In this document: positions 1-64,000 of the stretch, in pieces
How the letters are laid out: each line of letters opens with the position of its first letter
How positions within the stretch are numbered: the first letter of the stretch is position 1
From: an uncultured Acidobacteriota bacterium
GTDB lineage: Bacteria > Acidobacteriota > UBA6911
Length of the DNA: 64,000 nucleotides
Reading direction: 5' to 3'
NCBI GenBank assembly: GCA_963843575.1
Contig: CAWJKZ010000026.1
Coordinates: 64,001 to 128,000 of the forward strand
Program-made: the position numbers and the translations under genes
The notes under the pieces: model-generated
The model's input: the letters and a program-made list of their open reading frames with translations, nothing else
What the model was told of the DNA's origin: nothing
Database searches by the model: none

Positions 1-1471
1 TGAATCGTGGCGCAGGAGGGGAAGCAGATCCTTCGAGAAATCGACGCTGCCTGCGGATTGCAGAAGCCTGAGCGCGTAGAGGATCTGGCGTTCCTGGTTC
101 CCCTCCAGGGTGCCGAGCAGGAGGCGGATGGACTCGGGATCGGTGACGAAGCGGTTCACCTCGCTCAGGTCCAGCTCGCGACGGCTCAACTGCTGGCGGA
201 AGGCGGCCAGGTAGGAGTTGCGGAGCTCCAGGCAGATGTAGATCGACGCCGCGGTGAGGCCGATGATCGCCACCGACGAACCCCGCAGCCCCAGGGGGAG
301 GTAACGGGTCGTCACGCCGAAGATGATGACCCCGGCCAGCGCGCGCCCGACACGGTCGATGAACACGTCGATGAACAGTTTAATCTTCTTGCGGACCTCC
401 GGCGACAAGGGCATGTAGAGGAGTTCCAGACCGGCCCGGTTGAGGGAGTAGCGGAAGACCGAGTCGCTTCCTTCCACCAGGACCGTCATCAACAGTGTCG
501 GGGCGATCAGAACCCCGACCGACGAGACGAGCACGGCCGAGGGGAGGAACAGCGTGGCGGCCCAGATTCCGAAGCGCCGGACGACGATGCCGGTGGCCAG
601 GATCTGCAGGGCAATCCCGACGATGTTGGTGTAGAAGTTGAAGCTCGCGAAAAACTCGTCGATTCTCGCGTGTTGTTGTTCCCTGGGCACACCCGAGAAC
701 GCCCTCTGGACGGCGTCGTTGATCTGCCAGTCGGCCAGCTGCGAGGTGATCATGATGAGGAGGATGAAGACCACCATGAGCGAGCAGGTGCCGCGATCCG
801 AAGACCATCCGCAGCAAGTCGCTGGTTTTCTCCCCCTCCGTTTCGAACCTGCGTTGTGCGCGGACGGGGGCGGTATCCTTGCGCCGGTAGCGCCACGCGA
901 CAAAGCTCAGGAGGATCAGCCCCGTGCAGATCGCGACGCAGATGAGCAGCAGCCTTCCCGTTCCGAGGGGCACCCGCAGCTCCCGCACCAGGAAGCTCCC
1001 GGTCAGGGCTCCGGTGCTCGCGCCGGCGCCAAGAAGCCCGTAGATCCGCTTGGCCTGGCGGTTGTCGTAGATGTACCCGGCCAGGAGCCAGAACTGAGCC
1101 ACCAGGAGGACGGGAGCGACCTGCACGTAGACGTAATAGATGTAAGGCAGCAGGTTGATGTCGCGCCCCATTGCCCAGCCGAAGTAGAAGAGCGTCCCGA
1201 TCATCAGGATGTTGGTGGCGGTGATGAGCGCGATCGCCGAGAGCCTGCGCCCGAGCTTGAAGATCGGCGTGGCGAGCGTGCCGGCAAACAGCGCGCTTAG
1301 CCAGTAGGCATACACCAGGTGGCTGGAGGGGAGATTGGTCAAGAAAAGGCCGCTGCGCAGGGGTTTCAGGATGTAGTAGGAGGTCAAGGCGCCGAAGATG
1401 TAAAGGAACATCAGCGAGGTGACCAGTCCCTCGCCGCGCCTTATCGGGATCCAATCGGATAGCCACTTCAT
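1..1471 (-). CDS. NTT/TLC-family (ATP/ADP translocase-like) MFS nucleotide transporter with C-terminal helical (HEAT-like) extension; runs off the window start; one frameshift near 781
   Basis: N-terminal 'YYILKPLRSGLFL' and 'QFWLLAGYIYDNRQAKRIYGLLGAGASTG'. After the frameshift the alternative frame reads 'FRYSLNRAGLELLYMPLSPEVRKKIKLFIDVFIDRVG' followed by a soluble helical region 'ILYALRLLQS...LLPLLRHDS'. Confidence 0.8.
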
Positions 1472-1677
1472 CTGGACGTCTCACTCTCAGTTCCGGCGCG
1501 TGAACCGCCCTGACCGGATTTTCCAGATTGGCTTTTTCCGGCTCAACCTACCAGAGCTCATCCCGCGCGCCGGCCGCCGATGCGTCGTCTCCAAGCCAAA
1601 GGATACAGTGATAATATGTAGTGGGTAGAACAAAATGTCGGCTATATCCCTGGCCCGTATCCCGTGCCCGGTGACCT

Positions 1678-3135
1678 ATGGCTTCCCCGCAACCGGCCCC
1701 CGAGAACGCGCGCGTCTTCCATTGGCCTGCTTGCCTGCTGCCGGCGGTGGCCGTTGTCGTTTACCTGGCAGGCCGGAGCCCATTTCTTGGTCAGTGGGAC
1801 AGTTTTGACTACCTGAAGGAAACGGTCACCCACAGTCTTTCCTCCCTCGGTTTCGGGCGATCCGTATTCGTCGGCTACAATATCGTGCTCTGGGAAGTTT
1901 CCCGGCGGGCCTTCCACTTGTCGCCGCTCGAGTTCGAGGATGTGGCGCTGCTGGTGGTGGTTTTGCTGGGGGCGGCGGGGGTCTGGCTTTTCGAGCGCCT
2001 CGCGCGCGGGCTGCTGCCCGCGACCGCGGCCCGGATGGCTGCGCTCGCTTTTCTGCTGTCGCCTTCCTACGCCGTCTATGCCGGCTACTTCATGGCGGAC
2101 GTGCCGATGCTCGTGGCGGCATTGGCGGGCGCCGCCGTGCTCTGGCCCGAACAGTCCCGCGGCCGCGCGCTGCGGGATGCCTGCGCGGGGATCCTGTTCG
2201 GCCTGTCGATCGGGTTGCGCGAGCAGGCCGCCACGCTGGGCCCGGCGTTTCTCTGGATCCTGTGGGTGCGGCGGCCGGCAGGGCGTCAGCGGCTGCGCTC
2301 GGTGGCCGCCTTCGGGCTGTGTGCGGCGGTCGTGACGCTCGCCCCGGTCGTGGCGCTGTATCTCCACGACGCGGACGCATTTGCCCTGAGGATGAACGCC
2401 TGGCTGGCCGCAATACCAATGGGTCGGGCGCATTTTTGGCTCAATGTGCAGGCCAGCGTGCTCTTCACGCTCGCACTCTGTCCCGCCGCTTGGCTGGCCC
2501 TCGCCTGGGCGGCGTTGCGCCGTTTTCGAAACCGCGCTTCGTTGCGTGGCCTTGCACCCCGACCTGCAGCACTGGCCGGTGTCGTCTGCTTTCTCCTGGT
2601 CCCGGTGGCGGCCCTCTGGCGCGACGCAGACGTGCAGTTTCACCCGCGATACACGCTGCTGGCCTTGCCGGCTGCGGTGATCGTCTGCACCCATTTCTAC
2701 CATCGCTGGCTCCCGTCGGGTCGCGCCGCCGTCGTCTGGGCGCTCCTGCAGGTGGCCGCCTTCGGCCTGGCACAGGCCACGCTCGCACCGTTCCGCCAGG
2801 CGCAGGCAGAAAGGAAGGAGTACGCCCGGACCGTTCGTGAAGCCCTGCCGGGACCCGCCATGCTGGTGGCCGGCAGCTACAGCCCGGTGTTCGACTACTA
2901 TCGGGCCGCTGCGGACAGGCCGGGCTGGCAAGTCCTCTGGTCGGGTTGGGGCTGGTCCGGTCGGTCTGCGGAGACGGCAATCCGGGCGGCGTGGGCGCGC
3001 GGCCAGTCTCTCTACCTCTGTGACGGCCCAACCGCCTGGCTGCGCTTCGAAGACGAACGTCTCGACCTCCATTTCATCCTGCAAGGCCACAGGCAAGAGT
3101 CGATCGCCCCCGGCCTGTCCCGGTTCTACCCGTGA
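1678..3135 (+). CDS. Polytopic membrane protein, GT-C fold / glycosyltransferase family 39 (PMT/ArnT)-like
   Basis: 485 aa with about 10-12 hydrophobic segments, an N-terminal loop 'GQWDSFDY', 'GLSIGLREQ' and 'HPRYTLL' motifs. Confidence 0.6.
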   Translation: MASPQPAPENARVFHWPACLLPAVAVVVYLAGRSPFLGQWDSFDYLKETVTHSLSSLGFGRSVFVGYNIVLWEVSRRAFHLSPLEFEDVALLVVVLLGAAGVWLFERLARGLLPATAARMAALAFLLSPSYAVYAGYFMADVPMLVAALAGAAVLWPEQSRGRALRDACAGILFGLSIGLREQAATLGPAFLWILWVRRPAGRQRLRSVAAFGLCAAVVTLAPVVALYLHDADAFALRMNAWLAAIPMGRAHFWLNVQASVLFTLALCPAAWLALAWAALRRFRNRASLRGLAPRPAALAGVVCFLLVPVAALWRDADVQFHPRYTLLALPAAVIVCTHFYHRWLPSGRAAVVWALLQVAAFGLAQATLAPFRQAQAERKEYARTVREALPGPAMLVAGSYSPVFDYYRAAADRPGWQVLWSGWGWSGRSAETAIRAAWARGQSLYLCDGPTAWLRFEDERLDLHFILQGHRQESIAPGLSRFYP

Positions 3136-3307
3136 CCTTCTTCGATCCCCTCGAGAGCTTCAAGTCCTGGAGTTGAGCCGTGGAATTCACCTCGAGCCTC
3201 CAACGCATTCCCGAAGTCGTTCCCGGGCTCCGGGGTTGTGTGCAGTGCGGCACGAACTAGGCTAGAATTGCCCGGCTTCTTGCAGACAGAGGGGAGAAAG
3301 GCAAGGC

Positions 3308-3830
3308 ATGTCGTCACCATCGTTAACGGTAGTTGTAGTTACTGGAAACGCCCGGGACAGGATCTCGCGTCTGCTCGATGCCCTGGCGAAGCAAAGCATT
3401 GCCGGGTCGCTGGAGGTTGTCGTCGTCAGCCTGGCTTCCTCGGAACCGGGCATTGCCTTCCCTCCGGGGATGGAGGCCACCCTGGCTCACCATCCCGGCA
3501 GCTGCGATCTGGGGAGGGCGCGCGCAGAGGGAGTGCGCCGGGCACGTGCTCCGTTGATTGCGTCACCCCGCTTGCGGCGGCATTGATCGCGTGTTTGGAT
3601 TCGACCTCGGCCGCAAAGCCCTGCCGCCGCCCCGCGACGACCTGCGCGACCAGTTTGCCCGCCTGTGCGGTTATTGCGGCTGTTTCCGCGTGTTCAGCCG
3701 CCGGGTGCGACCCGACTTCGAGTTGCGCCCCTCTCGGGAGGAAACGGCCCGACGTGGACTGGTTTCCAGGAGCTGGCGCGAGGCCTACCGCCGCTACCGG
3801 GAAGCGTCGCCGCGCCTGGTTCCTTATTGA
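3308..3830 (+). pseudogene. Chimeric remnant: GT2 glycosyltransferase N-terminus (3308-~3560) joined to an unrelated C-terminal fragment (radical-SAM-like tail)
   Basis: 'LTVVVVTGN...LLDALAKQS...LEVVVV...GRARAEGVRRARAPLIA' breaks off just before the GT2 DxD motif. Another frame gives 'GGIDRVFGFDLGRK...LCGYCGCF...SWREAYRRY'. Confidence 0.5.
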
Positions 3831-3870
3831 TCGAGGCAGGAAAATGAGGCCGGGCGGACCCACGGGGTTG

Positions 3871-5868
3871 TCAGGGTTCTGTGTTCTTGGACAGACGTTC
3901 GAGCTGCGCGGACACGAAGGGACTGGGTTCGAGCGACAGCGCCCGCTCGAAGGCCTCGCGGGCCTCGCGGTACCGGCCCAGGTGCAGACAGAGCGTGCCG
4001 ATGTTCGCGTGTGCGGGGGCGAAATCGGGGTTGATCGCGGCGGCCCGCCGGAATTCGACGAGCGCCTCCTGCAGGTGAACCGGGCCGAGCTTTACCGCGA
4101 GCAGCCCGAGTGTAAAGTGGTTGCGGAAAGACTCCGGGTGCTCGCTCGCGTTGACCGCCATCTCGGCGCGGAAAAGCGAGAGTGTGTCCGGGTCGCGGGC
4201 CAGCGGCTCGAGGTAGGCCGAAACCTGCATCGGCTGTACCGTCCTGATTTCGCTCTCCAGCACGGCGTCGTTTCTGCCGTTGCGTCGCACGTAGATCGCG
4301 ACCACGTCGTCGAAATAGACCAGCGCCCATTCGGCGCGGGGGAAAGCAAGGGTGTCGAGGCTGTCTTCCGGTCTCGCAGGGGGTTGTTCGGGGTAGCGCA
4401 CGACGGCGTAGTCGATCCCGTACTTCTCAACGAGGTCCCGCCAATTCTTGCGTGAGTCGAATGCGTGCACGTACTCGGACAAGATCCCAGGCCCCAGGTA
4501 GACGTCCTCGCGCCCGTCTATGAACACCTTGTGGTCGGGCCCGAGCCTCCAGATCAGGTATCCTCCGATCCCATACGTGTTGAACATGTGCCCGCGGATG
4601 CCGGACGCCTCCAGGAAATCGACCCCGCTCACCGCAAAGACCCCCGAGTGCACCCCGACCCCGAACCTGTAAAAGTACGTCTGGCTCTCGAGCTGCACCA
4701 CCCGGGCAATTAGCAGCGTTGCCGCAAGGGCGGGGACCCACGCCCGGATACGCCCGAGCCATCGGCCCTGGCTCAGGTGCCATGCCAATGTGGGGGCGAG
4801 GAGAAAGACTAGGAGGGGGCGAAAACGGAAAAAGACCAGGGTCAAGGCGAGCAGCAGTGGGAGCAGGAGCCATTCGTAGAGCCGGACGCGCCGCGGCCGC
4901 AGGGCGAAAAACAGGGCCAGGAGGGCCGCGAACACGAGGTAGAGCACGATGGAGAGGTCGACCCCGGCGCGGATCGTCGAGGCCAGGGACTGGAATTCTT
5001 TGTTGTCGAGCGGGCTCTCGGTGCGCAGCAGGCCGTAGAACAGCGCTTTGTAGCCGTGCGGATTCAGGAAGGACGCCGCGACCACGCCCGCAAGCGCCGC
5101 CGCGTGTGGGGCCAGGGCTCTCGAGCCGGCCCGGGAGACTCCACCCGCGGCCGGGCGCCGCTCCCAGGCGCAGTCGAGCAGGAGCGCGCCGGCTAGCGCC
5201 CACCCGAGCAGTGCCGTCCCTCCGTGAAGGTTCACCCACAGCAACTGGGCCGCGGGAAGGAGGGCAAGGAGCCCCGGTTTCACGGCACTCTTCTCGCAGA
5301 CCAGGAGGAACAACGCCGCCAGCGGGATCGAAAGCAGTTCCGGCCGTTCGGTGAAGCGCATGCGCGAGACCGCATATGCGGCCGCGAGCACCAGAAGCGT
5401 GGCGCCGGGCAGGGCCCTCCGGAGGCGCGCGGTCCAGGCAGTCAAGCCGAGCAGCAACGCGACGAGCAAGGCCTTGCCCGCGACGATCGCGGCCGTCCCG
5501 CCGGCCCGGTACGCCCAGTAGGAGATGAGCCCGAAAAGCCACTCGTGCGAAACCCAGGGCTGGCCTGCTGCGGTGTAGGAAAACGGGTCCAGGCGCGGTA
5601 TCGCGCGGTTTTGCAGGATCCAGGCCCCGGTCTTGAGATGCCACCAGAGGTCCAGAGATCGGATGTCACAGAAGGAGATGACGGCGGCGCAGGCGAGCAG
5701 CGGGGCCAGATAGGGCCAGAATCGGATCCCCGTGGGCGCGGCGGGCCCGATCAGGAAATTCGAGGCCCCTGAGCCCCCGCGGCCGGCGCGCGGCGACGCG
5801 GGGTGGCCGGTCCGGCCCCTGCGCCCCGCCTGCCCGGACGCCAGGCGCGCCCCCCGGGGAGCTGTCAC
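3871..5868 (-). CDS. GT-C-like polytopic membrane protein with C-terminal TPR repeats
   Basis: Motifs 'DLWWHLKTG', 'DPFSYT...W..HEWLF', 'LWVNLHGG', 'GGYLIW' and 'VFIDGR', then TPRs ('AAAINPDFAPAHANIG...EAREAFERALSLEP'). Start overlaps the top6A stop (GTGA). Confidence 0.7.
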   Translation of the reverse strand: MTAPRGARLASGQAGRRGRTGHPASPRAGRGGSGASNFLIGPAAPTGIRFWPYLAPLLACAAVISFCDIRSLDLWWHLKTGAWILQNRAIPRLDPFSYTAAGQPWVSHEWLFGLISYWAYRAGGTAAIVAGKALLVALLLGLTAWTARLRRALPGATLLVLAAAYAVSRMRFTERPELLSIPLAALFLLVCEKSAVKPGLLALLPAAQLLWVNLHGGTALLGWALAGALLLDCAWERRPAAGGVSRAGSRALAPHAAALAGVVAASFLNPHGYKALFYGLLRTESPLDNKEFQSLASTIRAGVDLSIVLYLVFAALLALFFALRPRRVRLYEWLLLPLLLALTLVFFRFRPLLVFLLAPTLAWHLSQGRWLGRIRAWVPALAATLLIARVVQLESQTYFYRFGVGVHSGVFAVSGVDFLEASGIRGHMFNTYGIGGYLIWRLGPDHKVFIDGREDVYLGPGILSEYVHAFDSRKNWRDLVEKYGIDYAVVRYPEQPPARPEDSLDTLAFPRAEWALVYFDDVVAIYVRRNGRNDAVLESEIRTVQPMQVSAYLEPLARDPDTLSLFRAEMAVNASEHPESFRNHFTLGLLAVKLGPVHLQEALVEFRRAAAINPDFAPAHANIGTLCLHLGRYREAREAFERALSLEPSPFVSAQLERLSKNTEP

Positions 5869-6992
5869 GGCAGGAACCGCTCCGGGTGGCGGAGCTTCTC
5901 CGGGAGATATGTGTCGATAACGTAATTCAGGCCGTGCTTGGCCAGTGCCTGCTGCTCGGCGCGCACGCCCATTTTGAGTAGTTGCTCCATGGCGTGAATC
6001 CAGGCCTCGTGGTGCCGGATGAAGGGATCGTTCTTGATCGCGTCGCGCGCGCGTTTGACGTCGACATCCTTGAGCGGATGGGTCGGCAGCTTGTAGTCGA
6101 CGATGTCCTGCGGCGTGATGCCGAGGAACGACGCCTGGGGCACGCAGAAGAACTCGTTCAGGTGTGCGGCGTTCCCGGATCCGACCTTCAGCGTCCGGTA
6201 GATGTTAGTGATGCCGTAGGGATCGCCGTCCACGAAAACGTACACCGGGATCTTCTTGAAATCGGCCAGCCGTCGTATGAACCGCCGGCAGGCACGGGTC
6301 GGGACGCCCCCCATGCTGACGAGAATGCAGTTGGCCTTTTTCCAGTAGTTGTGTTTCACGAGCCGCTGGAACATCCCGGCGGTTTCGATGACGAGGATGA
6401 AACTCGCCGAGGTCTCGAACTGGAGACTCTCGACGGAGATGGGAACGCTGTAGGCCCCGGAGCCGAACTTGGTGCAGTCGATGCGCAGCATCTTCCCGGT
6501 GTCCCGGTCGCGATCGAGCACGATGAGACGTCCTGCGACGTCGCCCCCCTTCTCCTCGGGTATGAATCCAAGCTGCTCGCGGTTCACGGCGAAAAAGGCC
6601 TCGACGTCGTCCATCACGGTGTCGGATTCGGGCTGCTCGTTGAAGCGCGCGTCCTCCCAGTTCTTGGAGACGTAGTACGCCTCTCTCTTGGTGGCGATGT
6701 CGTCGTTGGCGACCAGCTCTTTCGAGAGCGCCATCATCCGGAGGGTCTGCGCGAAGGTCTTGACGGTGTTGACCGTCAGGGTGCGCTCTTTCTTCTGGCC
6801 GGCGATCTCGAAAAAGCCGCGCTGAGGCGTGTACCGCACGTTGGTCAGCGAGCGGACAGGGAACTTCATGGTCGGTTTTTTGCGCGCCATGATTTTTCTG
6901 TGGATCTCGGCGGCGGATGCGTCGATGGCCGACAACACCTTCCTGCTGGCGGCGCTGGCGGCTTCGGATTTGCTGCTCTTCTTGCCGGGCAT
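5865..6992 (-). CDS. top6A: DNA topoisomerase VI subunit A (Spo11-like)
   Basis: Catalytic Tyr region 'TKREAYY', 'FNEQPESDTVMDDVE', TOPRIM 'VIETAGMF' and 'FVDGDPYG', and 'AEQQAL'. Confidence 0.95.
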   Translation of the reverse strand: MPGKKSSKSEAASAASRKVLSAIDASAAEIHRKIMARKKPTMKFPVRSLTNVRYTPQRGFFEIAGQKKERTLTVNTVKTFAQTLRMMALSKELVANDDIATKREAYYVSKNWEDARFNEQPESDTVMDDVEAFFAVNREQLGFIPEEKGGDVAGRLIVLDRDRDTGKMLRIDCTKFGSGAYSVPISVESLQFETSASFILVIETAGMFQRLVKHNYWKKANCILVSMGGVPTRACRRFIRRLADFKKIPVYVFVDGDPYGITNIYRTLKVGSGNAAHLNEFFCVPQASFLGITPQDIVDYKLPTHPLKDVDVKRARDAIKNDPFIRHHEAWIHAMEQLLKMGVRAEQQALAKHGLNYVIDTYLPEKLRHPERFLP

Positions 6993-6995
6993 GGG

Positions 6996-8735
6996 CTACT
7001 CCTGCACCGCGTCCTTGGACCGGCTCCGTTCCAGGACGTCTTTCAGGGTGATCACCAGATCTGCCTCCGCCTTCTGCGACAACCCGAGGATCTCGCGCAG
7101 CGCGATGCCGATGTGGGGGATGTACTTCTCGATGTAGGAGCGCTTCTTGTCCTCGTCGACCGCCCTGCGGTGGGCGCGGATGTGCGACGCCAGCTTGCGT
7201 CCGCAGTCCTGCAGCGCCAGGCGCAGCTCCCTCATGATCTCCGGGTAGGCGGCGATCGCCTCCTTGCTCTCGGAGGTGAACGGAACCCAGACCGACGCGA
7301 TGTGGACGAATAGCACCAGCGGTCCCTGCGGCAATGCCCCCTTGGACTGGGACAGCCCGTAGCCGCGCCAGTCCACTCCGAGGACCGACTTTCGTGATCG
7401 CGCAGGCCGCCTGCTGGTACTGCAGCGGGACCCGGTTGGCGAAACGGAGCAGGTCGACGAGTTCGTCGGAGGGTAGCTTCCCGCCGTAGGCCATCCCGAT
7501 CTCCACCTGGAACGGATTGCCCCGGTAGACGGAAGGGGCGCGGGTGATGGCGGTGAAGAAGGCGGCGTCGATCTCCTTTTTCAGCCCTGCCATGAGCTGC
7601 TCCTCGCCGATGGGCGAGAGGCAGTTCGTCGGCGGGCTCATGATCTTTACCGCGCTGATCGCCTTGTAGAGCCGCTCCGCTTCGCTCACCGCGATGGCGT
7701 GCGGGTTGGAGTTCGGTTTCAGCTCCGCCGCCGCGCAGATCTCCAGCGCGACGCGGCTGCTGACACGCGAGAAATCGCGCTGCAGCGCCACGCGCGAGCT
7801 GACGGGCGGTGGTCTCCTTCATCATCTTGATCAGGGCCCCGAGCTCGACGCCGTACGGGTGGGGTTTGATCTGCCGCGGTTCGGGCGGGAGGGTGTCGGA
7901 GCCCCGCGGGAAATGCAGGCTCCCCGCGCCGCCCGGGAAAGAGTAGATAAATCTCGCAGTGCGGGTTGGCGATGGCGGTCTGCCGTATGTAGTCGTCGAT
8001 CGAATGCCGCCCTTTCTTGTAGGTGCCGACGAGCTCGATCTCGACCCGCGTGCCGTGCGGCGGCTCCCACTCCACGACGCTGTCGTTCAGCACCTGCGGG
8101 ATGTTCTTCCTCGTGTCGATCTGGATTTCGTAGTAGTGGGCCGGCTTGTCCGGCGCCGGTGCGCGAGGTCACGACGATCGACTTGCCCGTCGTGAGCAGG
8201 CCGTACATCCCGGCGGCCGAGATGCCGATCCCCTGCTGCCCCCGCGCCTGCTTCAGCGTGTGGAATTTCGACCCGTAGAGCAGCTTGCCGAAGATCTTCG
8301 GGATCTGTGCCTTGACGATGCCCGGCCCGTTGTCCTCGACGGCGATGCGGAACCGGTCCTCGGCGAGCTGCCGGATCTCCACCTTCAGGACCGGGAGTAT
8401 GCCGGCCTCCTCGCAGGCGTCGAGCGAGTTGTCCACCGCTTCCTTGATCGCCGTGAGCAGCGCCTTCTGCGGGTTGTCGAATCCGAGCAGGTGGCGGTTC
8501 TTGGTGAAGAACTCCGATACCGAGATCTCGCGCTGACGCGCGCCATGCTTTCGGCCGTTTCGCGGCGCGAGATGCGGGGGGCGTCTCCGGCAGGCGGGGC
8601 TGCCGCCTCCGGAACCCGGGGGGTGTCCCGTTTCTCTGTGGTTTTTTGTGGCGGCGGGTCCATCAGGCTCAGTTGGTGCGGTACATCGTGATCGGCCCTG
8701 CCGGGGAGGGTGGCTGGCTTGATTCTGGGCGGAAT
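6996..8735 (-). CDS. top6B: DNA topoisomerase VI subunit B (GHKL ATPase + H2TH + transducer); several frameshifts; start at ATT 8735 or ATG 8663
   Basis: Fragments across frames: '[20 protein letters not shown]', '[18 protein letters not shown]', 'VEDNGPGI', 'LLYGSKFH...RGQQGIGIS', 'LRFANRVPL' and '[12 protein letters not shown]'. Confidence 0.92.
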
Positions 8736-8856
8736 ACGGATACTCCTCCTTCCACTGCGATGCGGGTTGAACCCCAAATAATAGGGGATCCCCCGAACCA
8801 ATGCAATCGAACCCGGGCGCTCAGGCGCAGGTCAGGGTGGAGATCGATCCCTGGAG

Positions 8857-11800
8857 TCAGGGGATCGTGACTACCGGGATGGTGGCGAACACGTCTGCCA
8901 GGTAGTTGTCGTAGCGCAACGCCACACCGGCCACCGGGACACCGGACTCGACCTCGAGGGTGCCTTGGAACTCCGGAAAGGAATCGGGGAACCACTCGGT
9001 GAAGAACTTTGCGACGTGACCGAGCGGGGGCACGAGGATGCTGGCGGAAGCGACGATCTCCCCGGCGGCATTGCGCAGGCGCAGCGCCAGCCTCGTGGCG
9101 CCGGCCGCCGGATTACAGATGGCCAGGCCGGATTCCGTGTAGCCGAGACTCTCCACGTAACTCGTGAAGCGGGGCACTGCCGGGGACGCCGCCACCCCGG
9201 CCTGCGACACGATCCTGCCTCCCGAGACCACCTGAAAGATCGACGAACCTCCGATGGGTACGCCGGAGGTCACCCGGACCCAACCGGTCACGGCACTCGC
9301 CGAGGCGCCGCCTGTCGCGAACGTGAACACCCCGTCCCGGGGGATGGAGACCTCGTGCCTCGTCTTCAAGACGCCCCCGACGCTGATTCCCAGCGGTTCG
9401 CCGCTGTGCGAGAAGAACTCGATGCGCGCTTGCGCCGTGGACGCAGAGGGGTTCATCAGGATGAAGGTGGAACGGTAGCCGCCGCCGTCCGCGATCTGCG
9501 GGAAGTAGAGCTCGGTCGCGGCCTCGTCGGCCAGTACCGGGATGGTGGAAAAAGCGTCCTGCTCCGGGTTGTCGTAGCGCAGTGCCACGGCCCAAAGCGG
9601 CTGGTCGGCATCGAACTCGAGCGACCCTTCGAAGTCCTTCAGATCCGCGGCGAATCTCTGGAAAACGAATTCCGCAATGTGCTGCCTCGCCGCCAGGGTG
9701 AGGCTGCGCGGCGCCCCGAAGGCCGAGCCGTCCGAACGACGGAGTGTCAACCGCACGTTCGCGGGGATCGTCCCGGGGTTTGCGACGGCGTAGCCGGAGA
9801 ATGCGTCCCCGGTGTTGTCGACGTAGATGCGGAAGGATCGAGCCGCTTTCGACGCTCCGACCCCGGCCTCGCTCGAGACCCGATCTCCCGTGATTTTCCT
9901 GAACAGGACGCCCCCTCCGCCCGGGCTGGTCGTAAGCAGACGGGCGTAACCGGTCAGGGTGTTATCCCTCGAGCCGGACCGGAGCCGGGCGGAGCCGAGG
10001 CCAGGGAGCGGAAGGGTAATCGTAGTTCCCGGGCGGCTGAATGTGCTTGCGGAGATCGGCCCACCCGACGAGTCGGCAAGATGCACCTGGGCCGGCGACT
10101 CCGCAGCGGTGGGATTGATGGCTATGATGGAGGACTCGTAGGCGCCACCGATCGCGATCTGTGGGAACACGGCGGCGGAAGCGAGCAGCGATGCCGGAAG
10201 ATACTCGTACGCCCCGATGTCCGGCACGGGCGAGCCGTCCACGTCACCGTCGACGTTGCGAGGGATCCCGTCGCCGTCGCGGACGGGCGCATCCTCCGCC
10301 CGGGGGTCGGCCCGGTCTATCGCTGCCGACCCGGGCTGGAGATGGAAGTCGTCGCCAGCCGGATCGGAAAACCCGGGATTGCCCTGAATGTTGCCGTTTT
10401 GTGCGGCGAAGGTCCCGGTTTCGACGACCGAGTTTTTCACGACGACGGTTCCAGCTGTGCTGTCGACCGCCACATCTCCGCCGGCATTGCCGGAGAGGAT
10501 CGAGTTCGCGACCCGGGCGGACGCCCTGTCGTACACGCCCAGTCCAGCGCCGCCGTTGAGGGCGACGACGCAGTTCACCAGGTTCACCGTGCTGCCGGGA
10601 CCCGTTGCCCGGAGGCCGTACGCGCTTCCCGCGCCCCCGGTGCTGCGATACACGGAAGTGTTGATCAGCGTTGCGGTCCCGGAGGCGACGTGCACGACCG
10701 GCGACCCGCCGCGTATCCTGAGGCCCTCGACGCGCGCGGTCTCGGCCGCGAGCGAGAGGGCGGGCAAGTTGTCGGCAGCGGACCCGTCCAGGACCGGGCT
10801 TTGACCGGCAACGGCCCGGATGGTCAAGTTCTTGCCCGTGATGGACACTGTTTCCCGATAGGTCCCGCTGTCGCGGATCTCGATGGTGTCTCCCGAACGC
10901 GCTGCCGTCACCGCCTCGGCCACGCTGGAGTAACGCGCCCCTCCGGACTTGGCGACGGTGATGGGCTCACGGGCCGCGATCCGCACGTCGAACGATCCGA
11001 ACTTGGCGTAATTCCAGGTCGTGTGACGACGCGCGCGTAGGAAGTGCCTGCCGGAGGAAGGAGCCGTCCATTGAATGCGCGCGCCGGTCGCGGCGTTCGA
11101 CGCATCGGTCGACGCGAGCACCTCCGCGCCGTCGCCGGAGAGGACGTCGACGACCACTGCCCCGCCATTTGCGAGGTTGACAGTCTCGATCAGGTACTCG
11201 GTTCCCGCCGTGGTGTTGAATCCGACATAGTCGACGTCGGCTACGGGATAGAACGTGTGGTGCAGTTCCCCGGCCCCAAAGTTGTAGGTTCCGAGCGACG
11301 GATTCTGAGCGCGCCAGTCGGATGCCGAATCGGTGGCCGGCAGAGTTATCGGGCGCGCCAGAGTCTTGCCCGCCGGTGGGGAGGCGGGATTGACCCCAGG
11401 GAAATCGCGGCCATCCGGTGGGACGTCCTTGGACCGTCCCCAACGCACGAAATCCCTGGTCCTGCCCGTGCCGTCGACGAGGGCGCAGGAACCCTCCTCG
11501 TCGTTGGCCCAGGAGACATTTGTCTCGAAATACAGCGTCGTCGGCGAGTTGACTCCCGAAGTCTCCGAGAGCACGACAAAGGCCCCGGGCGCGAGCCTGA
11601 ACGACGGGATCTCGAACACGGCGGGGTCGTATCCCTTGGCCAATGCCCGCACCGTCCAACCCGAGAGGTCGGCTTCTTCGCTGCCGGCGTTGTAGAGCTC
11701 GACCGCATCCAGGCGGCCCAGGTCGATCTCGCTGATCAGGACCTTGACGCCGCTCTCGAGCGCCGGGATGTGTCCGACGCCGGCCAACGCCGCACCCGCC

Positions 11801-13017
11801 GCCGAGTTATCACTCTCCTGAGGGTCCGGGACGAATTCGATGCCGTTGACCGAGGCGAAGACCGTCTGCATTTCGGAAAGAAACCCGTTGCTCACGGCGG
11901 GGGCAAACCAGCCGTTCCAGAAATCCTCGATGCTCGGGCCCGGGGTGTTTACCGTGGGGAAATAGGTGGCCAGGTCGTTCCAGACTTCCCGGAACGGTCT
12001 TTCCAGTGGGTCGTCGTCCATCCCGGGGGTATCGTCCCGTGTGGCGGCCCCGTCGATCACGTCCCAAAGGGCGGCGGTCACGGCCACCTCGTTGGTGCTC
12101 CCTTTCTTACTAGCGATCGTCACGTTGCCGGTCAGGCTCTCGATTTCGTAGGAGAACGACAGGTTCTCGCCGTCGGTGCTCAGGTAGATATCGGGGCGCG
12201 GATAGCCCTTGAACCTGCGCATGCTCGACCCGAGAAACGTGGCGAGGCCCTCCCCCCACGACAACCGGATGTCCTGCTTGTCGTCACCGATGAAATGCTG
12301 CCCGCCGGGATTATCGGACCTGGAGTACAAATCGTCGAAAAAGTGACCGAGTTCGTGGCTGATGACCGTGTCGTCGTATGCGGCGCGAGCCCCCACGTAG
12401 ATGTGCTTCGGAGAGGAGCTCTCGTAGTAGGAGCCGGACCGGTTCTGGGTCTGGCGCCAGATCATGGTCAACTCGGTGGCAGGGCGGCTGCCTGCGGCCT
12501 CCGCCGACGCAAGAAACTCGATGCCGTCGACGATGACATCCCAGATATTGAACGCCTTGCCGGTATCGTTGCCCGACGAAGCCAGCGTTGTACCCAGTTG
12601 GACGATGCCGGTACCTGGGGAATCGAGCGGGTCCGAGGCGACGGAATAGTAATCGCCGAAACCGAAGTTGTCGTCGGCGACCCGTACGCTCAGCAGCAGC
12701 CCGGAACCAGCCGGCGCGCGGGCAATGCACACGGCCGACACAGGCTGTTTCACGGAACCAGGGACCGTGATCGCGTACTCCCCGCGCGCGTCCGTCGCTC
12801 CCGAGGCAAGCGGGACGCCGTTGGCCATGACCTGGACATCGGCAAAGCGGATGGGGCGGGCGGGGTTGTTGCCGGTGAAACCGTTGATGTCGAATTCCCG
12901 GTCCTCGTAGAGAAACTTGCCCGTGACGGTGTACTGGGCGAAACCCGGCGACGCCACGCAGGTCGAGACGAGGAAGAGGGCAACAGCCAGTTTCAGGGCG
13001 GCCGGACGCATCGTCAT
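8857..13017 (-). CDS. Large secreted multidomain protein: zincin metalloprotease (HExxH), PPC with lamin-tail insert, beta-helix/choice-of-anchor-Q-like region and two C-terminal repeats
   Basis: Signal peptide, 'VISHELGHFF...WGEGLATF', LTD 'VLISEI...VELYNAG...DLSGWTV', 'DFHLQPGSAAID...DIGAYEY', and duplicated 'FPQIA.GG.Y...SxAGV...ALRYDN...FxTIPV'. Confidence 0.8.
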   Translation of the reverse strand: MTMRPAALKLAVALFLVSTCVASPGFAQYTVTGKFLYEDREFDINGFTGNNPARPIRFADVQVMANGVPLASGATDARGEYAITVPGSVKQPVSAVCIARAPAGSGLLLSVRVADDNFGFGDYYSVASDPLDSPGTGIVQLGTTLASSGNDTGKAFNIWDVIVDGIEFLASAEAAGSRPATELTMIWRQTQNRSGSYYESSSPKHIYVGARAAYDDTVISHELGHFFDDLYSRSDNPGGQHFIGDDKQDIRLSWGEGLATFLGSSMRRFKGYPRPDIYLSTDGENLSFSYEIESLTGNVTIASKKGSTNEVAVTAALWDVIDGAATRDDTPGMDDDPLERPFREVWNDLATYFPTVNTPGPSIEDFWNGWFAPAVSNGFLSEMQTVFASVNGIEFVPDPQESDNSAAGAALAGVGHIPALESGVKVLISEIDLGRLDAVELYNAGSEEADLSGWTVRALAKGYDPAVFEIPSFRLAPGAFVVLSETSGVNSPTTLYFETNVSWANDEEGSCALVDGTGRTRDFVRWGRSKDVPPDGRDFPGVNPASPPAGKTLARPITLPATDSASDWRAQNPSLGTYNFGAGELHHTFYPVADVDYVGFNTTAGTEYLIETVNLANGGAVVVDVLSGDGAEVLASTDASNAATGARIQWTAPSSGRHFLRARRHTTWNYAKFGSFDVRIAAREPITVAKSGGARYSSVAEAVTAARSGDTIEIRDSGTYRETVSITGKNLTIRAVAGQSPVLDGSAADNLPALSLAAETARVEGLRIRGGSPVVHVASGTATLINTSVYRSTGGAGSAYGLRATGPGSTVNLVNCVVALNGGAGLGVYDRASARVANSILSGNAGGDVAVDSTAGTVVVKNSVVETGTFAAQNGNIQGNPGFSDPAGDDFHLQPGSAAIDRADPRAEDAPVRDGDGIPRNVDGDVDGSPVPDIGAYEYLPASLLASAAVFPQIAIGGAYESSIIAINPTAAESPAQVHLADSSGGPISASTFSRPGTTITLPLPGLGSARLRSGSRDNTLTGYARLLTTSPGGGGVLFRKITGDRVSSEAGVGASKAARSFRIYVDNTGDAFSGYAVANPGTIPANVRLTLRRSDGSAFGAPRSLTLAARQHIAEFVFQRFAADLKDFEGSLEFDADQPLWAVALRYDNPEQDAFSTIPVLADEAATELYFPQIADGGGYRSTFILMNPSASTAQARIEFFSHSGEPLGISVGGVLKTRHEVSIPRDGVFTFATGGASASAVTGWVRVTSGVPIGGSSIFQVVSGGRIVSQAGVAASPAVPRFTSYVESLGYTESGLAICNPAAGATRLALRLRNAAGEIVASASILVPPLGHVAKFFTEWFPDSFPEFQGTLEVESGVPVAGVALRYDNYLADVFATIPVVTIP
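8870..10175 (-). repeat. Intragenic tandem duplication (two units of about 220 aa) at the C-terminus of the secreted protease
   Basis: DNA 'ccgggatggtgg...gttgtcgtagcgca..gccac' occurs at about 8874-8925 and again at about 9537-9588. Both protein units start 'FPQIA.GG.Y' and end 'ALRYDN...F.TIPV'. Confidence 0.8.
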
Positions 13018-13019
13018 CG

Positions 13020-13562
13020 CTACCTCGCCGTCACGCCCCGGTAAACACGGATTCCTGCACCGTCCGGGAGCGTGACGCGGCCTATCATCCCCTGCGGGCG
13101 GTAATCCGGTCCGGCGTTGATCCACCGCACAGCCGTCTGCGCAACCGTTCGCCCGTTTCTGAGCTCCACGACCAACCTTGCCCTGATCTCGTAGGCTTCA
13201 CGATCGGGAATGGTGACCTCCAGCTGCGCGCGGCCCCTACCCTGCCGCAAAAGGACGTCGTGGTCCTGTGCCGCGGCGAGCGAGCGCCTCAGCGGTTCGG
13301 GTACCCGGTACTCGATGCGCGCAGAGCGGACCTGGTCCGGGTCCAGCCCGGACTGCACCTCAACCTGAAGCCGCAGGACACTGCCGGGTTTCGGCTCTGT
13401 CAGCGGCACCAGGTCTACGCGGAGCGGTATGAGCGAATCGCAGGTCGTGCGCGAGGGCACAGGGGGGTGCGGCTGGGCGGCAACCCACACTGCGGCCGCG
13501 GAAATGGCGACGACAATCGTCAACAGCGCCGCCTGTTTCGCGGTGCTAACGGGACCGGGCAT
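13020..13562 (-). CDS. Hypothetical exported protein, co-transcribed upstream partner of the metalloprotease
   Basis: N-terminal hydrophobic segment, beta-rich body, and a 2-bp gap to the downstream start. Confidence 0.7.
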   Translation of the reverse strand: MPGPVSTAKQAALLTIVVAISAAAVWVAAQPHPPVPSRTTCDSLIPLRVDLVPLTEPKPGSVLRLQVEVQSGLDPDQVRSARIEYRVPEPLRRSLAAAQDHDVLLRQGRGRAQLEVTIPDREAYEIRARLVVELRNGRTVAQTAVRWINAGPDYRPQGMIGRVTLPDGAGIRVYRGVTAR

Positions 13563-13650
13563 AGTAACTCCTAAGTCTGCCTGGTTTTAAAGAGGCTCGA
13601 CGTCGATGGGCGGCGAGGCGCCGGCAACAGTTCTGCGCCGCACTTTTTCT

Positions 13651-13679
13651 GTGGCATTTTCAGAACAAAAGCATATAAT
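13651..13679 (+). promoter_or_regulatory. Putative sigma70-type promoter of the ECF operon
   Basis: GTGGCA-N17-TATAAT in an AT-rich intergenic stretch. Confidence 0.4.
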
Positions 13680-13900
13680 GCACTTCCCCTGCTCGGAAAT
13701 CAAAGCATGGAGCAGGGTGGAGACTCGGTTAGTAGGACGCGGTAACCGCAGGATATCCGAACCGGTGCGCACAGCGCGCCTGTACCCGGAGCACCTCCCC
13801 CTTCCGGTCCTGCGGGGATTCTAAAGAAAACCGAAACGGTCGTCGTTGCGTCGCCAAGCGCTGCTCATGCGCCGGTAGGCATCCGGCGGTCAGGAACCCG

Positions 13901-14539
13901 ATGCATACACAAGTTCTGCTCGACGAAGCAAACGGCATGACGGGCGCCCAGGACCGGTCTGGCGGAGGTCTGGGCCTTTGCGCATCAGTGATGCCCGTGC
14001 CGGATTTCGAGGCACTGTTTTGCGAGTACCAGCCACTGGTATACAGGGTGGGGCTGAAGTTCCTGGGCAATCCCGAAGATGCCGAAGACGTGACCCAGGA
14101 AGTGTTCACCAAGGTCTGGAGGAGTCTGGAGGCCTTCAACTACAGCTCGTCTCTGAAGACCTGGATTTATCGCATCGCAGTCAACACCTGCATCGATCAC
14201 AGCCGCAAGCCTTGGAAAAAGCTCGGGCTCCGCTCCACGGGCCTGGACGAGACGCTGGAAGAGAGCGACGGCAAGGCGCTCGTCAGCAGCGACGAGTCCG
14301 CCGAGGGTAAGCTGATCGCCAAGGAGAAAGCGGCCCAGATAAGGAAAGCCATTACCCGTCTCAGGCCGCACTTGAAAGCGGTCCTGGTGTTGAAGGACCT
14401 CGAAGAACTGAGCTACGACGAGATCTCCTCGGTGCTCGGTCTGAGCATGGGAACTATCAGTTCCCGCCTGAACAGGGCCCGGAAGGCGCTGATGGGCCTG
14501 TTCGACCCGGCCGCCCAGCCGCTGCTTCAGGAGTTCTGA
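13901..14539 (+). CDS. ECF RNA polymerase sigma factor
   Basis: 'DAEDVTQEVFTKVW', 'KTWIYRIAVNTCID' and 'LSYDEISSVLGLSMGTISSRLNRARK'. Confidence 0.92.
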   Translation: MHTQVLLDEANGMTGAQDRSGGGLGLCASVMPVPDFEALFCEYQPLVYRVGLKFLGNPEDAEDVTQEVFTKVWRSLEAFNYSSSLKTWIYRIAVNTCIDHSRKPWKKLGLRSTGLDETLEESDGKALVSSDESAEGKLIAKEKAAQIRKAITRLRPHLKAVLVLKDLEELSYDEISSVLGLSMGTISSRLNRARKALMGLFDPAAQPLLQEF

Positions 14540-14543
14540 AGGC

Positions 14544-15347
14544 ATGTGGTGCCTACGGGCGCGCAGGTTGATCTCGGCATTCCACGACAAGGAGCTGGAT
14601 CCACCGACGGAGCGGAAGGTATCCGCCCACGTCGCGCGCTGCCCGTCCTGCAGTGGCGAACTGGAACGGGTAAAGATGGGAGCCGAGCTGGCCAGCGTCT
14701 ACGGGCCAGCGGGACTGAGTGCGGCACCGAGAGGTCAACCCCCGTCGCTCTCCGCCGATGCACCCGGGAAAGGTGTTCCTCTAGGGCTCTATTGCACCGC
14801 AGTCGGCGCGGCGCTCCTTCTGGGGGCGGGCATCGTGTATCGCGTCCCGCTTCACGACCTCTGCTGGCGTCTGTTTTCCGGCGGCGGCGATTGCAGGCTC
14901 GACCTCGGAACAGGGGGCGAGCGCAGGGATGCCCTCGACCTGTTCCGTGCCCGTTATTCGGCCCGGTTCCGGGAGTTTCCCTGTCACGGGGTACCGGATC
15001 CCGGGTGGGTGGCATTCGACTATAAGTTCCCGTCCCGGGTGCCGGGACAGATGACCCTGAAAAGTGTCTTGGTGTTCGACCCCGGCTGTTGCGGCGCCGT
15101 GGGCTTGGTCTATGCCGGTGAGCGGCGCAATCTCTGGCTGCTTCAGCAGCCGGCCGACCGTCCGATGACCCTTGCGGGCTTCAACATGGACCGTGGGCTT
15201 GTCTGCAGACACGGCGCAGCCCACGGCACCGTCGGCCGTTACGGTGTCGACACGTGGACCGCAGATGGCCTCCGTTATGTTCTGTTGAGCGACCTGCCGC
15301 ACCAGGAAATCGAGGCTGTGGTGGCCTCGCTGCGGTACGTCCGATGA
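14544..15347 (+). CDS. Zinc-finger (zf-HC2/ZAS) transmembrane anti-sigma factor
   Basis: 'C...LISAFHDKEL...HVARCPSC', one TM segment and a periplasmic domain; directly downstream of the sigma factor. Confidence 0.8.
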   Translation: MWCLRARRLISAFHDKELDPPTERKVSAHVARCPSCSGELERVKMGAELASVYGPAGLSAAPRGQPPSLSADAPGKGVPLGLYCTAVGAALLLGAGIVYRVPLHDLCWRLFSGGGDCRLDLGTGGERRDALDLFRARYSARFREFPCHGVPDPGWVAFDYKFPSRVPGQMTLKSVLVFDPGCCGAVGLVYAGERRNLWLLQQPADRPMTLAGFNMDRGLVCRHGAAHGTVGRYGVDTWTADGLRYVLLSDLPHQEIEAVVASLRYVR

Positions 15348-15357
15348 GGGGATCCTG

Positions 15358-15870
15358 ATGGCCACTTGCATTGGTAAGTGCGTTTTTCTGTTTGCGACGA
15401 CCGCCCTGCTGGCTTTGCCGGCGCCGGCCTCGTTGTCCCCTGCGGCTCAAGACCGCACGCTGCCCCGTTTCGAGATCAGGCTCGCCGACGGCAAGCTCAT
15501 GAGATCAAAGGATCTGAACGGGAAGATCGCGATTATCGATTTCTGGGGCACCTGGTGCAAGCCGTGCCTGGTCGAGATCCCTGAATACAACAGCCTGTTT
15601 CGCACCTACCGGGACAAGGGCGTAGTCCTGGTCGCGATCGCCGTGGAATCCGGTACCAACCGCGAGTTGGCGGCTGCGGCGAAGCGCCTGAAAATCGAGT
15701 ACCCGGTTGCCGCCACCGATGCGGCGGGACTGGACGCCTTCGGCCAGATTGCGATTTTCCCCACTACCTGGGTGATCGACCGCAAAGGGAAGCTGGTGAA
15801 GGAATTCGTCGGCGTTTCGGGCACAAAGCACAAGGACCTGCGCAGCACCCTCGACGCGCTCCTGAAATAG
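15358..15870 (+). CDS. TlpA/ResA-family thiol-disulfide oxidoreductase
   Basis: Signal peptide, 'IDFWGTWCKPC' and 'FPTTWVIDRKG'. Confidence 0.9.
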   Translation: MATCIGKCVFLFATTALLALPAPASLSPAAQDRTLPRFEIRLADGKLMRSKDLNGKIAIIDFWGTWCKPCLVEIPEYNSLFRTYRDKGVVLVAIAVESGTNRELAAAAKRLKIEYPVAATDAAGLDAFGQIAIFPTTWVIDRKGKLVKEFVGVSGTKHKDLRSTLDALLK

Positions 15871-15934
15871 ACCCGCGGTCAACGCGCGATTCCTGCAGTG
15901 GCCACGGCAACGCAGGCCGAATGCGCGCCCCCCC

Positions 15935-16627
15935 TCACTCCGGTCGTCTGCTCCAGTGGGAATCGCCTTTTTCGACGAGATCCTCCAAAGAGCGCTGCAG
16001 TTGTGCCTGGCACCTCTCGAGTTCGGGTTCGGAGGCGTCCTTCGGGACAAGAATCGGCGGAGCTGCGATGAAGAGGGCGCGAGTGAAGGGCTTTGGAATC
16101 TGGAAATGGTCCCAGCTCGAGAGCACCCACTTGTGCTCGGCGCTGACACAGAAAGGGCAGATCGGGCACCCCGTCCTGGCCGCCACCCAGACGGCTCCGG
16201 GTTTTGCGACGTAGCGCGGGCCCCGCGGGCCATCGATGGTGATGCCGACGTCGCTGCCGTCGCGCAGCGCCCGAATCATCTCCACCAGCGCCCCGCGGCC
16301 CCCGCGGCTGGATGAACCCCTCGCCGCCACGTATCCGAAACGGCGAATCACCCTGGCGATGTACTCCCCATCCTTGTTCTGGCTCGTCATGACGACGATG
16401 CCGCGATTGCGAAACAAGTACGTGGCGAGGAAGATGCGCCCGTGCCAGAAAGTGAGTATCACCCTCCTGGCCGATTCGTCACCGCCCGAAACGAGGTTTT
16501 CGCGGCCTTGAAACTCCCAGCGCAGGGTGCAGCCGATGGCCCGCATCACCCAGTAGGCGAGCGTGGACACCAACCGGAATTTGATCCTATTGGGCACGCT
16601 CAGAACCGTCGCCAAGGGGTCCCCCAA
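15935..16627 (-). CDS. DUF374 / lysophospholipid acyltransferase-family protein (start uncertain)
   Basis: 'FWHGRI', 'SQNKDGE', 'RGSSSRGG', 'DGPRGP' and 'SWDHFQIPKPF'. Confidence 0.85.
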   Translation of the reverse strand: MGDPLATVLSVPNRIKFRLVSTLAYWVMRAIGCTLRWEFQGRENLVSGGDESARRVILTFWHGRIFLATYLFRNRGIVVMTSQNKDGEYIARVIRRFGYVAARGSSSRGGRGALVEMIRALRDGSDVGITIDGPRGPRYVAKPGAVWVAARTGCPICPFCVSAEHKWVLSSWDHFQIPKPFTRALFIAAPPILVPKDASEPELERCQAQLQRSLEDLVEKGDSHWSRRPE

Positions 16628-16727
16628 GTCGGGTGATTCTGAGCGATTTGCCGCGCCAAGTCAACGGAGGTGACATATAGTGTGCTGGTGTTGAACGTGT
16701 GGCTGGCACTGTGTTTGGAGGGACGGG

Positions 16728-17207
16728 ATGGCCGAGTGGCAGTTGAAACCGATCGGGTGTATCCGGAGCCCATACCGCGAGACGGGGGACATCCCAAAGG
16801 GGCTCGGGGCGCAACACACCGCCGAGGGTGTCCTCGAGCTGCTCCCGGAGTACGAACCGGGTCTGCTCGACATCGAAGGGTTTTCGCACCTGTTTATTAT
16901 TTGGGTGTTCGATCGTTCGCAGGGTTATGAACTTGTCGGCGCTTCCCCGACCGACGGCAGGGTGCACGGGGTGTTCTCGACGCGCTCGCCGCGGCGGCCA
17001 AACCCGATCGGTCTTTCCGTGGTCGAACTGTTGGGGCGCGATGGCGCCGCGCTGCGACTGCGCGGGGTGGACATGCTCGACGGTACGCCGGTCATGGACA
17101 TCAAGCCATACACCTCCGGGGTTTCACCCGACAAACTGCGCCGCGGCTGGCTCGAGGAGGCGGAGAAGCGCGCCCAATCCGGTCCCGCTACAGCGCCACC
17201 TCGATGA
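16728..17207 (+). CDS. trmO: tRNA m6t6A37 methyltransferase TrmO (TsaA)
   Basis: 'GVFSTRSPRRPNPIGLS' and 'DMLDGTPVMDIKPY'. Confidence 0.9.
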   Translation: MAEWQLKPIGCIRSPYRETGDIPKGLGAQHTAEGVLELLPEYEPGLLDIEGFSHLFIIWVFDRSQGYELVGASPTDGRVHGVFSTRSPRRPNPIGLSVVELLGRDGAALRLRGVDMLDGTPVMDIKPYTSGVSPDKLRRGWLEEAEKRAQSGPATAPPR

Positions 17208-18381
17208 GGGGCTCGGGCGATACGGTCAGATTTTCGCAGCCGGCAGCCGTTATCAGATAGGTGTTCTCGATGCCCACTCCCCCCCGCTCCGGGAAGAAGA
17301 TCTTGGGCTCGAGCGCGATGACCATCCCCGGCTGCAGTTCGATCTCGAAGCCGGGGGCGAGCACCGGGAGTTCGTCCAGTTCGAGCCCAACCCCGTGGCC
17401 CAGGAAGCGCACCTGGCTGTCGCCGATCCCCATGAAGGCGGCCGCGTAGGGCGTTTCCCGGATGCAGTCCAGGGCATACCGGTAAAGAGCGTCGCACCGC
17501 GTGCCGGGCCGGAGTCTTTCTTCGATCTCTGCCATCAACTCCAGAACGACCGAATGTGCGTCCTCCATGTCGCCCGGCACCTGCCGGAGCGCGTAGGTCC
17601 GGGTCTGGTCGGCGATGTATCCCCCATGTCCGCCCGCCACATCGATCATAAGGGTTTCCCCGGGAGTCAGCGTGCGCCAGCCAGCGCCGGCGGGATTGGC
17701 GGGGCTGATCCCGACATAGCCGACCGGGCCGGGGAAGCACGTCGGGTACGCCGCGCTCGGGCCCGCCGACACCGTGCCAAAGGCAAGCTCGCCGTTGAAT
17801 GCACGCATCCTGGTAAACCCGGGGTGTCCCTGGCAGCGCAGCGACGATTCCACGGAGGCGGCGAGTTCGAGTTCGGTCATCCCGGCGCGCATCCTCGAGC
17901 CGGCCTCGGCCAGGGTCCGGCTCAAGACAAGCGCCGCGTGCCGTATCAGGTCGATTTCGGCCGGGGACTTGATCATCCGGATCCTCCGGATCGCATCGGC
18001 GCCGTCGACGAAGGCGATACCCGGGAAGAGCGCCTGCAGTCTCACAAAATGCCGGGCAGGCAGGACGTCCATCTCGAGAGCGACGCGTCGCAGCCGTCCC
18101 AGCCCCTCGCCCGCAAGGATGTCCGCGACCTTCTTCGGATCCCCCATTGGGACCAACCGGCCCCACGGAGACTCAATCTGCGCGCGTCGCAGGCTCTTTT
18201 GCACGAGGTACACGGGCTCTCCCGCCGCGGGTATGCACAGGAGTCCCGTCTGCACCGTTCCCGAGAAGTAGTACAGGTCGGCGTTCTGATAAATGAACGC
18301 CGCGTCGGTCTCCGTCTGCTGGAGCCATGCCTGCAGGCGGCTGACGCGCTGTTCGACCTCTGGTCTGGAGAGCAAGTCCAT
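17188..18381 (-). CDS. M24 family Xaa-Pro peptidase (creatinase N-terminal domain + pita-bread fold)
   Basis: 'RMIKSPAEI', 'DQTRT', 'GHGVGLELDE', 'ALEPK' and 'GIENT'. Confidence 0.9.
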   Translation of the reverse strand: MDLLSRPEVEQRVSRLQAWLQQTETDAAFIYQNADLYYFSGTVQTGLLCIPAAGEPVYLVQKSLRRAQIESPWGRLVPMGDPKKVADILAGEGLGRLRRVALEMDVLPARHFVRLQALFPGIAFVDGADAIRRIRMIKSPAEIDLIRHAALVLSRTLAEAGSRMRAGMTELELAASVESSLRCQGHPGFTRMRAFNGELAFGTVSAGPSAAYPTCFPGPVGYVGISPANPAGAGWRTLTPGETLMIDVAGGHGGYIADQTRTYALRQVPGDMEDAHSVVLELMAEIEERLRPGTRCDALYRYALDCIRETPYAAAFMGIGDSQVRFLGHGVGLELDELPVLAPGFEIELQPGMVIALEPKIFFPERGGVGIENTYLITAAGCENLTVSPEPLIEVAL

Positions 18382-18672
18382 GGGGTGCCTCGAGAAATGG
18401 CCGCCCGGCCTGATCGGGTCGGACCCGAAGTCCCGATAAAGTAACACATCCGGAGGGGCTCATCCATTCCATGCCCTCCGACGCCGCTGTTGAAAATGCA
18501 CACCCGATCGGCTAGCTTCACGATCAGCCGGTCGTGGGCAGGCACGCATCAGGGAGCGCGCGCGGCATGGCTGTACCCCCGGGACCCCAAAAATGATGTC
18601 AACCTGCCGAGCCCGTGCGGCGTAAAAACAACGCCGAGGTCTCGGCCAGGCCTCTCGCCGCGTGTGGATACG

Positions 18673-19254
18673 ATGACGAACGATATGCCCGACGAGGAGC
18701 TGGTGGAGAGCACGCTCGGAGGAGAGGAGCATGCCTTCTCCCAGCTCTACGAGCGCTATCGGCGACCGGTCTATTCGACGGCGTACCGGATCACCCAGAA
18801 CGCTGCGGATGCCCAGGACGCCACCCAGGAGGTGTTCGTCAAGGTCTACCGCTCCCTGCGGAGTTGGGACCCGGGGAGGGCGAAGTTTTCGACGTGGTTG
18901 TTCCGAATGGCTGCTAACCACGCGATCGATCTCTGGCGCCAGCGTCGCCGCCGTGCGGAGGACCAGATCCCAGAACGGTCCCCCGAGCGCCTGCTGCGCG
19001 AGAACGCCTTGCGGGACGCGATCCGCTCTCCCTATCGGGATGTCGCGGACCAGGAGGCCCTTGCAGAGGTGCGCCGCTGCATCGATGTGCTTCCGGACTT
19101 GCAGAAGAAGGTCTTCGTGCTGAGGTTCTTTCAGGATTTGAAGCTCGAGGAAATTGCGGGGGTCGAGGGCTGCAGTCTCGGGACGGTCAAGACCTCGCTT
19201 TTCCGGGCCACCCAAAGCGTGAGGCGGGCGCTGCGCGCCTCGAAAAAAGCGTGA
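18673..19254 (+). CDS. ECF RNA polymerase sigma factor
   Basis: 'DAQDATQEVFVKVY', 'FSTWLFRMAANHAID' and 'GTVKTSLFRA'. Confidence 0.92.
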   Translation: MTNDMPDEELVESTLGGEEHAFSQLYERYRRPVYSTAYRITQNAADAQDATQEVFVKVYRSLRSWDPGRAKFSTWLFRMAANHAIDLWRQRRRRAEDQIPERSPERLLRENALRDAIRSPYRDVADQEALAEVRRCIDVLPDLQKKVFVLRFFQDLKLEEIAGVEGCSLGTVKTSLFRATQSVRRALRASKKA

Positions 19255-19706
19255 TGAAACGGGACGAACGCCACTACACGGAAGAAGAGTTGCTGCTTCA
19301 CCTGCTCGGAGAAGACGTGCCGGAACGTTCAGGGGAAACGGCGCGCCACCTGCAGCACTGCTCGGAGTGTGCCGCCGTGTTCGGGGACTATGCGGTTGTG
19401 CGCGAAAAGATCCAGAAATGGCCGGTGCCGGAGCCCTCGGAAGCGTGGTGGCGCGAAAGCCAGGCGCGGCTGTTGCAGAAGTTCCGTGAAGACGGCCAGT
19501 GGCTGCGGCGCAGGGGACTGTTCGGCACGCTCTCCCGGTTTTTCAAGCCGGTGTGGGACTACGCCCTCGAAAACCCGCTCCCCACCATGGGCTACGTCGC
19601 GGCTGCCCTCGCGTTCGCCTCGGAGCGGACGATCACGGTTTTTCGTCTCGACCACTTGCTGCCGAAAACAAACGAGATGCTGGAAATCCTCAGGCAGGTA
19701 CTCTAA
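19251..19706 (+). CDS. Putative ZAS anti-sigma factor
   Basis: 'HYTEEEL...HLQHCSEC' zinc-binding motif; overlaps the sigma stop codon. Confidence 0.7.
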   Translation: MMKRDERHYTEEELLLHLLGEDVPERSGETARHLQHCSECAAVFGDYAVVREKIQKWPVPEPSEAWWRESQARLLQKFREDGQWLRRRGLFGTLSRFFKPVWDYALENPLPTMGYVAAALAFASERTITVFRLDHLLPKTNEMLEILRQVL

Positions 19707-19718
19707 GGCTGAAACGGC

Positions 19719-20915
19719 ATGGCTAACGAAAAGAGATTGGGTTTTGGCGAGTTCCTGGCCGATATCTACGGAGTCATCGTCGCGCCGCGCGGGCGGTTCA
19801 GGTTGATTCACGAGCGGGACGCGGCGTGGGGCTCGCTGGTTCTCCTGATCGTACCGGCGTATTTCGGGATGGCCTTCGCCAGCGCCATCTTTTTCAAGCG
19901 GGATCCTTTCCCGGGGTACTCCTTTCTCCTCCCCGCTGTCCTCGCCACGGGATTGACGCTTCTGAAAATACTGTCCGTGCACGTCCTGGCGCGGCTGTTC
20001 GAGAGTCGCGGGCAGCGCGGCGCAACCGGCGGAAGTTTTCGGGACCTGATCGTGGTCTTCGGCTACACGGGAGTGCCAGCCCTCGGCGCGATCGTGTGCG
20101 CCTCGGCCGCGTTCCTGTTTGCGCCGGGACAGCTGGGCTACTTCGTCCATTCCTTGCGGGTCGTGGCCATCAGTCTCCTGGTCGCGACCGGAATCGCCCT
20201 GTTTGTCTGGAACCTGATCCTCATGGTCCTCGCGCTCAGGGTCGTCTATGCGATCGGGGACATCAAAATTCTCGCCTCGGTCTTTATCGGCCCGCTGCTG
20301 GTTGGGGCGCTGCCGGGACTTGCGGCCCACACCATTTTCACCGAAGGGAAGATCGAGATCGCCTGCCTGCGGCCGGTTCTCTCGGACCGAATTATCAGGT
20401 TCGCGACCGCCGATCTAGCGGGCGATAGCGGCCATGACGCGAAGGTCAAGGTGCACATCGATCTTCTCGGATACAGGTGGCGTGCCCCGGAACGATTCGA
20501 CCTGGTGATCTTCGAACCGGCAGGGCCTGCTGCGGCGAAGCCGGCCGGCGAGCCAGGAGCCTGGCAGGTTATCTTCGGCAGGCGCCCCGACCAACTCCTG
20601 TTCGGACGCATCGTGGGAGTTCCCGGCGATACCGTGGGGGTGGTTGACGGGAAACTGCGAATCAATGGTCAGGTTTGGGCGGAGCCGTACGTTACTCCGG
20701 AGTTCCAGTCGGCCGTTTCGGTGGCCGACACCCGCCTTGCACCGTCCGATTACCTGATCCTTCCGGAGGACCGGAGGATGGTGGATGCACGCCGGGGAGA
20801 CCTGGTCGTTCCCCGTGCGCGCGTTTACGGCCGGGCTATGATCAGAAGATGGCCGCTCGGCTGGTGGTGGTTCCGACCTTCTGTTTTCCGCGAACCGTAC
20901 CCCGTCTCGGAGTAG
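19719..20915 (+). CDS. Yip1-domain membrane protein fused to a degenerate signal peptidase I (S26)-like domain
   Basis: Five TM segments with a Yip1-like pattern ('YGVIVAPRGRF', 'GSFRDLIVVFGY'), followed by 'PERFDLVIF...GRIVGVPGDTV...LRINGQ..AEPY...VYGRA...WP'. Confidence 0.7.
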   Translation: MANEKRLGFGEFLADIYGVIVAPRGRFRLIHERDAAWGSLVLLIVPAYFGMAFASAIFFKRDPFPGYSFLLPAVLATGLTLLKILSVHVLARLFESRGQRGATGGSFRDLIVVFGYTGVPALGAIVCASAAFLFAPGQLGYFVHSLRVVAISLLVATGIALFVWNLILMVLALRVVYAIGDIKILASVFIGPLLVGALPGLAAHTIFTEGKIEIACLRPVLSDRIIRFATADLAGDSGHDAKVKVHIDLLGYRWRAPERFDLVIFEPAGPAAAKPAGEPGAWQVIFGRRPDQLLFGRIVGVPGDTVGVVDGKLRINGQVWAEPYVTPEFQSAVSVADTRLAPSDYLILPEDRRMVDARRGDLVVPRARVYGRAMIRRWPLGWWWFRPSVFREPYPVSE

Positions 20916-20956
20916 GTGCTGATACTCCCGGAGTTCGCACGCGAGGCCGGCCCGGC

Positions 20957-21409
20957 TCACACGTAGAGGTCCGGCGGCTTGATCCCCATCAGCCTGAGGT
21001 AGACATACAGCTGGCCGCGGTGGTGAATTTCGTTTTCCGCCACGTCGCGCGCCATGGAGGAGATCGTCTGTTCGATCCCGAACGGTTTCACGACCAGGTC
21101 GAACCCGTCGTCTGGGAATGCAGCCAGCTGCGCGCTGAGCGTGCCGTAAATGGCGTCGAACGCCCCGACGATCTCGCCGGTGTTCTGAAACGAGCCCGCG
21201 ATGATGAACGATTCCAGGCTCCACCGGTTTTCCCCCAGGCCGGCCGCCAGAAAACGATAGTTCCCCGCGATGTGGAGGGCCAGTTCTCGCGCACTCATCA
21301 TTTCGGGCACCGGGCGGAAATCGAGGCGGTCGTCGGGAATTGCCTGCAGCGCGCGGCGTGTGGCACGAAACCTGTTTTCCGTGATCTGAATGAAGGTTGC
21401 GGTGTCCAT
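20957..21409 (-). CDS. DinB family protein
   Basis: 'LDFRP...S.RELALHI' and 'EIHHRGQLYVYLRLMG'. Confidence 0.9.
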   Translation of the reverse strand: MDTATFIQITENRFRATRRALQAIPDDRLDFRPVPEMMSARELALHIAGNYRFLAAGLGENRWSLESFIIAGSFQNTGEIVGAFDAIYGTLSAQLAAFPDDGFDLVVKPFGIEQTISSMARDVAENEIHHRGQLYVYLRLMGIKPPDLYV

Positions 21410-21591
21410 GGAAGCCTCCGGCTGTGGCTATACTACACCAAAGACCGGGGGTCTCCTCCGGGACAGGATCGAGATTCGGCGGCCGGGAGGCGCAAGGCGG
21501 GGCGCGCGGGTGCGGATCACGGCGGAGGATCGCATTCCGTGCAATTCGCGACCGAGTTCCATAAAATAGGAAATCCGGGAGGCACAACCTG

Positions 21592-23121
21592 ATGACGCTG
21601 GAATCCATCTTCACGAGGCAGCTTCCGGAGGGCGAGCCGGAGCTAGACCGTTTGGCCGAGGAACTGGGGCGGCTCGCGGAGTTGACCGTTTACCCGCGGT
21701 CGATCGTCCCGACAGGCGCCGGTGCCGTGTTCATGGGACGGCGAGGAGTCGACAAGCGCCTGGGGCTGGTTTTCACGGCTGACTCGGGCGGCGGGTTCGC
21801 GGGGAGTTCGAAACGCTTGATTGTGTCGGGCAGAGAGGTGTTGCTCATGGTGTGTCCGACCACGGCCGGAAACGCCGCCGCGGCGCGCACCCTGCTGCCG
21901 TTTCTTGTCCCGCGGACGCTCGGGTTGTGCAAGTCCGCGGGTTGCGGTGACAGGCTCGGGCTGGCCACCCCGGGGCACGTGCAGGCGCTCCGGGAGACTG
22001 GGATCGCCGCGATTCTCGCCCAGCAGTCGGTGCGCGAGAACGCCAGGACGGGCCGGACCCCGCAAGAGGTCATGGACGACGCGCTGTGGGGCGTGCTCCA
22101 AGAGGGTTGGCGTGCCGGGTTTGGCGCCGATGCCGACCACCTCAAGGAGGAGGCCGACATCGATTCCTTTGCAGCCGCCGGTTACACGTTCTTTACCTTC
22201 GATCCGGGCGAATACGTCGCCCCCGCCGCGGATTCCGTTGCCCCCTCGGGCCTTTCCCGGATGGTCGACGATCTCCCGTGGGATGTCCTCGAGAGTTCGC
22301 CGTCCGACCTGAAACGGGCCCTGCTCGACCGCCCGGTCGAGCTCGACGGCTTCCGAATCGTCCTCTCGGAGTTGGAGCTGCTGCGGGCCGCCGGAAAGTA
22401 CGGGCGCGCCGTCGCTCGCACCGCCACGCTCTATCGGCACCTGTTGGCAGCCGCGCGGCAGCCCTTCGAGGTGGAGATGAGCGTGGACGAGACCGAAAGC
22501 GTGACCACCCCCGCGGAGCACCTTTACATCGCACACGAACTCCGCAGGCTCCGGGTGCGCTGGGTCAGCCTGGCTCCGCGGTATGTCGGCCGATTCGAGA
22601 AGGGTGTGGACTACATCGGCGACGCCGGGGAGTTCGAAACTTCCTTCGGCCGCCACCTGGCCATCGCGCGGGCGTTCGGTCCCTACAAACTGAGCCTGCA
22701 CTCGGGGTCGGACAAGTTTGCCATCTACCCGATCGCCGCTCGGCTGGCGGGTGAACTCGTACATCTCAAGACGGCCGGGACGAGTTACCTCGAGGCCTTG
22801 CGCGCCATCGCCGCCGAGGCCCCGGCGCTGTTCCGGGAGATCGTCCGGTTCGCGGTGATGCGGTACCCGGTCGACCGTGCCTCCTATCACGTTTCGGCGG
22901 AAGCCGGGCGTGTCCCCGAGGTGGAGGGCTGGCCGGACGCTCGGCTCCCCGGGCTGCTCGATCAGTTCGATGCGCGCCAAGTCCTGCACGTGACGTTCGG
23001 ATCCGTCATTCGGGAACCCATGTTTCGAGAACGATTCTTCGCGATCCTGCGCGAGCGCGAGGGGACGTATTACGAGATGCTGCGCGTGCATTTCCGGAAG
23101 CACCTGGACCCGTTCAAGTGA
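21592..23121 (+). CDS. uxaE: Tagaturonate/fructuronate epimerase
   Basis: 'GDRLGLATPGH', 'AQQSVRE..RTGR', 'GADADHLK', 'FEKGVDY', 'SLHSGSDKF' and 'HLKTAGTSYLEAL'. Confidence 0.9.
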   Translation: MTLESIFTRQLPEGEPELDRLAEELGRLAELTVYPRSIVPTGAGAVFMGRRGVDKRLGLVFTADSGGGFAGSSKRLIVSGREVLLMVCPTTAGNAAAARTLLPFLVPRTLGLCKSAGCGDRLGLATPGHVQALRETGIAAILAQQSVRENARTGRTPQEVMDDALWGVLQEGWRAGFGADADHLKEEADIDSFAAAGYTFFTFDPGEYVAPAADSVAPSGLSRMVDDLPWDVLESSPSDLKRALLDRPVELDGFRIVLSELELLRAAGKYGRAVARTATLYRHLLAAARQPFEVEMSVDETESVTTPAEHLYIAHELRRLRVRWVSLAPRYVGRFEKGVDYIGDAGEFETSFGRHLAIARAFGPYKLSLHSGSDKFAIYPIAARLAGELVHLKTAGTSYLEALRAIAAEAPALFREIVRFAVMRYPVDRASYHVSAEAGRVPEVEGWPDARLPGLLDQFDARQVLHVTFGSVIREPMFRERFFAILREREGTYYEMLRVHFRKHLDPFK

Positions 23122-23165
23122 AACGCGCGCCGCCGGCTTGGCGGCGCTCATCTCGGGAGAAGTTC

Positions 23166-23998
23166 ATGGATCTTGCGGAACTCACCAAAATGTACGATTT
23201 CACCGGCAAATCGGTCGTGATTACCGGGGGCGCCGGTATCCTGGGGGAGAGATCTCCTGCGCGATGGTGGGATGTGGGGCCAGCGTCGCCCTGCTGGACC
23301 GGGACCCTTCCCTGGCCGATCGCCTGATCCACCGATTCGAGACCTCCGTCGGGAAGGCGATCGTGGTCTACGCCGACGTGCTCAAGCCGGAGAGCCTGCA
23401 CCAGGCGTGCGATCTCGTCCTGCAGTCGTTCGGGCGCGTCGATTGCCTGATCAACGCGGCAGGCGGCAACAAGGCCGAGGCGACGACCAGCGAGACCCGG
23501 TCGTTTTTCGACATCCCGGAGGACGCGCTCCGTTTTGTCTTCGAGCTGAACGTTCTTGGGACGATCCTCCCTTGCCGCATATTCGCACGCAAGATGGCGG
23601 ACCAGGGCGAAGGCGTGATCCTGAACATATCGTCGATGAATGCGTTCCGGCCGCTGACCCGGGTGCTCGGTTACTCGGCCGCGAAGGCGGGGGTGAGCAA
23701 CTTCACGCAGTGGCTGGCCGTTCACCTGGCGCAGGAATATTCGCCGCGATTACGCGTTAACGCCATCGCCCCGGGGTTCTTCCTGACCGACCAGAACCGG
23801 TTCCTGCTCACCGATCGGGAAACCGGCAGCCTGACGGCGCGCGGCCAGAGTATTCTCACCCACACGCCCATGGCGAGGTTCGGCGTGCCCGAAGACCTGC
23901 TTGGCACGGTGCTGTGGCTGTTGTCGCCGGCTTCGGCTTTCGTCACAGGGATCGTCGTGCCCGTGGACGGTGGGTTTTCGGCGTTTTCGGGAGTGTAG
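23166..23998 (+). CDS. uxuB: SDR-family D-mannonate oxidoreductase (fructuronate reductase); frameshift near 23245
   Basis: 'VITGGAGILG', 'LINAAGGN', 'SSMNAFRPLT..YSAAKA..SNFTQWLAVH' and 'VDGGFSAFSGV'. Confidence 0.8.
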
Positions 23999-24031
23999 TC
24001 GGCGGAGTTTTGACACGCAGGAGGTGCGGTT

Positions 24032-25309
24032 ATGGCGGCTGGGGTGGGGTATGTCGATCGTTTGATGACAGAGGGGGAAGCGCGCGCGGTGGTCGCCTCG
24101 ACCATTTCGGGCGCTGGGCTCGAGGGGAAGAAAGTCCTGGTGATCATCCCGGACGCGACCCGCACGGCACCGATCCCGATGATGTTCCGGATCTTCGCGG
24201 ACGAGATCGCGCCCAGGGCGGCCCGCCTCGACTACCTCGTCGCGCTTGGAACGCACCAGCCGTTGAGCGAGGACGCCATCAACCGTCTCGTGGGCGTAAC
24301 CGCGGAGGAGCGGGGAGGGCGATTCAAGGCAACGCGGGTTTTCAACCACCGCTGGGATCTGCCCGAAACATGCGCGAAGGTCGGCACGATTTCGGCCGCC
24401 GAAATCGAAGCGATCACGGGCGGACTGATGAGCCAGTCCGTCGACGTCCGGCTCAACAGGCTCGTGTTCGACTACGACCGCATCGTCATCTGCGGCCCCA
24501 CGTTCCCGCACGAGGTGGTCGGGTTCTCCGGCGGCAACAAGTACTTCTTCCCCGGCATCGGCGGGGCCGAGGTGATCAACTTCTCCCACTGGCTCGGCGC
24601 CGTGATCACCAGTTACAGCGTGATAGGCACGAAGTACACGCCCGTCCGGCGGGTGATCGACAGGGCCGCTTCCTTTATCGACCGGCAGAAGCTCTGTTTC
24701 GCGATGGTGGTTAAGGGCGCCGGTCTCGCCGGTCTTTTCGCCGGGTCGCCGGAGGAGGCATACGATGCCGCCGCCGACCTGTCGAGCCAAATCCACATCC
24801 AATGGGTGGAGAAGCCCTTCAGGCGCGTGCTGTCGGTGATGCCGAAGATGTACGACGACATCTGGACCGCGGCAAAAGGGATGTACAAGCTTGAGCCTGC
24901 GATCGCCGAGGGGGGTGAAGTCGTCGTCTATGCACCGCACATTGACGAGATCAGCTACACTCACGGGCGACTGATCGACGAGGTCGGGTATCACGTCCGG
25001 GACTATTTCCTCAAACAGTGGGACAGGTTCAAGGGCTACCCCGGCGGCGTGCTGGCGCACAGCACGCACCTGCGCGGCATAGGGGAATACGACGCGGCGA
25101 CGGGGATCGAGTCGCCCCGCATCAAGGTGACCCTGGCGACGCGCATCTCGGAGGAACGCTGCCGCCGGGTGAACCTCGGCTACATGAACCCGGATGACAT
25201 TCGGCTGGACGATTGGCGCGGCCGCGAGGCGGAAGGGATCGTGCTGGTGCCCAAAGCCGGCGAGATGCTTTACCGCCTCAAACCCGCAAGCGCGCGGGCA
25301 GGAACCTGA
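24032..25309 (+). CDS. LarA-family (nickel-pincer) racemase/epimerase, candidate aldonate 2-epimerase
   Basis: 'IIPDATRT', 'ALGTH', 'NHRW' and 'PHEVVGFSGGNKYFFPGI'. Confidence 0.85.
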   Translation: MAAGVGYVDRLMTEGEARAVVASTISGAGLEGKKVLVIIPDATRTAPIPMMFRIFADEIAPRAARLDYLVALGTHQPLSEDAINRLVGVTAEERGGRFKATRVFNHRWDLPETCAKVGTISAAEIEAITGGLMSQSVDVRLNRLVFDYDRIVICGPTFPHEVVGFSGGNKYFFPGIGGAEVINFSHWLGAVITSYSVIGTKYTPVRRVIDRAASFIDRQKLCFAMVVKGAGLAGLFAGSPEEAYDAAADLSSQIHIQWVEKPFRRVLSVMPKMYDDIWTAAKGMYKLEPAIAEGGEVVVYAPHIDEISYTHGRLIDEVGYHVRDYFLKQWDRFKGYPGGVLAHSTHLRGIGEYDAATGIESPRIKVTLATRISEERCRRVNLGYMNPDDIRLDDWRGREAEGIVLVPKAGEMLYRLKPASARAGT

Positions 25310-25319
25310 CGGATCGACT

Positions 25320-26909
25320 ATGAGCGAAGAGCTGTTCCCGATTCTGTCCCCCGGCCGGGGAACGCGGCGTCGAGGTGAGAGGCAGCGCGCGCCTTGCGGA
25401 TGTCGGCATCGTCCTCCGCCCGGGGGACGATGTGGCGGTCGCCCGAAAAGACCTTGCCCGCGGGCTCGAAATCACCACGTCCGCAATCCGCATTTCTCCT
25501 GGGCGAGGGCATCCCCATGGGGCACAAGTTCGCGCTGCGCCCGATCGCAAAAGGTTCCCCGGTGCTCAAGTACGCGCAGCCCATCGGCGTGGCGTTGGGC
25601 GACATCCGGCAAGGCGATTGGGTTCACGTGCACAACGTCGGGCTGGCGCACGAGGTCGGCGATCGCACTACGGGTCTGGAGCACCCGCAACCTCCGCCTT
25701 TGCCCGACGATTTGCCGCGTTCGTTCATGGGTTACCGCAGGGCCGACGGTCGCGTGGGCACCCGCAACTACGTCCTGGTGGTCCCGACCAGCAATTGTTC
25801 CAGCCACGTCTGCAGTGCGATCGCAGAGGCCTTCAGGGAGAGTCGCTGCGCAGGGGTGGACGGCGTCGTGGCGCTCCCGCACCACGACGGCTGCGGTCAC
25901 CACGACGGTCCCGATGTCGCACAGCTCGAACGCACGCTCAAGGGCATGGCGCGGCACCCGAACGTCGCCGCTGTACTGTTCGTCGGGCTGGGCTGCGAGA
26001 TTAACAACCTCGACCGCTATACCCAGCTGTCGCTCGCCACCGCGGGGCGTCGCCCCGTGGCGACACTCGAAATCCAGGCGGCGGGCGGGACCCTGAAGAC
26101 GATAGAGGCGGGGACGCGCTGCGTCCGCGAACTGCTGGACGAGGCGACGCGCTGTGCGAGCGCACGACGGAACCGGTTTCGGAACTGATCCTCGGTCTGA
26201 ACTGCGGCGGGTCAGACGCGTTTTCCGGCGTATCGGCCAACCCCGCGCTGGGCTATGCGAGCGACCTCGTCGTCGCCGCGGGTGGTGCGGCGGTGCTGGC
26301 CGAGACTCCCGAAATCTTCGGCGCCGAACACCTCCTGGCCCGGCGCGCGGTCAATGTCCCGACCGCGGAACGCCTTCTGTTCATCATACGGAGATACCAG
26401 GAGTACGTGGCCCGGTTCGGAGCGACACTGGACAGCAATCCCGCTCCCGGGAACCTGCGCGGCGGCATCACCAACATCGTCGAGAAATCGCTGGGTGCCG
26501 TCATGAAGGGGGGCACGACGATGCTGGCCGGTGTGGTGGACTACGCGGAATCGGTGACTGGCAAGGGCCTGATCGTCATGGACACGCCTGGCTACGATCC
26601 GGTCTCCATCACCGGGATCGCCGCCGGAGGCTGCAGCCTCATCGCCTTCACGACGGGGCGCGGTTCGGCTATCGGGTTTCCGATCGTTCCCGTCCTCAAA
26701 ATAGCTACCAACAGCCGCATGCACCGCACGATGGTCGATAACATGGACATCAACGCTGGAGAAATCCTCGACGGTCTCGGCCTCGGTCCGATGACAAAGG
26801 GATAGAAATCTTCCGTCACATCGTGAGGGTCGCATCCGGGGAGCGGACCAAGAGCGAACTGCTCGGGCACAAGGAGTTCGTGCCATGGCGCATCGGCCCG
26901 GTGATGTAA
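25320..26909 (+). CDS. uxaA: UxaA/GarD-family altronate dehydratase (SAF + dehydratase); several frameshifts
   Basis: 'IPMGHKFAL', 'VHVHN', '[14 protein letters not shown]', 'GLGCE', 'CGGSD', '[18 protein letters not shown]' and 'FTTGRG'. Confidence 0.88.
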
Positions 26910-26911
26910 TG

Positions 26912-26940
26912 TGGAGTGCGGCGCCTCGGCGCCGCCCTTT
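26912..26940 (+). repeat. REP-like palindromic element (single copy) between convergent genes
   Basis: TGGAGTGCGGCGCCTCGGCGCCGC..TTT, nearly identical to the arm at 29417-29443. Confidence 0.65.
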
Positions 26941-26955
26941 TGGCTGCGACGACGT

Positions 26956-27998
26956 TCAATTGCCACCGAGGGAGACGGTGCGGCCGCCGTCGCGCGCCGA
27001 ACGATAGAGCGCCAGGACAAGTTCCAGCGAGGCACGGCCCTGCAGCCCGTCCACGTAAGGGGGCCGGTCCTCGCGTATCGCCGCCGCAAAATCCTCCATG
27101 ATCCTCCGGTGGCCTTCCCAGCTGATTGCCATCGCGTTTCCCGATCCGTCTGAGATGTCTGCCGTGGCCGGCGACGGGTTGGGGGACTGGTCGCGCAACG
27201 CCCACGTGGAGATGTTGTCGCCGTCCACCGTGATCGTGCCCTCGCTGCCCGTAAGTTCAAGACGGCGCTTGAAACCCGGGTAGATCGACGTCGCCGCCTC
27301 GATGACGCCGAGCGCGCCGCTGCGAAAGCGAAGTGCCGCGACCAGCGTGTCTTCTCCCTCGATCTGCGCGTGGATACGCCTGGCCGAGAAGGCAGTCGCC
27401 TCCGCGACCGGCCCCATCATCCAGAGCAGCAGGTCCACCGTGTGAATGGACTGGTTGATCAATGCGCCGCCCCCGTCCAGTGCGATGCGTGCCGCGCCAG
27501 GGCGCGGAAGCGTAGTACTCGGCGGTGCGGTGCCACTTGACGTACGCGCTCCCCATGACAGGGCGGCCCAGACGGCCCCGTGCGACGGCCGAATGGACCT
27601 CCCGGGTCGCATCGAGGAAACGGGACTGGAATGACACGCCGAGTTTCACCCCGGCCGCCGGCAGGCGGAGATCAGGGCGTCGGCGTTTTCCAGCGCGACG
27701 TCCACGGGTTTTTCAACCAGGACGTGCTTTGCCCCTGAGCGCCACACGGCACCCGATCTCGCCGTGCGTGCCGCTGGGGTGCAAATGGAGACGGCATGCA
27801 GCGCCGGGTCGGCCAGGAAGGCCTCCAGGTCGGTACTGCAAGGAACACCGAACTCGCCGCCCAGGCTCCTGGACGATTCCGGCGAGCGCGAACACACCGA
27901 AACCAGTCGCAGGGAAGGGACTCCTCCGGATGGCCTCCGCGTGGATCCTGGCGACGTTCCCGCACCCTACTGATCCCGATACCGACGGCATCGTTCAT
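26956..27998 (-). CDS. Gfo/Idh/MocA oxidoreductase; several frameshifts
   Basis: '[14 protein letters not shown]', 'KHVLVEKP' and '[18 protein letters not shown]'. Confidence 0.85.
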
Positions 27999-28148
27999 CG
28001 CGCGCTCCCTGCCTTTTTCGCCGCGAGTCCACCGCGGTGCGACGTGCCCTTATAGCATACCTGCGGTGGCTTCGCGGGCGGTTGAAAATTGCATCCGGCG
28101 GCGTGCACCCGGCGTCTGTTATCATCTCCGGAACAAGGGAGGAAGCTC

Positions 28149-28355
28149 ATGCCCGGAACGTACAAGATCACGGAACTCGTCGGGACGTCGCCCACGAGTT
28201 TTGCCGAGGCCGTCAAAACGGCGGTTGAAGAAGCGTCGCTTACGGTGCGCCACATGGATTGGTTCGAAGTGGTGGCACAGCGCGGCCGCATCCAGGGGGG
28301 AAAGGTCGTCGAGTTCCAGGTCACCATCAAGGTCGGGTTCAAAATCGAGCGCTGA
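28149..28355 (+). CDS. Dodecin (flavin-binding protein)
   Basis: 'YKITELVGTSPTS..EAV..A...MDWFEV...RG.I..G.V.EFQVTIKVGF'; 68 aa with GGAGG RBS. Confidence 0.92.
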   Translation: MPGTYKITELVGTSPTSFAEAVKTAVEEASLTVRHMDWFEVVAQRGRIQGGKVVEFQVTIKVGFKIER

Positions 28356-28455
28356 CGGACGGAATCGAGGTTCCCTCGTGACCCTCGAGCATTGGAGGTG
28401 ATGTTCGAAGCCATCCTCCGAGTATCCCGAGTTTGCACGGGGGAACAGTCGGCCG

Positions 28456-29328
28456 TCAGCCGCGGACGGACGCTGCGGGGATCTTAGCGACGAGGTCCTT
28501 CATCTCGGCGATGCTTTCGGCGCCGATCGTGAAGCAGTCCAGCACATCCTGGCCCAGCGCGTACTGCAGCGCCGTGTCCACGGTGCCGCGCAGTTTGCCC
28601 TGGCCCAGGATCTTCATCCCGACGATCCCCTTTCCCGCTGTCTTCATTTCTTTCAGGACCGAGATCACGGTCTGCGGATCGGCGTCCATGTAGGCGCTTG
28701 CCGGGTTGAGGCGGGCTAGGTCGACGTCGACCCACGGGGTGACCGCGGCCGTCCTCAACGCGCCGATGCTGTGGCACGAGAGCCCGTGCGCCCGAATCGT
28801 CTTCTTCTCCTTCGCCTCGCTCAGGACGGCCATGGCGCCCCGTTTCTTCTCCGGCCACGCCGGGTCCGTGACGGCGTGCAGGAGGACGATGTCGATGTAG
28901 TCCGTGTCGAGTTCCTTACGGAATCGGTCGAGGTCCTTGCGCATCTCGGCCTCTGTGGTCGCGGCGGTCTTGGTCATGAGTACCACCCTGTCGCGCGGGA
29001 CGGTTCTGAGGGCTTCGCGCACGTGGGGATGGCTGCCGTAGCCGTCGGCGGTGTCCCAGAAGTTGAGGCCCTGGTCCACGCCGGCCCGAAATAGCTCCGC
29101 GAGGCCCTGGATGCCGAGCTTGCGGGTCTGGTTGGAACTCCCCTGGTAGCCGATCGTGCCGCTCCCCTGCGCCAGCCGGGAGAGCTTGATGCCGGTCCGG
29201 CCGAGCGTGACGATGTCCTGGGCGTGTTTCCTGGTCTCTGCTGCGAAAAGGTGGAAGGGGAAGTTCTGCGTCTGCAGGAAAGCGGCACCGGTCAGGGCGC
29301 CGTATCGCAGGAAGTGGCGGCGTTTCAT
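28456..29328 (-). CDS. Aldo/keto reductase with Tat-type signal
   Basis: 'MKRRHFL', 'LGRTG', 'DTADGYGSH' and 'LDTDYIDIVLLH'. Confidence 0.9.
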   Translation of the reverse strand: MKRRHFLRYGALTGAAFLQTQNFPFHLFAAETRKHAQDIVTLGRTGIKLSRLAQGSGTIGYQGSSNQTRKLGIQGLAELFRAGVDQGLNFWDTADGYGSHPHVREALRTVPRDRVVLMTKTAATTEAEMRKDLDRFRKELDTDYIDIVLLHAVTDPAWPEKKRGAMAVLSEAKEKKTIRAHGLSCHSIGALRTAAVTPWVDVDLARLNPASAYMDADPQTVISVLKEMKTAGKGIVGMKILGQGKLRGTVDTALQYALGQDVLDCFTIGAESIAEMKDLVAKIPAASVRG

Positions 29329-29416
29329 CGATGGATCCTCCGTGGGAATGTCTCTAGCAATGTTAGCATATGGCAATTAGACCGGGCTCGAGAGGCTGTC
29401 CAACGGTTGACGAATT

Positions 29417-29572
29417 TGGAGTGGGGCGCCTCGGCGCCGCTTTCACTCGTCCTACGGCAGGAATGCTCGGCGCCTCGGCGCCACGCCGGATTGCGAGATG
29501 CGACCCTGCGACCTCGGCCTTTGGTGGCGCCGAGGCGCCGCCACCAAAGCGGCGTCGAGCCGCCGCACTCCA
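29417..29572. repeat. Inverted REP pair (REPIN-like) with internal hairpins
   Basis: Left arm TGGAGTGGGGCGCCTCGGCGCCGCTTT (29417-29443) and right arm AAAGCGGCGTCGAGCCGCCGCACTCCA (29546-29572), plus an internal TTTGGTGGCG...CGCCACCAAA stem. Confidence 0.75.
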
Positions 29573-29721
29573 CAATCTATGTGGCGACGGGGGTACGTTA
29601 TAGTGACCGCAAACAGCGTCCGGGCTGAAGACCGGACCCACTTGTATCTTGTTTGGATCGGGCAAATCAACCGTTGGATATAATGCCAATGTTGCCTGGA
29701 GATGCCGTAAAAGGAGGCCAG

Positions 29722-31138
29722 ATGCAGCCGACGGGGGCCGCGGGTACCCAGCTCGTTCAGGGGCTCAGGCTGTTCGATGCCACCACGATCATCATGGGAA
29801 GCATGATCGGGTCCGGCATTTTCATCGTTTCCGCCGACATGGCGCGGTTGCTCCGCTCCCCGGGGCTGCTTCTGCTGGCCTGGGGGATCACCGCCCTGAT
29901 GACGGTGCTCGCTGCGCTCAGCTACGGGGAGCTGGCGGCGGCGCTGCCGCGCGCGGGCGGCCAGTATGTTTTCCTGCGCGAGGCATTCGGCCCGCTGTTC
30001 GGCTTTCTGTACGGGTGGACTCTCTTCCTGGTCATACAGACCGGCACGATCGCGGCCGTGGCTGTGGCGTTCGCCAAGTTCCTGGGATTGTTTGTTCCCT
30101 GGGTTTCTGCCGCGCGCGTTCTCGTGCCGCTGCCGTTCGGCGCCAGCCTGTCGAGCCTGCAGCTCTCGGCGATCGCGGTCATCGCCCTCCTGACTTGGGT
30201 GAACTGCCGCGGGTTGCGCGAAGGGGCGATCGTGCAGAACGTCTTCACCGTGGCCAAGACGGGCGGGTTGCTGGCCCTTGTGGCGGCGGGTTTTCTGCGG
30301 CCCGCGAACCCTGCGGCACTCGAAGCGAACTTCACCCGGTTCTTGCCCGGGGATTTTAACCTTGCGGTCCTCGCGGTGCTCGGCGGGGCCCTGGTCGGGT
30401 CGCTGTTTTCGTCCGACGCGTGGAACAACGTCACGTTCACCGGCAGCGAGGTCGTGAATCCGAAGCGCAACCTGCCGCTGTCGCTGTTCCTGGGTACGGC
30501 GGCCGTTTCGCTGATCTATCTCGCGACGAATTGCGTTTACCTCAGGACGCTGACGCTGGAGGCGATCGCGTCGGCACCGGAAGACCGGGTCGGGACGCTT
30601 GCGGCGCAGAGCACTCATGGGGCCGTGGGGGCTGACGTTCGTCAACGCGGCGATCCTCATCTCGACCTTCGGCTGCACCAACGGGTTGATCCTGGCCGGC
30701 GCCCGGGTGTACTACGCGATGGCGCGGGACGGGCTGTTTTTCCGCCGCGTGGCCGAGGTCTCGCCGAAATCGCACACACCGGTCTTCTCCCTGGTCCTGC
30801 AGGCGGTCTGGGCCTCGTTGCTCGCCCTGAGCGGAACCTACAGCGACTTGCTCGACTACGTAATCTTCGCCGCGCTGCTGTTCTATGTCCTGACGGTCAC
30901 GGGGCTGTTCGTGCTGCGCAGGAAGCGCCCGGACCTGGAGCGGCCGTACCGGGCCTTCGGTTACCCAGTGCTGCCGGCGCTCTACGTCGCGCTCGCGACG
31001 CTGGTCATGCTGGACCTGTTGTGGGTGAAGCCCGCGTTCACGTGGCCGGGTCTCGGCATCGTGCTGACCGGGGTCCCGGTCTATTATTTCTGGCACTCGA
31101 GGAAACCGGCCGGGGTTTTGCCGCGGCGGCGCGGGTGA
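29722..31138 (+). CDS. APC-family amino acid permease; frameshift near 30610
   Basis: 'GSMIGSGIF', 'ALSYGELAA..P.AGGQY', 'MARDGLFF' and 'RPYRAFGYP'; AAGGAGG RBS. Confidence 0.9.
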
Positions 31139-31179
31139 GGCCGCTGGACCGGAAAGCGGTTTCTGGATAGGCTCATGGT

Positions 31180-32047
31180 ATGGAACGGCTGAAGGCCCGC
31201 ATCTTCACAATCTGGTGTTGGACGGGGTGCGGCCTGAGCACTGCCTTCTGGGCCACCGTCTCCATCTTCGGCAGTGTGTTTTCCAGGACCGGCAGGTTGC
31301 AGCACTTCTGCATGAAGCGCTGGTCGCGGGACAATCTCTGGCTGAGCCGCGCGCGGGTGGAGATCGAAGGGCTCGAGCACGTCGATCCCGCGCACCCGCA
31401 GATCCTGGCGGCCAACCACAGCGGGCTGCACGACATCCTCTCGCTTTCGGCTCACCTCCCGATCCAGTTTCGCTGGGTGGCCAAGAAATCCCTCTTCAAG
31501 GTGCCCTTCATGGGCTGGCACATGCGTCGCTCCGGCTACATCCCCATCGATCGGGAAAACCCGCGCGAGGCCGCCCGCAGCATCATCGAAGCCGTCCCGG
31601 ATCATCCGGGACGGCGTGCACGCGATCGCCTTCCCCGAGGGGACCCGCAGCCGGACGGGAGAGCTGGGGGCATTTCGCAGCGGCGCGTTTGCGCTGGCGC
31701 TCAAGACCGGCGTCCCGCTCGTCCCCGTGACGCTGGAAGGGAGTTACCGCGTGATCATGCCCAAGACACCGCAGGTGAATCCGGGCACGATCATCCGGAT
31801 CAAGATCGGCGCGCCCATCGATCTCTCGGCGTACGGCAAGGCCGATAGGCACAGGCTCATGGACGACCTGCGGCGGATCATGGAGACGAACCTGGCGGAA
31901 CTGCGCCTCCGCAGGCGTGCGGACGAGGAGAGGGAAGACGCGGTGTTCCGGTGGATTTACGGACGCACCGGGGCCCCGGATTATGCCAGCCTGCGCGCGA
32001 GGGGAGATGCCGAGGCTTTGGGCGGGGGACCGGGGGGAGCAGCCTAA
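31180..32047 (+). CDS. plsC: 1-acyl-sn-glycerol-3-phosphate acyltransferase; frameshift near 31595
   Basis: 'NHSGLHD' (HX4D), 'YIPIDR' and 'FPEGTRS'. Confidence 0.8.
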
Positions 32048-32109
32048 CGGCGGCCGCGTGCCGCCGCCCCGATTGCCCTGACCTCGCTGTCCGGCAGATT
32101 GCCCTCCGG

Positions 32110-32298
32110 TCGGCGATGGTCGGAACACCGTGTCCCGGCCGTTCCTCATGGCATCCGCGACTTCGACTTGGCGCCGCCCGGCGGCGCCTCCGCTTCGTGA
32201 CGCTGGCTGAATCGGAAAACCAGCCCGGCGCAAGTTCAGCGACCCAACTGACCTTGGTCTTTAACTTTTTCGATGAGATCCGCCGCCTCACGAGGTGA
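32110..32298 (+). pseudogene. Remnant C-terminus resembling Ser/Thr kinase-beta-propeller (TolB-like) proteins
   Basis: 'RDFDLAP.G..RF' and 'QLTLVFNFFDEIRRL*' resemble the 'YDV.PDG.RF...V.NWFEELKRL' tail of that family (recalled similarity, not searched). Confidence 0.4.
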
Positions 32299-32329
32299 CG
32301 GTGCTTCCGGAAGCGGGCATGCGACCGAA

Positions 32330-32476
32330 TTCTGGGGACAGGCTATGCAACTCCTGGCGATCCCCAGGGGCCCGTTCGATCGCGTGCTGGTGGCGCGGAG
32401 CCTTTCCGAACCCCTCATCCTACTTACGAACGACGATGCTCTCGCCGGCTACGGAGCAGGCATCCGAGTCGTTTAG
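32330..32476 (+). pseudogene. Truncated PIN-domain (VapC) toxin remnant
   Basis: 'LLAIPRGPFDRVLVARSLSEPLILLTNDDALAGY' matches the VapC C-terminal 'H.DPFDR.L.AQA..E...L.T.D' with substitutions; no N-terminus and no antitoxin. Confidence 0.6.
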
Positions 32477-32491
32477 CCTAACGAGCCGAGG

Positions 32492-33622
32492 TCACTCGCG
32501 TTCGTCTTTGGGGACGGGGCGCTCATCAGACGTCAGCCACCCTTTCCTGCCGAAGTAGATCAGCATGACCGTGGCGAGCAGTGCCATGAGCCCAAGGGCG
32601 AACGGGTACCCCCAGTACCAGTTCAATTCCGGCATGTTCAATGGCGATTGGGCCGTGTTGAAGTTCATGCCGTAGATGCCGGCGATCAGGGTTAGCGGGA
32701 TGAAGATGGTCGTAAAAATGGTGAGCACCTTCATGACCTCGTTCATGCGGTTGCTTACGCTCGACAGGTAGACGTCGGTCAGGCTGGAGGCGATGTCGCG
32801 GTAATTCTCGAGCAGGTCGATGATCTGCACGGTGTGGTCGTAACAGTCCCGAAGGTAGAGCCTGGTCTCCTGGGTGATGAGGGGTGTGCTTTCCCGGTAG
32901 AGAGTGGTCAGCACCTCGCGCAAAGGCCATGCCGCTCGTCTTAGCGTCAGCAGGTCGCGTTTGACCTCGTGAATGCGGGTTATGGCGCCGCGCAGCGGGT
33001 TGAGGATCACCTCGTCCTCGAGCGCCTCCAGCTGTTCGCCGTACTTCTCGAGCACGGGGAAATAGTGGTCTACGAAAGCGTCCACCAGCGCGTAGGCGAG
33101 GTAATCCGGTCCGGCGTTGCGGATCCGACCGCCGGCCTTGCGGATCCTCGCCCTGACGGGATCGAAGCAATCGCCGGGGAGTTCCTGGAATGTCACCACG
33201 AAGTTCTTGCCGAGGAACAGGCTCAGTTGCTCGGTTTCCACGCGCTGATTGATTTCGACCATGCGCCCGACAATGAAATAATAGTCGGGATACTGTTCCA
33301 CCTTGGCCCGTTGATGGACGTTAATGACGTCCTCCAGGGCCAGCACGTGCAGGTTGAACAGGGCGCCGAGTCCGGCGATGCTGGCCGCGTCCCCCAGCCC
33401 GTCGACGTTCACCCATGTCACGGGCCAGACCCCTACGAACTCGCGGACGTCCTCGGCCTGTCCCACGGTGCGCTCCGCGATGCCGTCAGGCCCATAGGCG
33501 ATCACCTTGATGTCGGGGTGCGGGGCGTGGGGGTCGGGAACCAGCGTGCCGGGGGGCGAACCCGGAGGCTGCCGCCTGTGGAGTTTGTGTCGGTGCCCTC
33601 TTCGCTTGTCTTTCCTGGTCAT
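32492..33622 (-). CDS. corA: Magnesium/cobalt transporter CorA
   Basis: 'YGMNF' signature, 'MPEL.W.WGYP' and 'QRAKVE'. Confidence 0.95.
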   Translation of the reverse strand: MTRKDKRRGHRHKLHRRQPPGSPPGTLVPDPHAPHPDIKVIAYGPDGIAERTVGQAEDVREFVGVWPVTWVNVDGLGDAASIAGLGALFNLHVLALEDVINVHQRAKVEQYPDYYFIVGRMVEINQRVETEQLSLFLGKNFVVTFQELPGDCFDPVRARIRKAGGRIRNAGPDYLAYALVDAFVDHYFPVLEKYGEQLEALEDEVILNPLRGAITRIHEVKRDLLTLRRAAWPLREVLTTLYRESTPLITQETRLYLRDCYDHTVQIIDLLENYRDIASSLTDVYLSSVSNRMNEVMKVLTIFTTIFIPLTLIAGIYGMNFNTAQSPLNMPELNWYWGYPFALGLMALLATVMLIYFGRKGWLTSDERPVPKDERE

Positions 33623-33863
33623 GGTCTCTCCTGCCGCCACCGTCCCCTCCGCGGCGAGTATCACGCGGCCGTGGACAACGGGGATTCTACACCGCGCGGC
33701 GGTTCGGGGCGGGGAAAACAGAGCGGAAACACTCTCGCCTCAGGTGCTTGGCAGCCCTTCATTTGCGCTTTGGTCCGGTGCGGATCCTGGAGTATGGTTA
33801 AGGCCGCCCATCGAACTTGCAGGGACCCGACGTGCGCTGCCGCCACGCACGACTGGAGGAGAT

Positions 33864-34868
33864 ATGGTCATCGTGCAGTCCTATCCGGTAGCCGTAGCGC
33901 TCTGCTTCGTCACGATGTTGTGTTGGGGTTCCTGGGCCAACACGCAGAAACTTGCCGGGAAGGAGTGGCGCTTCCAGCTCTTTTACTGGGACTATGCCCT
34001 CGGGGTCATCCTGGTCTCCCTGGCGCTCGCACTGACGTTGGGGAGCGTGGGGACAGAGGGGCGGAGCTTTGCGGCCGACCTCGCCCAGGCCTGCGCGCCG
34101 GCCCTGGGCTCTGCGTTTCTCGGTGGGGTCGTGTTCAACCTGGCGAACATCCTACTGGTGGCGGCCATCGATATCGCCGGAATGAGCGTCGCCTTTCCGG
34201 TCGGGATCGGGCTGGCGCTGGTGGTCGGGGTGCTGACTAACTATGTCGCGGCACCTGTCGGCAATCCGGCGCTGCTCTTTCTTGGGGTGGCGGGCGTGAC
34301 CCTGGCGATCGTGGTGGACGCCCTGGCCTATCGGCGCCTGCCCTCTGCCGGCACCAGAACCGGGGGCAAAGGGATCGGGGTCTCCATCCTGGCCGGCCTG
34401 CTGATGGGCTTTTTTTATCGCTTTGTTGCGGCCTCGATGGTCTCCGATTTTGCCCGGCCGGAGGCGGGGAAGCTGACGCCGTACACAGCCGTGGTCTTGT
34501 TTTCGGTCGGACTCTTCCTGTCCAATTTCGTCTGGAACAGCCTGTTCATGGCCAAGCCTCTGGTCGGGGAACGCGTGCCCTTCTCGGACTACTTTCGCAG
34601 GGGCACCCCGCGACTGCACGCGATAGGGGCGCTCGGCGGGGCGATCTGGGGTGTCGGCATGTCGTTCAGCATCATCGCCTCGGGGCAGGCCGGTGTGGCG
34701 ATATCCTACGGGCTGGGTCAGGGAGCGACCATGGTTGCGGCACTCTGGGGCGTGTTCGTGTGGAAGGAATTCCGGGGGGCCCGCCGCGGCACGGGCGGCC
34801 TGCTCGCGCTGATGTTTCTCGGTTACGCGGCGGGGCTTGCGCTGATCATCGCCGCCCGGGTCGCCTGA
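33864..34868 (+). CDS. DMT-superfamily sugar (ribose/nucleoside-type) permease, GRP/ureide-permease-like
   Basis: 'CWGSWANTQK', 'AGMSVAFPVG' and 'WGVFVWKEF'; about 10 TM segments; adjacent to rbsK. Confidence 0.75.
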   Translation: MVIVQSYPVAVALCFVTMLCWGSWANTQKLAGKEWRFQLFYWDYALGVILVSLALALTLGSVGTEGRSFAADLAQACAPALGSAFLGGVVFNLANILLVAAIDIAGMSVAFPVGIGLALVVGVLTNYVAAPVGNPALLFLGVAGVTLAIVVDALAYRRLPSAGTRTGGKGIGVSILAGLLMGFFYRFVAASMVSDFARPEAGKLTPYTAVVLFSVGLFLSNFVWNSLFMAKPLVGERVPFSDYFRRGTPRLHAIGALGGAIWGVGMSFSIIASGQAGVAISYGLGQGATMVAALWGVFVWKEFRGARRGTGGLLALMFLGYAAGLALIIAARVA

Positions 34869-34892
34869 GTTCCGGGCAGCCGAAGAGGGATC

Positions 34893-35834
34893 ATGACTCC
34901 ACGGGAAATCGTTGTCGTGGGCAGTTCGAACACGGACATGATCATTCAGTTGCCGCGGATTCCGCGTCCCGGAGAAACCATCCTGGGCGGCCGTTTCACC
35001 ATGGCCGCCGGCGGGAAGGGAGCCAACCAGGCCGTCGCCGCCGCCAGGGCGGGGGGAACTGTCCGGCTGGTAGCGCGGGTCGGCAGCGACGTCTTTGGTC
35101 AGCGGGCGCTGGAAGGCTTCGAGCAGGACGGGATCGACGTCGGCCGCGTCGTGCGCGACGCAAGCGAGCCGTCGGGGACCGCCTTGATCTTTGTCGAGGA
35201 TTCCGGCGAAAACTGCATTGCGGTGGCCCCGGGGGCAAACGCGCGCCTGTCCGTCGAGGATGTCGCGAGCGCGGCCAGTGCCCTCGAGTCCGCGTCCATA
35301 CTGCTTATGCAGCTGGAGATCCCGATGGAGTCGGTGCTCGCGGCCGCCGAGATCGCCTCGGCGCGAGGCGTGACCGTGATCCTGAATCCCGCACCGGCGG
35401 CTTCTGTCCCGGCTGAGTTGCTGGCACGAGTTTCCATTCTGACCCCGAACGAGACGGAGGCCCGGGTGCTGACGGGAGTGGAGATTCGCGACGACCTCAG
35501 CCTGGCGCGAGCCGCAGACGCTCTCATGTCCAAGGGGGTCGCGACGGTACTGATCACCTTGGGGGCCAAAGGGGTCTTTCTCGCGACCGCGGGGATGCGG
35601 CAGATCATACCCGGTTTCCCGGTGGCAGCGGTCGACACCACCGCCGCAGGCGATGTCTTCAATGGCGCCCTCGCGGTCGGGTTGAGCGAGGGTGTGGACC
35701 TGCGCGGTGCCGTCCGGTTTGCCAACGCCGCTGCTGCGCTGTCCGTCACGCGGTTGGGAGCTCAGCCGTCGATTCCGTCCCGTCCGGCTATCGACGCGTT
35801 CCTCGCCGCTGCCACTCCCGGCTCGGGAGCATAG
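34893..35834 (+). CDS. rbsK: Ribokinase
   Basis: 'GSSNTD', 'GGKGANQAVAAAR', 'PNETEA' and 'DTTAAGDVFNG'. Confidence 0.93.
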   Translation: MTPREIVVVGSSNTDMIIQLPRIPRPGETILGGRFTMAAGGKGANQAVAAARAGGTVRLVARVGSDVFGQRALEGFEQDGIDVGRVVRDASEPSGTALIFVEDSGENCIAVAPGANARLSVEDVASAASALESASILLMQLEIPMESVLAAAEIASARGVTVILNPAPAASVPAELLARVSILTPNETEARVLTGVEIRDDLSLARAADALMSKGVATVLITLGAKGVFLATAGMRQIIPGFPVAAVDTTAAGDVFNGALAVGLSEGVDLRGAVRFANAAAALSVTRLGAQPSIPSRPAIDAFLAAATPGSGA

Positions 35835-35921
35835 GGATCGACAGCCGTTTTGCCCCCTTGGCCCGACAATGGTAATAATTCCCCGTCACCCAAACGCATT
35901 CATAGACGATCGGAATCGATT

Positions 35922-38852
35922 ATGACGACCAACATGAAGTTCCCGAACCCGGGCGGTTTTGAATCGGAATCCCCGCTAGGAGAACGGCTCCGCCACCCTG
36001 ATTCTTTCGTGCGACGGCATGTCGGGCCGCGCGAACAGGATATCCAGCAGATGGCGGCCTTTCTCGGCTATCCCGGCATCGACGCGCTCATCGATGCTGC
36101 GGTCCCCTCATCCATCCGGTTGAAGCGGCCACTCGAGATCGGCGAGGGCCGCAGCGAGTATGTCGTCCTGTCGCAGTTGAGGGAGATCGCGTCGCAGAAC
36201 AAGGTGTTTCGCTCGTTCATCGGGATGGGTTACCACGACTGCATCACCCCCCCCGTGATCCAGCGCAACATCTTCGAAAATCCTGGATGGTACACGCAGT
36301 ACACGCCGTATCAGCCGGAGATTTCCCAGGGAAGGCTCGAGGCGTTGCTGAATTTCCAGACGATGGTCGCCGACCTCACGGGGCTCGAGATCGCCAACGC
36401 GTCCCTCCTGGACGAAGCGACCGCGGCGGCTGAGGCCATGCACATGAGCCGCAACGTCAGCCGGAACGACGCGAACGCATTCTTCGTCTCCGACGCCTGC
36501 CATCCGCAAAACATAGCGGTCGTCAAGACGAGAGCCACTGCCCTCGGAATCGAGGTCATCGTCGGCGATCACGAAAGGTACGACTTTTCGACCCCTGTTT
36601 TCGGGGCGCTCGTGCAGTACCCGGCAACGGACGGCACGATTTCCCATTACGGCGATTTCGTCCGGCGCGCCCACGAGCACGGGGCGCTGGTCACCGTCGC
36701 GGCGGACCTGCTTTCGCTGGCGCTGCTGGTCCCTCCCGGTGAGATGGGGGCGGATATTGCCGTCGGGAGCACGCAGCGGTTCGGGGTGCCTCTCGGCTAC
36801 GGCGGCCCTCACGCCGCGTATTTCTCCACGCGCGACGAGTACAAGCGGCAGATGCCCGGCCGCATCGTGGGCCTTTCCAAGGATGCCGACGGGACCCCGG
36901 CGCTCCGGTTGGCGTTACAGACCCGGGAGCAACACATCCGGAGAGACAAGGCCACGAGCAACATCTGCACGGCCCAGGTGCTCCTCGCGGTGATGGCTTC
37001 GATGTACGCCGTCTATCACGGACCCGAGGGACTGCGCAGGATCGCCGGGCGGATCCGCTTCATGACGGCGATGCTCGGAAACGGTTTGCGGGCGCTTGGC
37101 TATGCCGTGACCCCCGAGCACGTCTTCGACACTCTGAAGGTCCAGGTGAGCGAGAGCCGTCAGGCCGAGGTCGAGGAGTCGGCCCGGGCGCTCGGCATCA
37201 ACTTGCGGCGCCTGGACAAGGGATCGGTCGGAATCAGCCTCAACGAGACGACATCAGCCGACGACCTGCGCGACCTGCTGTCGGTCTTCTCACAGAAAAG
37301 CACGCTCCCGTTCGAGATGAAGGATCTGACCGGGGAGACTGCCCCGGCGCTGCCGCAGCAGCTGGAGCGGACCAGCCCTTACCTCAAACACCCGGTGTTT
37401 AACCGGTACCATTCCGAAACCGAACTGTTGCGCTATATCCACCGGCTGCAGGCCCGCGACCTGTCCCTGACTACGTCCATGATCCCGCTCGGCTCCTGCA
37501 CGATGAAGCTCAACGCAACGGTCGAGATGTTCCCGGTGAGCTGGCCGGAGTTTGCCAAGATCCACCCCTTCGCGCCGGTAGAGCAGACGCGCGGATACCA
37601 GGTCATGTTCGGCCAGCTCGAGCACTGGCTGGCTGAGGTCACCGGGTTCTCCGCCATCTCGCTGCAACCCAACGCGGGCTCCCAGGGGGAATACACGGGG
37701 CTCCTGGTCATCCGCAAATACCACGAATCCAGGGGGGAAGGGCATCGCCGCGTTTGCCTCATCCCGCAGTCCGCACACGGGACCAACCCCGCGAGCGCCG
37801 CGATGGCCGGTCTGAACGTGGTGGTGGTTGCCTGCGACCAGAACGGCAACATCGATGTGGCGGACCTGAAGGCCAAGTCCGCCAAACACGCGGGCGAACT
37901 CGCGGCGCTTATGGTGACCTATCCCTCGACGCACGGCGTGTTCGAAGAAGCGATAAAGGAGATTTGCGATACCGTGCACGCCGCGGGCGGACAGGTCTAC
38001 ATGGACGGCGCCAACATGAACGCGCAGGTAGGCCTGTGCCGTCCGGCCGAAATCGGTGCGGACGTCTGCCACCTGAACCTGCACAAGACGTTCTCCATAC
38101 CGCACGGCGGCGGCGGGCCAGGCATGGGGCCGATCGGGGTGCGGCCGCACCTCGCCCCGTTTCTCCCCCGGCACCCCGTGATCGAAGTCGGCGGCATGGA
38201 TGGAATCGGCCCGGTCTCCGCAGCTCCCTGGGGCAGCCCCAGCATCCTGCCGATCTCCTGGGTGTACATCGCGCTCATGGGTTCCAGGGGTCTGACGGAG
38301 GCCACCAAGGTCGCCATCCTCAACGCCAACTACGTCGCCAAGCGCCTCGACCCGTATTACCCGGTTCTATACAAGGGATCAGGCGGCCTCGTCGCGCACG
38401 AGTGCATCCTGGATCTGCGCCACCTGAAGAAGGATGCGGGGATCGAGGTCGACGACGTGGCCAAGAGGCTGATGGATTGCGGCTTTCATGCGCCCACGGT
38501 CTCGTTCCCGGTCGCCGGGACGATGATGGTGGAGCCGACCGAGAGCGAGTCCCGGGAAGAGCTCGATAGGTTCTGCGACGCCATGATCGCAATTCGAAAG
38601 GAAATCGGGGAGATCGAAGCCGGCCACATGGACGCGCGCGACAATGTCTTGAAGAACGCGCCGCACACGGCCTCGGCGCTGCTCGCCGAACAGTGGCGCC
38701 ACCCGTATTCGCGCGAGCAGGCTGCGTATCCCGTCCCTTGGACCAGAGACCAGAAGTTCTGGCCGCCCGTCGGCCGGGTCGACAACGTCTTCGGGGACCG
38801 GCACCTGATTTGTGCCTGCCCGCCGGTCTCGGCCTACGGCGAGACGAAGTAG
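35922..38852 (+). CDS. gcvP: Glycine dehydrogenase (single-chain P protein)
   Basis: '[14 protein letters not shown]', '[19 protein letters not shown]', 'HLNLHKTF' (PLP Lys) and 'MVEPTESE'. Confidence 0.97.
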
Positions 38853-38860
38853 GACTGACG

Positions 38861-38899
38861 CCGGGAGCGGGGACGGCACCGGAGCTTCCCCGCTCCCGG
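38861..38899. terminator. GC-rich hairpin between convergent gcvP and gcvH
   Basis: CCGGGAGCGGGGA...TCCCCGCTCCCGG, a 13-bp perfect stem; no clear U-tract. Confidence 0.6.
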
Positions 38900-38906
38900 G
38901 TCGGTT

Positions 38907-39296
38907 CTAGCCGTTCCCCTGTTCCTGCAGGTACTCCTCGTATTCCTCCGCGCTCAACAACTCCTTCAGCTCGTCGCTGTTGGCGATGCGCAGCTTGATC
39001 ATCCAGGCCTTTTGGTGCGGGGATTCGTTTACCGTCTCCGGCGTCTCCTCGAGTTTCGTGTTCACCTCGATGACTTCTCCGCCGATCGGGCAGAAGATCT
39101 CGGAGACAGCCTTGACCGATTCAACGGAGCCGAACGGTTCGTTTGCCTCGAACGTGTCGCCGACCTCCGGGAGGTCCACGTACACGACGTCGCCCAGTTC
39201 ATGCTGGGCGTAGTCGGTGATTCCCACCGTGGCGACCTCCCCCTGCACCTGCACCCATTCGTGGTCCTTCGTGTACAGGTTTTCCTCGGGATACAT
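38907..39296 (-). CDS. gcvH: Glycine cleavage H protein
   Basis: 'YTKDHEW', 'GITDYAQHELGDVVYV' and 'VESVKA' (lipoyl Lys). Confidence 0.97.
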   Translation of the reverse strand: MYPEENLYTKDHEWVQVQGEVATVGITDYAQHELGDVVYVDLPEVGDTFEANEPFGSVESVKAVSEIFCPIGGEVIEVNTKLEETPETVNESPHQKAWMIKLRIANSDELKELLSAEEYEEYLQEQGNG

Positions 39297-39390
39297 CTCG
39301 CGACCTCCACTTGTGGCTGACGGCGGTTCCGGATATGGGCCCTCGGGCCCGGACAACGTTTCCAACAGAAGGCGACACCTGACTTGTTTC

Positions 39391-40500
39391 TTAGGCGGTC
39401 TTCGGCCGTTTGTAAAACGGAGTCTGGACCACCCGGGCCCTGACCGGCTTACCTCGAACGACAACGTCGAACTCCGTTCCGGGCGTCGTGCGGCCGGTCG
39501 GGAGATAGGTGAGTCCGATATTCTTCTGCAGGAACGGGGCCGGGCTGCCGCTCGTCACAACCCCAACCTGCGTCCCCGTCCAGGATCACGGGGTAATGAT
39601 CGCGGGCGATGCCGCGGTCGGTCATCTCGAAACCGACCAGCAGTCGCGGCACCCCGTTGCGACTCTGCTCCAGGAGGGCGTCGCGACCGATGAATTCGCC
39701 CTTGTCGAGCCTGCAGATCCAGGCGAGGTCCGCCTCCAGGACCGTGGTCGTGTCGTCGATGTCGTTGCCATAGAGCGCCATCTTGGACTTCCAGCCTCAG
39801 CGTGTTGCGGGCCGCCAGCCCCGCAGGCTGAAGCCCGAAGGGCGCGCCCGCCTCCATGATCCGGGTCCAGACCGCCGCGGCTTTGGCCGGCCCGAGATAA
39901 ATCTCGAACCCGTCCTCGCCGGTGTAGCCGGTGCGCGACACGATCGCGTCGACCCCCGCGATCTTCCCCTCCGCAAACCAGTAGTATTTCATCGCTGCGA
40001 GGTTGATGCCCAGTCAAGGGTTGCAGAATCTCGGCCGAACGCGGACCCTGCACGGCCAGCTGGCTGAATTCCTCGCTGCGGAACAGAACCTCGGTGCCCG
40101 GTTGTGCGTGGTCCCGGATCCACTGAAAATCCTTCTCCTGGTTGGAAGAGTTGACACAGAGGAAGAAATGACCGCGCCCCATGCGGTAGACGAGAATGTC
40201 GTCGACGAACGTCCCTTTGGGCGTCATCAGGGCGGAGTAGTGGCACTGGCCGATTGCAAGCCGCCGGACGTCGTTGCTCGTGACTTTCTGGATCGTCTCC
40301 TCGGCGGTCGAACCCTTCAGTTCGATCTCACCCATGTGGCTGACGTCGAATATTCCCGCGCGGGTGCGAACCGCCAGGTGTTCCGGCATGGGCCCGGCGT
40401 ACTGCACCGGCATGTCCCACCCGGCGAAGTCCACCATGCGCGCGCCCAGCTGACGATGAATCGAGTTCAGAGGCGTTTTCTTGAGTTCCGGAGAGTCCAC
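39391..40500 (-). CDS. gcvT: Glycine cleavage T protein (aminomethyltransferase); frameshifts near 40010, 39790 and 39570
   Basis: 'FAGWDMPVQY', 'FDVSHMGE', 'SRTGYTGEDGFE', 'GLAARNTLRLE', 'LYGNDI' and 'PFYKR'. Confidence 0.93.
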
Positions 40501-40703
40501 TGGAGAGTTCCTTTTGAAAAGACCCGAAATCGTGTGGAATCTATCACTTCGCGCTTGTGGGAGTCAAGCGCATTTCCTGCCTGCTAGCTTTTGACAACAA
40601 ATGGTTTAACAGGACGGCCCCGGTTTGCCGTGACCGCGAGGAAGCGGGCGAAGTTTGGGAACGTTCGACCCGGTGCGGAGTATAAGCGGCCGAGAGGAAT
40701 AAC

Positions 40704-43116
40704 ATGCTTTACGGCATTTTTTTGGCGCTGGCGCTTTCTGCCGGGGCCGGTTCCGAGGCGTCGCCGCCCCCCTCCGCCATTCGCCGGGTCGAGGTCGAGG
40801 GAAATCACCGGTTCCCCACGCCTGGGATTCTGAAAGTGATCTCGAGTGCTCCCGGGAAGCCATACGACGAAACGGCGGCCCGCGAGGACTTGCGCAGGCT
40901 GTACGCGACAGGTTTTTTCCAGGACGTTTCCGTCACCAGCCGGCCTGCGGACGACGGACGTGTGGATGTGCACGTCCGGGTCGTCGAGTTGCCGTACATC
41001 TCGGAGTTCGTCATCACGGGAGCGGGCTCGGGGCTGGAGCAACGCATCCGTGAGGTGTTGCGCAAGGAAAAGCTCGAGCTCCGCCCTGCCACGCCGTTCA
41101 GCCCGGCCCGATCGGGCAAGGCCGCGGCGCTGGTGAGGAATCTCCTGCGGGCGCAGAAGTACCCACAGGCGGAGGTGGTCGTGGATCCCGAGCCGGCAGG
41201 GGTTCTGGTGCGCGCCCACATGCGCATCCGCACCGGGCCTCAACTGAAAGTCGGGCGGGTGGAGTTCATCGGCAACTCCAGCATCGCGGCGGGGGAACTG
41301 CTGCGTGAGATGAAGCACACGCGCTCGGGCAGTCTGTGGGCGTTCTGGTCGGATGCCGGGCGATACCTTCCCGAGGAACTCGCCGCCGACATGGAATCGA
41401 TCCGGCGGCTGTACCAGTCGCGCGGTTTTGCGGCGGCGCGCATCGGCCCACCGGAGGTCGTGGCCCAGGATGCCGCGCCTCGTCGTGCCTTTCATGGCTC
41501 ACAAGGCCGAATTACGCATACGGATACCGGTAGCCGAGGGCGCGCAGTTCACCTTGACGGCTATCTCGGTCGAGGACGACGGCAAGCCGGCGTCGGAGCA
41601 GGCGGCCGATGTCGCGCGCCAGATCCGGGTGCCGTGCCGTTACGACTTGGCTGCGCTCGAGTCAGTCAAGACCTCGATGGGCCAGGCGCTCGGACACGCG
41701 GGCTATGCCATGGCCGATGTCCGGCTCGAGCAGGCCTTCGACGAGGGCACACGGTCCGTGCGGGCGACATACCGTGTCACCGCGGGTGAACCCGCGATCG
41801 TCGGACGCCTACGGTTCGAAGGGAACGCGCGGATCCCCGACAAGTTCCTCCGGCGCGAGCTGCGGACCAAGGAAGGGGATGTGTTCGACTCGTCACTTCT
41901 GGACGCAGAGTCTGGCGCGGTTGAACGGAAGCAATCTGGTCCGGGAAATGGGACGCACGGATGTCGTCCTGGAAATGGACGAGGTGCGGCAGGAACTCGA
42001 CATCACGTTCAAGGTGAAGGAGAACGAGCTCCGCGGAATCTACGGCACCGGTGGACTAGCCGGGGGTGGGTACCTCGGGCTGGTCTACTCCTTCTTCAAC
42101 CTGTTCGGGATCGGGGAGAGGATTGCCATGGAGTTGGACGGCGGGGCGGCGCAATCCAACCTGTTGCTCAACGTCGTGGGACATCATTTTCTCGGCTCGC
42201 CGTTCACCCTGGCGCTGTCCGCCTTCCACCGGTACACGAACCTCAACGTGGCCAACATCGTCCCCGACACGCAGGACATGGTTGGGGTATTCCGCCGGCG
42301 ATCCACCGGGTTGGGACTTTCGGGCTCTTATCCCCTGACCTCCCGGATACAGGCTCGGGCTGGGGTACCAGTTCGCGCGGGACGAGATTACGGGCGACGG
42401 GTTCGCCACCTCTACCGTAAGCCGGTCGGAGGTGACGCCCTCGCTGGTGTTCGACTCCGTCCGGGGTTCGGGGCCGGCCACGCGCGGGAACAGGGTCGCC
42501 TTCGCCCGGACGTGGTCGGGCCCCGTGCTGCTCGACAGGATAGAATCGGGCCGGGAAGCCTTCCGGTTTTCCAACTTCAGCGGCGACCCCTTGACCTCGG
42601 GCCGCAACTCGTTCGCCTTCCAGTTCCAGGGCGCGTGGGCGCACTCCGGTGCGACAGTCCCTCGCGCCCGACCTGCGCTACTACCCCGGCACCGAAGTGG
42701 CGCGAGGGTTTGCACGCGGCGGGCTGAGCGCCTGGGGCATGACCGATGGAGCGACCGGACCGTCCGATCTCCGGGTGCTCGGCGCCGACGCTCTGCTGGG
42801 ATTCTCCACAGAATACCGGCTGCCTTTGAGCGGGCCGCTCGGCGGCGCGGCCTTCTTTGATCTGGCCTGGACCCGGCTGAACACCCGCAACGGCAGCCCC
42901 ATCGCCGGGGTGCGGCAGTTGGCCGGCACCAGCGGCGTCATCCGCGCCTCAACCGGGGGAGAATTGCGGCTGCAGTTGCCAGTCATCCGGCAGCCTGCGC
43001 GCCTGATCTTCGCCTGGAATCCATTCCGGCTGGACGCCTTGGTCAGGGGAGCTTCACCCTTTCGCGTCGCTGACCCGCGTGGCGCGATCCGCTTCGCCCT
43101 GGGGGACATCTTCTGA
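40704..43116 (+). CDS. Omp85/BamA-like outer-membrane protein (multiple POTRA + barrel); several frameshifts
   Basis: Signal peptide, POTRA motifs 'VEVEGN...DLRRLYATGFF', 'VEFIGN' and 'LRFEGN...LRRE', barrel 'NLFGIGE', 'RGF', 'STGGELR', C-terminal Phe ('ALGDIF'). Confidence 0.8.
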
Positions 43117-43133
43117 GCCCGGGCCGGAGACCT

Positions 43134-43656
43134 CTACTTTGCGAACTGGAAGTCGGCTGAGAGTTTGGTGGTACCCCACAGCATGATGAAGGTACCTCCC
43201 TTCGGAGCCTCCTTGAGTTCGATCGTGAACGTCTCGACCGCACTCGGGGCCGCTTCCTTCTTCAGCGGGATCCTGCCGACATCCTTCGCCGGGTTGTGCT
43301 CCGTCCCCCATTGCCCCGTCTGGGAGTTCAACACCAGTTCGAATCTGTCCGAGGCGTCCCTGGCCAGGAACAGGCTGTAGCTCCCCTTCGGGACCTTGGT
43401 GCCGCGCGAAGGCGAGGTCCACGGGGGTGGTCAGCGTCGTCGCCTGGTTCATTCCCATACGCCAGGAGTCTCCCGGCTTGAGTTGCGCCAGCATTTCCCG
43501 ACCCTTCAGGGCGGGGCGTCCGTAGTCGATGGTGACGGACCCGGAGGCCGCCTTCAGTTCCGCCTTGCCGCGGCCGCCCTGGCCGGCGACCGGGAGCGCG
43601 AACGACAACACAAACAGCATGCCTGCGCACAATCCAACGGCTCTCTTGATAGTCAT
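43134..43656 (-). CDS. DUF2911-family exported protein; frameshift near 43405
   Basis: 'VTIDYGRPALKGR...WRMGMNQAT', 'GSYSLF', 'QWGT' and 'ETFTIE...WG'. Confidence 0.8.
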
Positions 43657-43810
43657 ACCCGTCACCTCCATAAGAAGTTGGTAGTGAAAAGATAACAGGA
43701 GACCTGCGGGGTGACTAGTGGGCTGGCAGTCTGAGCGGTCCCTGTCCCACTCTTCGGTTGGTTCCTGGCCCGAATTGTGAGAAGTTTCCGTCTCTCGATC
43801 GGAGCGCGAC

Positions 43811-45162
43811 GTGTCTTTGCCCGGTTCGGTGTTTTCGCAGCGGCACATCCTGCTGTTCTGGGCGCCCCTGGCGGCGAGCTGGGCGTTGATGAGCGCGGAG
43901 GTGCCGGTGCTTCAGGCTGCGATCGCGCGCCTCCCCGACATGCAGACGCAGCTCGCGGCCTTCGGCATCGTGATGAGCCTGGAGATCGCGATCGAAAGCC
44001 CGGTGATCATGCTGCTGGCCACGAGCACGGCGATGTGCACGAGCGGGGCCAACTACAGGACCGTGCGCTCGCTTCACGAACTGGACGAACCTGTTCGTGA
44101 CGGTCGTGGCCGTTGCGGTGGCTTTCACGCCGCTTTACTCCTTGATCGTCCTGTCCGTCATGCGCATCCCGCCGCACATCGCCCGGGCGGCGCATCCGGG
44201 CATGCAGATCATGACCCTCTGGTCGGCGGCTATCGGGGTGCGCCGGTTTCTCCAGGGTGTGCTGATCCGGTACGGTCGGACGCGCTGGATAGGGATCGGC
44301 ACGGCAGCGCGCCTGCTGTCCTCGGGCGGGACCGGGATCGGACTTGGCGCTGACCAGCGCGCTTCCCGGGGTCCATATCGCTGCCATCGCGCTGATGGCG
44401 GGGGTCGGGACCGAGGCGTTGTTCATCGTCGTCGTCTCGCGTTCGACGGTGCGTCGCGTGCTCGCGTCGGGATCCGGGCCGCAGCACGAACGGCTGTCAA
44501 TCTGGGATGTGTTCCGCTATCACCTGCCGCTGGCCGCGACGTCGCTGCTCACCCTGATGGCGCAGCCGTTGATTGGCGCGGGTCTCGCGAGGATGCCCCA
44601 CCCGGAGGAGAACCTGGCGGCGTGGCCGGTGATCTGGGGGATCCTGTTCCTGTTCCGCAGCGCTCCCTTCGCGCTGCCGGAAGCCGTGATCGCGCTGGCG
44701 GCCGAGCGGCGCCTGTACGGAGCCGGTTCGTGTCTTCTGCCGGCGGATAGGCATCGTGTCCACGGCGGCGATGGCGGTTCTGGCCGCCACGCCTCTGCTC
44801 GGCCTTTACCTCCGCTACGTGGCCGGCATCCCGGAGCACCTCGCACGCTTCGTTTTGCCCGGCACGATCCTGGCGGTGGTGATCCCGTACATCAACTCAG
44901 TTCACAGCTGGTTCCGCGGCCTGCTGATGTACTCGCGCATGACGCGCGTCATATATTGGGGGATGGGTTTGAACCTGTCGATCACGGCGGCGCTCGTCTT
45001 CGCGGGTGTGGCCTGCACACCCCGGGGGCGGAGACGGCGATCGTGGCTCTCACGCTGTCGCTTGTGGCGGAGGTTTGCTATCTCAGGCGGCAGTCGGTCG
45101 CCGGTCTGCGGGAACCGGCTGCCGGGGGCTGCCGACCGCGAGTGGCGCGGGCCGGTCGTTGA
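43811..45162 (+). CDS. MATE/MOP-fold (ANKH-like) membrane transporter; several frameshifts
   Basis: Twofold internal symmetry: 'FWAPLAASWALM...AAIARLP' versus 'YHLPLAATSLL...AGLARMP'; also 'RRFLQGVLI'. Confidence 0.65.
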
Positions 45163-45924
45163 TCAGATGCGGAACTGGCCCCGGAACTGCATCTGCTTCG
45201 GGTTCATCTTCACGAACAGGTTGAATGTCTGTTGTTTCCGCTTGGTCTCGATCGTGAGCTGGCTCGTCAGAGTGATGTCCTTTTCCTCGCCGGTGAAGAG
45301 CAATTCGCCGTTTTCGCCGAACCTCGGGAAGACAAACGCCGGGTTAGGCCGTCGTGCGTCCGGGGCCCAGTAATCGAGGAGGCGGATCGGCGCGTCGCTT
45401 CTCGACGTGTGGAGGTAGGTGTTGGTCCGGAACGTGTCCAGGGTCGCGTGGGTGAAATAGCTCCGGACGTCGTACAAGCTGGAATCGCCGGCCGGGACCG
45501 ACCTGTACGCCAGCTGGATGACGACGGTCTTTTCGGGAGGGGCGGCGGCCAGCTGCGCGACCTGGAGGTCGATGGCCTCGCTGTCGGCGGGCCGTTGCAG
45601 CGTCTGCAGCCGCCAGATCGCCAGCTTCACGGGCAGCGCGGACAGCGTGCGGATTTCGAAAGTGATCGACGTTTCCCCCTCGCCGAATGTGGGCCCCTGC
45701 GCAGCTGCCGTGGTCCTTTCGTTCGTCGGGAAGCTGCTGTTGTCCACGAAGACGTTGGTCACGATTCTGAATGTCGAGGTGTAGGCCCACGGCGACTTGG
45801 TGAGCAGTTCCTCGCACTCGCGCGCGGTCCAGGTCTTATAGTCGCGCGAGTCCCAGAATTTTGCCGCAAACCCATTGGCCACAAAGAGGGCCAGGATCAA
45901 GAGCCCACACCTGAATGTTTTCAT
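45163..45924 (-). CDS. Hypothetical exported protein
   Basis: Signal peptide, 'W...C..LLT.SPWA' and 'F.FPR...F...M.F.G' motifs of an uncharacterised family; good codon bias. Confidence 0.7.
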   Translation of the reverse strand: MKTFRCGLLILALFVANGFAAKFWDSRDYKTWTARECEELLTKSPWAYTSTFRIVTNVFVDNSSFPTNERTTAAAQGPTFGEGETSITFEIRTLSALPVKLAIWRLQTLQRPADSEAIDLQVAQLAAAPPEKTVVIQLAYRSVPAGDSSLYDVRSYFTHATLDTFRTNTYLHTSRSDAPIRLLDYWAPDARRPNPAFVFPRFGENGELLFTGEEKDITLTSQLTIETKRKQQTFNLFVKMNPKQMQFRGQFRI

Positions 45925-46090
45925 AAGGCATTTTAGCAGTTTCAGGTCCGGGGCATCTCGTCAGACAGCGGTAATGCGTCCTCCCGGCGGTGCGGGACGC
46001 TGGACCACGGGATCCAGACGCCATTCTCCTGTGCACATTTTCCCTTACTGGGCGCCTCCACGGTGCGCTGGGGCACAAATCGGCCGGATT

Positions 46091-46504
46091 CTAGTGGTAT
46101 AGCATCAGGTATACAATAACACCGGTGATCGAAACGTAGATCCAGAGTGGGAAAGTCCACCGGGCTACGCTTCTGTGCCGTTCGAAGCGCCTGCCCAAGG
46201 CGAACCGCAGCGTGACGGCGATCAGCGGCACGATGAGGGCGGCCAGCACCGTGTGGGACAGGAGTATGATGAAATACACGGTACGTATCCAGCCCTGGCC
46301 CTGAAACCGCACCGAGCCCGCGTGAGCGTGGTAAACCAGGTAGCTGAGCAGGAAGGCGGCGGAGCTGCCCAGTCCTGCGAGCATGAACTTGCGGTGCCGG
46401 GTGATGTTCCGCCGGCGGACCGAGATGTATCCGAGCAGCAGCAGCAGCGCGCTCGCTGCATTGAGCACGGCGTTAAGATGAGGCAGAAGGGAGTAATACC
46501 CCAT
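46091..46504 (-). CDS. DUF420 family membrane protein (CtaM-like oxidase assembly factor)
   Basis: 'LPHLNA.LN', 'HRKFM', 'FLLSYL.YH' and 'W.YVS.TGV.VY.MLY'. Confidence 0.88.
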   Translation of the reverse strand: MGYYSLLPHLNAVLNAASALLLLLGYISVRRRNITRHRKFMLAGLGSSAAFLLSYLVYHAHAGSVRFQGQGWIRTVYFIILLSHTVLAALIVPLIAVTLRFALGRRFERHRSVARWTFPLWIYVSITGVIVYLMLYH

Positions 46505-46604
46505 GAAGTCTCCTGTGCCGTTCCGCACGGGGCCGGCCGGAATGAAACTTGCGTGGTTGCATCGCATCTACACCAGAAGCAGTTCTAACAAAGGAGAACC
46601 GTCG

Positions 46605-47536
46605 ATGTCTCGAGCCCATTATTTCCTTTTTATCCTCTTGCTCGCCACGGCAGCCTGCAGCCGGGCTCCCCAGGAGGAGCAGAAGTCCGCTCAGCAGCAG
46701 CAACCTGCGGCGTCGCAACCGGAGACTCCGGCGGCCCCGTCGGCCGAAGCTCCCGCGGCTCAGCCGGAGGCCGCGCCGGCTGCTTCGGAACCGCCCGCGG
46801 CGCAGCCTGCGGGGAAGGCGGCGGCGACCCGTCCCGCAAGGTCGGCAGCCCGGAAGGAAACCGCTCGATCGGTCGATCGCTCGTCTCCCATTTCGCGCTC
46901 CGAGGAAACCCAACCGGGGACGCGCGGTCAGGAGGCGCGCGCCGGCCGAGGCTGTTGTGCCGCCTACCGCGCGCGGCGGGGGCGCCTGCAGCTAACGTGG
47001 CTCCCGAGCCACCGAAGCCGCGGATCGCGATCCTCGCCTCGGGGACCAAGCTGGACGTGCGCCTGATGGATGATCTGAGTTCCGACGTTAACAAGTCCGG
47101 CGACAAGTTCGAGGCGACGCTGGACAACGATCTCGAGGCCAACGGTCAGGTGATCGCGCCTCGCGGCAGCGTCATCGTCGGCAAGGTCGTACGTGCCGAC
47201 CAGGGGGGCAGGGTGGAAGGGAAGGCCGGGTTGTCGCTGACCCTGACCGAGATACGCACGAAAGCGAATGCTTACCCGCTGCGCACCAACACGCTCTCCT
47301 TCACCGCGGAAAGCTCCAAGAAGCAGGACGCGACGAAGATCGGAGCCGGTGCCGCCATCGGGGCCGTTATCGGTGCCATTGCCGGCGGGGGCAAGGGTGC
47401 AGCAATCGGGGCGGGTGTCGGCGGGGGTGCCGGAACCGGTGCCGTCTTGGCCACGCGCGGCAAGGCCGTCAAGTTCCAATCGGAGCACCAGTTCACCTTC
47501 GAACTGCAGCAAGACCTTCAAGTGAAGCTGCAGTAG
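46605..47536 (+). CDS. Lipoprotein with Pro/Ala-rich linker and glycine-zipper beta domain; frameshifts near 46920-46980
   Basis: Lipobox 'TAAC', low-complexity linker and 'GAGAAIGAVIGAIAGGGKGAAIGAGVGGGAG'. Confidence 0.7.
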
Positions 47537-47538
47537 CG

Positions 47539-48318
47539 TCAACGCGTATTCGTTCGGGCCGCGACGAGCGTCGTGGCCCCGAACGCCGCCAGACCGAACA
47601 ACAGGCTGACCGCGAGGCAAGTGCCGAGCGAGGGCACGTCGATGGCGGCCTGCGCCTTCCCCATATACAGGACGCGCCGGATTGCGCCGACCCCGTAAGT
47701 CAGGGGATTGGCGAAAATCAGCGCGCGGATCCAGCCGGGCGCCCCGGAAGCGGGGAAGAACGAGCCGGACAAAAGCCACATCGGGATAAGCAGCAGGTTC
47801 ATGATCGCGTGAAACCCCTGAGTGGAATCCATGCGCCACGCGATCAGGAAGCCGACGGACGTCAGGGCGAACGCCACGATGAAAAGGACCCCGGCCGCCA
47901 CCAGGAACTTCCCCGGCGTCAACCCGATCCCCACAAACGGGGCGAGCAGCAGGAAGAGCAGGGCCTGCATCAAGGCCAGGGTGGTTCCGCCCAGGATCTT
48001 GCCCAGCGTGATCGCAGCGCGCGGGACCGGAGCCACCAGCACCGATTGCAGGAACCCCGCCTGACGGTCCTCGATGATCGAGATCGTCGAGAAAATCGAG
48101 GTGAAAAGCAGGATGAGAGCGAGGGTGCCCGGGAACGAATATTCCAGGTAGTGTTCCCCTCCGAGGGTGCTCGATCGAAAAGAGCTGCCAAGTCCGGACC
48201 CGATAATCAGCCAGAAAACCAGCGGGGTGCCGAGGGCGCCCACGATGCGGTGCCGTTGCCGGAGAAACCGCACCACCTCGCGCCACCACAGCGTCCCGGC
48301 CGGCAGCAGCAGGCTCAT
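47539..48318 (-). CDS. ABC-2 type permease
   Basis: 'WREVVRF', 'EDRQAGFLQSVLVAP', 'LSGSFFP' and 'NPLTYG'. Confidence 0.9.
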   Translation of the reverse strand: MSLLLPAGTLWWREVVRFLRQRHRIVGALGTPLVFWLIIGSGLGSSFRSSTLGGEHYLEYSFPGTLALILLFTSIFSTISIIEDRQAGFLQSVLVAPVPRAAITLGKILGGTTLALMQALLFLLLAPFVGIGLTPGKFLVAAGVLFIVAFALTSVGFLIAWRMDSTQGFHAIMNLLLIPMWLLSGSFFPASGAPGWIRALIFANPLTYGVGAIRRVLYMGKAQAAIDVPSLGTCLAVSLLFGLAAFGATTLVAARTNTR

Positions 48319-48340
48319 TCTCCCTCCCCTTGACGCGCCG

Positions 48341-49321
48341 TCAGGCCGGCGTGTCCGACTCCCACAATCGGTGGCCGGTACGGTGGATAAAAACGTCCTC
48401 GAGCGTCGGCTTGCCTAACGAGACGGCCTGGACCCGGCCCGGAAAGGCCTCGACCAGCTGCGGTATGAACTGGTGCCCCTCGTCCTTCTCGATCCGGACG
48501 GTTCCGTCCAGGATGCTGGCCTCGATGCCGAAACGTCGTTGGACTTCGCGCTGCAGATCGCCCGGCGTGTCGGTGTGGACGGTGATGACGTCCCCCCCGA
48601 TTTCCGACGTGAGTTGCTGGGGCGAGCCCAGCGCGACCACCTGGCCCTGGTGCAACAGGGCGAGACGGTCGCAACCCGCGGCTTCTTCCATGAGGTGGGT
48701 GGTCAGGAGCACGGTCACCCCGTCGCGTTTGCGAAGAAGCTGGAGATGGTCCCAAAGATCGCGTCGGGCACCCGGGTCAAGGCCGGTGCTGGGCTCGTCC
48801 AGGATCAGGACCTCCGGGCCGTGCAGGAGGGTCTTGGCCAACTCGACCCTTCTGGCCGTTCCCCCCGAAAGCGTCTCCACGATGTCCCGGGCGCGATCCT
48901 GCAGCCCGAGCCGCGCCAGCATCTCCGCGATGCGGGTGTCGAGGACTCGGCCGCGCAGCCCGTAGAGGTGGCCGTGGTGCCAGAGGTTTTCGCGCACCGT
49001 AAGTTTCTTGTCGAGGCTGGGGGCCTGGAACGCCACGCCGATCAGTTTCCTCGCCTGCGCGGGCTCCCGCACGACATCCCGGCCGTCCACGACGATGGTG
49101 CCGGAGGTCGGCGCCATCAGGGTGGACAGGATTTTGAACAGGGTAGTTTTGCCACCGCCGTTAGGACCGAGAAGCCCGAAGATTTCGCCGCGGCCGACGC
49201 CGAACGAGACGTCCCGCAAGGCGCGCACGGGCGAGCCGCCGCGGCGGGGTGGGCCGTAGGTGTGGGTGACGTCCCGCACTTCGACGATCGCGTCGCCGTT
49301 CATTGGGCTGCGAGCCTTCAT
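48341..49321 (-). CDS. ABC transporter ATP-binding protein (DrrA/NodI type)
   Basis: Walker A 'GPNGGGKT', 'LSGG', 'ILDEP' and 'TTHLMEEA'; ATGA overlap with ctaB. Confidence 0.92.
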   Translation of the reverse strand: MKARSPMNGDAIVEVRDVTHTYGPPRRGGSPVRALRDVSFGVGRGEIFGLLGPNGGGKTTLFKILSTLMAPTSGTIVVDGRDVVREPAQARKLIGVAFQAPSLDKKLTVRENLWHHGHLYGLRGRVLDTRIAEMLARLGLQDRARDIVETLSGGTARRVELAKTLLHGPEVLILDEPSTGLDPGARRDLWDHLQLLRKRDGVTVLLTTHLMEEAAGCDRLALLHQGQVVALGSPQQLTSEIGGDVITVHTDTPGDLQREVQRRFGIEASILDGTVRIEKDEGHQFIPQLVEAFPGRVQAVSLGKPTLEDVFIHRTGHRLWESDTPA

Positions 49322-50226
49322 GACGAGACTTTGTCGATCATCATAAGGCCGAAAAGCATCGGCAGATAACAGACGGAGACCCAAAACAGCCTCCGGGCGG
49401 ACATTCGATTCCGCTGCCGGACGAAGACCAGGCCGTAGGCCATGAACCACAGGCCTAGTGCGACCGCCCCCGTCAGGTATACCTTACCCGCCAGCCCAGT
49501 CAGGAATGGGAGAACCGTGATTCCGATCAGCAGCAGGATAAAGAGGCCCGCCTGCCGGCTGGTCCTGGCGCCGGTTTCGTCGACGACCGGAAGGAGGGGA
49601 AACCCGGCCCGGGCGTAGTCGTCCCGATACATCCACCCGATCGCATAAAAATGCGGCAGCTGCCAGACGAACACGATGGCGAAGAGGATCCATGCCCGCG
49701 CCGGGAGCGTTCCGTTAACGGCGGCCCAGCCCATCGCGGTGGGAAGCGCCCCGGGGACCGCCCCGATCAGGGTGCAGAGCCACGTGCGTTTTTTCAGCGG
49801 CGTGTACAGCGCGAGGTAGCTCAGGAAGGTGAGGGCCGAAAGGAAACTCGTGAGGAGGTTGACGAACACGAGCAGGTAAATCATCCCGGCGGCCGAAATC
49901 AGGGCCGCGAAACCCAGAGCCTCCCGGGATCCCATCCTGCCCGCAGGGAGGGGGCGCCGCGCCGTACGGCGCATGAGTCCGTCCAGGTTTCGCTCCAAGT
50001 ACATGTTGAAGGCGCTCGCTCCTCCTGCTACCAAGGCCGTTCCCAGGAGGGTGTGGGCCAGCAGGACAAGGGGAAGGCCGCGGGGCGCGCCCGCGTAGAA
50101 GCCGACCAGGGTCGTTATGACCACCAGCACCGTGATCCGCGGTTTGGTCAGTTGAAGGAAATCGTTGGTCCGCGCGCGCATGGAGGCGGGATTGGCCGCG
50201 GGATACGTCTCAAGGCCGGCTTTCAA
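49318..50226 (-). CDS. ctaB: Heme O synthase (protoheme IX farnesyltransferase)
   Basis: 'LTKPRI', 'D.LM.RT..RPLP.G', 'YTPLK' and 'WQLPHF...DY..AG'. Confidence 0.95.
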   Translation of the reverse strand: MKAGLETYPAANPASMRARTNDFLQLTKPRITVLVVITTLVGFYAGAPRGLPLVLLAHTLLGTALVAGGASAFNMYLERNLDGLMRRTARRPLPAGRMGSREALGFAALISAAGMIYLLVFVNLLTSFLSALTFLSYLALYTPLKKRTWLCTLIGAVPGALPTAMGWAAVNGTLPARAWILFAIVFVWQLPHFYAIGWMYRDDYARAGFPLLPVVDETGARTSRQAGLFILLLIGITVLPFLTGLAGKVYLTGAVALGLWFMAYGLVFVRQRNRMSARRLFWVSVCYLPMLFGLMMIDKVSS

Positions 50227-50238
50227 TGGTTCGCTCCG

Positions 50239-51186
50239 TCAAGCGCCGGCGTCGGCCAGCGTTGCGCACCGGGCCGCGGATCGCGGCAGAAGCACGCGGT
50301 AAGTGCGCAGCGTCAGGATGACGCTGGTCGCCAGCGTCACGGCGCCGACGGCCACGTGCGACGTGGCAGGGATCACGCTGCGGGCCGACCATACGGTTTC
50401 GGCTCCCAGGAAGACCTGGAGGACTAGGGCGCCGAGAAGCACGAGGGCAGGGCGGACCAACCACGGTTCCGACTTATGTCTTCGGACGACCGCAGTCACG
50501 ACCCAGATGACGCATACGGCGACGACGACAGCTCCCAGCCTGTGGACGTACTGTATCAGGATCTGCTGACTGAACACCTCGGGGACAAGCCGTCCGAAAG
50601 CGAGCGGGAAGTCGGGTATCGCCAGGGCGCTGCCGGTGTGGCGCACGAGTGCGCCCAGCAGGATCTGGCCGTAGATGGCGGCCGTGGTCACCACCGTCAG
50701 CACCCTCAGGCGCGACCCGGTCCCGTCCTCCACGCGCGGTTCGCGCTCCCGCCAGCCACGCGACGTGAACACCGCCAACGAGACGGTCAGGCAAAGAAAG
50801 ATCTGCGCGAGCCCCGCGTGGCCGATCGACACCGCGGTCGGGAGAAGAAAGAGGACCGTGATCCCGCCCAGCAGGCCCTGGCAGATCACGGCCAGCAGGG
50901 CGAGAAGTCCGACCCGGCGGACCCAGCGGCGGGGTTCGCGAAACCAGGTCCAAGCCGCCAGGATGACGGTAAGAAACCCGACGCTCGCTGCCACCATGCG
51001 GTGGCCGTGCTCGTAAAACACGCCCCCCACCATCCTGGGGAAGAGCTGCCCGTAAGAGAGCGGCCAATCCGGGACCGAAAGGCCGGAATCGGTCGAGGTC
51101 ACCAGCCCACCCACATAGATCAGGCCGATGGTGGCGATTGCGACAAAGACGGCAAAGCGGTGTAACGACTTGCTCTGACTGTTCAA
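50239..51186 (-). CDS. ctaA: Heme A synthase (COX15/CtaA family)
   Basis: 'SGLSVPDWP', 'EHGHR', 'QGLLGG.TV' and 'HRLGA'; eight TM segments. Confidence 0.88.
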   Translation of the reverse strand: MNSQSKSLHRFAVFVAIATIGLIYVGGLVTSTDSGLSVPDWPLSYGQLFPRMVGGVFYEHGHRMVAASVGFLTVILAAWTWFREPRRWVRRVGLLALLAVICQGLLGGITVLFLLPTAVSIGHAGLAQIFLCLTVSLAVFTSRGWREREPRVEDGTGSRLRVLTVVTTAAIYGQILLGALVRHTGSALAIPDFPLAFGRLVPEVFSQQILIQYVHRLGAVVVAVCVIWVVTAVVRRHKSEPWLVRPALVLLGALVLQVFLGAETVWSARSVIPATSHVAVGAVTLATSVILTLRTYRVLLPRSAARCATLADAGA

Positions 51187-51228
51187 GGTCGAATCCTCGC
51201 TTCGGTTGCCGAGATTGGGTTGGATGCC

Positions 51229-52008
51229 TTACGAAGCAGGGGCGAAAGCGAAATCCACTTCCCTGGTTTCCTTCTCGCCCACGCTGATCTTCTGCGTCCT
51301 GGTGCCGAACCTTTCATGCCAGGCTTCTATGACGTAGTCGCCGGGAGGCAGGTTCCTGAGGGTATAGGTCCCTTCCGGACCGGTCACGCTGAAATAAGGG
51401 TGCGCAACGACCCCGAAGTAGCTGGACATCCACTTGTGCACGTCGCACTTGAACCGGATCATTATCTCGGGGGACGGGAAGCTTCTCTCGCTGGACATGC
51501 CCTGAATCGGCTGGCCGATGTTGAATTCCGGGTTTTTCTCCGCGACGCAGCGGATGTTGTGCAGCGTCGTATCGGCGTTCACGATCCGGAGTTTCTGGCC
51601 GACCATGATACCGCCCACGTGCGGGGCAAAGCGGCAACCTTCCTGAGAGAGGACGACCGGTTCCGCGGGCGGTGGGAACGAGTAGCCTTCGAGCCCTTCC
51701 TTGACCCAGACAAACACATTCTGCAGCTTCCCCTCCCGGACTACGATTTCCTCGGTGTACAGCGGATCCTTGTGGAGAATCGCGCAGGTGGGATCGGAGG
51801 TCAGATTGATCGCGGCAGCCGGGGGCGGCGTGCCGGAAAATGTGATCCTGCCGCTTACGACCGCAGTGCTTCGTGCGGCGTCGGGCGCGGCTCGCCCGGC
51901 CATGTCGGGGGATTGGCCGCTGCCCTGCGGTTCCGGTTTCGTGCCGCAGCCGGCTGCACACAAGAGCGTCGTGAGGATCAGAAATGCCCGGAGCTTCCTT
52001 GTGTCCAC
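51229..52008 (-). CDS. Lipoprotein with carboxypeptidase-regulatory-like and cupredoxin-like domain
   Basis: Lipobox 'AAGC', 'Q.GC.F.PH', 'LHN', 'CDVHKWM', 'HPYF' and 'AWHE'; GTG start with GGAGG RBS. Confidence 0.75.
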   Translation of the reverse strand: MDTRKLRAFLILTTLLCAAGCGTKPEPQGSGQSPDMAGRAAPDAARSTAVVSGRITFSGTPPPAAAINLTSDPTCAILHKDPLYTEEIVVREGKLQNVFVWVKEGLEGYSFPPPAEPVVLSQEGCRFAPHVGGIMVGQKLRIVNADTTLHNIRCVAEKNPEFNIGQPIQGMSSERSFPSPEIMIRFKCDVHKWMSSYFGVVAHPYFSVTGPEGTYTLRNLPPGDYVIEAWHERFGTRTQKISVGEKETREVDFAFAPAS

Positions 52009-52156
52009 GTCCAGCCTCCCAGGCGGAAACGGTGCGGGGCTCGAGATCGGTTTTGCCGTGTCCGAAGGCGACAACACTACGGCCCGGAACCACTTATGAT
52101 ACGGAACTCTCCGCAAACGCGTCAAGCTTAACAGGCGTCTGTGCGCGCCGTGGGGG

Positions 52157-54619
52157 TTATGCGCTTTCCAGGGCGCGGACTCCGAGCAGCGGTTCCAGCA
52201 CCAGCCGTTCCTCGAGCGGGAGTTCCAGCAGGACGCGCGGATCCCGGGTCTCCGCGTAGGCGAGGGCGCCGTTGAGCAGACGGAAGGCGAGGGCGAATTC
52301 GGCGTCGGTAGCCCATTCGTGCCACAGGTCTCGCCAGAGCCGCAGGTCGGGGAGTGGGGCCGTCGACATCGCCGGGATCGAATCCACCAAGCCCTGGGCC
52401 AGTGCCCGCAACGCACGGTGCTTGCGGTAGATGAGCACCACCAGGCGTATCGCGAGGCGCAGGCGAGATCGGTCCCCGATGAGATCGGTCAGGTTGCGGA
52501 CGATGGACGTGGTGTTCCCGGCATCCGGTGTTTCACAGTGGGCAAAGCGGAGCAGCGCCGAGTCCAGCGTAACGCCGCCCTCACGCCAACGCTGCAGGGC
52601 CAGGAGAGACTCGGCCTCCTTGAAGTGGACAAAAGAGGAGTCCTCGCCGAGCCGACGGGACTTGCGAAATGCACCGAGGGCGTCGTCGTGTTGACACAGG
52701 TTCGCCAGGGCTGACCCGCGGACAACCCAGCCGAGCGGGTCAGACGGAGCCCGCGCGATGGCGGCGTCGGCGCTCACGAGGGCCTCGTCCAGCCTCTTGA
52801 GTTCGATGAGAGCAGCGCTCTGGTGGACAAAGGCGCGGGCGTTTTCCGGATCGAGGGAGGTCGCGGCCTCCAGGAATCCGAGCGCCTCATCGAATCGGCC
52901 CAAGCTCGACAGTACGACGCCGCAGCCGAAGTGGGCGACAGGATCTTCCGGGTCGCGCGCGATGGCTTGATGATAGGCGCCCACGGCATCCTCGTACCGG
53001 CCATGCGTCTCGAATATTTCCGCACAGGTGATATAGGCGTCGGAGGCCTCCGGGTCGAGCCCGAGCGCCTTCTCGCAGGCATTGAGCGCCATCTGGTGGT
53101 GACCGAGGGTGTGAAGCAGCGACGCTCGCAGTGCCCAGCCCCGCGCGTCCTCGGGCGACAGTTCGAGCATTTTGTCGCAGGCCGCCAGCGCCTCTTGCGG
53201 TTTACCTCCGTGCACCAGGCAGACGGCGCGGGCGAGCCAGTCCTGGGCATCGTCGCGGATGACCGTGAGCTCCTCGACGGCCCTGAGTGCACGCCCAAAA
53301 TCACCTCTCTCGACCGCGTGATTGTACTCGCCGCCGCAGGCCGCGATGCGTGGATCGGTCTGGCCGGACTCGGCCAACCGCAAAGCCGGCACGCCGTACT
53401 TGCGCTCCAGCACCGCTTCCCGGTGGAGTTCCGACAGCCTCTGCTTCAGTTCGCCCGGCGAATACCAGAGGCCCAGAAACTCGATCAGGAGGCGTATCGG
53501 TTCGTCCCGGTGCTTCTTGACCTCGACCGACAAGCGCATCAGCGGCTCGCGCAGTTCGTAGTACTTTTCACGCCCCGAGGCGATCGAGTGCAAGTACCCG
53601 GTCTCGCTCAAGGTCTCGAGCTGGGAAACCGCTGTAGCCGGAGCCAGAAAACAGTGCTGCGCGATTTCCCGGGCTGAAACGGCGGACCGCCGCTCGCACA
53701 TCCACTCCAGAACCTTGCGCAGTTTGGGCGGCAGACCGCTGATGCGGGACTGGTAATAGGGCGTCAGGTCGTCAATTGTGCGCACCAGCGGTTCGACGAG
53801 GTCTTCCAGCGATTCACTCGTGATGAACTCCGAAAAGATGATGCACACACGGTGGTTGCCCCCTGCCAGGTACTTCAGCGCCCTGATCCTGGAGCGGCCC
53901 AGCGGGGTCACCAGGAAGGCGGCGAGCCTCCCGTTCCCGGTATGCTGGGCGATCTTCGACAGCAGCAGGGAAGTGTCCTCGAGCGACAACCCCTCCAGAA
54001 GGTGCCGATGAAAGAAGTTGCAGAACGGGGACGACGGGCGCAACAGCCCGTTCCAAAGCGACTGCGCCGTCGCCACGAACATCCAGAAAGGATTGTCCCT
54101 GAGGTAGACGTGCAGGCGGTACTGGCCCGCGTCGCCGAGTCCTTTAAACAAATCGTCCAGGTTTTCCGCGAAAACGAGGAGCGTTCGGTTTCCAACTAAT
54201 CCCCGGAGAAGGTGGGTCGCCTCGCGTTCGGCCTGCTCAGGGGGCAGTTTGTAGAGTGCTTCGACCGTCTGGGCGAAGGCTGGGTCGCCGACCGTAGTCT
54301 CCACCGCCCGCAGCGTTCGCAGCAGGAGGTCGAGAACCGAATTGACGCCCCACTCTTCCTCCCGCAGCCAGGCAATCACCACCCGGCCGCTGAGTTCTTG
54401 GTCACGCCGGATCCGGTGGCTGAGTATCGAAATCAGGTGAGTCTTGCCAATCCCACGCGGGCCGACCAGCAGCGTGTGGCCCTTGACAGGCGCCTGCACG
54501 CTCTGTCTGATGCGCTCCAGGACTTCCTGCGCCAGCCCTTCCCGCTGGACAAAGATCGCTTCCAGCGCTTCCGGGTCCATCATGCTGGGAGTGAAGCGCG
54601 ACAGAAATGTTGCCGACAT
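52157..54619 (-). CDS. STAND-like P-loop ATPase + winged HTH + TPR protein
   Basis: Walker A 'GPRGIGKT', Walker B 'LVFAENLD', 'GGNHR', 'DDLTPYYQ', an HTH segment, about 8 TPRs, and C-terminal 'LLELPLEER'. Confidence 0.8.
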   Translation of the reverse strand: MSATFLSRFTPSMMDPEALEAIFVQREGLAQEVLERIRQSVQAPVKGHTLLVGPRGIGKTHLISILSHRIRRDQELSGRVVIAWLREEEWGVNSVLDLLLRTLRAVETTVGDPAFAQTVEALYKLPPEQAEREATHLLRGLVGNRTLLVFAENLDDLFKGLGDAGQYRLHVYLRDNPFWMFVATAQSLWNGLLRPSSPFCNFFHRHLLEGLSLEDTSLLLSKIAQHTGNGRLAAFLVTPLGRSRIRALKYLAGGNHRVCIIFSEFITSESLEDLVEPLVRTIDDLTPYYQSRISGLPPKLRKVLEWMCERRSAVSAREIAQHCFLAPATAVSQLETLSETGYLHSIASGREKYYELREPLMRLSVEVKKHRDEPIRLLIEFLGLWYSPGELKQRLSELHREAVLERKYGVPALRLAESGQTDPRIAACGGEYNHAVERGDFGRALRAVEELTVIRDDAQDWLARAVCLVHGGKPQEALAACDKMLELSPEDARGWALRASLLHTLGHHQMALNACEKALGLDPEASDAYITCAEIFETHGRYEDAVGAYHQAIARDPEDPVAHFGCGVVLSSLGRFDEALGFLEAATSLDPENARAFVHQSAALIELKRLDEALVSADAAIARAPSDPLGWVVRGSALANLCQHDDALGAFRKSRRLGEDSSFVHFKEAESLLALQRWREGGVTLDSALLRFAHCETPDAGNTTSIVRNLTDLIGDRSRLRLAIRLVVLIYRKHRALRALAQGLVDSIPAMSTAPLPDLRLWRDLWHEWATDAEFALAFRLLNGALAYAETRDPRVLLELPLEERLVLEPLLGVRALESA

Positions 54620-54836
54620 AGAAAGCGCCGTCTTCTTCCGCAACGCCGGCATGCCCAGGGCAAGCCGGACGACAACAGCATGGTACTCGCGCGAGTCGAT
54701 CCGAATATACTGCAAATCAGCGCGCCCGGCACGTAGATCCGACTCGGCACCACTTGGCTTTCAGGCCGATACGTCGCGCCGTTTAGGCGGGCGCTGGCGC
54801 GACGCCCGCGATCGCGCGCGATCCTCCGAGGTTGAT

Positions 54837-55079
54837 TCAGGCCTGTTTTTCCAGGTCTGCCAACGTGTAATCCTTCATCTCGATCACGCTCTTTACCCCG
54901 AGCCGGGCACACGCACCGTCATATATCTGCTTGACCGCCTTCTTGGCCTCCTGCAGTTCCTTGAGCTTGGCCTTGGCTTTGGCCAGTTCGGCCACAATGT
55001 CCCTGTCCAGAAGATCCAGCTCTTCCTTTGCCATCTGGCGGGTTGTCTCATAGCGCAGTTTCTGCTGTTCCGTCAACAT
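54837..55079 (-). CDS. Small coiled-coil hypothetical protein
   Basis: 80 aa, K/E-rich helical sequence; 6 bp downstream of the TonB-C gene; AGGA RBS. Confidence 0.75.
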   Translation of the reverse strand: MLTEQQKLRYETTRQMAKEELDLLDRDIVAELAKAKAKLKELQEAKKAVKQIYDGACARLGVKSVIEMKDYTLADLEKQA

Positions 55080-55085
55080 GTCATC

Positions 55086-56720
55086 CTACCTCTGATTGGT
55101 GAATACAACGGTGACTTTCCCCTGACTGGCAACGTTGCTTCCGCCGAGGGTTGCCGGCTTGAAACGCCACTTCCTGACGGCGTCCTCCGCCGCGGCATGA
55201 AAGAGTTGCGGCCCGCTGATGGGCTTCGCCTTGGTCACTCGGCCTTGCGCGTCAATTTCAATTTCAAGGTCTACCGTGCCCGAGATGTTTCTCTTGCGGG
55301 CGATGTCCGGGAAAACCGGCAGCACCCTCGACAAAAGCACAGCCTGCGTGCCCGACGGGTTTGCCGCCGGCACTCCGCTGGAAGGGGAGGCGGTTGGAAG
55401 CCGGGGTGCCGGCGCCGCCGCAGGCAGGGAAGTTGAGGTGGGAGACGGGAGGTTTGCGGCGGTCGATGTGGCGGGGGGCCCCGGTGCGGGGTCGGTCGGT
55501 TCTTCCGCTGCCGGTCGTGTGTCCGCTGCGGCGTGCTCTCCCTGCAGCCCCACCGAACCGGCCGGCGCTTGCGTTACCTGGGGATCATCCGCCGCCGGAG
55601 CCGCTGCCGGTGCGACCGGGGGTGGCGCAGTCGGCGTCACTTGCCGGATTTCATCCGGTGGACGCGTTCTGGGCGCACCTGCCTCGTTGAGCGCACGCGC
55701 TGGTGGGCTGGAGTCGTTGCCGGACCTGCGGGTCTTCGTGGCGGCTCCTGGCTCAGGCTCTATCGCTTCCTGGGACGGCTGTTTTGCCGCGGCAGTCACC
55801 TCGGGTGCCTGCGGTCCGTTGTCGACGGCCGACGCGGGGAGGGCCGGGGGGGTCGTTTCCTCTGCTGGACCTTCGGCGGGTACCGCAGACGCTCCGGTCG
55901 GACTTGGCGCACTCCTGGGGCGCGGCCTGAACAGGAAATACAGCAGGATGGCGGTGATCACCAGGTAAACGATGATCCCCACCCTTATCAGGATCTTCCG
56001 TCGGGAGTGCTCGGGTTGCGTGTTCAGGGTCCAAAGCGGCCTTTCATATTCGTCAGCCACTTCCCGGACGCCGTCCTGGACGGCCGCGGGAGTCTCCTCT
56101 GACGCCGGCGTGACGGCGATCGCCGAGGCGTTGAACGATGGATCAATGAGGGCGCTGCCCGGGTCGTCGGCATCGACCGTTGCCTGGGTAAGAGAGGCGT
56201 CGGGTTGCGCGAGTGCGGGCCCGGGGACTTCGAGGGGTTCCGGCGTGGCCGTGGGTACTTCCGGGACCACGGGTGCCGGTTCCTCCGCGTCCACCGCCGA
56301 GAGCTGTTCCAGGTCGTCGATTGTATGGGCGATGCTCTCGTCCAAATCGTTCGCGGGTCGAATGAACGGCAGTGGAGCCGTGTCCGGAGACTGCGAGGCC
56401 GTTGAGGGTGGCGGGTCGGTCCGGGCCGTGGCGTCGTCCACGGCGGCTGGTATGGCTGCCGCCAGTCCCGTCAGGTGCGCGCTGACGTCCGTTTCCGGGC
56501 TCAACTCGGAAAGCAGCGCGTCCACCTGCTCTGTCGACGTCTCGTGGGATGACTCGTATTCCGCCGTAACCGAGTTGGCGTGCTCCAAAAAGTTGAAGAC
56601 GAGCCTGTCCAACTCATCCGGCCGATCCGTGGGGGGGTCTCCAACCGGGAGCGCGGCGCCATCGGCCGCATCGTCATGCGTCTGGTCCGAATGGAGAATC
56701 TTCTTCGGGTCGCTGCTCAC
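55086..56720 (-). CDS. TonB C-terminal-domain protein with long acidic cytoplasmic N-terminus
   Basis: Acidic N-region, single TM 'ILIRVGIIVYLVITAILLYFLF', Pro/Ala linker and 'P.FP..A....ISGTV...ID..G.V...AA..AV.KW.F.PA'. Confidence 0.8.
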   Translation of the reverse strand: MSSDPKKILHSDQTHDDAADGAALPVGDPPTDRPDELDRLVFNFLEHANSVTAEYESSHETSTEQVDALLSELSPETDVSAHLTGLAAAIPAAVDDATARTDPPPSTASQSPDTAPLPFIRPANDLDESIAHTIDDLEQLSAVDAEEPAPVVPEVPTATPEPLEVPGPALAQPDASLTQATVDADDPGSALIDPSFNASAIAVTPASEETPAAVQDGVREVADEYERPLWTLNTQPEHSRRKILIRVGIIVYLVITAILLYFLFRPRPRSAPSPTGASAVPAEGPAEETTPPALPASAVDNGPQAPEVTAAAKQPSQEAIEPEPGAATKTRRSGNDSSPPARALNEAGAPRTRPPDEIRQVTPTAPPPVAPAAAPAADDPQVTQAPAGSVGLQGEHAAADTRPAAEEPTDPAPGPPATSTAANLPSPTSTSLPAAAPAPRLPTASPSSGVPAANPSGTQAVLLSRVLPVFPDIARKRNISGTVDLEIEIDAQGRVTKAKPISGPQLFHAAAEDAVRKWRFKPATLGGSNVASQGKVTVVFTNQR

Positions 56721-57064
56721 GACATTGACCTCATACTGCAGGACGACGGGGTCGCAGAGAAATCGACGGGCGGAAGCCGTGCGGCCGGCCAACACTGTCC
56801 AGTTCGGTATGATACCTTACTCTAGCAGAAGCCCTCAACATAGACAAGCCGCCCCCGACCCTAGCCTGCACATTGTAACAGTTGTCTTTACGAGACACAG
56901 CCCGCAGGTGAATCTCCTGCGTCGGCCGCCCCGTTCTGTTCGCTCCGATGGCCGTAACGCCTACAAGATCTTATCGGCGCCCTCGGGGAATTTATTCCGG
57001 TCGAACTATCTGAGCCTCGGGTGACCTCTGGCCTGCAAGTCGCGTGTTCGCGTCGGGTCGGTTG

Positions 57065-57080
57065 TGGTACGCCCCTTGCT
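57065..57080 (+). promoter_or_regulatory. Sigma54 (-24/-12) promoter upstream of the hemerythrin gene
   Basis: TGGTACGCCCCTTGCT fits TGGCACG-N4-TTGCW with exact GG-N10-GC spacing, about 40 bp before the ATG. Confidence 0.6.
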
Positions 57081-57117
57081 TCAGGGATTGCGACACATCG
57101 AGCCGGAGGTGCTTCTG

Positions 57118-57625
57118 ATGGTTATAAAGAACAGGACGAATACCAGGCCCAACCGATCCGCCAGAAAAGATGCCATTGCCATGTTTGAAGGAGGACCACA
57201 AACGCGTGCAGTATCTCCTGGGAAAGCTCGAAGCGTCCTCGGGCCGCGCTTCAAAATCGCGGGACTCCCTGTTAGCGCGAGTCGAGCGGAAGTGAAAACG
57301 CACGCCACGTTGGAAGATGAGATCTTCTACCCCGCCTACAAAGAAGCGGTGCGCAAGAAAGAGGATCAGAAGCTCTACTTCGAGGCGGCAGAGGAGCACC
57401 ACGTCGCGGACGTGGTCATGGCGGAGTTCCAGGATCAATCCCGATTCGGAATCGTTTGCGGCAAAATGCAAGGTTCTGAAGGACTTGGTCGAGCACCATA
57501 TACGGGAGGAAGAACGTGAGATGTTCCCGGTGGCCCGGAAGACCCTTGGCTCGGATCGCTTGCAGGAGCTTGGCAAGCGCATCGAAGAGCGCAAAGAGGA
57601 ACTCATGGCCGAGAGCGGTCGATGA
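57118..57625 (+). CDS. Hemerythrin-like (HHE) cation-binding protein; frameshifts near 57185 and 57435
   Basis: 'EDHKRV', 'HATLEDEIFYPA', 'EEHH' and 'HHIREEEREMFP'; GGAGGT RBS. Confidence 0.85.
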
Positions 57626-57655
57626 TCCGCTGACGGTCTGTGGCCCATGGGGCCT

Positions 57656-60600
57656 ATGAAGTCGCCCACGAGGAAAACGGCACTGCTGATCACGGCTGCC
57701 GTGGCGCTACTGGTCGCGCTCACCGTTGCCTTACTGCGGACGCCTCTTGTCGTGCGCCTGGCGATGGAGCGCGCGCAGGCGTATCTGCACGACAACTACG
57801 GCATCGACCTCAGCGCCGGACACGCGGACATCGACGTGGCGCGGGGAACTCTCTGGATGCGGGACGTCCTGGCGAAATCCGCCGCGTATCCCGATCTCCC
57901 GGCGATTCTCCGAGTCGACGACGCCTCGGTCAACTTCAGCGTCTTCGACCTGCTCCGAGGGAGGATACACGTTCAATCCGCTCGTCTCACGGGACTGGCA
58001 TTGAACGTCGTTGTCGCGCCGGATGGGCGCAACAACCTGCCGAGCATTGAGCAGCGCGCGCCCTTTCGCGGCTTGCCTCCATTCGTTGTGGATTCGCTCA
58101 CCGTCGAGCGGGCATCGCTCTCCGTGGACGACAGGCAGAAGGACCGGGCCCTCGAGTTGCCGGAGTGGTCGCTGCGCATAATGGGCACGTCGCAACCACT
58201 TGCCCACGAACTCCGCATGAGGTTGCTGCGGGCAGGGATCGTCCGTGCCGAGGCTCGTACCGTCTCGATTGAGCAGTTTGACGCGGTCGCTGCCGTTTCC
58301 AGGACCGACGTGCAGACCTCGACGATCGCGGTGCGTATCGGCGGTTCCTCGCTGCAGATGCGCGGCGCAGTCCGCGACCTCGGGGATCCCGTGCTCGACC
58401 TCTCTTTCGACTCCGTACTGGACCTGCCGGCGCTCAGTCGTCTTGCTCAGACCCCTGAGCAGGTAGGGGGGACATTGCGGGTGAGCGGCCGAGTTGCCGG
58501 AAAGCCGAGTGCCCTCGTGGTTTCAGGCCACGCTCGAGGGGATGGAATCTCAACCGCCGGGTATGACCGGGTCCGCCTCGAGACGGACTATCGCTTTCGT
58601 TCCGGCGACCCTCGTTTGGAGATTGAAAACCTCGACATCTTCTCCCCTTACGGCAGGGTGCAGGCACGCGGCGCGGCGGCTCTTACTCCGGAGCTGCGGA
58701 GTTCGATAGAAGGTCGCATCGAAGACTGGGATCTGGCCCCTCTGGGCCGGTTCCTCGACAAATCCGTGCGGGTTGCCAGCCGCGCAACCGCGAGGTTTGC
58801 GGTGTCGTGGTCCGGTATGGAGGTGGCAAGCGTGTCGGGGTTTGGGCGGCTGCAGCTTGTGCCGAACCGGCAGGCGGCGGCTCGAGGTCTCCTGCCTCTC
58901 GGCGGGGCTGTCGTCGTCCGAGCCCGACCTGGCCAGATCGACGCCACCCTGGAGGCGTTGAGTTTGTTGGGAGCCAGGATTTCCGGTTCGGCCACGTTGC
59001 GCGACGGAAGCCGGATATCCGGCGAAATCACAGGGGATGTCGCTGCCGTGGACCGCTTCCAGGACCAGCTCCAGTCACTCCTGGGAAGGCCCGGCGCTTT
59101 GCTACCCATTCAACTTGCCGGAAGGGCGGCTGTTTCTGCGCGTTTGGCGGGCACCATGTCGGCGCCGTCGGCCGAAGGAACAATTGAGTCTTCCGATCTG
59201 GCATTCGGCCGACTGCGCAACCTGGCTCTGACGGCCCACGCCTACCTTGATCCAGCCCGGCTCTTGATCCGGGATGCCGTGGCGAACATGGGCGGCCAGG
59301 TGCTCCGTATCGCCGGAACTGTCGGATTCGGCGGGAGGGACCCGGTGCTGGACCTCGAGGCTGCTCTGGAGCGTGGATCCATAGTTGCGCTTCTGGCTGC
59401 GGCAGACCTCGACGTTCCTATGAACGGGACGATCGAGGCCCGTGCCCGCGTGGCCGGCCCACTTGGTCAACTGCAGGGGGACGCACACGTTTCGGCGACG
59501 GGGCTGGTGGTCGGGGGGGAAACGCTGGGAACTTTCGGTTTGGATGCCATCCTGGGTGCGGGAACTCTCCGGACGACAAGGGCCGTGCTACAGAAAACCG
59601 CGGGAGACGAAGCCGCCGGTTACATGACCGCCGACGCTTCCTACGACGTCGAATCAGGGATATTTGCCTTCAACGCCGCGGCGCGGGAGTTTTGGCTTCC
59701 GCAGAGACTGCCTGTTGGCGGTAGCATCTCAGGCACTGCTGCGGGCCAGGGCACAGTGCAGGATCCCGTGATCGATCTCAAACTCGAGATCCCGGACATG
59801 TCGGTTCGGGGGGAGAGCGTCGGGAACGCGAGTTTGACCGCGGCGCTCCGGGGAGACGACGGCGAGGTGCGTGCGGAGTTGCCCCGTCTCAACCTGTCCG
59901 CAAACGGTAAGGTCCAGGCGCGTTCCCCGTTCCCGGCCGAGCTGCACGTCGAAGCCCGGGACCTCGACTTGTCGCTGCTCAGGCTCCCGGTTGCCGACGG
60001 TCAGGTACTGGCCGGCCGCATCGACGCTGCCGCAACGGGGACGGCAAACCTAAAAGAATGGAAGGCGGGGGAGGTTTCCGTTGTGGTCAGGAAAGCCAAC
60101 TTGGTTGCGCGTTCCCGGGAACTGCGCAACGACGGCCCAGTACAGGCCCGATATCAGCGAGGCACGTTGGAGATCGACGAGGCTCGTCTCGTGACGGAGT
60201 CGTCCTCCCTGGTTGTCGCCGGCACGATTGCACTCGACCGCGAGGCCCCCCGCAGCAAGCTCACGTTGAAAGGAGCACTCGAGATCGGGGACCTGCAACC
60301 GTTTTTCGAATCTCCTCCCGGTTTCTTCGCGTCCGGCTTGTTGAAATTCGACATGGCGCTGGAGGGAACCCCAGCGGAGATCGGAGCTTCCGGTGGTTTC
60401 TCCATGTCCGACGGCTTTCTGCATGTGCCCCAGATCCGACTGCCACTCACCGATATCGCGATCGATGGGAGTCTGGGCGACGGCGCGGTGCAGGTGCGAT
60501 CGGCCGAATCGCTGTGGGGCGCAGGGCGGATTACATACGCCGGCGAGATTCCGCTTGGGCTGCTCCCGAGAATGCCGTTTCGCTTCGAGCGGAAGCAGGG

Positions 60601-63600
60601 GGCGGCGCGCTTCGAGCTGACCTTCAGCAATCCCCGGCTCGAAGCGACCGAGGAGCTGCCGGCAGGCGTAGGGGGATCCCTCGACCTGCAGGTGCGCGGG
60701 GAACTCGGGCGTCCGGACCTGGAGTCACTCCGCGCCGTCGCGACAAGCAACAGGCTTCAGCTGACCGCCGGAGAGCTGGTCTTCGAACAACCACGCCCTG
60801 CCACGATCACGGTCCGGGACGGAACCGTGCGGGTTGACAACTTCGCACTCCAGGGTCCGGGTAGCCGCGTCGCGGTGAGCGGCACCGCGGGCCTGCTCGG
60901 CGAGCATCCGCTCGACCTGCGTGTCGATGGGGACGTGGATGCAGGGATCTTTTCGGTCTTCTCCAGCGATCTGCGGCTCACCGGCACTACCCGCCTCGAG
61001 GTGGCCGTGAAAGGCACCACGAGTGCCCCCGCGGTGTCAGGATTCGCGCAGCTTCAGGACGGAGAAGCCAGCGTCCGGTCTCTCCGGCTCGGTGCGGACG
61101 ATCTGAACGTCAAGCTGGGCTTCGCCGGGAACCGCATGACGGTCCAGACTCTCGCGGGTACCCTGAACGGCGGGACCCTGAGCGGCACTGGGACTCTCGA
61201 CTACAAGGGGACCACTCTTACCGGCTTGAACCTTGGCGCCCGGCTCGACGGCGTGTACGTCGGTTACCCCGAAGGGTTGCGCGCCATTGTCAACGGTAAC
61301 CTGAACATCAAGAGCACGGAAAGCCCCATCGTGGTCGGCGGGACGATCCTGGTGCAGGAGGGGTCGTATACCGAGCCCTCCCAGGCGGGGGGACTGTTCG
61401 GCGCCCTCAGTTCGAAGCAGGTCCTGGATGTCAGCCAGAAGCGAGACCCAGTCCTGTCGCGGATTCGCTACAACGTCGCGGTGCGTACGGTCGACCCCGT
61501 CTCGGTCTCCACCGGCATGGCAAAGCTTGCGGCCAGCGGCAATCTCCGGCTGGTCGGGACCTACTACAACCCTTCCATCGTGGGTCGGGCGACTTTCGAC
61601 GAAGGGGGCGAACTCCGGCTGAACGAGAGACAATACGTGCTCGATCAGGGGTCGATCAGCTTCGTCAACGAAAACCGCATTGAGCCGGTGCTTGATATCG
61701 AGGGCCGGACCGAGGTGGCCGGCTACGATATCAACCTCGCATTGACCGGAACGCCGGAGAACCCGAAAACCGCCTTGACCTCCGACCCACCCTTGCCGGA
61801 ACCGGACATCCTCTCACTCCTCCTCACCGGCCGGACCCAGGAGGAGTTTCGCGGCGAGGAGCTGGAGTTTGCCAAGGAACAGGCACTTTCGCTTGTGGCG
61901 GGGGAGGCGGGCGCCCGGATATCCCAGGGTGCGCAACGAGTCCTGGGGCTCAGTACGGTGCGGATCGAGCCCAACCTCATCTCGCCCGAATCGGATCCCG
62001 GCGCCAGGTTGACGGTAGGACAGAATCTCACCAACGATCTGCGGCTCATATATTCCATGAACCTAGTCAACAGCAACGACCAGATCTGGATCGGGGAGTA
62101 CGACGTGACGCGCCGCTTCGTCACCCGCGCGCTCAAACAGCAGGACAACAGCTACAGGTTCGAATTCCAGCACGATCTGCGCTTCGGCGGATCCGCCTCC
62201 ACCGGAAGGGTGCGACGATTCGACCGCACCAAGCGCGAAGTCGGCACCGTGTCGTTCAAGGGGGGAACGGCCCTGGGCGAGAAACGGCTGCAATCCAGGC
62301 TGAACTTCAAGAGCGGGGACCGTTATGACTTCACCAAAGTTCAGAAAGCGAGGGAAGATCTGAGGGGCTACTTCGCCTCGGAGGGGCGGCTCGAGTCAAA
62401 AGTCTCGGTCAGCAGGAGCGGGGAAGACGGCAAGGTCGACCTGGCCTTTGCCGTGACGCCGGGACCGCGGGTCCGCTTCTTCTTCGACGGGGATCCCGCA
62501 CCGCGCGGTGCGGCCGAGAAGGTCGCCAGCGTCTGGAGCGACGGTGTTTTCGATCTGCAGCGTGTTCAGGATGCGGTGCAAGCCATACGCCGCTCCCTGA
62601 TCGCCGAAGGGTATCTGCAGTCCGACGTCCGTTACCGCATAGAGCAGGAGGGAGAGGCGAAGGATGTCCACTTCACCATCCGACGGGGTGCGACGTTTCA
62701 CGACGTCCAACTCGTCTTCAGCGGGAACTCGGACGTCGAGTCGGCGGAACTGCGGCACCAGATCGTCGCGGCGAAGCTGGAGAACGCGGTCTACAACGAT
62801 CCGTCCCAAGTTGTCGACCTGCTGGCGAACTATTACCGAACCCAGGGCTACACTCACGCCAAGGTGGAGTCGCCGAAACTGGACTTGAACCCGTCGACGG
62901 GCTCCGGACGTGTCGAGATCCCGATCAAGGAGGGTCCCCGGTTCAGGATAGGGCAGGTCGTTTTCCAGGGAAACACCCTCTCCGACGATACCCTCAGGCG
63001 AGCCTCGGCTCTCGGCACCGGGACCATTTTCGCCGCGAGGGAGGTTGACGGTGCCCTGGAACGGATCGACCGCTTCTATCACAGCCGCGGGTATAACGAT
63101 GCGACCTTCGACTACGAAACCCTGCTCGACGACAGCACCGGTCTTGCCGAAGTGCGGTTCCGGATCGAGGAGCGACGACGGACCGTGATCCAGAGCATCG
63201 TGGTGCAAGGTAATGAACGGACCCCGACCTCGTTCGTGCGCAAACAGTTGAGCATCTCGGAAGGGGAAATTCTCGATCCCGAGGCGATCGCTCGTTCCCG
63301 CCGGGCGCTCTACGATACCGGGGTGTTCACTCTGGTCGATTTCGACACGCAACCAGCCGATGCCGTTTCACCGGCGGGAAACACGAAACGGGTGGACATC
63401 ACGGTCAAGCTGCGCGAGGTCAAACCGTACCGTTTCCGTTATGGGGGATTCTACGATACCGACCGCGGCGCTGGTTTCACGGGGGACATCTCCAACCGCA
63501 ATTTTCTCGGGCGCGCCGCCGTCGTCGGGCTGCACACGCGCTACGACGGAACGATGAAGGAGGCCCGCACCTATTTCGGGCAGCCGTTCACATTCGGCAT

Positions 63601-64000
63601 TCCGCTACAGACCAATGTCACGGCGTTCGTCCAGCGGGAGTCGCGCCCGGCCTACACCCTCGACAGGGTCGGCGCTTCCCTGGTCCAGGAAAAACAACTG
63701 CACGACCGCTATATCCTGAACTATGGCTACCGGTATGAACGGGTCAAGGCTCCGCAGGGCTTACCCGACCCCCTGCTCCGATTCACGAGCATGGTGCCGC
63801 TGGCACGCCTGACTGCGAGCATCACGGGGGATACGCGCGATGACATGCTCGACGCCACCCGCGGCTCGTTTCACTCGCAGGCCCTCGAGTACGCACCGGG
63901 GCTGCTCGGCGGGGATGCCCGCTTCGTGAAGTACTTCGGCCAGTATTTCCGCTACGTGCCCTTGAGCCGTCCTCAGAGGTTGTCCTCAGGCCGCGTCGTG
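57656..64000 (+). CDS. TamB (AsmA-like/DUF490)-POTRA-Omp85 fusion protein of at least 2115 aa; runs off the window end
   Basis: One open frame, not listed in the ORF track because it has no stop. Signal-anchor 'MKSPTRKTALLITAAVALLVALTVALL'; DUF490 'LTSDPPLPEPDILSLLLTG' (~61770-61830) and 'RLIYSMNL...FEFQHDLRFGG' (~62040-62190); about 5 POTRA (62240-63420); barrel 'YGGFYDTD...NRNFLGRA' and 'DTRDDMLDATRG'. Confidence 0.88.
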   Translation, partial: MKSPTRKTALLITAAVALLVALTVALLRTPLVVRLAMERAQAYLHDNYGIDLSAGHADIDVARGTLWMRDVLAKSAAYPDLPAILRVDDASVNFSVFDLLRGRIHVQSARLTGLALNVVVAPDGRNNLPSIEQRAPFRGLPPFVVDSLTVERASLSVDDRQKDRALELPEWSLRIMGTSQPLAHELRMRLLRAGIVRAEARTVSIEQFDAVAAVSRTDVQTSTIAVRIGGSSLQMRGAVRDLGDPVLDLSFDSVLDLPALSRLAQTPEQVGGTLRVSGRVAGKPSALVVSGHARGDGISTAGYDRVRLETDYRFRSGDPRLEIENLDIFSPYGRVQARGAAALTPELRSSIEGRIEDWDLAPLGRFLDKSVRVASRATARFAVSWSGMEVASVSGFGRLQLVPNRQAAARGLLPLGGAVVVRARPGQIDATLEALSLLGARISGSATLRDGSRISGEITGDVAAVDRFQDQLQSLLGRPGALLPIQLAGRAAVSARLAGTMSAPSAEGTIESSDLAFGRLRNLALTAHAYLDPARLLIRDAVANMGGQVLRIAGTVGFGGRDPVLDLEAALERGSIVALLAAADLDVPMNGTIEARARVAGPLGQLQGDAHVSATGLVVGGETLGTFGLDAILGAGTLRTTRAVLQKTAGDEAAGYMTADASYDVESGIFAFNAAAREFWLPQRLPVGGSISGTAAGQGTVQDPVIDLKLEIPDMSVRGESVGNASLTAALRGDDGEVRAELPRLNLSANGKVQARSPFPAELHVEARDLDLSLLRLPVADGQVLAGRIDAAATGTANLKEWKAGEVSVVVRKANLVARSRELRNDGPVQARYQRGTLEIDEARLVTESSSLVVAGTIALDREAPRSKLTLKGALEIGDLQPFFESPPGFFASGLLKFDMALEGTPAEIGASGGFSMSDGFLHVPQIRLPLTDIAIDGSLGDGAVQVRSAESLWGAGRITYAGEIPLGLLPRMPFRFERKQGAARFELTFSNPRLEATEELPAGVGGSLDLQVRGELGRPDLESLRAVATSNRLQLTAGELVFEQPRPATITVRDGTVRVDNFALQGPGSRVAVSGTAGLLGEHPLDLRVDGDVDAGIFSVFSSDLRLTGTTRLEVAVKGTTSAPAVSGFAQLQDGEASVRSLRLGADDLNVKLGFAGNRMTVQTLAGTLNGGTLSGTGTLDYKGTTLTGLNLGARLDGVYVGYPEGLRAIVNGNLNIKSTESPIVVGGTILVQEGSYTEPSQAGGLFGALSSKQVLDVSQKRDPVLSRIRYNVAVRTVDPVSVSTGMAKLAASGNLRLVGTYYNPSIVGRATFDEGGELRLNERQYVLDQGSISFVNENRIEPVLDIEGRTEVAGYDINLALTGTPENPKTALTSDPPLPEPDILSLLLTGRTQEEFRGEELEFAKEQALSLVAGEAGARISQGAQRVLGLSTVRIEPNLISPESDPGARLTVGQNLTNDLRLIYSMNLVNSNDQIWIGEYDVTRRFVTRALKQQDNSYRFEFQHDLRFGGSASTGRVRRFDRTKREVGTVSFKGGTALGEKRLQSRLNFKSGDRYDFTKVQKAREDLRGYFASEGRLESKVSVSRSGEDGKVDLAFAVTPGPRVRFFFDGDPAPRGAAEKVASVWSDGVFDLQRVQDAVQAIRRSLIAEGYLQSDVRYRIEQEGEAKDVHFTIRRGATFHDVQLVFSGNSDVESAELRHQIVAAKLENAVYNDPSQVVDLLANYYRTQGYTHAKVESPKLDLNPSTGSGRVEIPIKEGPRFRIGQVVFQGNTLSDDTLRRASALGTGTIFAAREVDGALERIDRFYHSRGYNDATFDYETLLDDSTGLAEVRFRIEERRRTVIQSIVVQGNERTPTSFVRKQLSISEGEILDPEAIARSRRALYDTGVFTLVDFDTQPADAVSPAGNTKRVDITVKLREVKPYRFRYGGFYDTDRGAGFTGDISNRNFLGRAAVVGLHTRYDGTMKEARTYFGQPFTFGIPLQTNVTAFVQRESRPAYTLDRVGASLVQEKQLHDRYILNYGYRYERVKAPQGLPDPLLRFTSMVPLARLTASITGDTRDDMLDATRGSFHSQALEYAPGLLGGDARFVKYFGQYFRYVPLSRPQRLSSGRVV

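What the first reader, a model, noticed from the sequence alone, without database searches (positions are those of the whole stretch)
57656..64000. Single-chain TamB-POTRA-Omp85 fusion: a candidate envelope-spanning bridge in one polypeptide
Seen in sequence: a frame of at least 2115 codons with an N-terminal signal-anchor, about 1500 aa of beta-taco-like repeats ending in DUF490 motifs, a short linker ('FGGSASTGRVRRFDRTKREVG') with no stop, Met or new signal peptide, then about 5 POTRA domains and an Omp85 barrel. The ORF track lists no stop-terminated ORF in this frame over 6.3 kb, although indels are common elsewhere in the window. Established: TamB (inner-membrane anchored; lipid-bridge/OMP assembly) and TamA/BamA (outer-membrane Omp85) are normally separate proteins that interact through POTRA domains. 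Inference: one chain could tether both membranes as a self-contained lipid-transfer/insertase conduit, and its barrel would have to be inserted while still IM-anchored, or the protein is cleaved.
Basis: partly seen in the sequence, partly recalled or inferred. Interest (0 to 1): 0.8.

Follow-up and report, generated by a model that had tools for sequence, protein, structure and literature searches.

The report
Natural single-chain TamB–BamA-like fusion protein
This soil-type Acidobacteriota genome encodes one 2,259-residue protein that joins an inner-membrane-anchored TamB lipid-bridge protein to a complete BamA-like outer-membrane barrel, a fusion kept intact across many relatives, so two partners that are normally separate proteins are here hard-wired into one envelope-spanning chain.

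Summary
One stop-free frame starts at window 57647 or 57656, runs off the window and ends 426 nt beyond it (2,259 aa).

It carries, in order:
- an N-terminal transmembrane helix;
- about 1,330 aa of continuous beta-strands;
- a Pfam TamB/DUF490 domain ending in helices plus six strands;
- an 18-aa low-confidence linker;
- five POTRA domains;
- a 16-strand Omp85 barrel with an aromatic C-terminus.

It is not an assembly artefact. The junction is in frame and stop-free in 13 of 40 close relatives and in 55 of 401 sampled Acidobacteriota genomes (26 anonymised families). All 150 listed 50%-identity cluster representatives also span it. The linker varies in sequence, but its length is 15-20 aa in 84 of 90 homologues.

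The fusion is an extra paralogue. This genome also has a canonical BamA and a second BamA next to a separate TamB.

Most likely it is a covalently tethered TAM-like module. The TamB strands would dock in an Omp85 barrel as in the solved E. coli TamAB. Cis docking, absence of cleavage and the substrate are all inferred.

Eight full-text searches found no description of such a fusion. Databases hold hundreds of copies under automatic names. I call it a new variant of a known kind, of moderate to high interest.

The parts
57647..64000 (+). Fusion ORF. 2,118 codons lie inside the window. The ORF continues 426 nt beyond the window end (stop at window-equivalent 64424-64426), giving 2,259 aa. An alternative ATG lies at 57656.
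57665..57736 (+). N-terminal transmembrane helix, a presumed signal-anchor (residues 7-30).
   Evidence: AF2 helix 7-30. Kyte-Doolittle 19-mer score 2.79. A comparable segment is present in 108 of 123 full-length homologues.
57803..61786 (+). Continuous beta-strand region (residues about 53-1380), the TamB/AsmA-like groove.
   Evidence: AF2 models: mean pLDDT 87.4 for residues 1-1169 and 79.4 for residues 1100-2259. Weak DUF748/AsmA/YhdP Pfam hits. Foldseek hits to the LPD-3 bridge protein and the ApoB100 beta-belt, at low TM-score.
61157..62137 (+). Pfam TamB (DUF490, PF04357) envelope, residues 1171-1497.
   Evidence: E 2.8e-32, 112.9 bits
61799..62191 (+). TamB terminal segment: three helices (residues 1385-1433), six beta-strands (1437-1513) and the conserved ...YRFEF-HDLRFGG end. 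It corresponds to the Omp85-docking element of E. coli TamB.
   Evidence: DSSP of the model, alignment consensus, comparison with passages of PMC12800296
62192..62245 (+). Linker, residues 1516-1533 (SASTGRVRRFDRTKREVG).
   Evidence: pLDDT below 50. Variable sequence. Length 15-20 aa in 84 of 90 homologues. DNA read.
62246..63418 (+). Five POTRA domains: residues 1534-1604, 1608-1679, 1686-1761, 1767-1841 and 1845-1924.
   Evidence: Pfam POTRA E 7.7e-46, DSSP of the model, Foldseek alignment to full-length E. coli BamA
63428..64000 (+). Omp85 16-strand barrel (residues 1928-2259). Only its first 191 residues lie in the window. The loop-6 RGF motif (R2155, G2156) and the aromatic C-terminus lie beyond the window end.

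Best explanation
This is a genuine, conserved gene encoding a single-chain TAM-like module. It is a paralogue in which a TamB-type bridge protein is covalently joined, through a short flexible linker, to a BamA-like Omp85 protein.

Proposed working (inferred):
1. The chain is exported by Sec and stays anchored in the inner membrane by its N-terminal helix.
2. About 1,330 residues of beta-groove cross the periplasm.
3. [quoted passage not shown]
4. The six TamB terminal strands dock against strand 1 and into the lumen of an Omp85 barrel, most simply its own, as in E. coli TamAB.
5. The 15-20-aa linker runs from the periplasmic end of the last TamB strand back to POTRA1.

The machine would then move phospholipids, and perhaps nascent outer-membrane proteins, from the inner to the outer membrane as proposed for TamAB. 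The fusion makes the 1:1 partnership permanent.

What is shown: the ORF, its domains, its conservation, the linker statistics and the presence of paralogues. What is inferred: the membrane topology, cis docking, absence of cleavage and the substrate.
For: ORF and domains:
- One stop-free 2,259-aa frame.
- TamB, POTRA and Omp85 Pfam hits far above their cut-offs.
- The Omp85 part alone passes the NCBIfam BamA cut-off, 311.8 against 297.15 bits.

Conservation:
- The junction is matched end to end with no stop in 13 of the 40 other genomes of the relatives set.
- In the phylum sample, 55 of 401 genomes match. 55 of the 56 places span the junction, and 50 of 56 have open frames of at least 2,000 aa.
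- All 19 fetched diverse loci have a single stop-to-stop frame of 2,120-2,450 aa.
- All of the best 150 of 1.84 billion cluster representatives match across the junction, and 1,600 score E<=1e-30.
- Nearly all of the 120 listed hits carry PF04357, PF07244 and PF01103 together.

Linker and termini:
- The linker is variable in sequence, but its length is 15-20 aa in 84 of 90.
- 108 of 123 full-length homologues have an N-terminal hydrophobic 19-mer. Only 1 of 123 has another such segment elsewhere. 120 of 123 end in F or Y.
- R and G of the loop-6 RGF motif are invariant in 90 of 90.

Structure:
- The AF2 models give a TM helix plus continuous strands, then helices, six strands, a disordered linker, five POTRA domains and 16 barrel strands.
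- Foldseek's best match is full-length E. coli BamA, E 4e-44.

Literature (passages only):
- In E. coli TamAB the last TamB strand pairs with TamA strand 1. The crosslinks are TamA 267 to TamB 1258 and TamA 269 to TamB 1256, so the pairing is antiparallel and the TamB C-terminus sits at the periplasmic rim (PMC12800296). A chain that continues into the periplasm is therefore topologically allowed.
- The hybrid barrel is reported as the stable functional state, and DUF490 as an Omp85-docking domain (PMC13119328).

Predicted docking:
- Complex prediction of the TamB end against the Omp85 part gave weak support: score 0.60, best of 3 controls 0.00, runs agreeing in at least 70% of contacts, partner pLDDT at least 58. 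That mark was reached by 58 of 80 solved complexes and 2 of 110 mismatched pairs, but a score of 0.60 or under was seen in only 7 of those solved complexes and in both mismatches. The pass may reflect likeness to solved TamAB/BAM structures.
Against: - There is no expression, proteomic or localisation evidence.
- I could not read model coordinates or PAE. So I did not test whether an 18-aa linker can reach from the barrel rim to POTRA1, or whether the model places the strands in the barrel.
- The complex prediction is only 'weak support', and no contacts were returned.
- The NCBIfam TamB equivalog score is far below its cut-off, 65.6 against 825, so the TamB half is divergent.
- One relative (G008) has the gene in three frames away from the junction. 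This is either a pseudogene or assembly indels.
- 15 of 123 homologues lack a strong N-terminal hydrophobic segment. Most look like miscalled starts, but this was not resolved.
- The fusion was not found with this query in 346 of 401 sampled genomes of the phylum, so it is dispensable.
Confidence: 0.7

Rival explanations
1. Polyprotein. The chain is exported as one piece and then cut in the linker by a periplasmic protease. This would give an ordinary TamB-like protein with a free C-terminal strand and an ordinary BamA-like protein that then associate.
For: The linker is predicted to be disordered (pLDDT below 50). It is rich in Arg, Lys, Pro and Ser in most homologues, so it would be accessible to proteases. 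In all studied systems the TamB C-terminus is free (passages).
Against: No residue of the linker is conserved across the 90 aligned homologues, so there is no recognisable cleavage motif. Yet its length is tightly held at 15-20 aa in 84 of 90. That fits a tether under geometric constraint better than a disposable spacer. There is no direct evidence either way.
Confidence: 0.15
2. Docking in trans. The chain stays intact, but its TamB strands insert into the barrel of a different Omp85 (another copy of the fusion, or the separate second BamA). Its own barrel would serve only as an outer-membrane anchor or as an independent insertase. Chains or oligomers could result.
For: Every genome examined in detail has two further full Omp85 proteins: 3 full-length in this genome, and 3-4 in each of 5 other genomes. 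The linker is short, and POTRA1 is the POTRA domain furthest from the barrel in BamA-type proteins (general knowledge, not measured here).
Against: Fusion normally fixes a cis 1:1 partnership. The TamB end and the Omp85 part of the same chain gave a complex score of 0.60 against 0.00 for the controls, but this is weak support and cannot separate cis from trans. No data bear on stoichiometry.
Confidence: 0.13
3. Artefact. Two adjacent genes (tamB, then an Omp85 gene) were joined by a sequencing or assembly indel that removed a stop codon.
For: The assembly does show frame breaks in another gene, the separate TamB on contig 24.
Against: The same in-frame junction occurs in an independent same-genus assembly at 86% identity. 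It also occurs in 54 further genomes of the phylum sample and in at least 150 clusters at 50% identity. No signal peptide or hydrophobic segment precedes POTRA1 in 122 of 123 homologues, so a separately translated Omp85 could not be exported.
Confidence: 0.01

Closest known systems
E. coli TamA-TamB translocation and assembly module (TAM)
   Same: Both have an inner-membrane-anchored TamB with a long beta-groove, a DUF490 end of helices plus six strands, and an Omp85 partner with POTRA domains and a 16-strand barrel. In E. coli the last TamB strand pairs with Omp85 strand 1 (passages of PMC12800296, and of PMC13119328).
   Different: Here the two partners form one polypeptide in the order TamB then Omp85. 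The Omp85 part has five POTRA domains and scores as BamA (311.8 bits), not TamA (108.4 bits against a cut-off of 625). The TamB C-terminus is not free.
BamA-TamB partnership of Borrelia burgdorferi and other phyla that lack TamA
   Same: TamB is paired with a five-POTRA BamA-type Omp85. Modelling there has the TamB C-terminal strands completing the BamA barrel (passages of PMC13382580).
   Different: There the proteins are separate and BamA is the organism's only, essential BamA. Here the chain is fused and coexists with a canonical BamA and a second BamA.
Acidobacterial second-BamA/TamB operon (Heinz et al. 2015, PMC4494059)
   Same: It occurs in the same phylum, and the same genome carries it: a 931-aa BamA-like protein with at least 6 POTRA domains, followed by TamB on contig 24. 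It is the nearest paralogue of the fusion's Omp85 half (26.6% identity, E 2.5e-56, against 20.7%, E 9e-31, for the canonical BamA).
   Different: It consists of two genes in the order Omp85 then TamB. The fusion has the order TamB then Omp85, so it is not a simple read-through of the present operon. The main text of that paper holds no 'fusion' or 'fused'.
Chloroplast TIC236-TOC75 (TamB/TamA homologues)
   Same: An inner-envelope-anchored TamB homologue is linked to an Omp85 channel in the outer envelope (abstract of 10.1101/2021.04.25.441383, seen in the listing).
   Different: These are separate proteins that act in protein import. Nothing was tested here.
VirB10 of type IV secretion systems (recalled from memory, no call)
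   Same: It is a single polypeptide that inserts in both the inner and outer membranes.
   Different: Its outer-membrane part is alpha-helical, not a 16-strand beta-barrel. The family and function are unrelated.

Membership tests
TamB / AsmA-like bridge proteins (Pfam PF04357, NCBIfam NF047952) | C-terminal TamB/DUF490 domain above the Pfam gathering score | tested here: met
   112.9 bits against a cut-off of 22.4, residues 1171-1497; 116.2 bits in the genome search
TamB / AsmA-like bridge proteins (Pfam PF04357, NCBIfam NF047952) | N-terminal signal-anchor helix | tested here: met
   AF2 helix 7-30. Hydrophobic 19-mer score 2.79, with a comparable segment in 108 of 123 homologues. Retention in the membrane versus cleavage was not testable.
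TamB / AsmA-like bridge proteins (Pfam PF04357, NCBIfam NF047952) | Long continuous beta-sheet groove with a hydrophobic interior | tested here: inconclusive
   Continuous strands are predicted with pLDDT 87.4. Foldseek gives only low-TM hits to the LPD-3 bridge protein and ApoB100. The groove's hydrophobicity could not be inspected because no coordinates were available.
TamB / AsmA-like bridge proteins (Pfam PF04357, NCBIfam NF047952) | NCBIfam TamB equivalog cut-off | tested here: not met
   65.6 bits against a cut-off of 825
TamB / AsmA-like bridge proteins (Pfam PF04357, NCBIfam NF047952) | The chain ends with the last docking strand (free C-terminus) | tested here: not met
   The chain continues through an 18-aa linker into POTRA1.
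BamA (NCBIfam TIGR03303) | Score above the equivalog cut-off | tested here: met
   The Omp85 part alone scores 311.8 against 297.15. The window-truncated version scores only 242.5. The genome's canonical BamA scores 492.7.
BamA (NCBIfam TIGR03303) | Five POTRA domains plus a 16-strand barrel | tested here: met
   DSSP of the AF2 model. About 815 columns align to E. coli BamA chains, E 4e-44.
BamA (NCBIfam TIGR03303) | Loop-6 (V/I)RG(F/Y) motif (the motif definition is recalled, not from a call) | tested here: met
   TTMRGF at residues 2152-2157. R and G are invariant in 90 of 90 aligned homologues.
BamA (NCBIfam TIGR03303) | Own cleavable signal peptide and independent export | tested here: not met
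   No start, stop or hydrophobic segment lies before POTRA1.
TamA (NCBIfam NF047950) | Equivalog cut-off and three POTRA domains | tested here: not met
   108.4 bits against a cut-off of 625; five POTRA domains
TAM/BAM-TAM two-protein module | TamB C-terminal strands dock at or into the Omp85 barrel | tested here: inconclusive
   Complex prediction score 0.60 against a best control of 0.00, graded weak support with no contacts given.
TAM/BAM-TAM two-protein module | Transports phospholipids or assembles outer-membrane proteins | not testable with these tools
   Needs genetics and biochemistry.

The most novel reading that the evidence does not exclude
The protein stays uncleaved and works entirely in cis. 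A single polypeptide would hold an alpha-helical inner-membrane anchor, a periplasm-spanning lipid groove and a full 16-strand outer-membrane barrel, with the barrel occupied by six strands from the same chain. The length-constrained 15-20-aa tether would loop from the barrel rim back to POTRA1.

That would make it the first described chain with integral domains of both membrane types. It would also be natural proof that the TamB-Omp85 hybrid barrel is a permanent state that needs no free TamB C-terminus. Its biogenesis would be unusual too, with a barrel folded by BAM while its own upstream segment is threaded into it.
Probability: 0.4. Interest if true: 0.75.

Novelty: new variant of a known kind. 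Interest (0 to 1): 0.58.

Why it matters
- **Independent evidence for a debated model.** How AsmA-like bridge proteins are anchored to the outer membrane, and whether the TamB-Omp85 hybrid barrel is transient or permanent, is currently disputed (PMC12800296 against PMC13119328; passages). A widespread natural fusion is evolutionary, 'Rosetta-stone' evidence that TamB and a BamA-type Omp85 act as an obligate 1:1 unit.
- **A topological constraint.** The fusion shows that the TamB end can work without being a free C-terminus. It also fixes the topology, since the last strand must end on the periplasmic side.
- **A practical tool.** It offers a ready-made, stoichiometric single-chain construct for structural and reconstitution work.
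- **A biogenesis question.** It asks how a 245-kDa chain anchored in the inner membrane gets its C-terminal barrel folded into the outer membrane.

Tried and rejected
- **Assembly artefact:** rejected, because the junction is conserved.
- **Sequencing runs:** 14 holders were listed, all with small shares (0.17 or less), and no RNA holder was listed.
- **Laying four runs:** only short contigs of 151-270 nt were laid, and most of the stretch is uncovered. One 151-nt contig of run X7 is identical over 62165-62315, which takes in the whole linker, with no indel. It has only 27 letters on the TamB side. I do not count this as independent support.
- **Origin of the Omp85 half:**
  - The barrel-only tree (32 rows) was poorly resolved, with long branches.
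  - A 720-aa tree (30 rows; I left out L048 and L050 for their long branches) puts 16 of 20 fused rows in one clade (SH-aLRT 95). The other 4 sit in an unresolved comb with the separate BamAs.
  - The AU test does not reject one clade of all 20 fused rows (p 0.245). A single origin is therefore allowed but not shown.
- **PDB sequence search with the TamB half:** no hit at E<=0.01.
- **Foldseek with the N-terminal model:** only low-TM hits, with no TamB chain among those listed.
- **Other phyla:** not possible with these tools. The ESM Atlas lists the three-domain clusters with Acidobacteriota as the commonest phylum, on few records. The search for related loci returned only 2 loci, an Acidobacteriota MAG and a Bryobacteraceae MAG.
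- **Literature:** searches found no paper describing a natural TamB-Omp85 fusion. The library is open-access only. I saw passages only, through the 'find' mode, of PMC4494059, PMC12800296, PMC13382580, PMC13119328, PMC11014939 and PMC4827864. Supplements are closed. The supplementary figures of PMC4494059, and Heinz & Lithgow 2014 (not read), might show such architectures.
- **Unpublished genomes:** G185 is one of the 55 positives (54 of 400 without it). G034 is one of the 36 matching genomes, with a TamB-only match.

Full report
**The observation**

The window holds one open frame from 57647 to its end: 2,118 codons, no stop, open at the 3' end. In the parent contig the frame runs 426 nt further and stops after ...FFSIGQAY, giving 2,259 aa. 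The stored 2,256-aa database copy uses it. I saw no clear ribosome-binding site before either ATG.

Pfam on the window part gives:
- TamB/DUF490 at 112.9 bits, residues 1171-1497;
- POTRA at 155.1 bits in four stretches;
- Omp85 at 53.3 bits, truncated by the window end;
- DUF748, AsmA and YhdP hits below their cut-offs.

The Omp85 half taken whole scores 311.8 bits on NCBIfam BamA (cut-off 297.15), and only 108.4 on TamA (cut-off 625). The quoted linker is there. The chain reads ...RFGG (62180-62191), then SASTGRVRRFDRTKREVG (62192-62245), then POTRA1 from 62246.

**Real gene or artefact?**

I took a 401-aa query centred on the junction (residues 1300-1700) through whole genomes.
- **Relatives.** Among 40 relatives, 13 match it from end to end with no stop. 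One is a same-genus assembly at 86% identity with a 2,264-aa frame. One genome lies in another family of the class.
- **Phylum sample.** Of 401 genomes (G000 included), 55 match at E<=1e-40, in 26 anonymised families. One of these, G185, is unpublished.
  - 55 of the 56 places span the junction. The exception abuts a contig end.
  - None has an internal stop.
  - 50 of 56 have open frames of at least 2,000 aa.
- **Fetched loci.** Nineteen diverse loci each hold a single stop-to-stop frame of 2,120-2,450 aa.
- **Cluster representatives.** A profile of the junction run against 1.84 billion cluster representatives gave 1,600 proteins at E<=1e-30. All 150 listed match across the junction.
- **Word-indexed search.** It listed 120 hits, nearly all 2,200-2,400 aa and carrying PF04357, PF07244 and PF01103. 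Where named, they are MAGs of Bryobacteraceae, Bryobacterales or Acidobacteria, under the automatic names 'TamB domain-containing protein' or 'BamA/YaeT'.

There are exceptions. In G008 the gene lies in three frames away from the junction. The fusion was not found with this query in 346 of the 401 sampled genomes. The artefact reading is rejected.

**Anatomy**

The two AlphaFold2 models used 42-row alignments. The model of residues 1-1169 has mean pLDDT 87.4. The model of residues 1100-2259 has mean pLDDT 79.4 and pTM 0.64. Together they give:
- helix 7-30;
- a second helix, 33-51;
- then an almost unbroken run of beta-strands to about residue 1380;
- three helices, 1385-1433;
- six strands, 1437-1513;
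- a linker with pLDDT below 50;
- five beta-alpha-alpha-beta-beta POTRA units, 1534-1924;
- 16 barrel strands, 1928-2259.

Foldseek's best match for the C-terminal model is full-length E. coli BamA (about 815 columns, E 4e-44). For the N-terminal model it returns only low-TM hits, among them the LPD-3 bridge protein and the ApoB100 beta-belt.

Across 123 full-length homologues:
- 108 have an N-terminal hydrophobic 19-mer. Most of the other 15 look like miscalled starts.
- Only one has a comparable segment anywhere else.
- 120 end in F or Y.

R2155 and G2156 of the loop-6 RGF motif are invariant in 90 of 90. The TamB half ends in a conserved ...YRFEF-HDLRFGG. The following linker has no conserved residue, but it is 15-20 aa long in 84 of 90.

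**Genomic setting and origin**

The genome has three full Omp85 genes:
- a canonical BamA (878 aa, five POTRA domains, 492.7 bits);
- a second BamA (931 aa, at least six POTRA domains, 353.7 bits);
- the fusion.

It has two TamB domains: the fusion's, and a separate TamB directly downstream of the second BamA. That separate TamB is split over three frames in this assembly. Five other well-assembled carriers also each have the fusion plus two separate Omp85 genes. The fusion is therefore an addition, not a replacement.

Its Omp85 half is nearer to the second BamA (26.6% identity, E 2.5e-56) than to the canonical BamA (20.7%, E 9e-31). Its TamB end matches the separate TamB at 26.5% over 449 aa. 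The operon order is Omp85 then TamB, as Heinz et al. 2015 describe for Acidobacteria (passages). The fusion's order is TamB then Omp85, so it is not a read-through of today's operon.

The trees are weakly resolved. 16 of 20 fused rows form one clade, and an AU test does not reject a single clade of all 20 (p 0.245; two long-branch rows left out).

Neighbouring genes look unrelated: a TonB_C protein on the other strand, a weak hemerythrin-like ORF upstream, and an M20 peptidase and URO-D downstream.

**How it most likely works**

In E. coli TamAB the last TamB strand (1251-1259, the chain end) hydrogen-bonds to TamA strand 1, and strands 3-6 lie in the barrel lumen. The crosslinks are TamA 267 to TamB 1258 and TamA 269 to TamB 1256 (PMC12800296, passages). 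The pairing is therefore antiparallel. Because strand 1 of an Omp85 barrel starts at the periplasmic face (established topology), the TamB C-terminus ends at the periplasmic rim. This last step is my inference. A chain that continues from there into a periplasmic POTRA domain is topologically possible.

A second study argues that the hybrid barrel is the stable functional state and that DUF490 is an Omp85-docking domain (PMC13119328, passages). A modelling study proposes the same docking for a five-POTRA BamA in Borrelia (PMC13382580, passages).

The fusion keeps every element of this arrangement: helices, six strands and a conserved aromatic last strand. It adds a tether of constrained length.

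I therefore read it as a covalently tethered TAM-like module. It would be anchored in the inner membrane, cross the periplasm as a groove, and be fixed in the outer membrane by a barrel that the canonical BamA inserts. It would most likely move phospholipids, and possibly nascent outer-membrane proteins.

A complex prediction of the TamB end against the Omp85 half gave 0.60 against 0.00 for three controls. It was graded weak support, and the score may come from likeness to solved complexes.

**Rivals**

- Cleavage in the exposed linker (a polyprotein) cannot be excluded. The lack of any conserved linker residue, together with the conserved length, argues mildly against it.
- Docking in trans into another Omp85 is possible, because I could not measure the model's geometry.

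**Novelty**

Eight full-text searches and passages of six papers gave no description of a natural TamB-Omp85 fusion. The main text of Heinz 2015 holds neither 'fusion' nor 'fused', and a 2024 review holds neither word. The proteins are abundant in databases under automatic names. Supplements and non-open papers were not seen. I classify it as a new variant of a known kind.

**Limits**

- There is no expression or protein evidence.
- No coordinates were available.
- Taxonomy beyond the phylum was not searched.

Noticed in passing
G000 contig 24, locus L015:4656-9045 (outside the window): The separate TamB gene downstream of the second BamA is split over three overlapping frames (4656-5870, 6024-8231, 7453-9045). 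Only the last piece carries PF04357. In relatives the gene is a single frame of about 1,300-1,400 aa. This is either assembly indels or a decaying gene.
   Followed up: partly
window 57064-57625 (+): Two overlapping ORFs in different frames (57064-57519 and 57317-57625) lie just upstream of the fusion gene. The first has a weak, below-cut-off Hemerythrin hit. It may be one gene with a frame break. It ends 21 nt before the fusion's first ATG.
   Followed up: no
window 55086-56795 (-): A 569-aa ORF with a C-terminal TonB_C domain (59.5 bits) is transcribed away from the fusion gene.
   Followed up: no
G386 (loci L017 and L030): One genome of the phylum carries two fused paralogues, with frames of 2,218 and 2,396 aa on different contigs. 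They fall in different parts of the Omp85 tree.
   Followed up: partly
L006 (G008:C22:246840-251042): In this relative the fusion gene is broken into three frames about 40 nt before and about 720 nt after the junction match, while the junction itself stays in frame.
   Followed up: partly
family tallies: The fusion is patchy within the phylum. Several well-sampled families with complete genomes gave no match at E<=1e-40 (for example 0 of 25, 0 of 15, 0 of 7 and 0 of 7). This may explain why studies based on cultured Acidobacteria did not report it.
   Followed up: no
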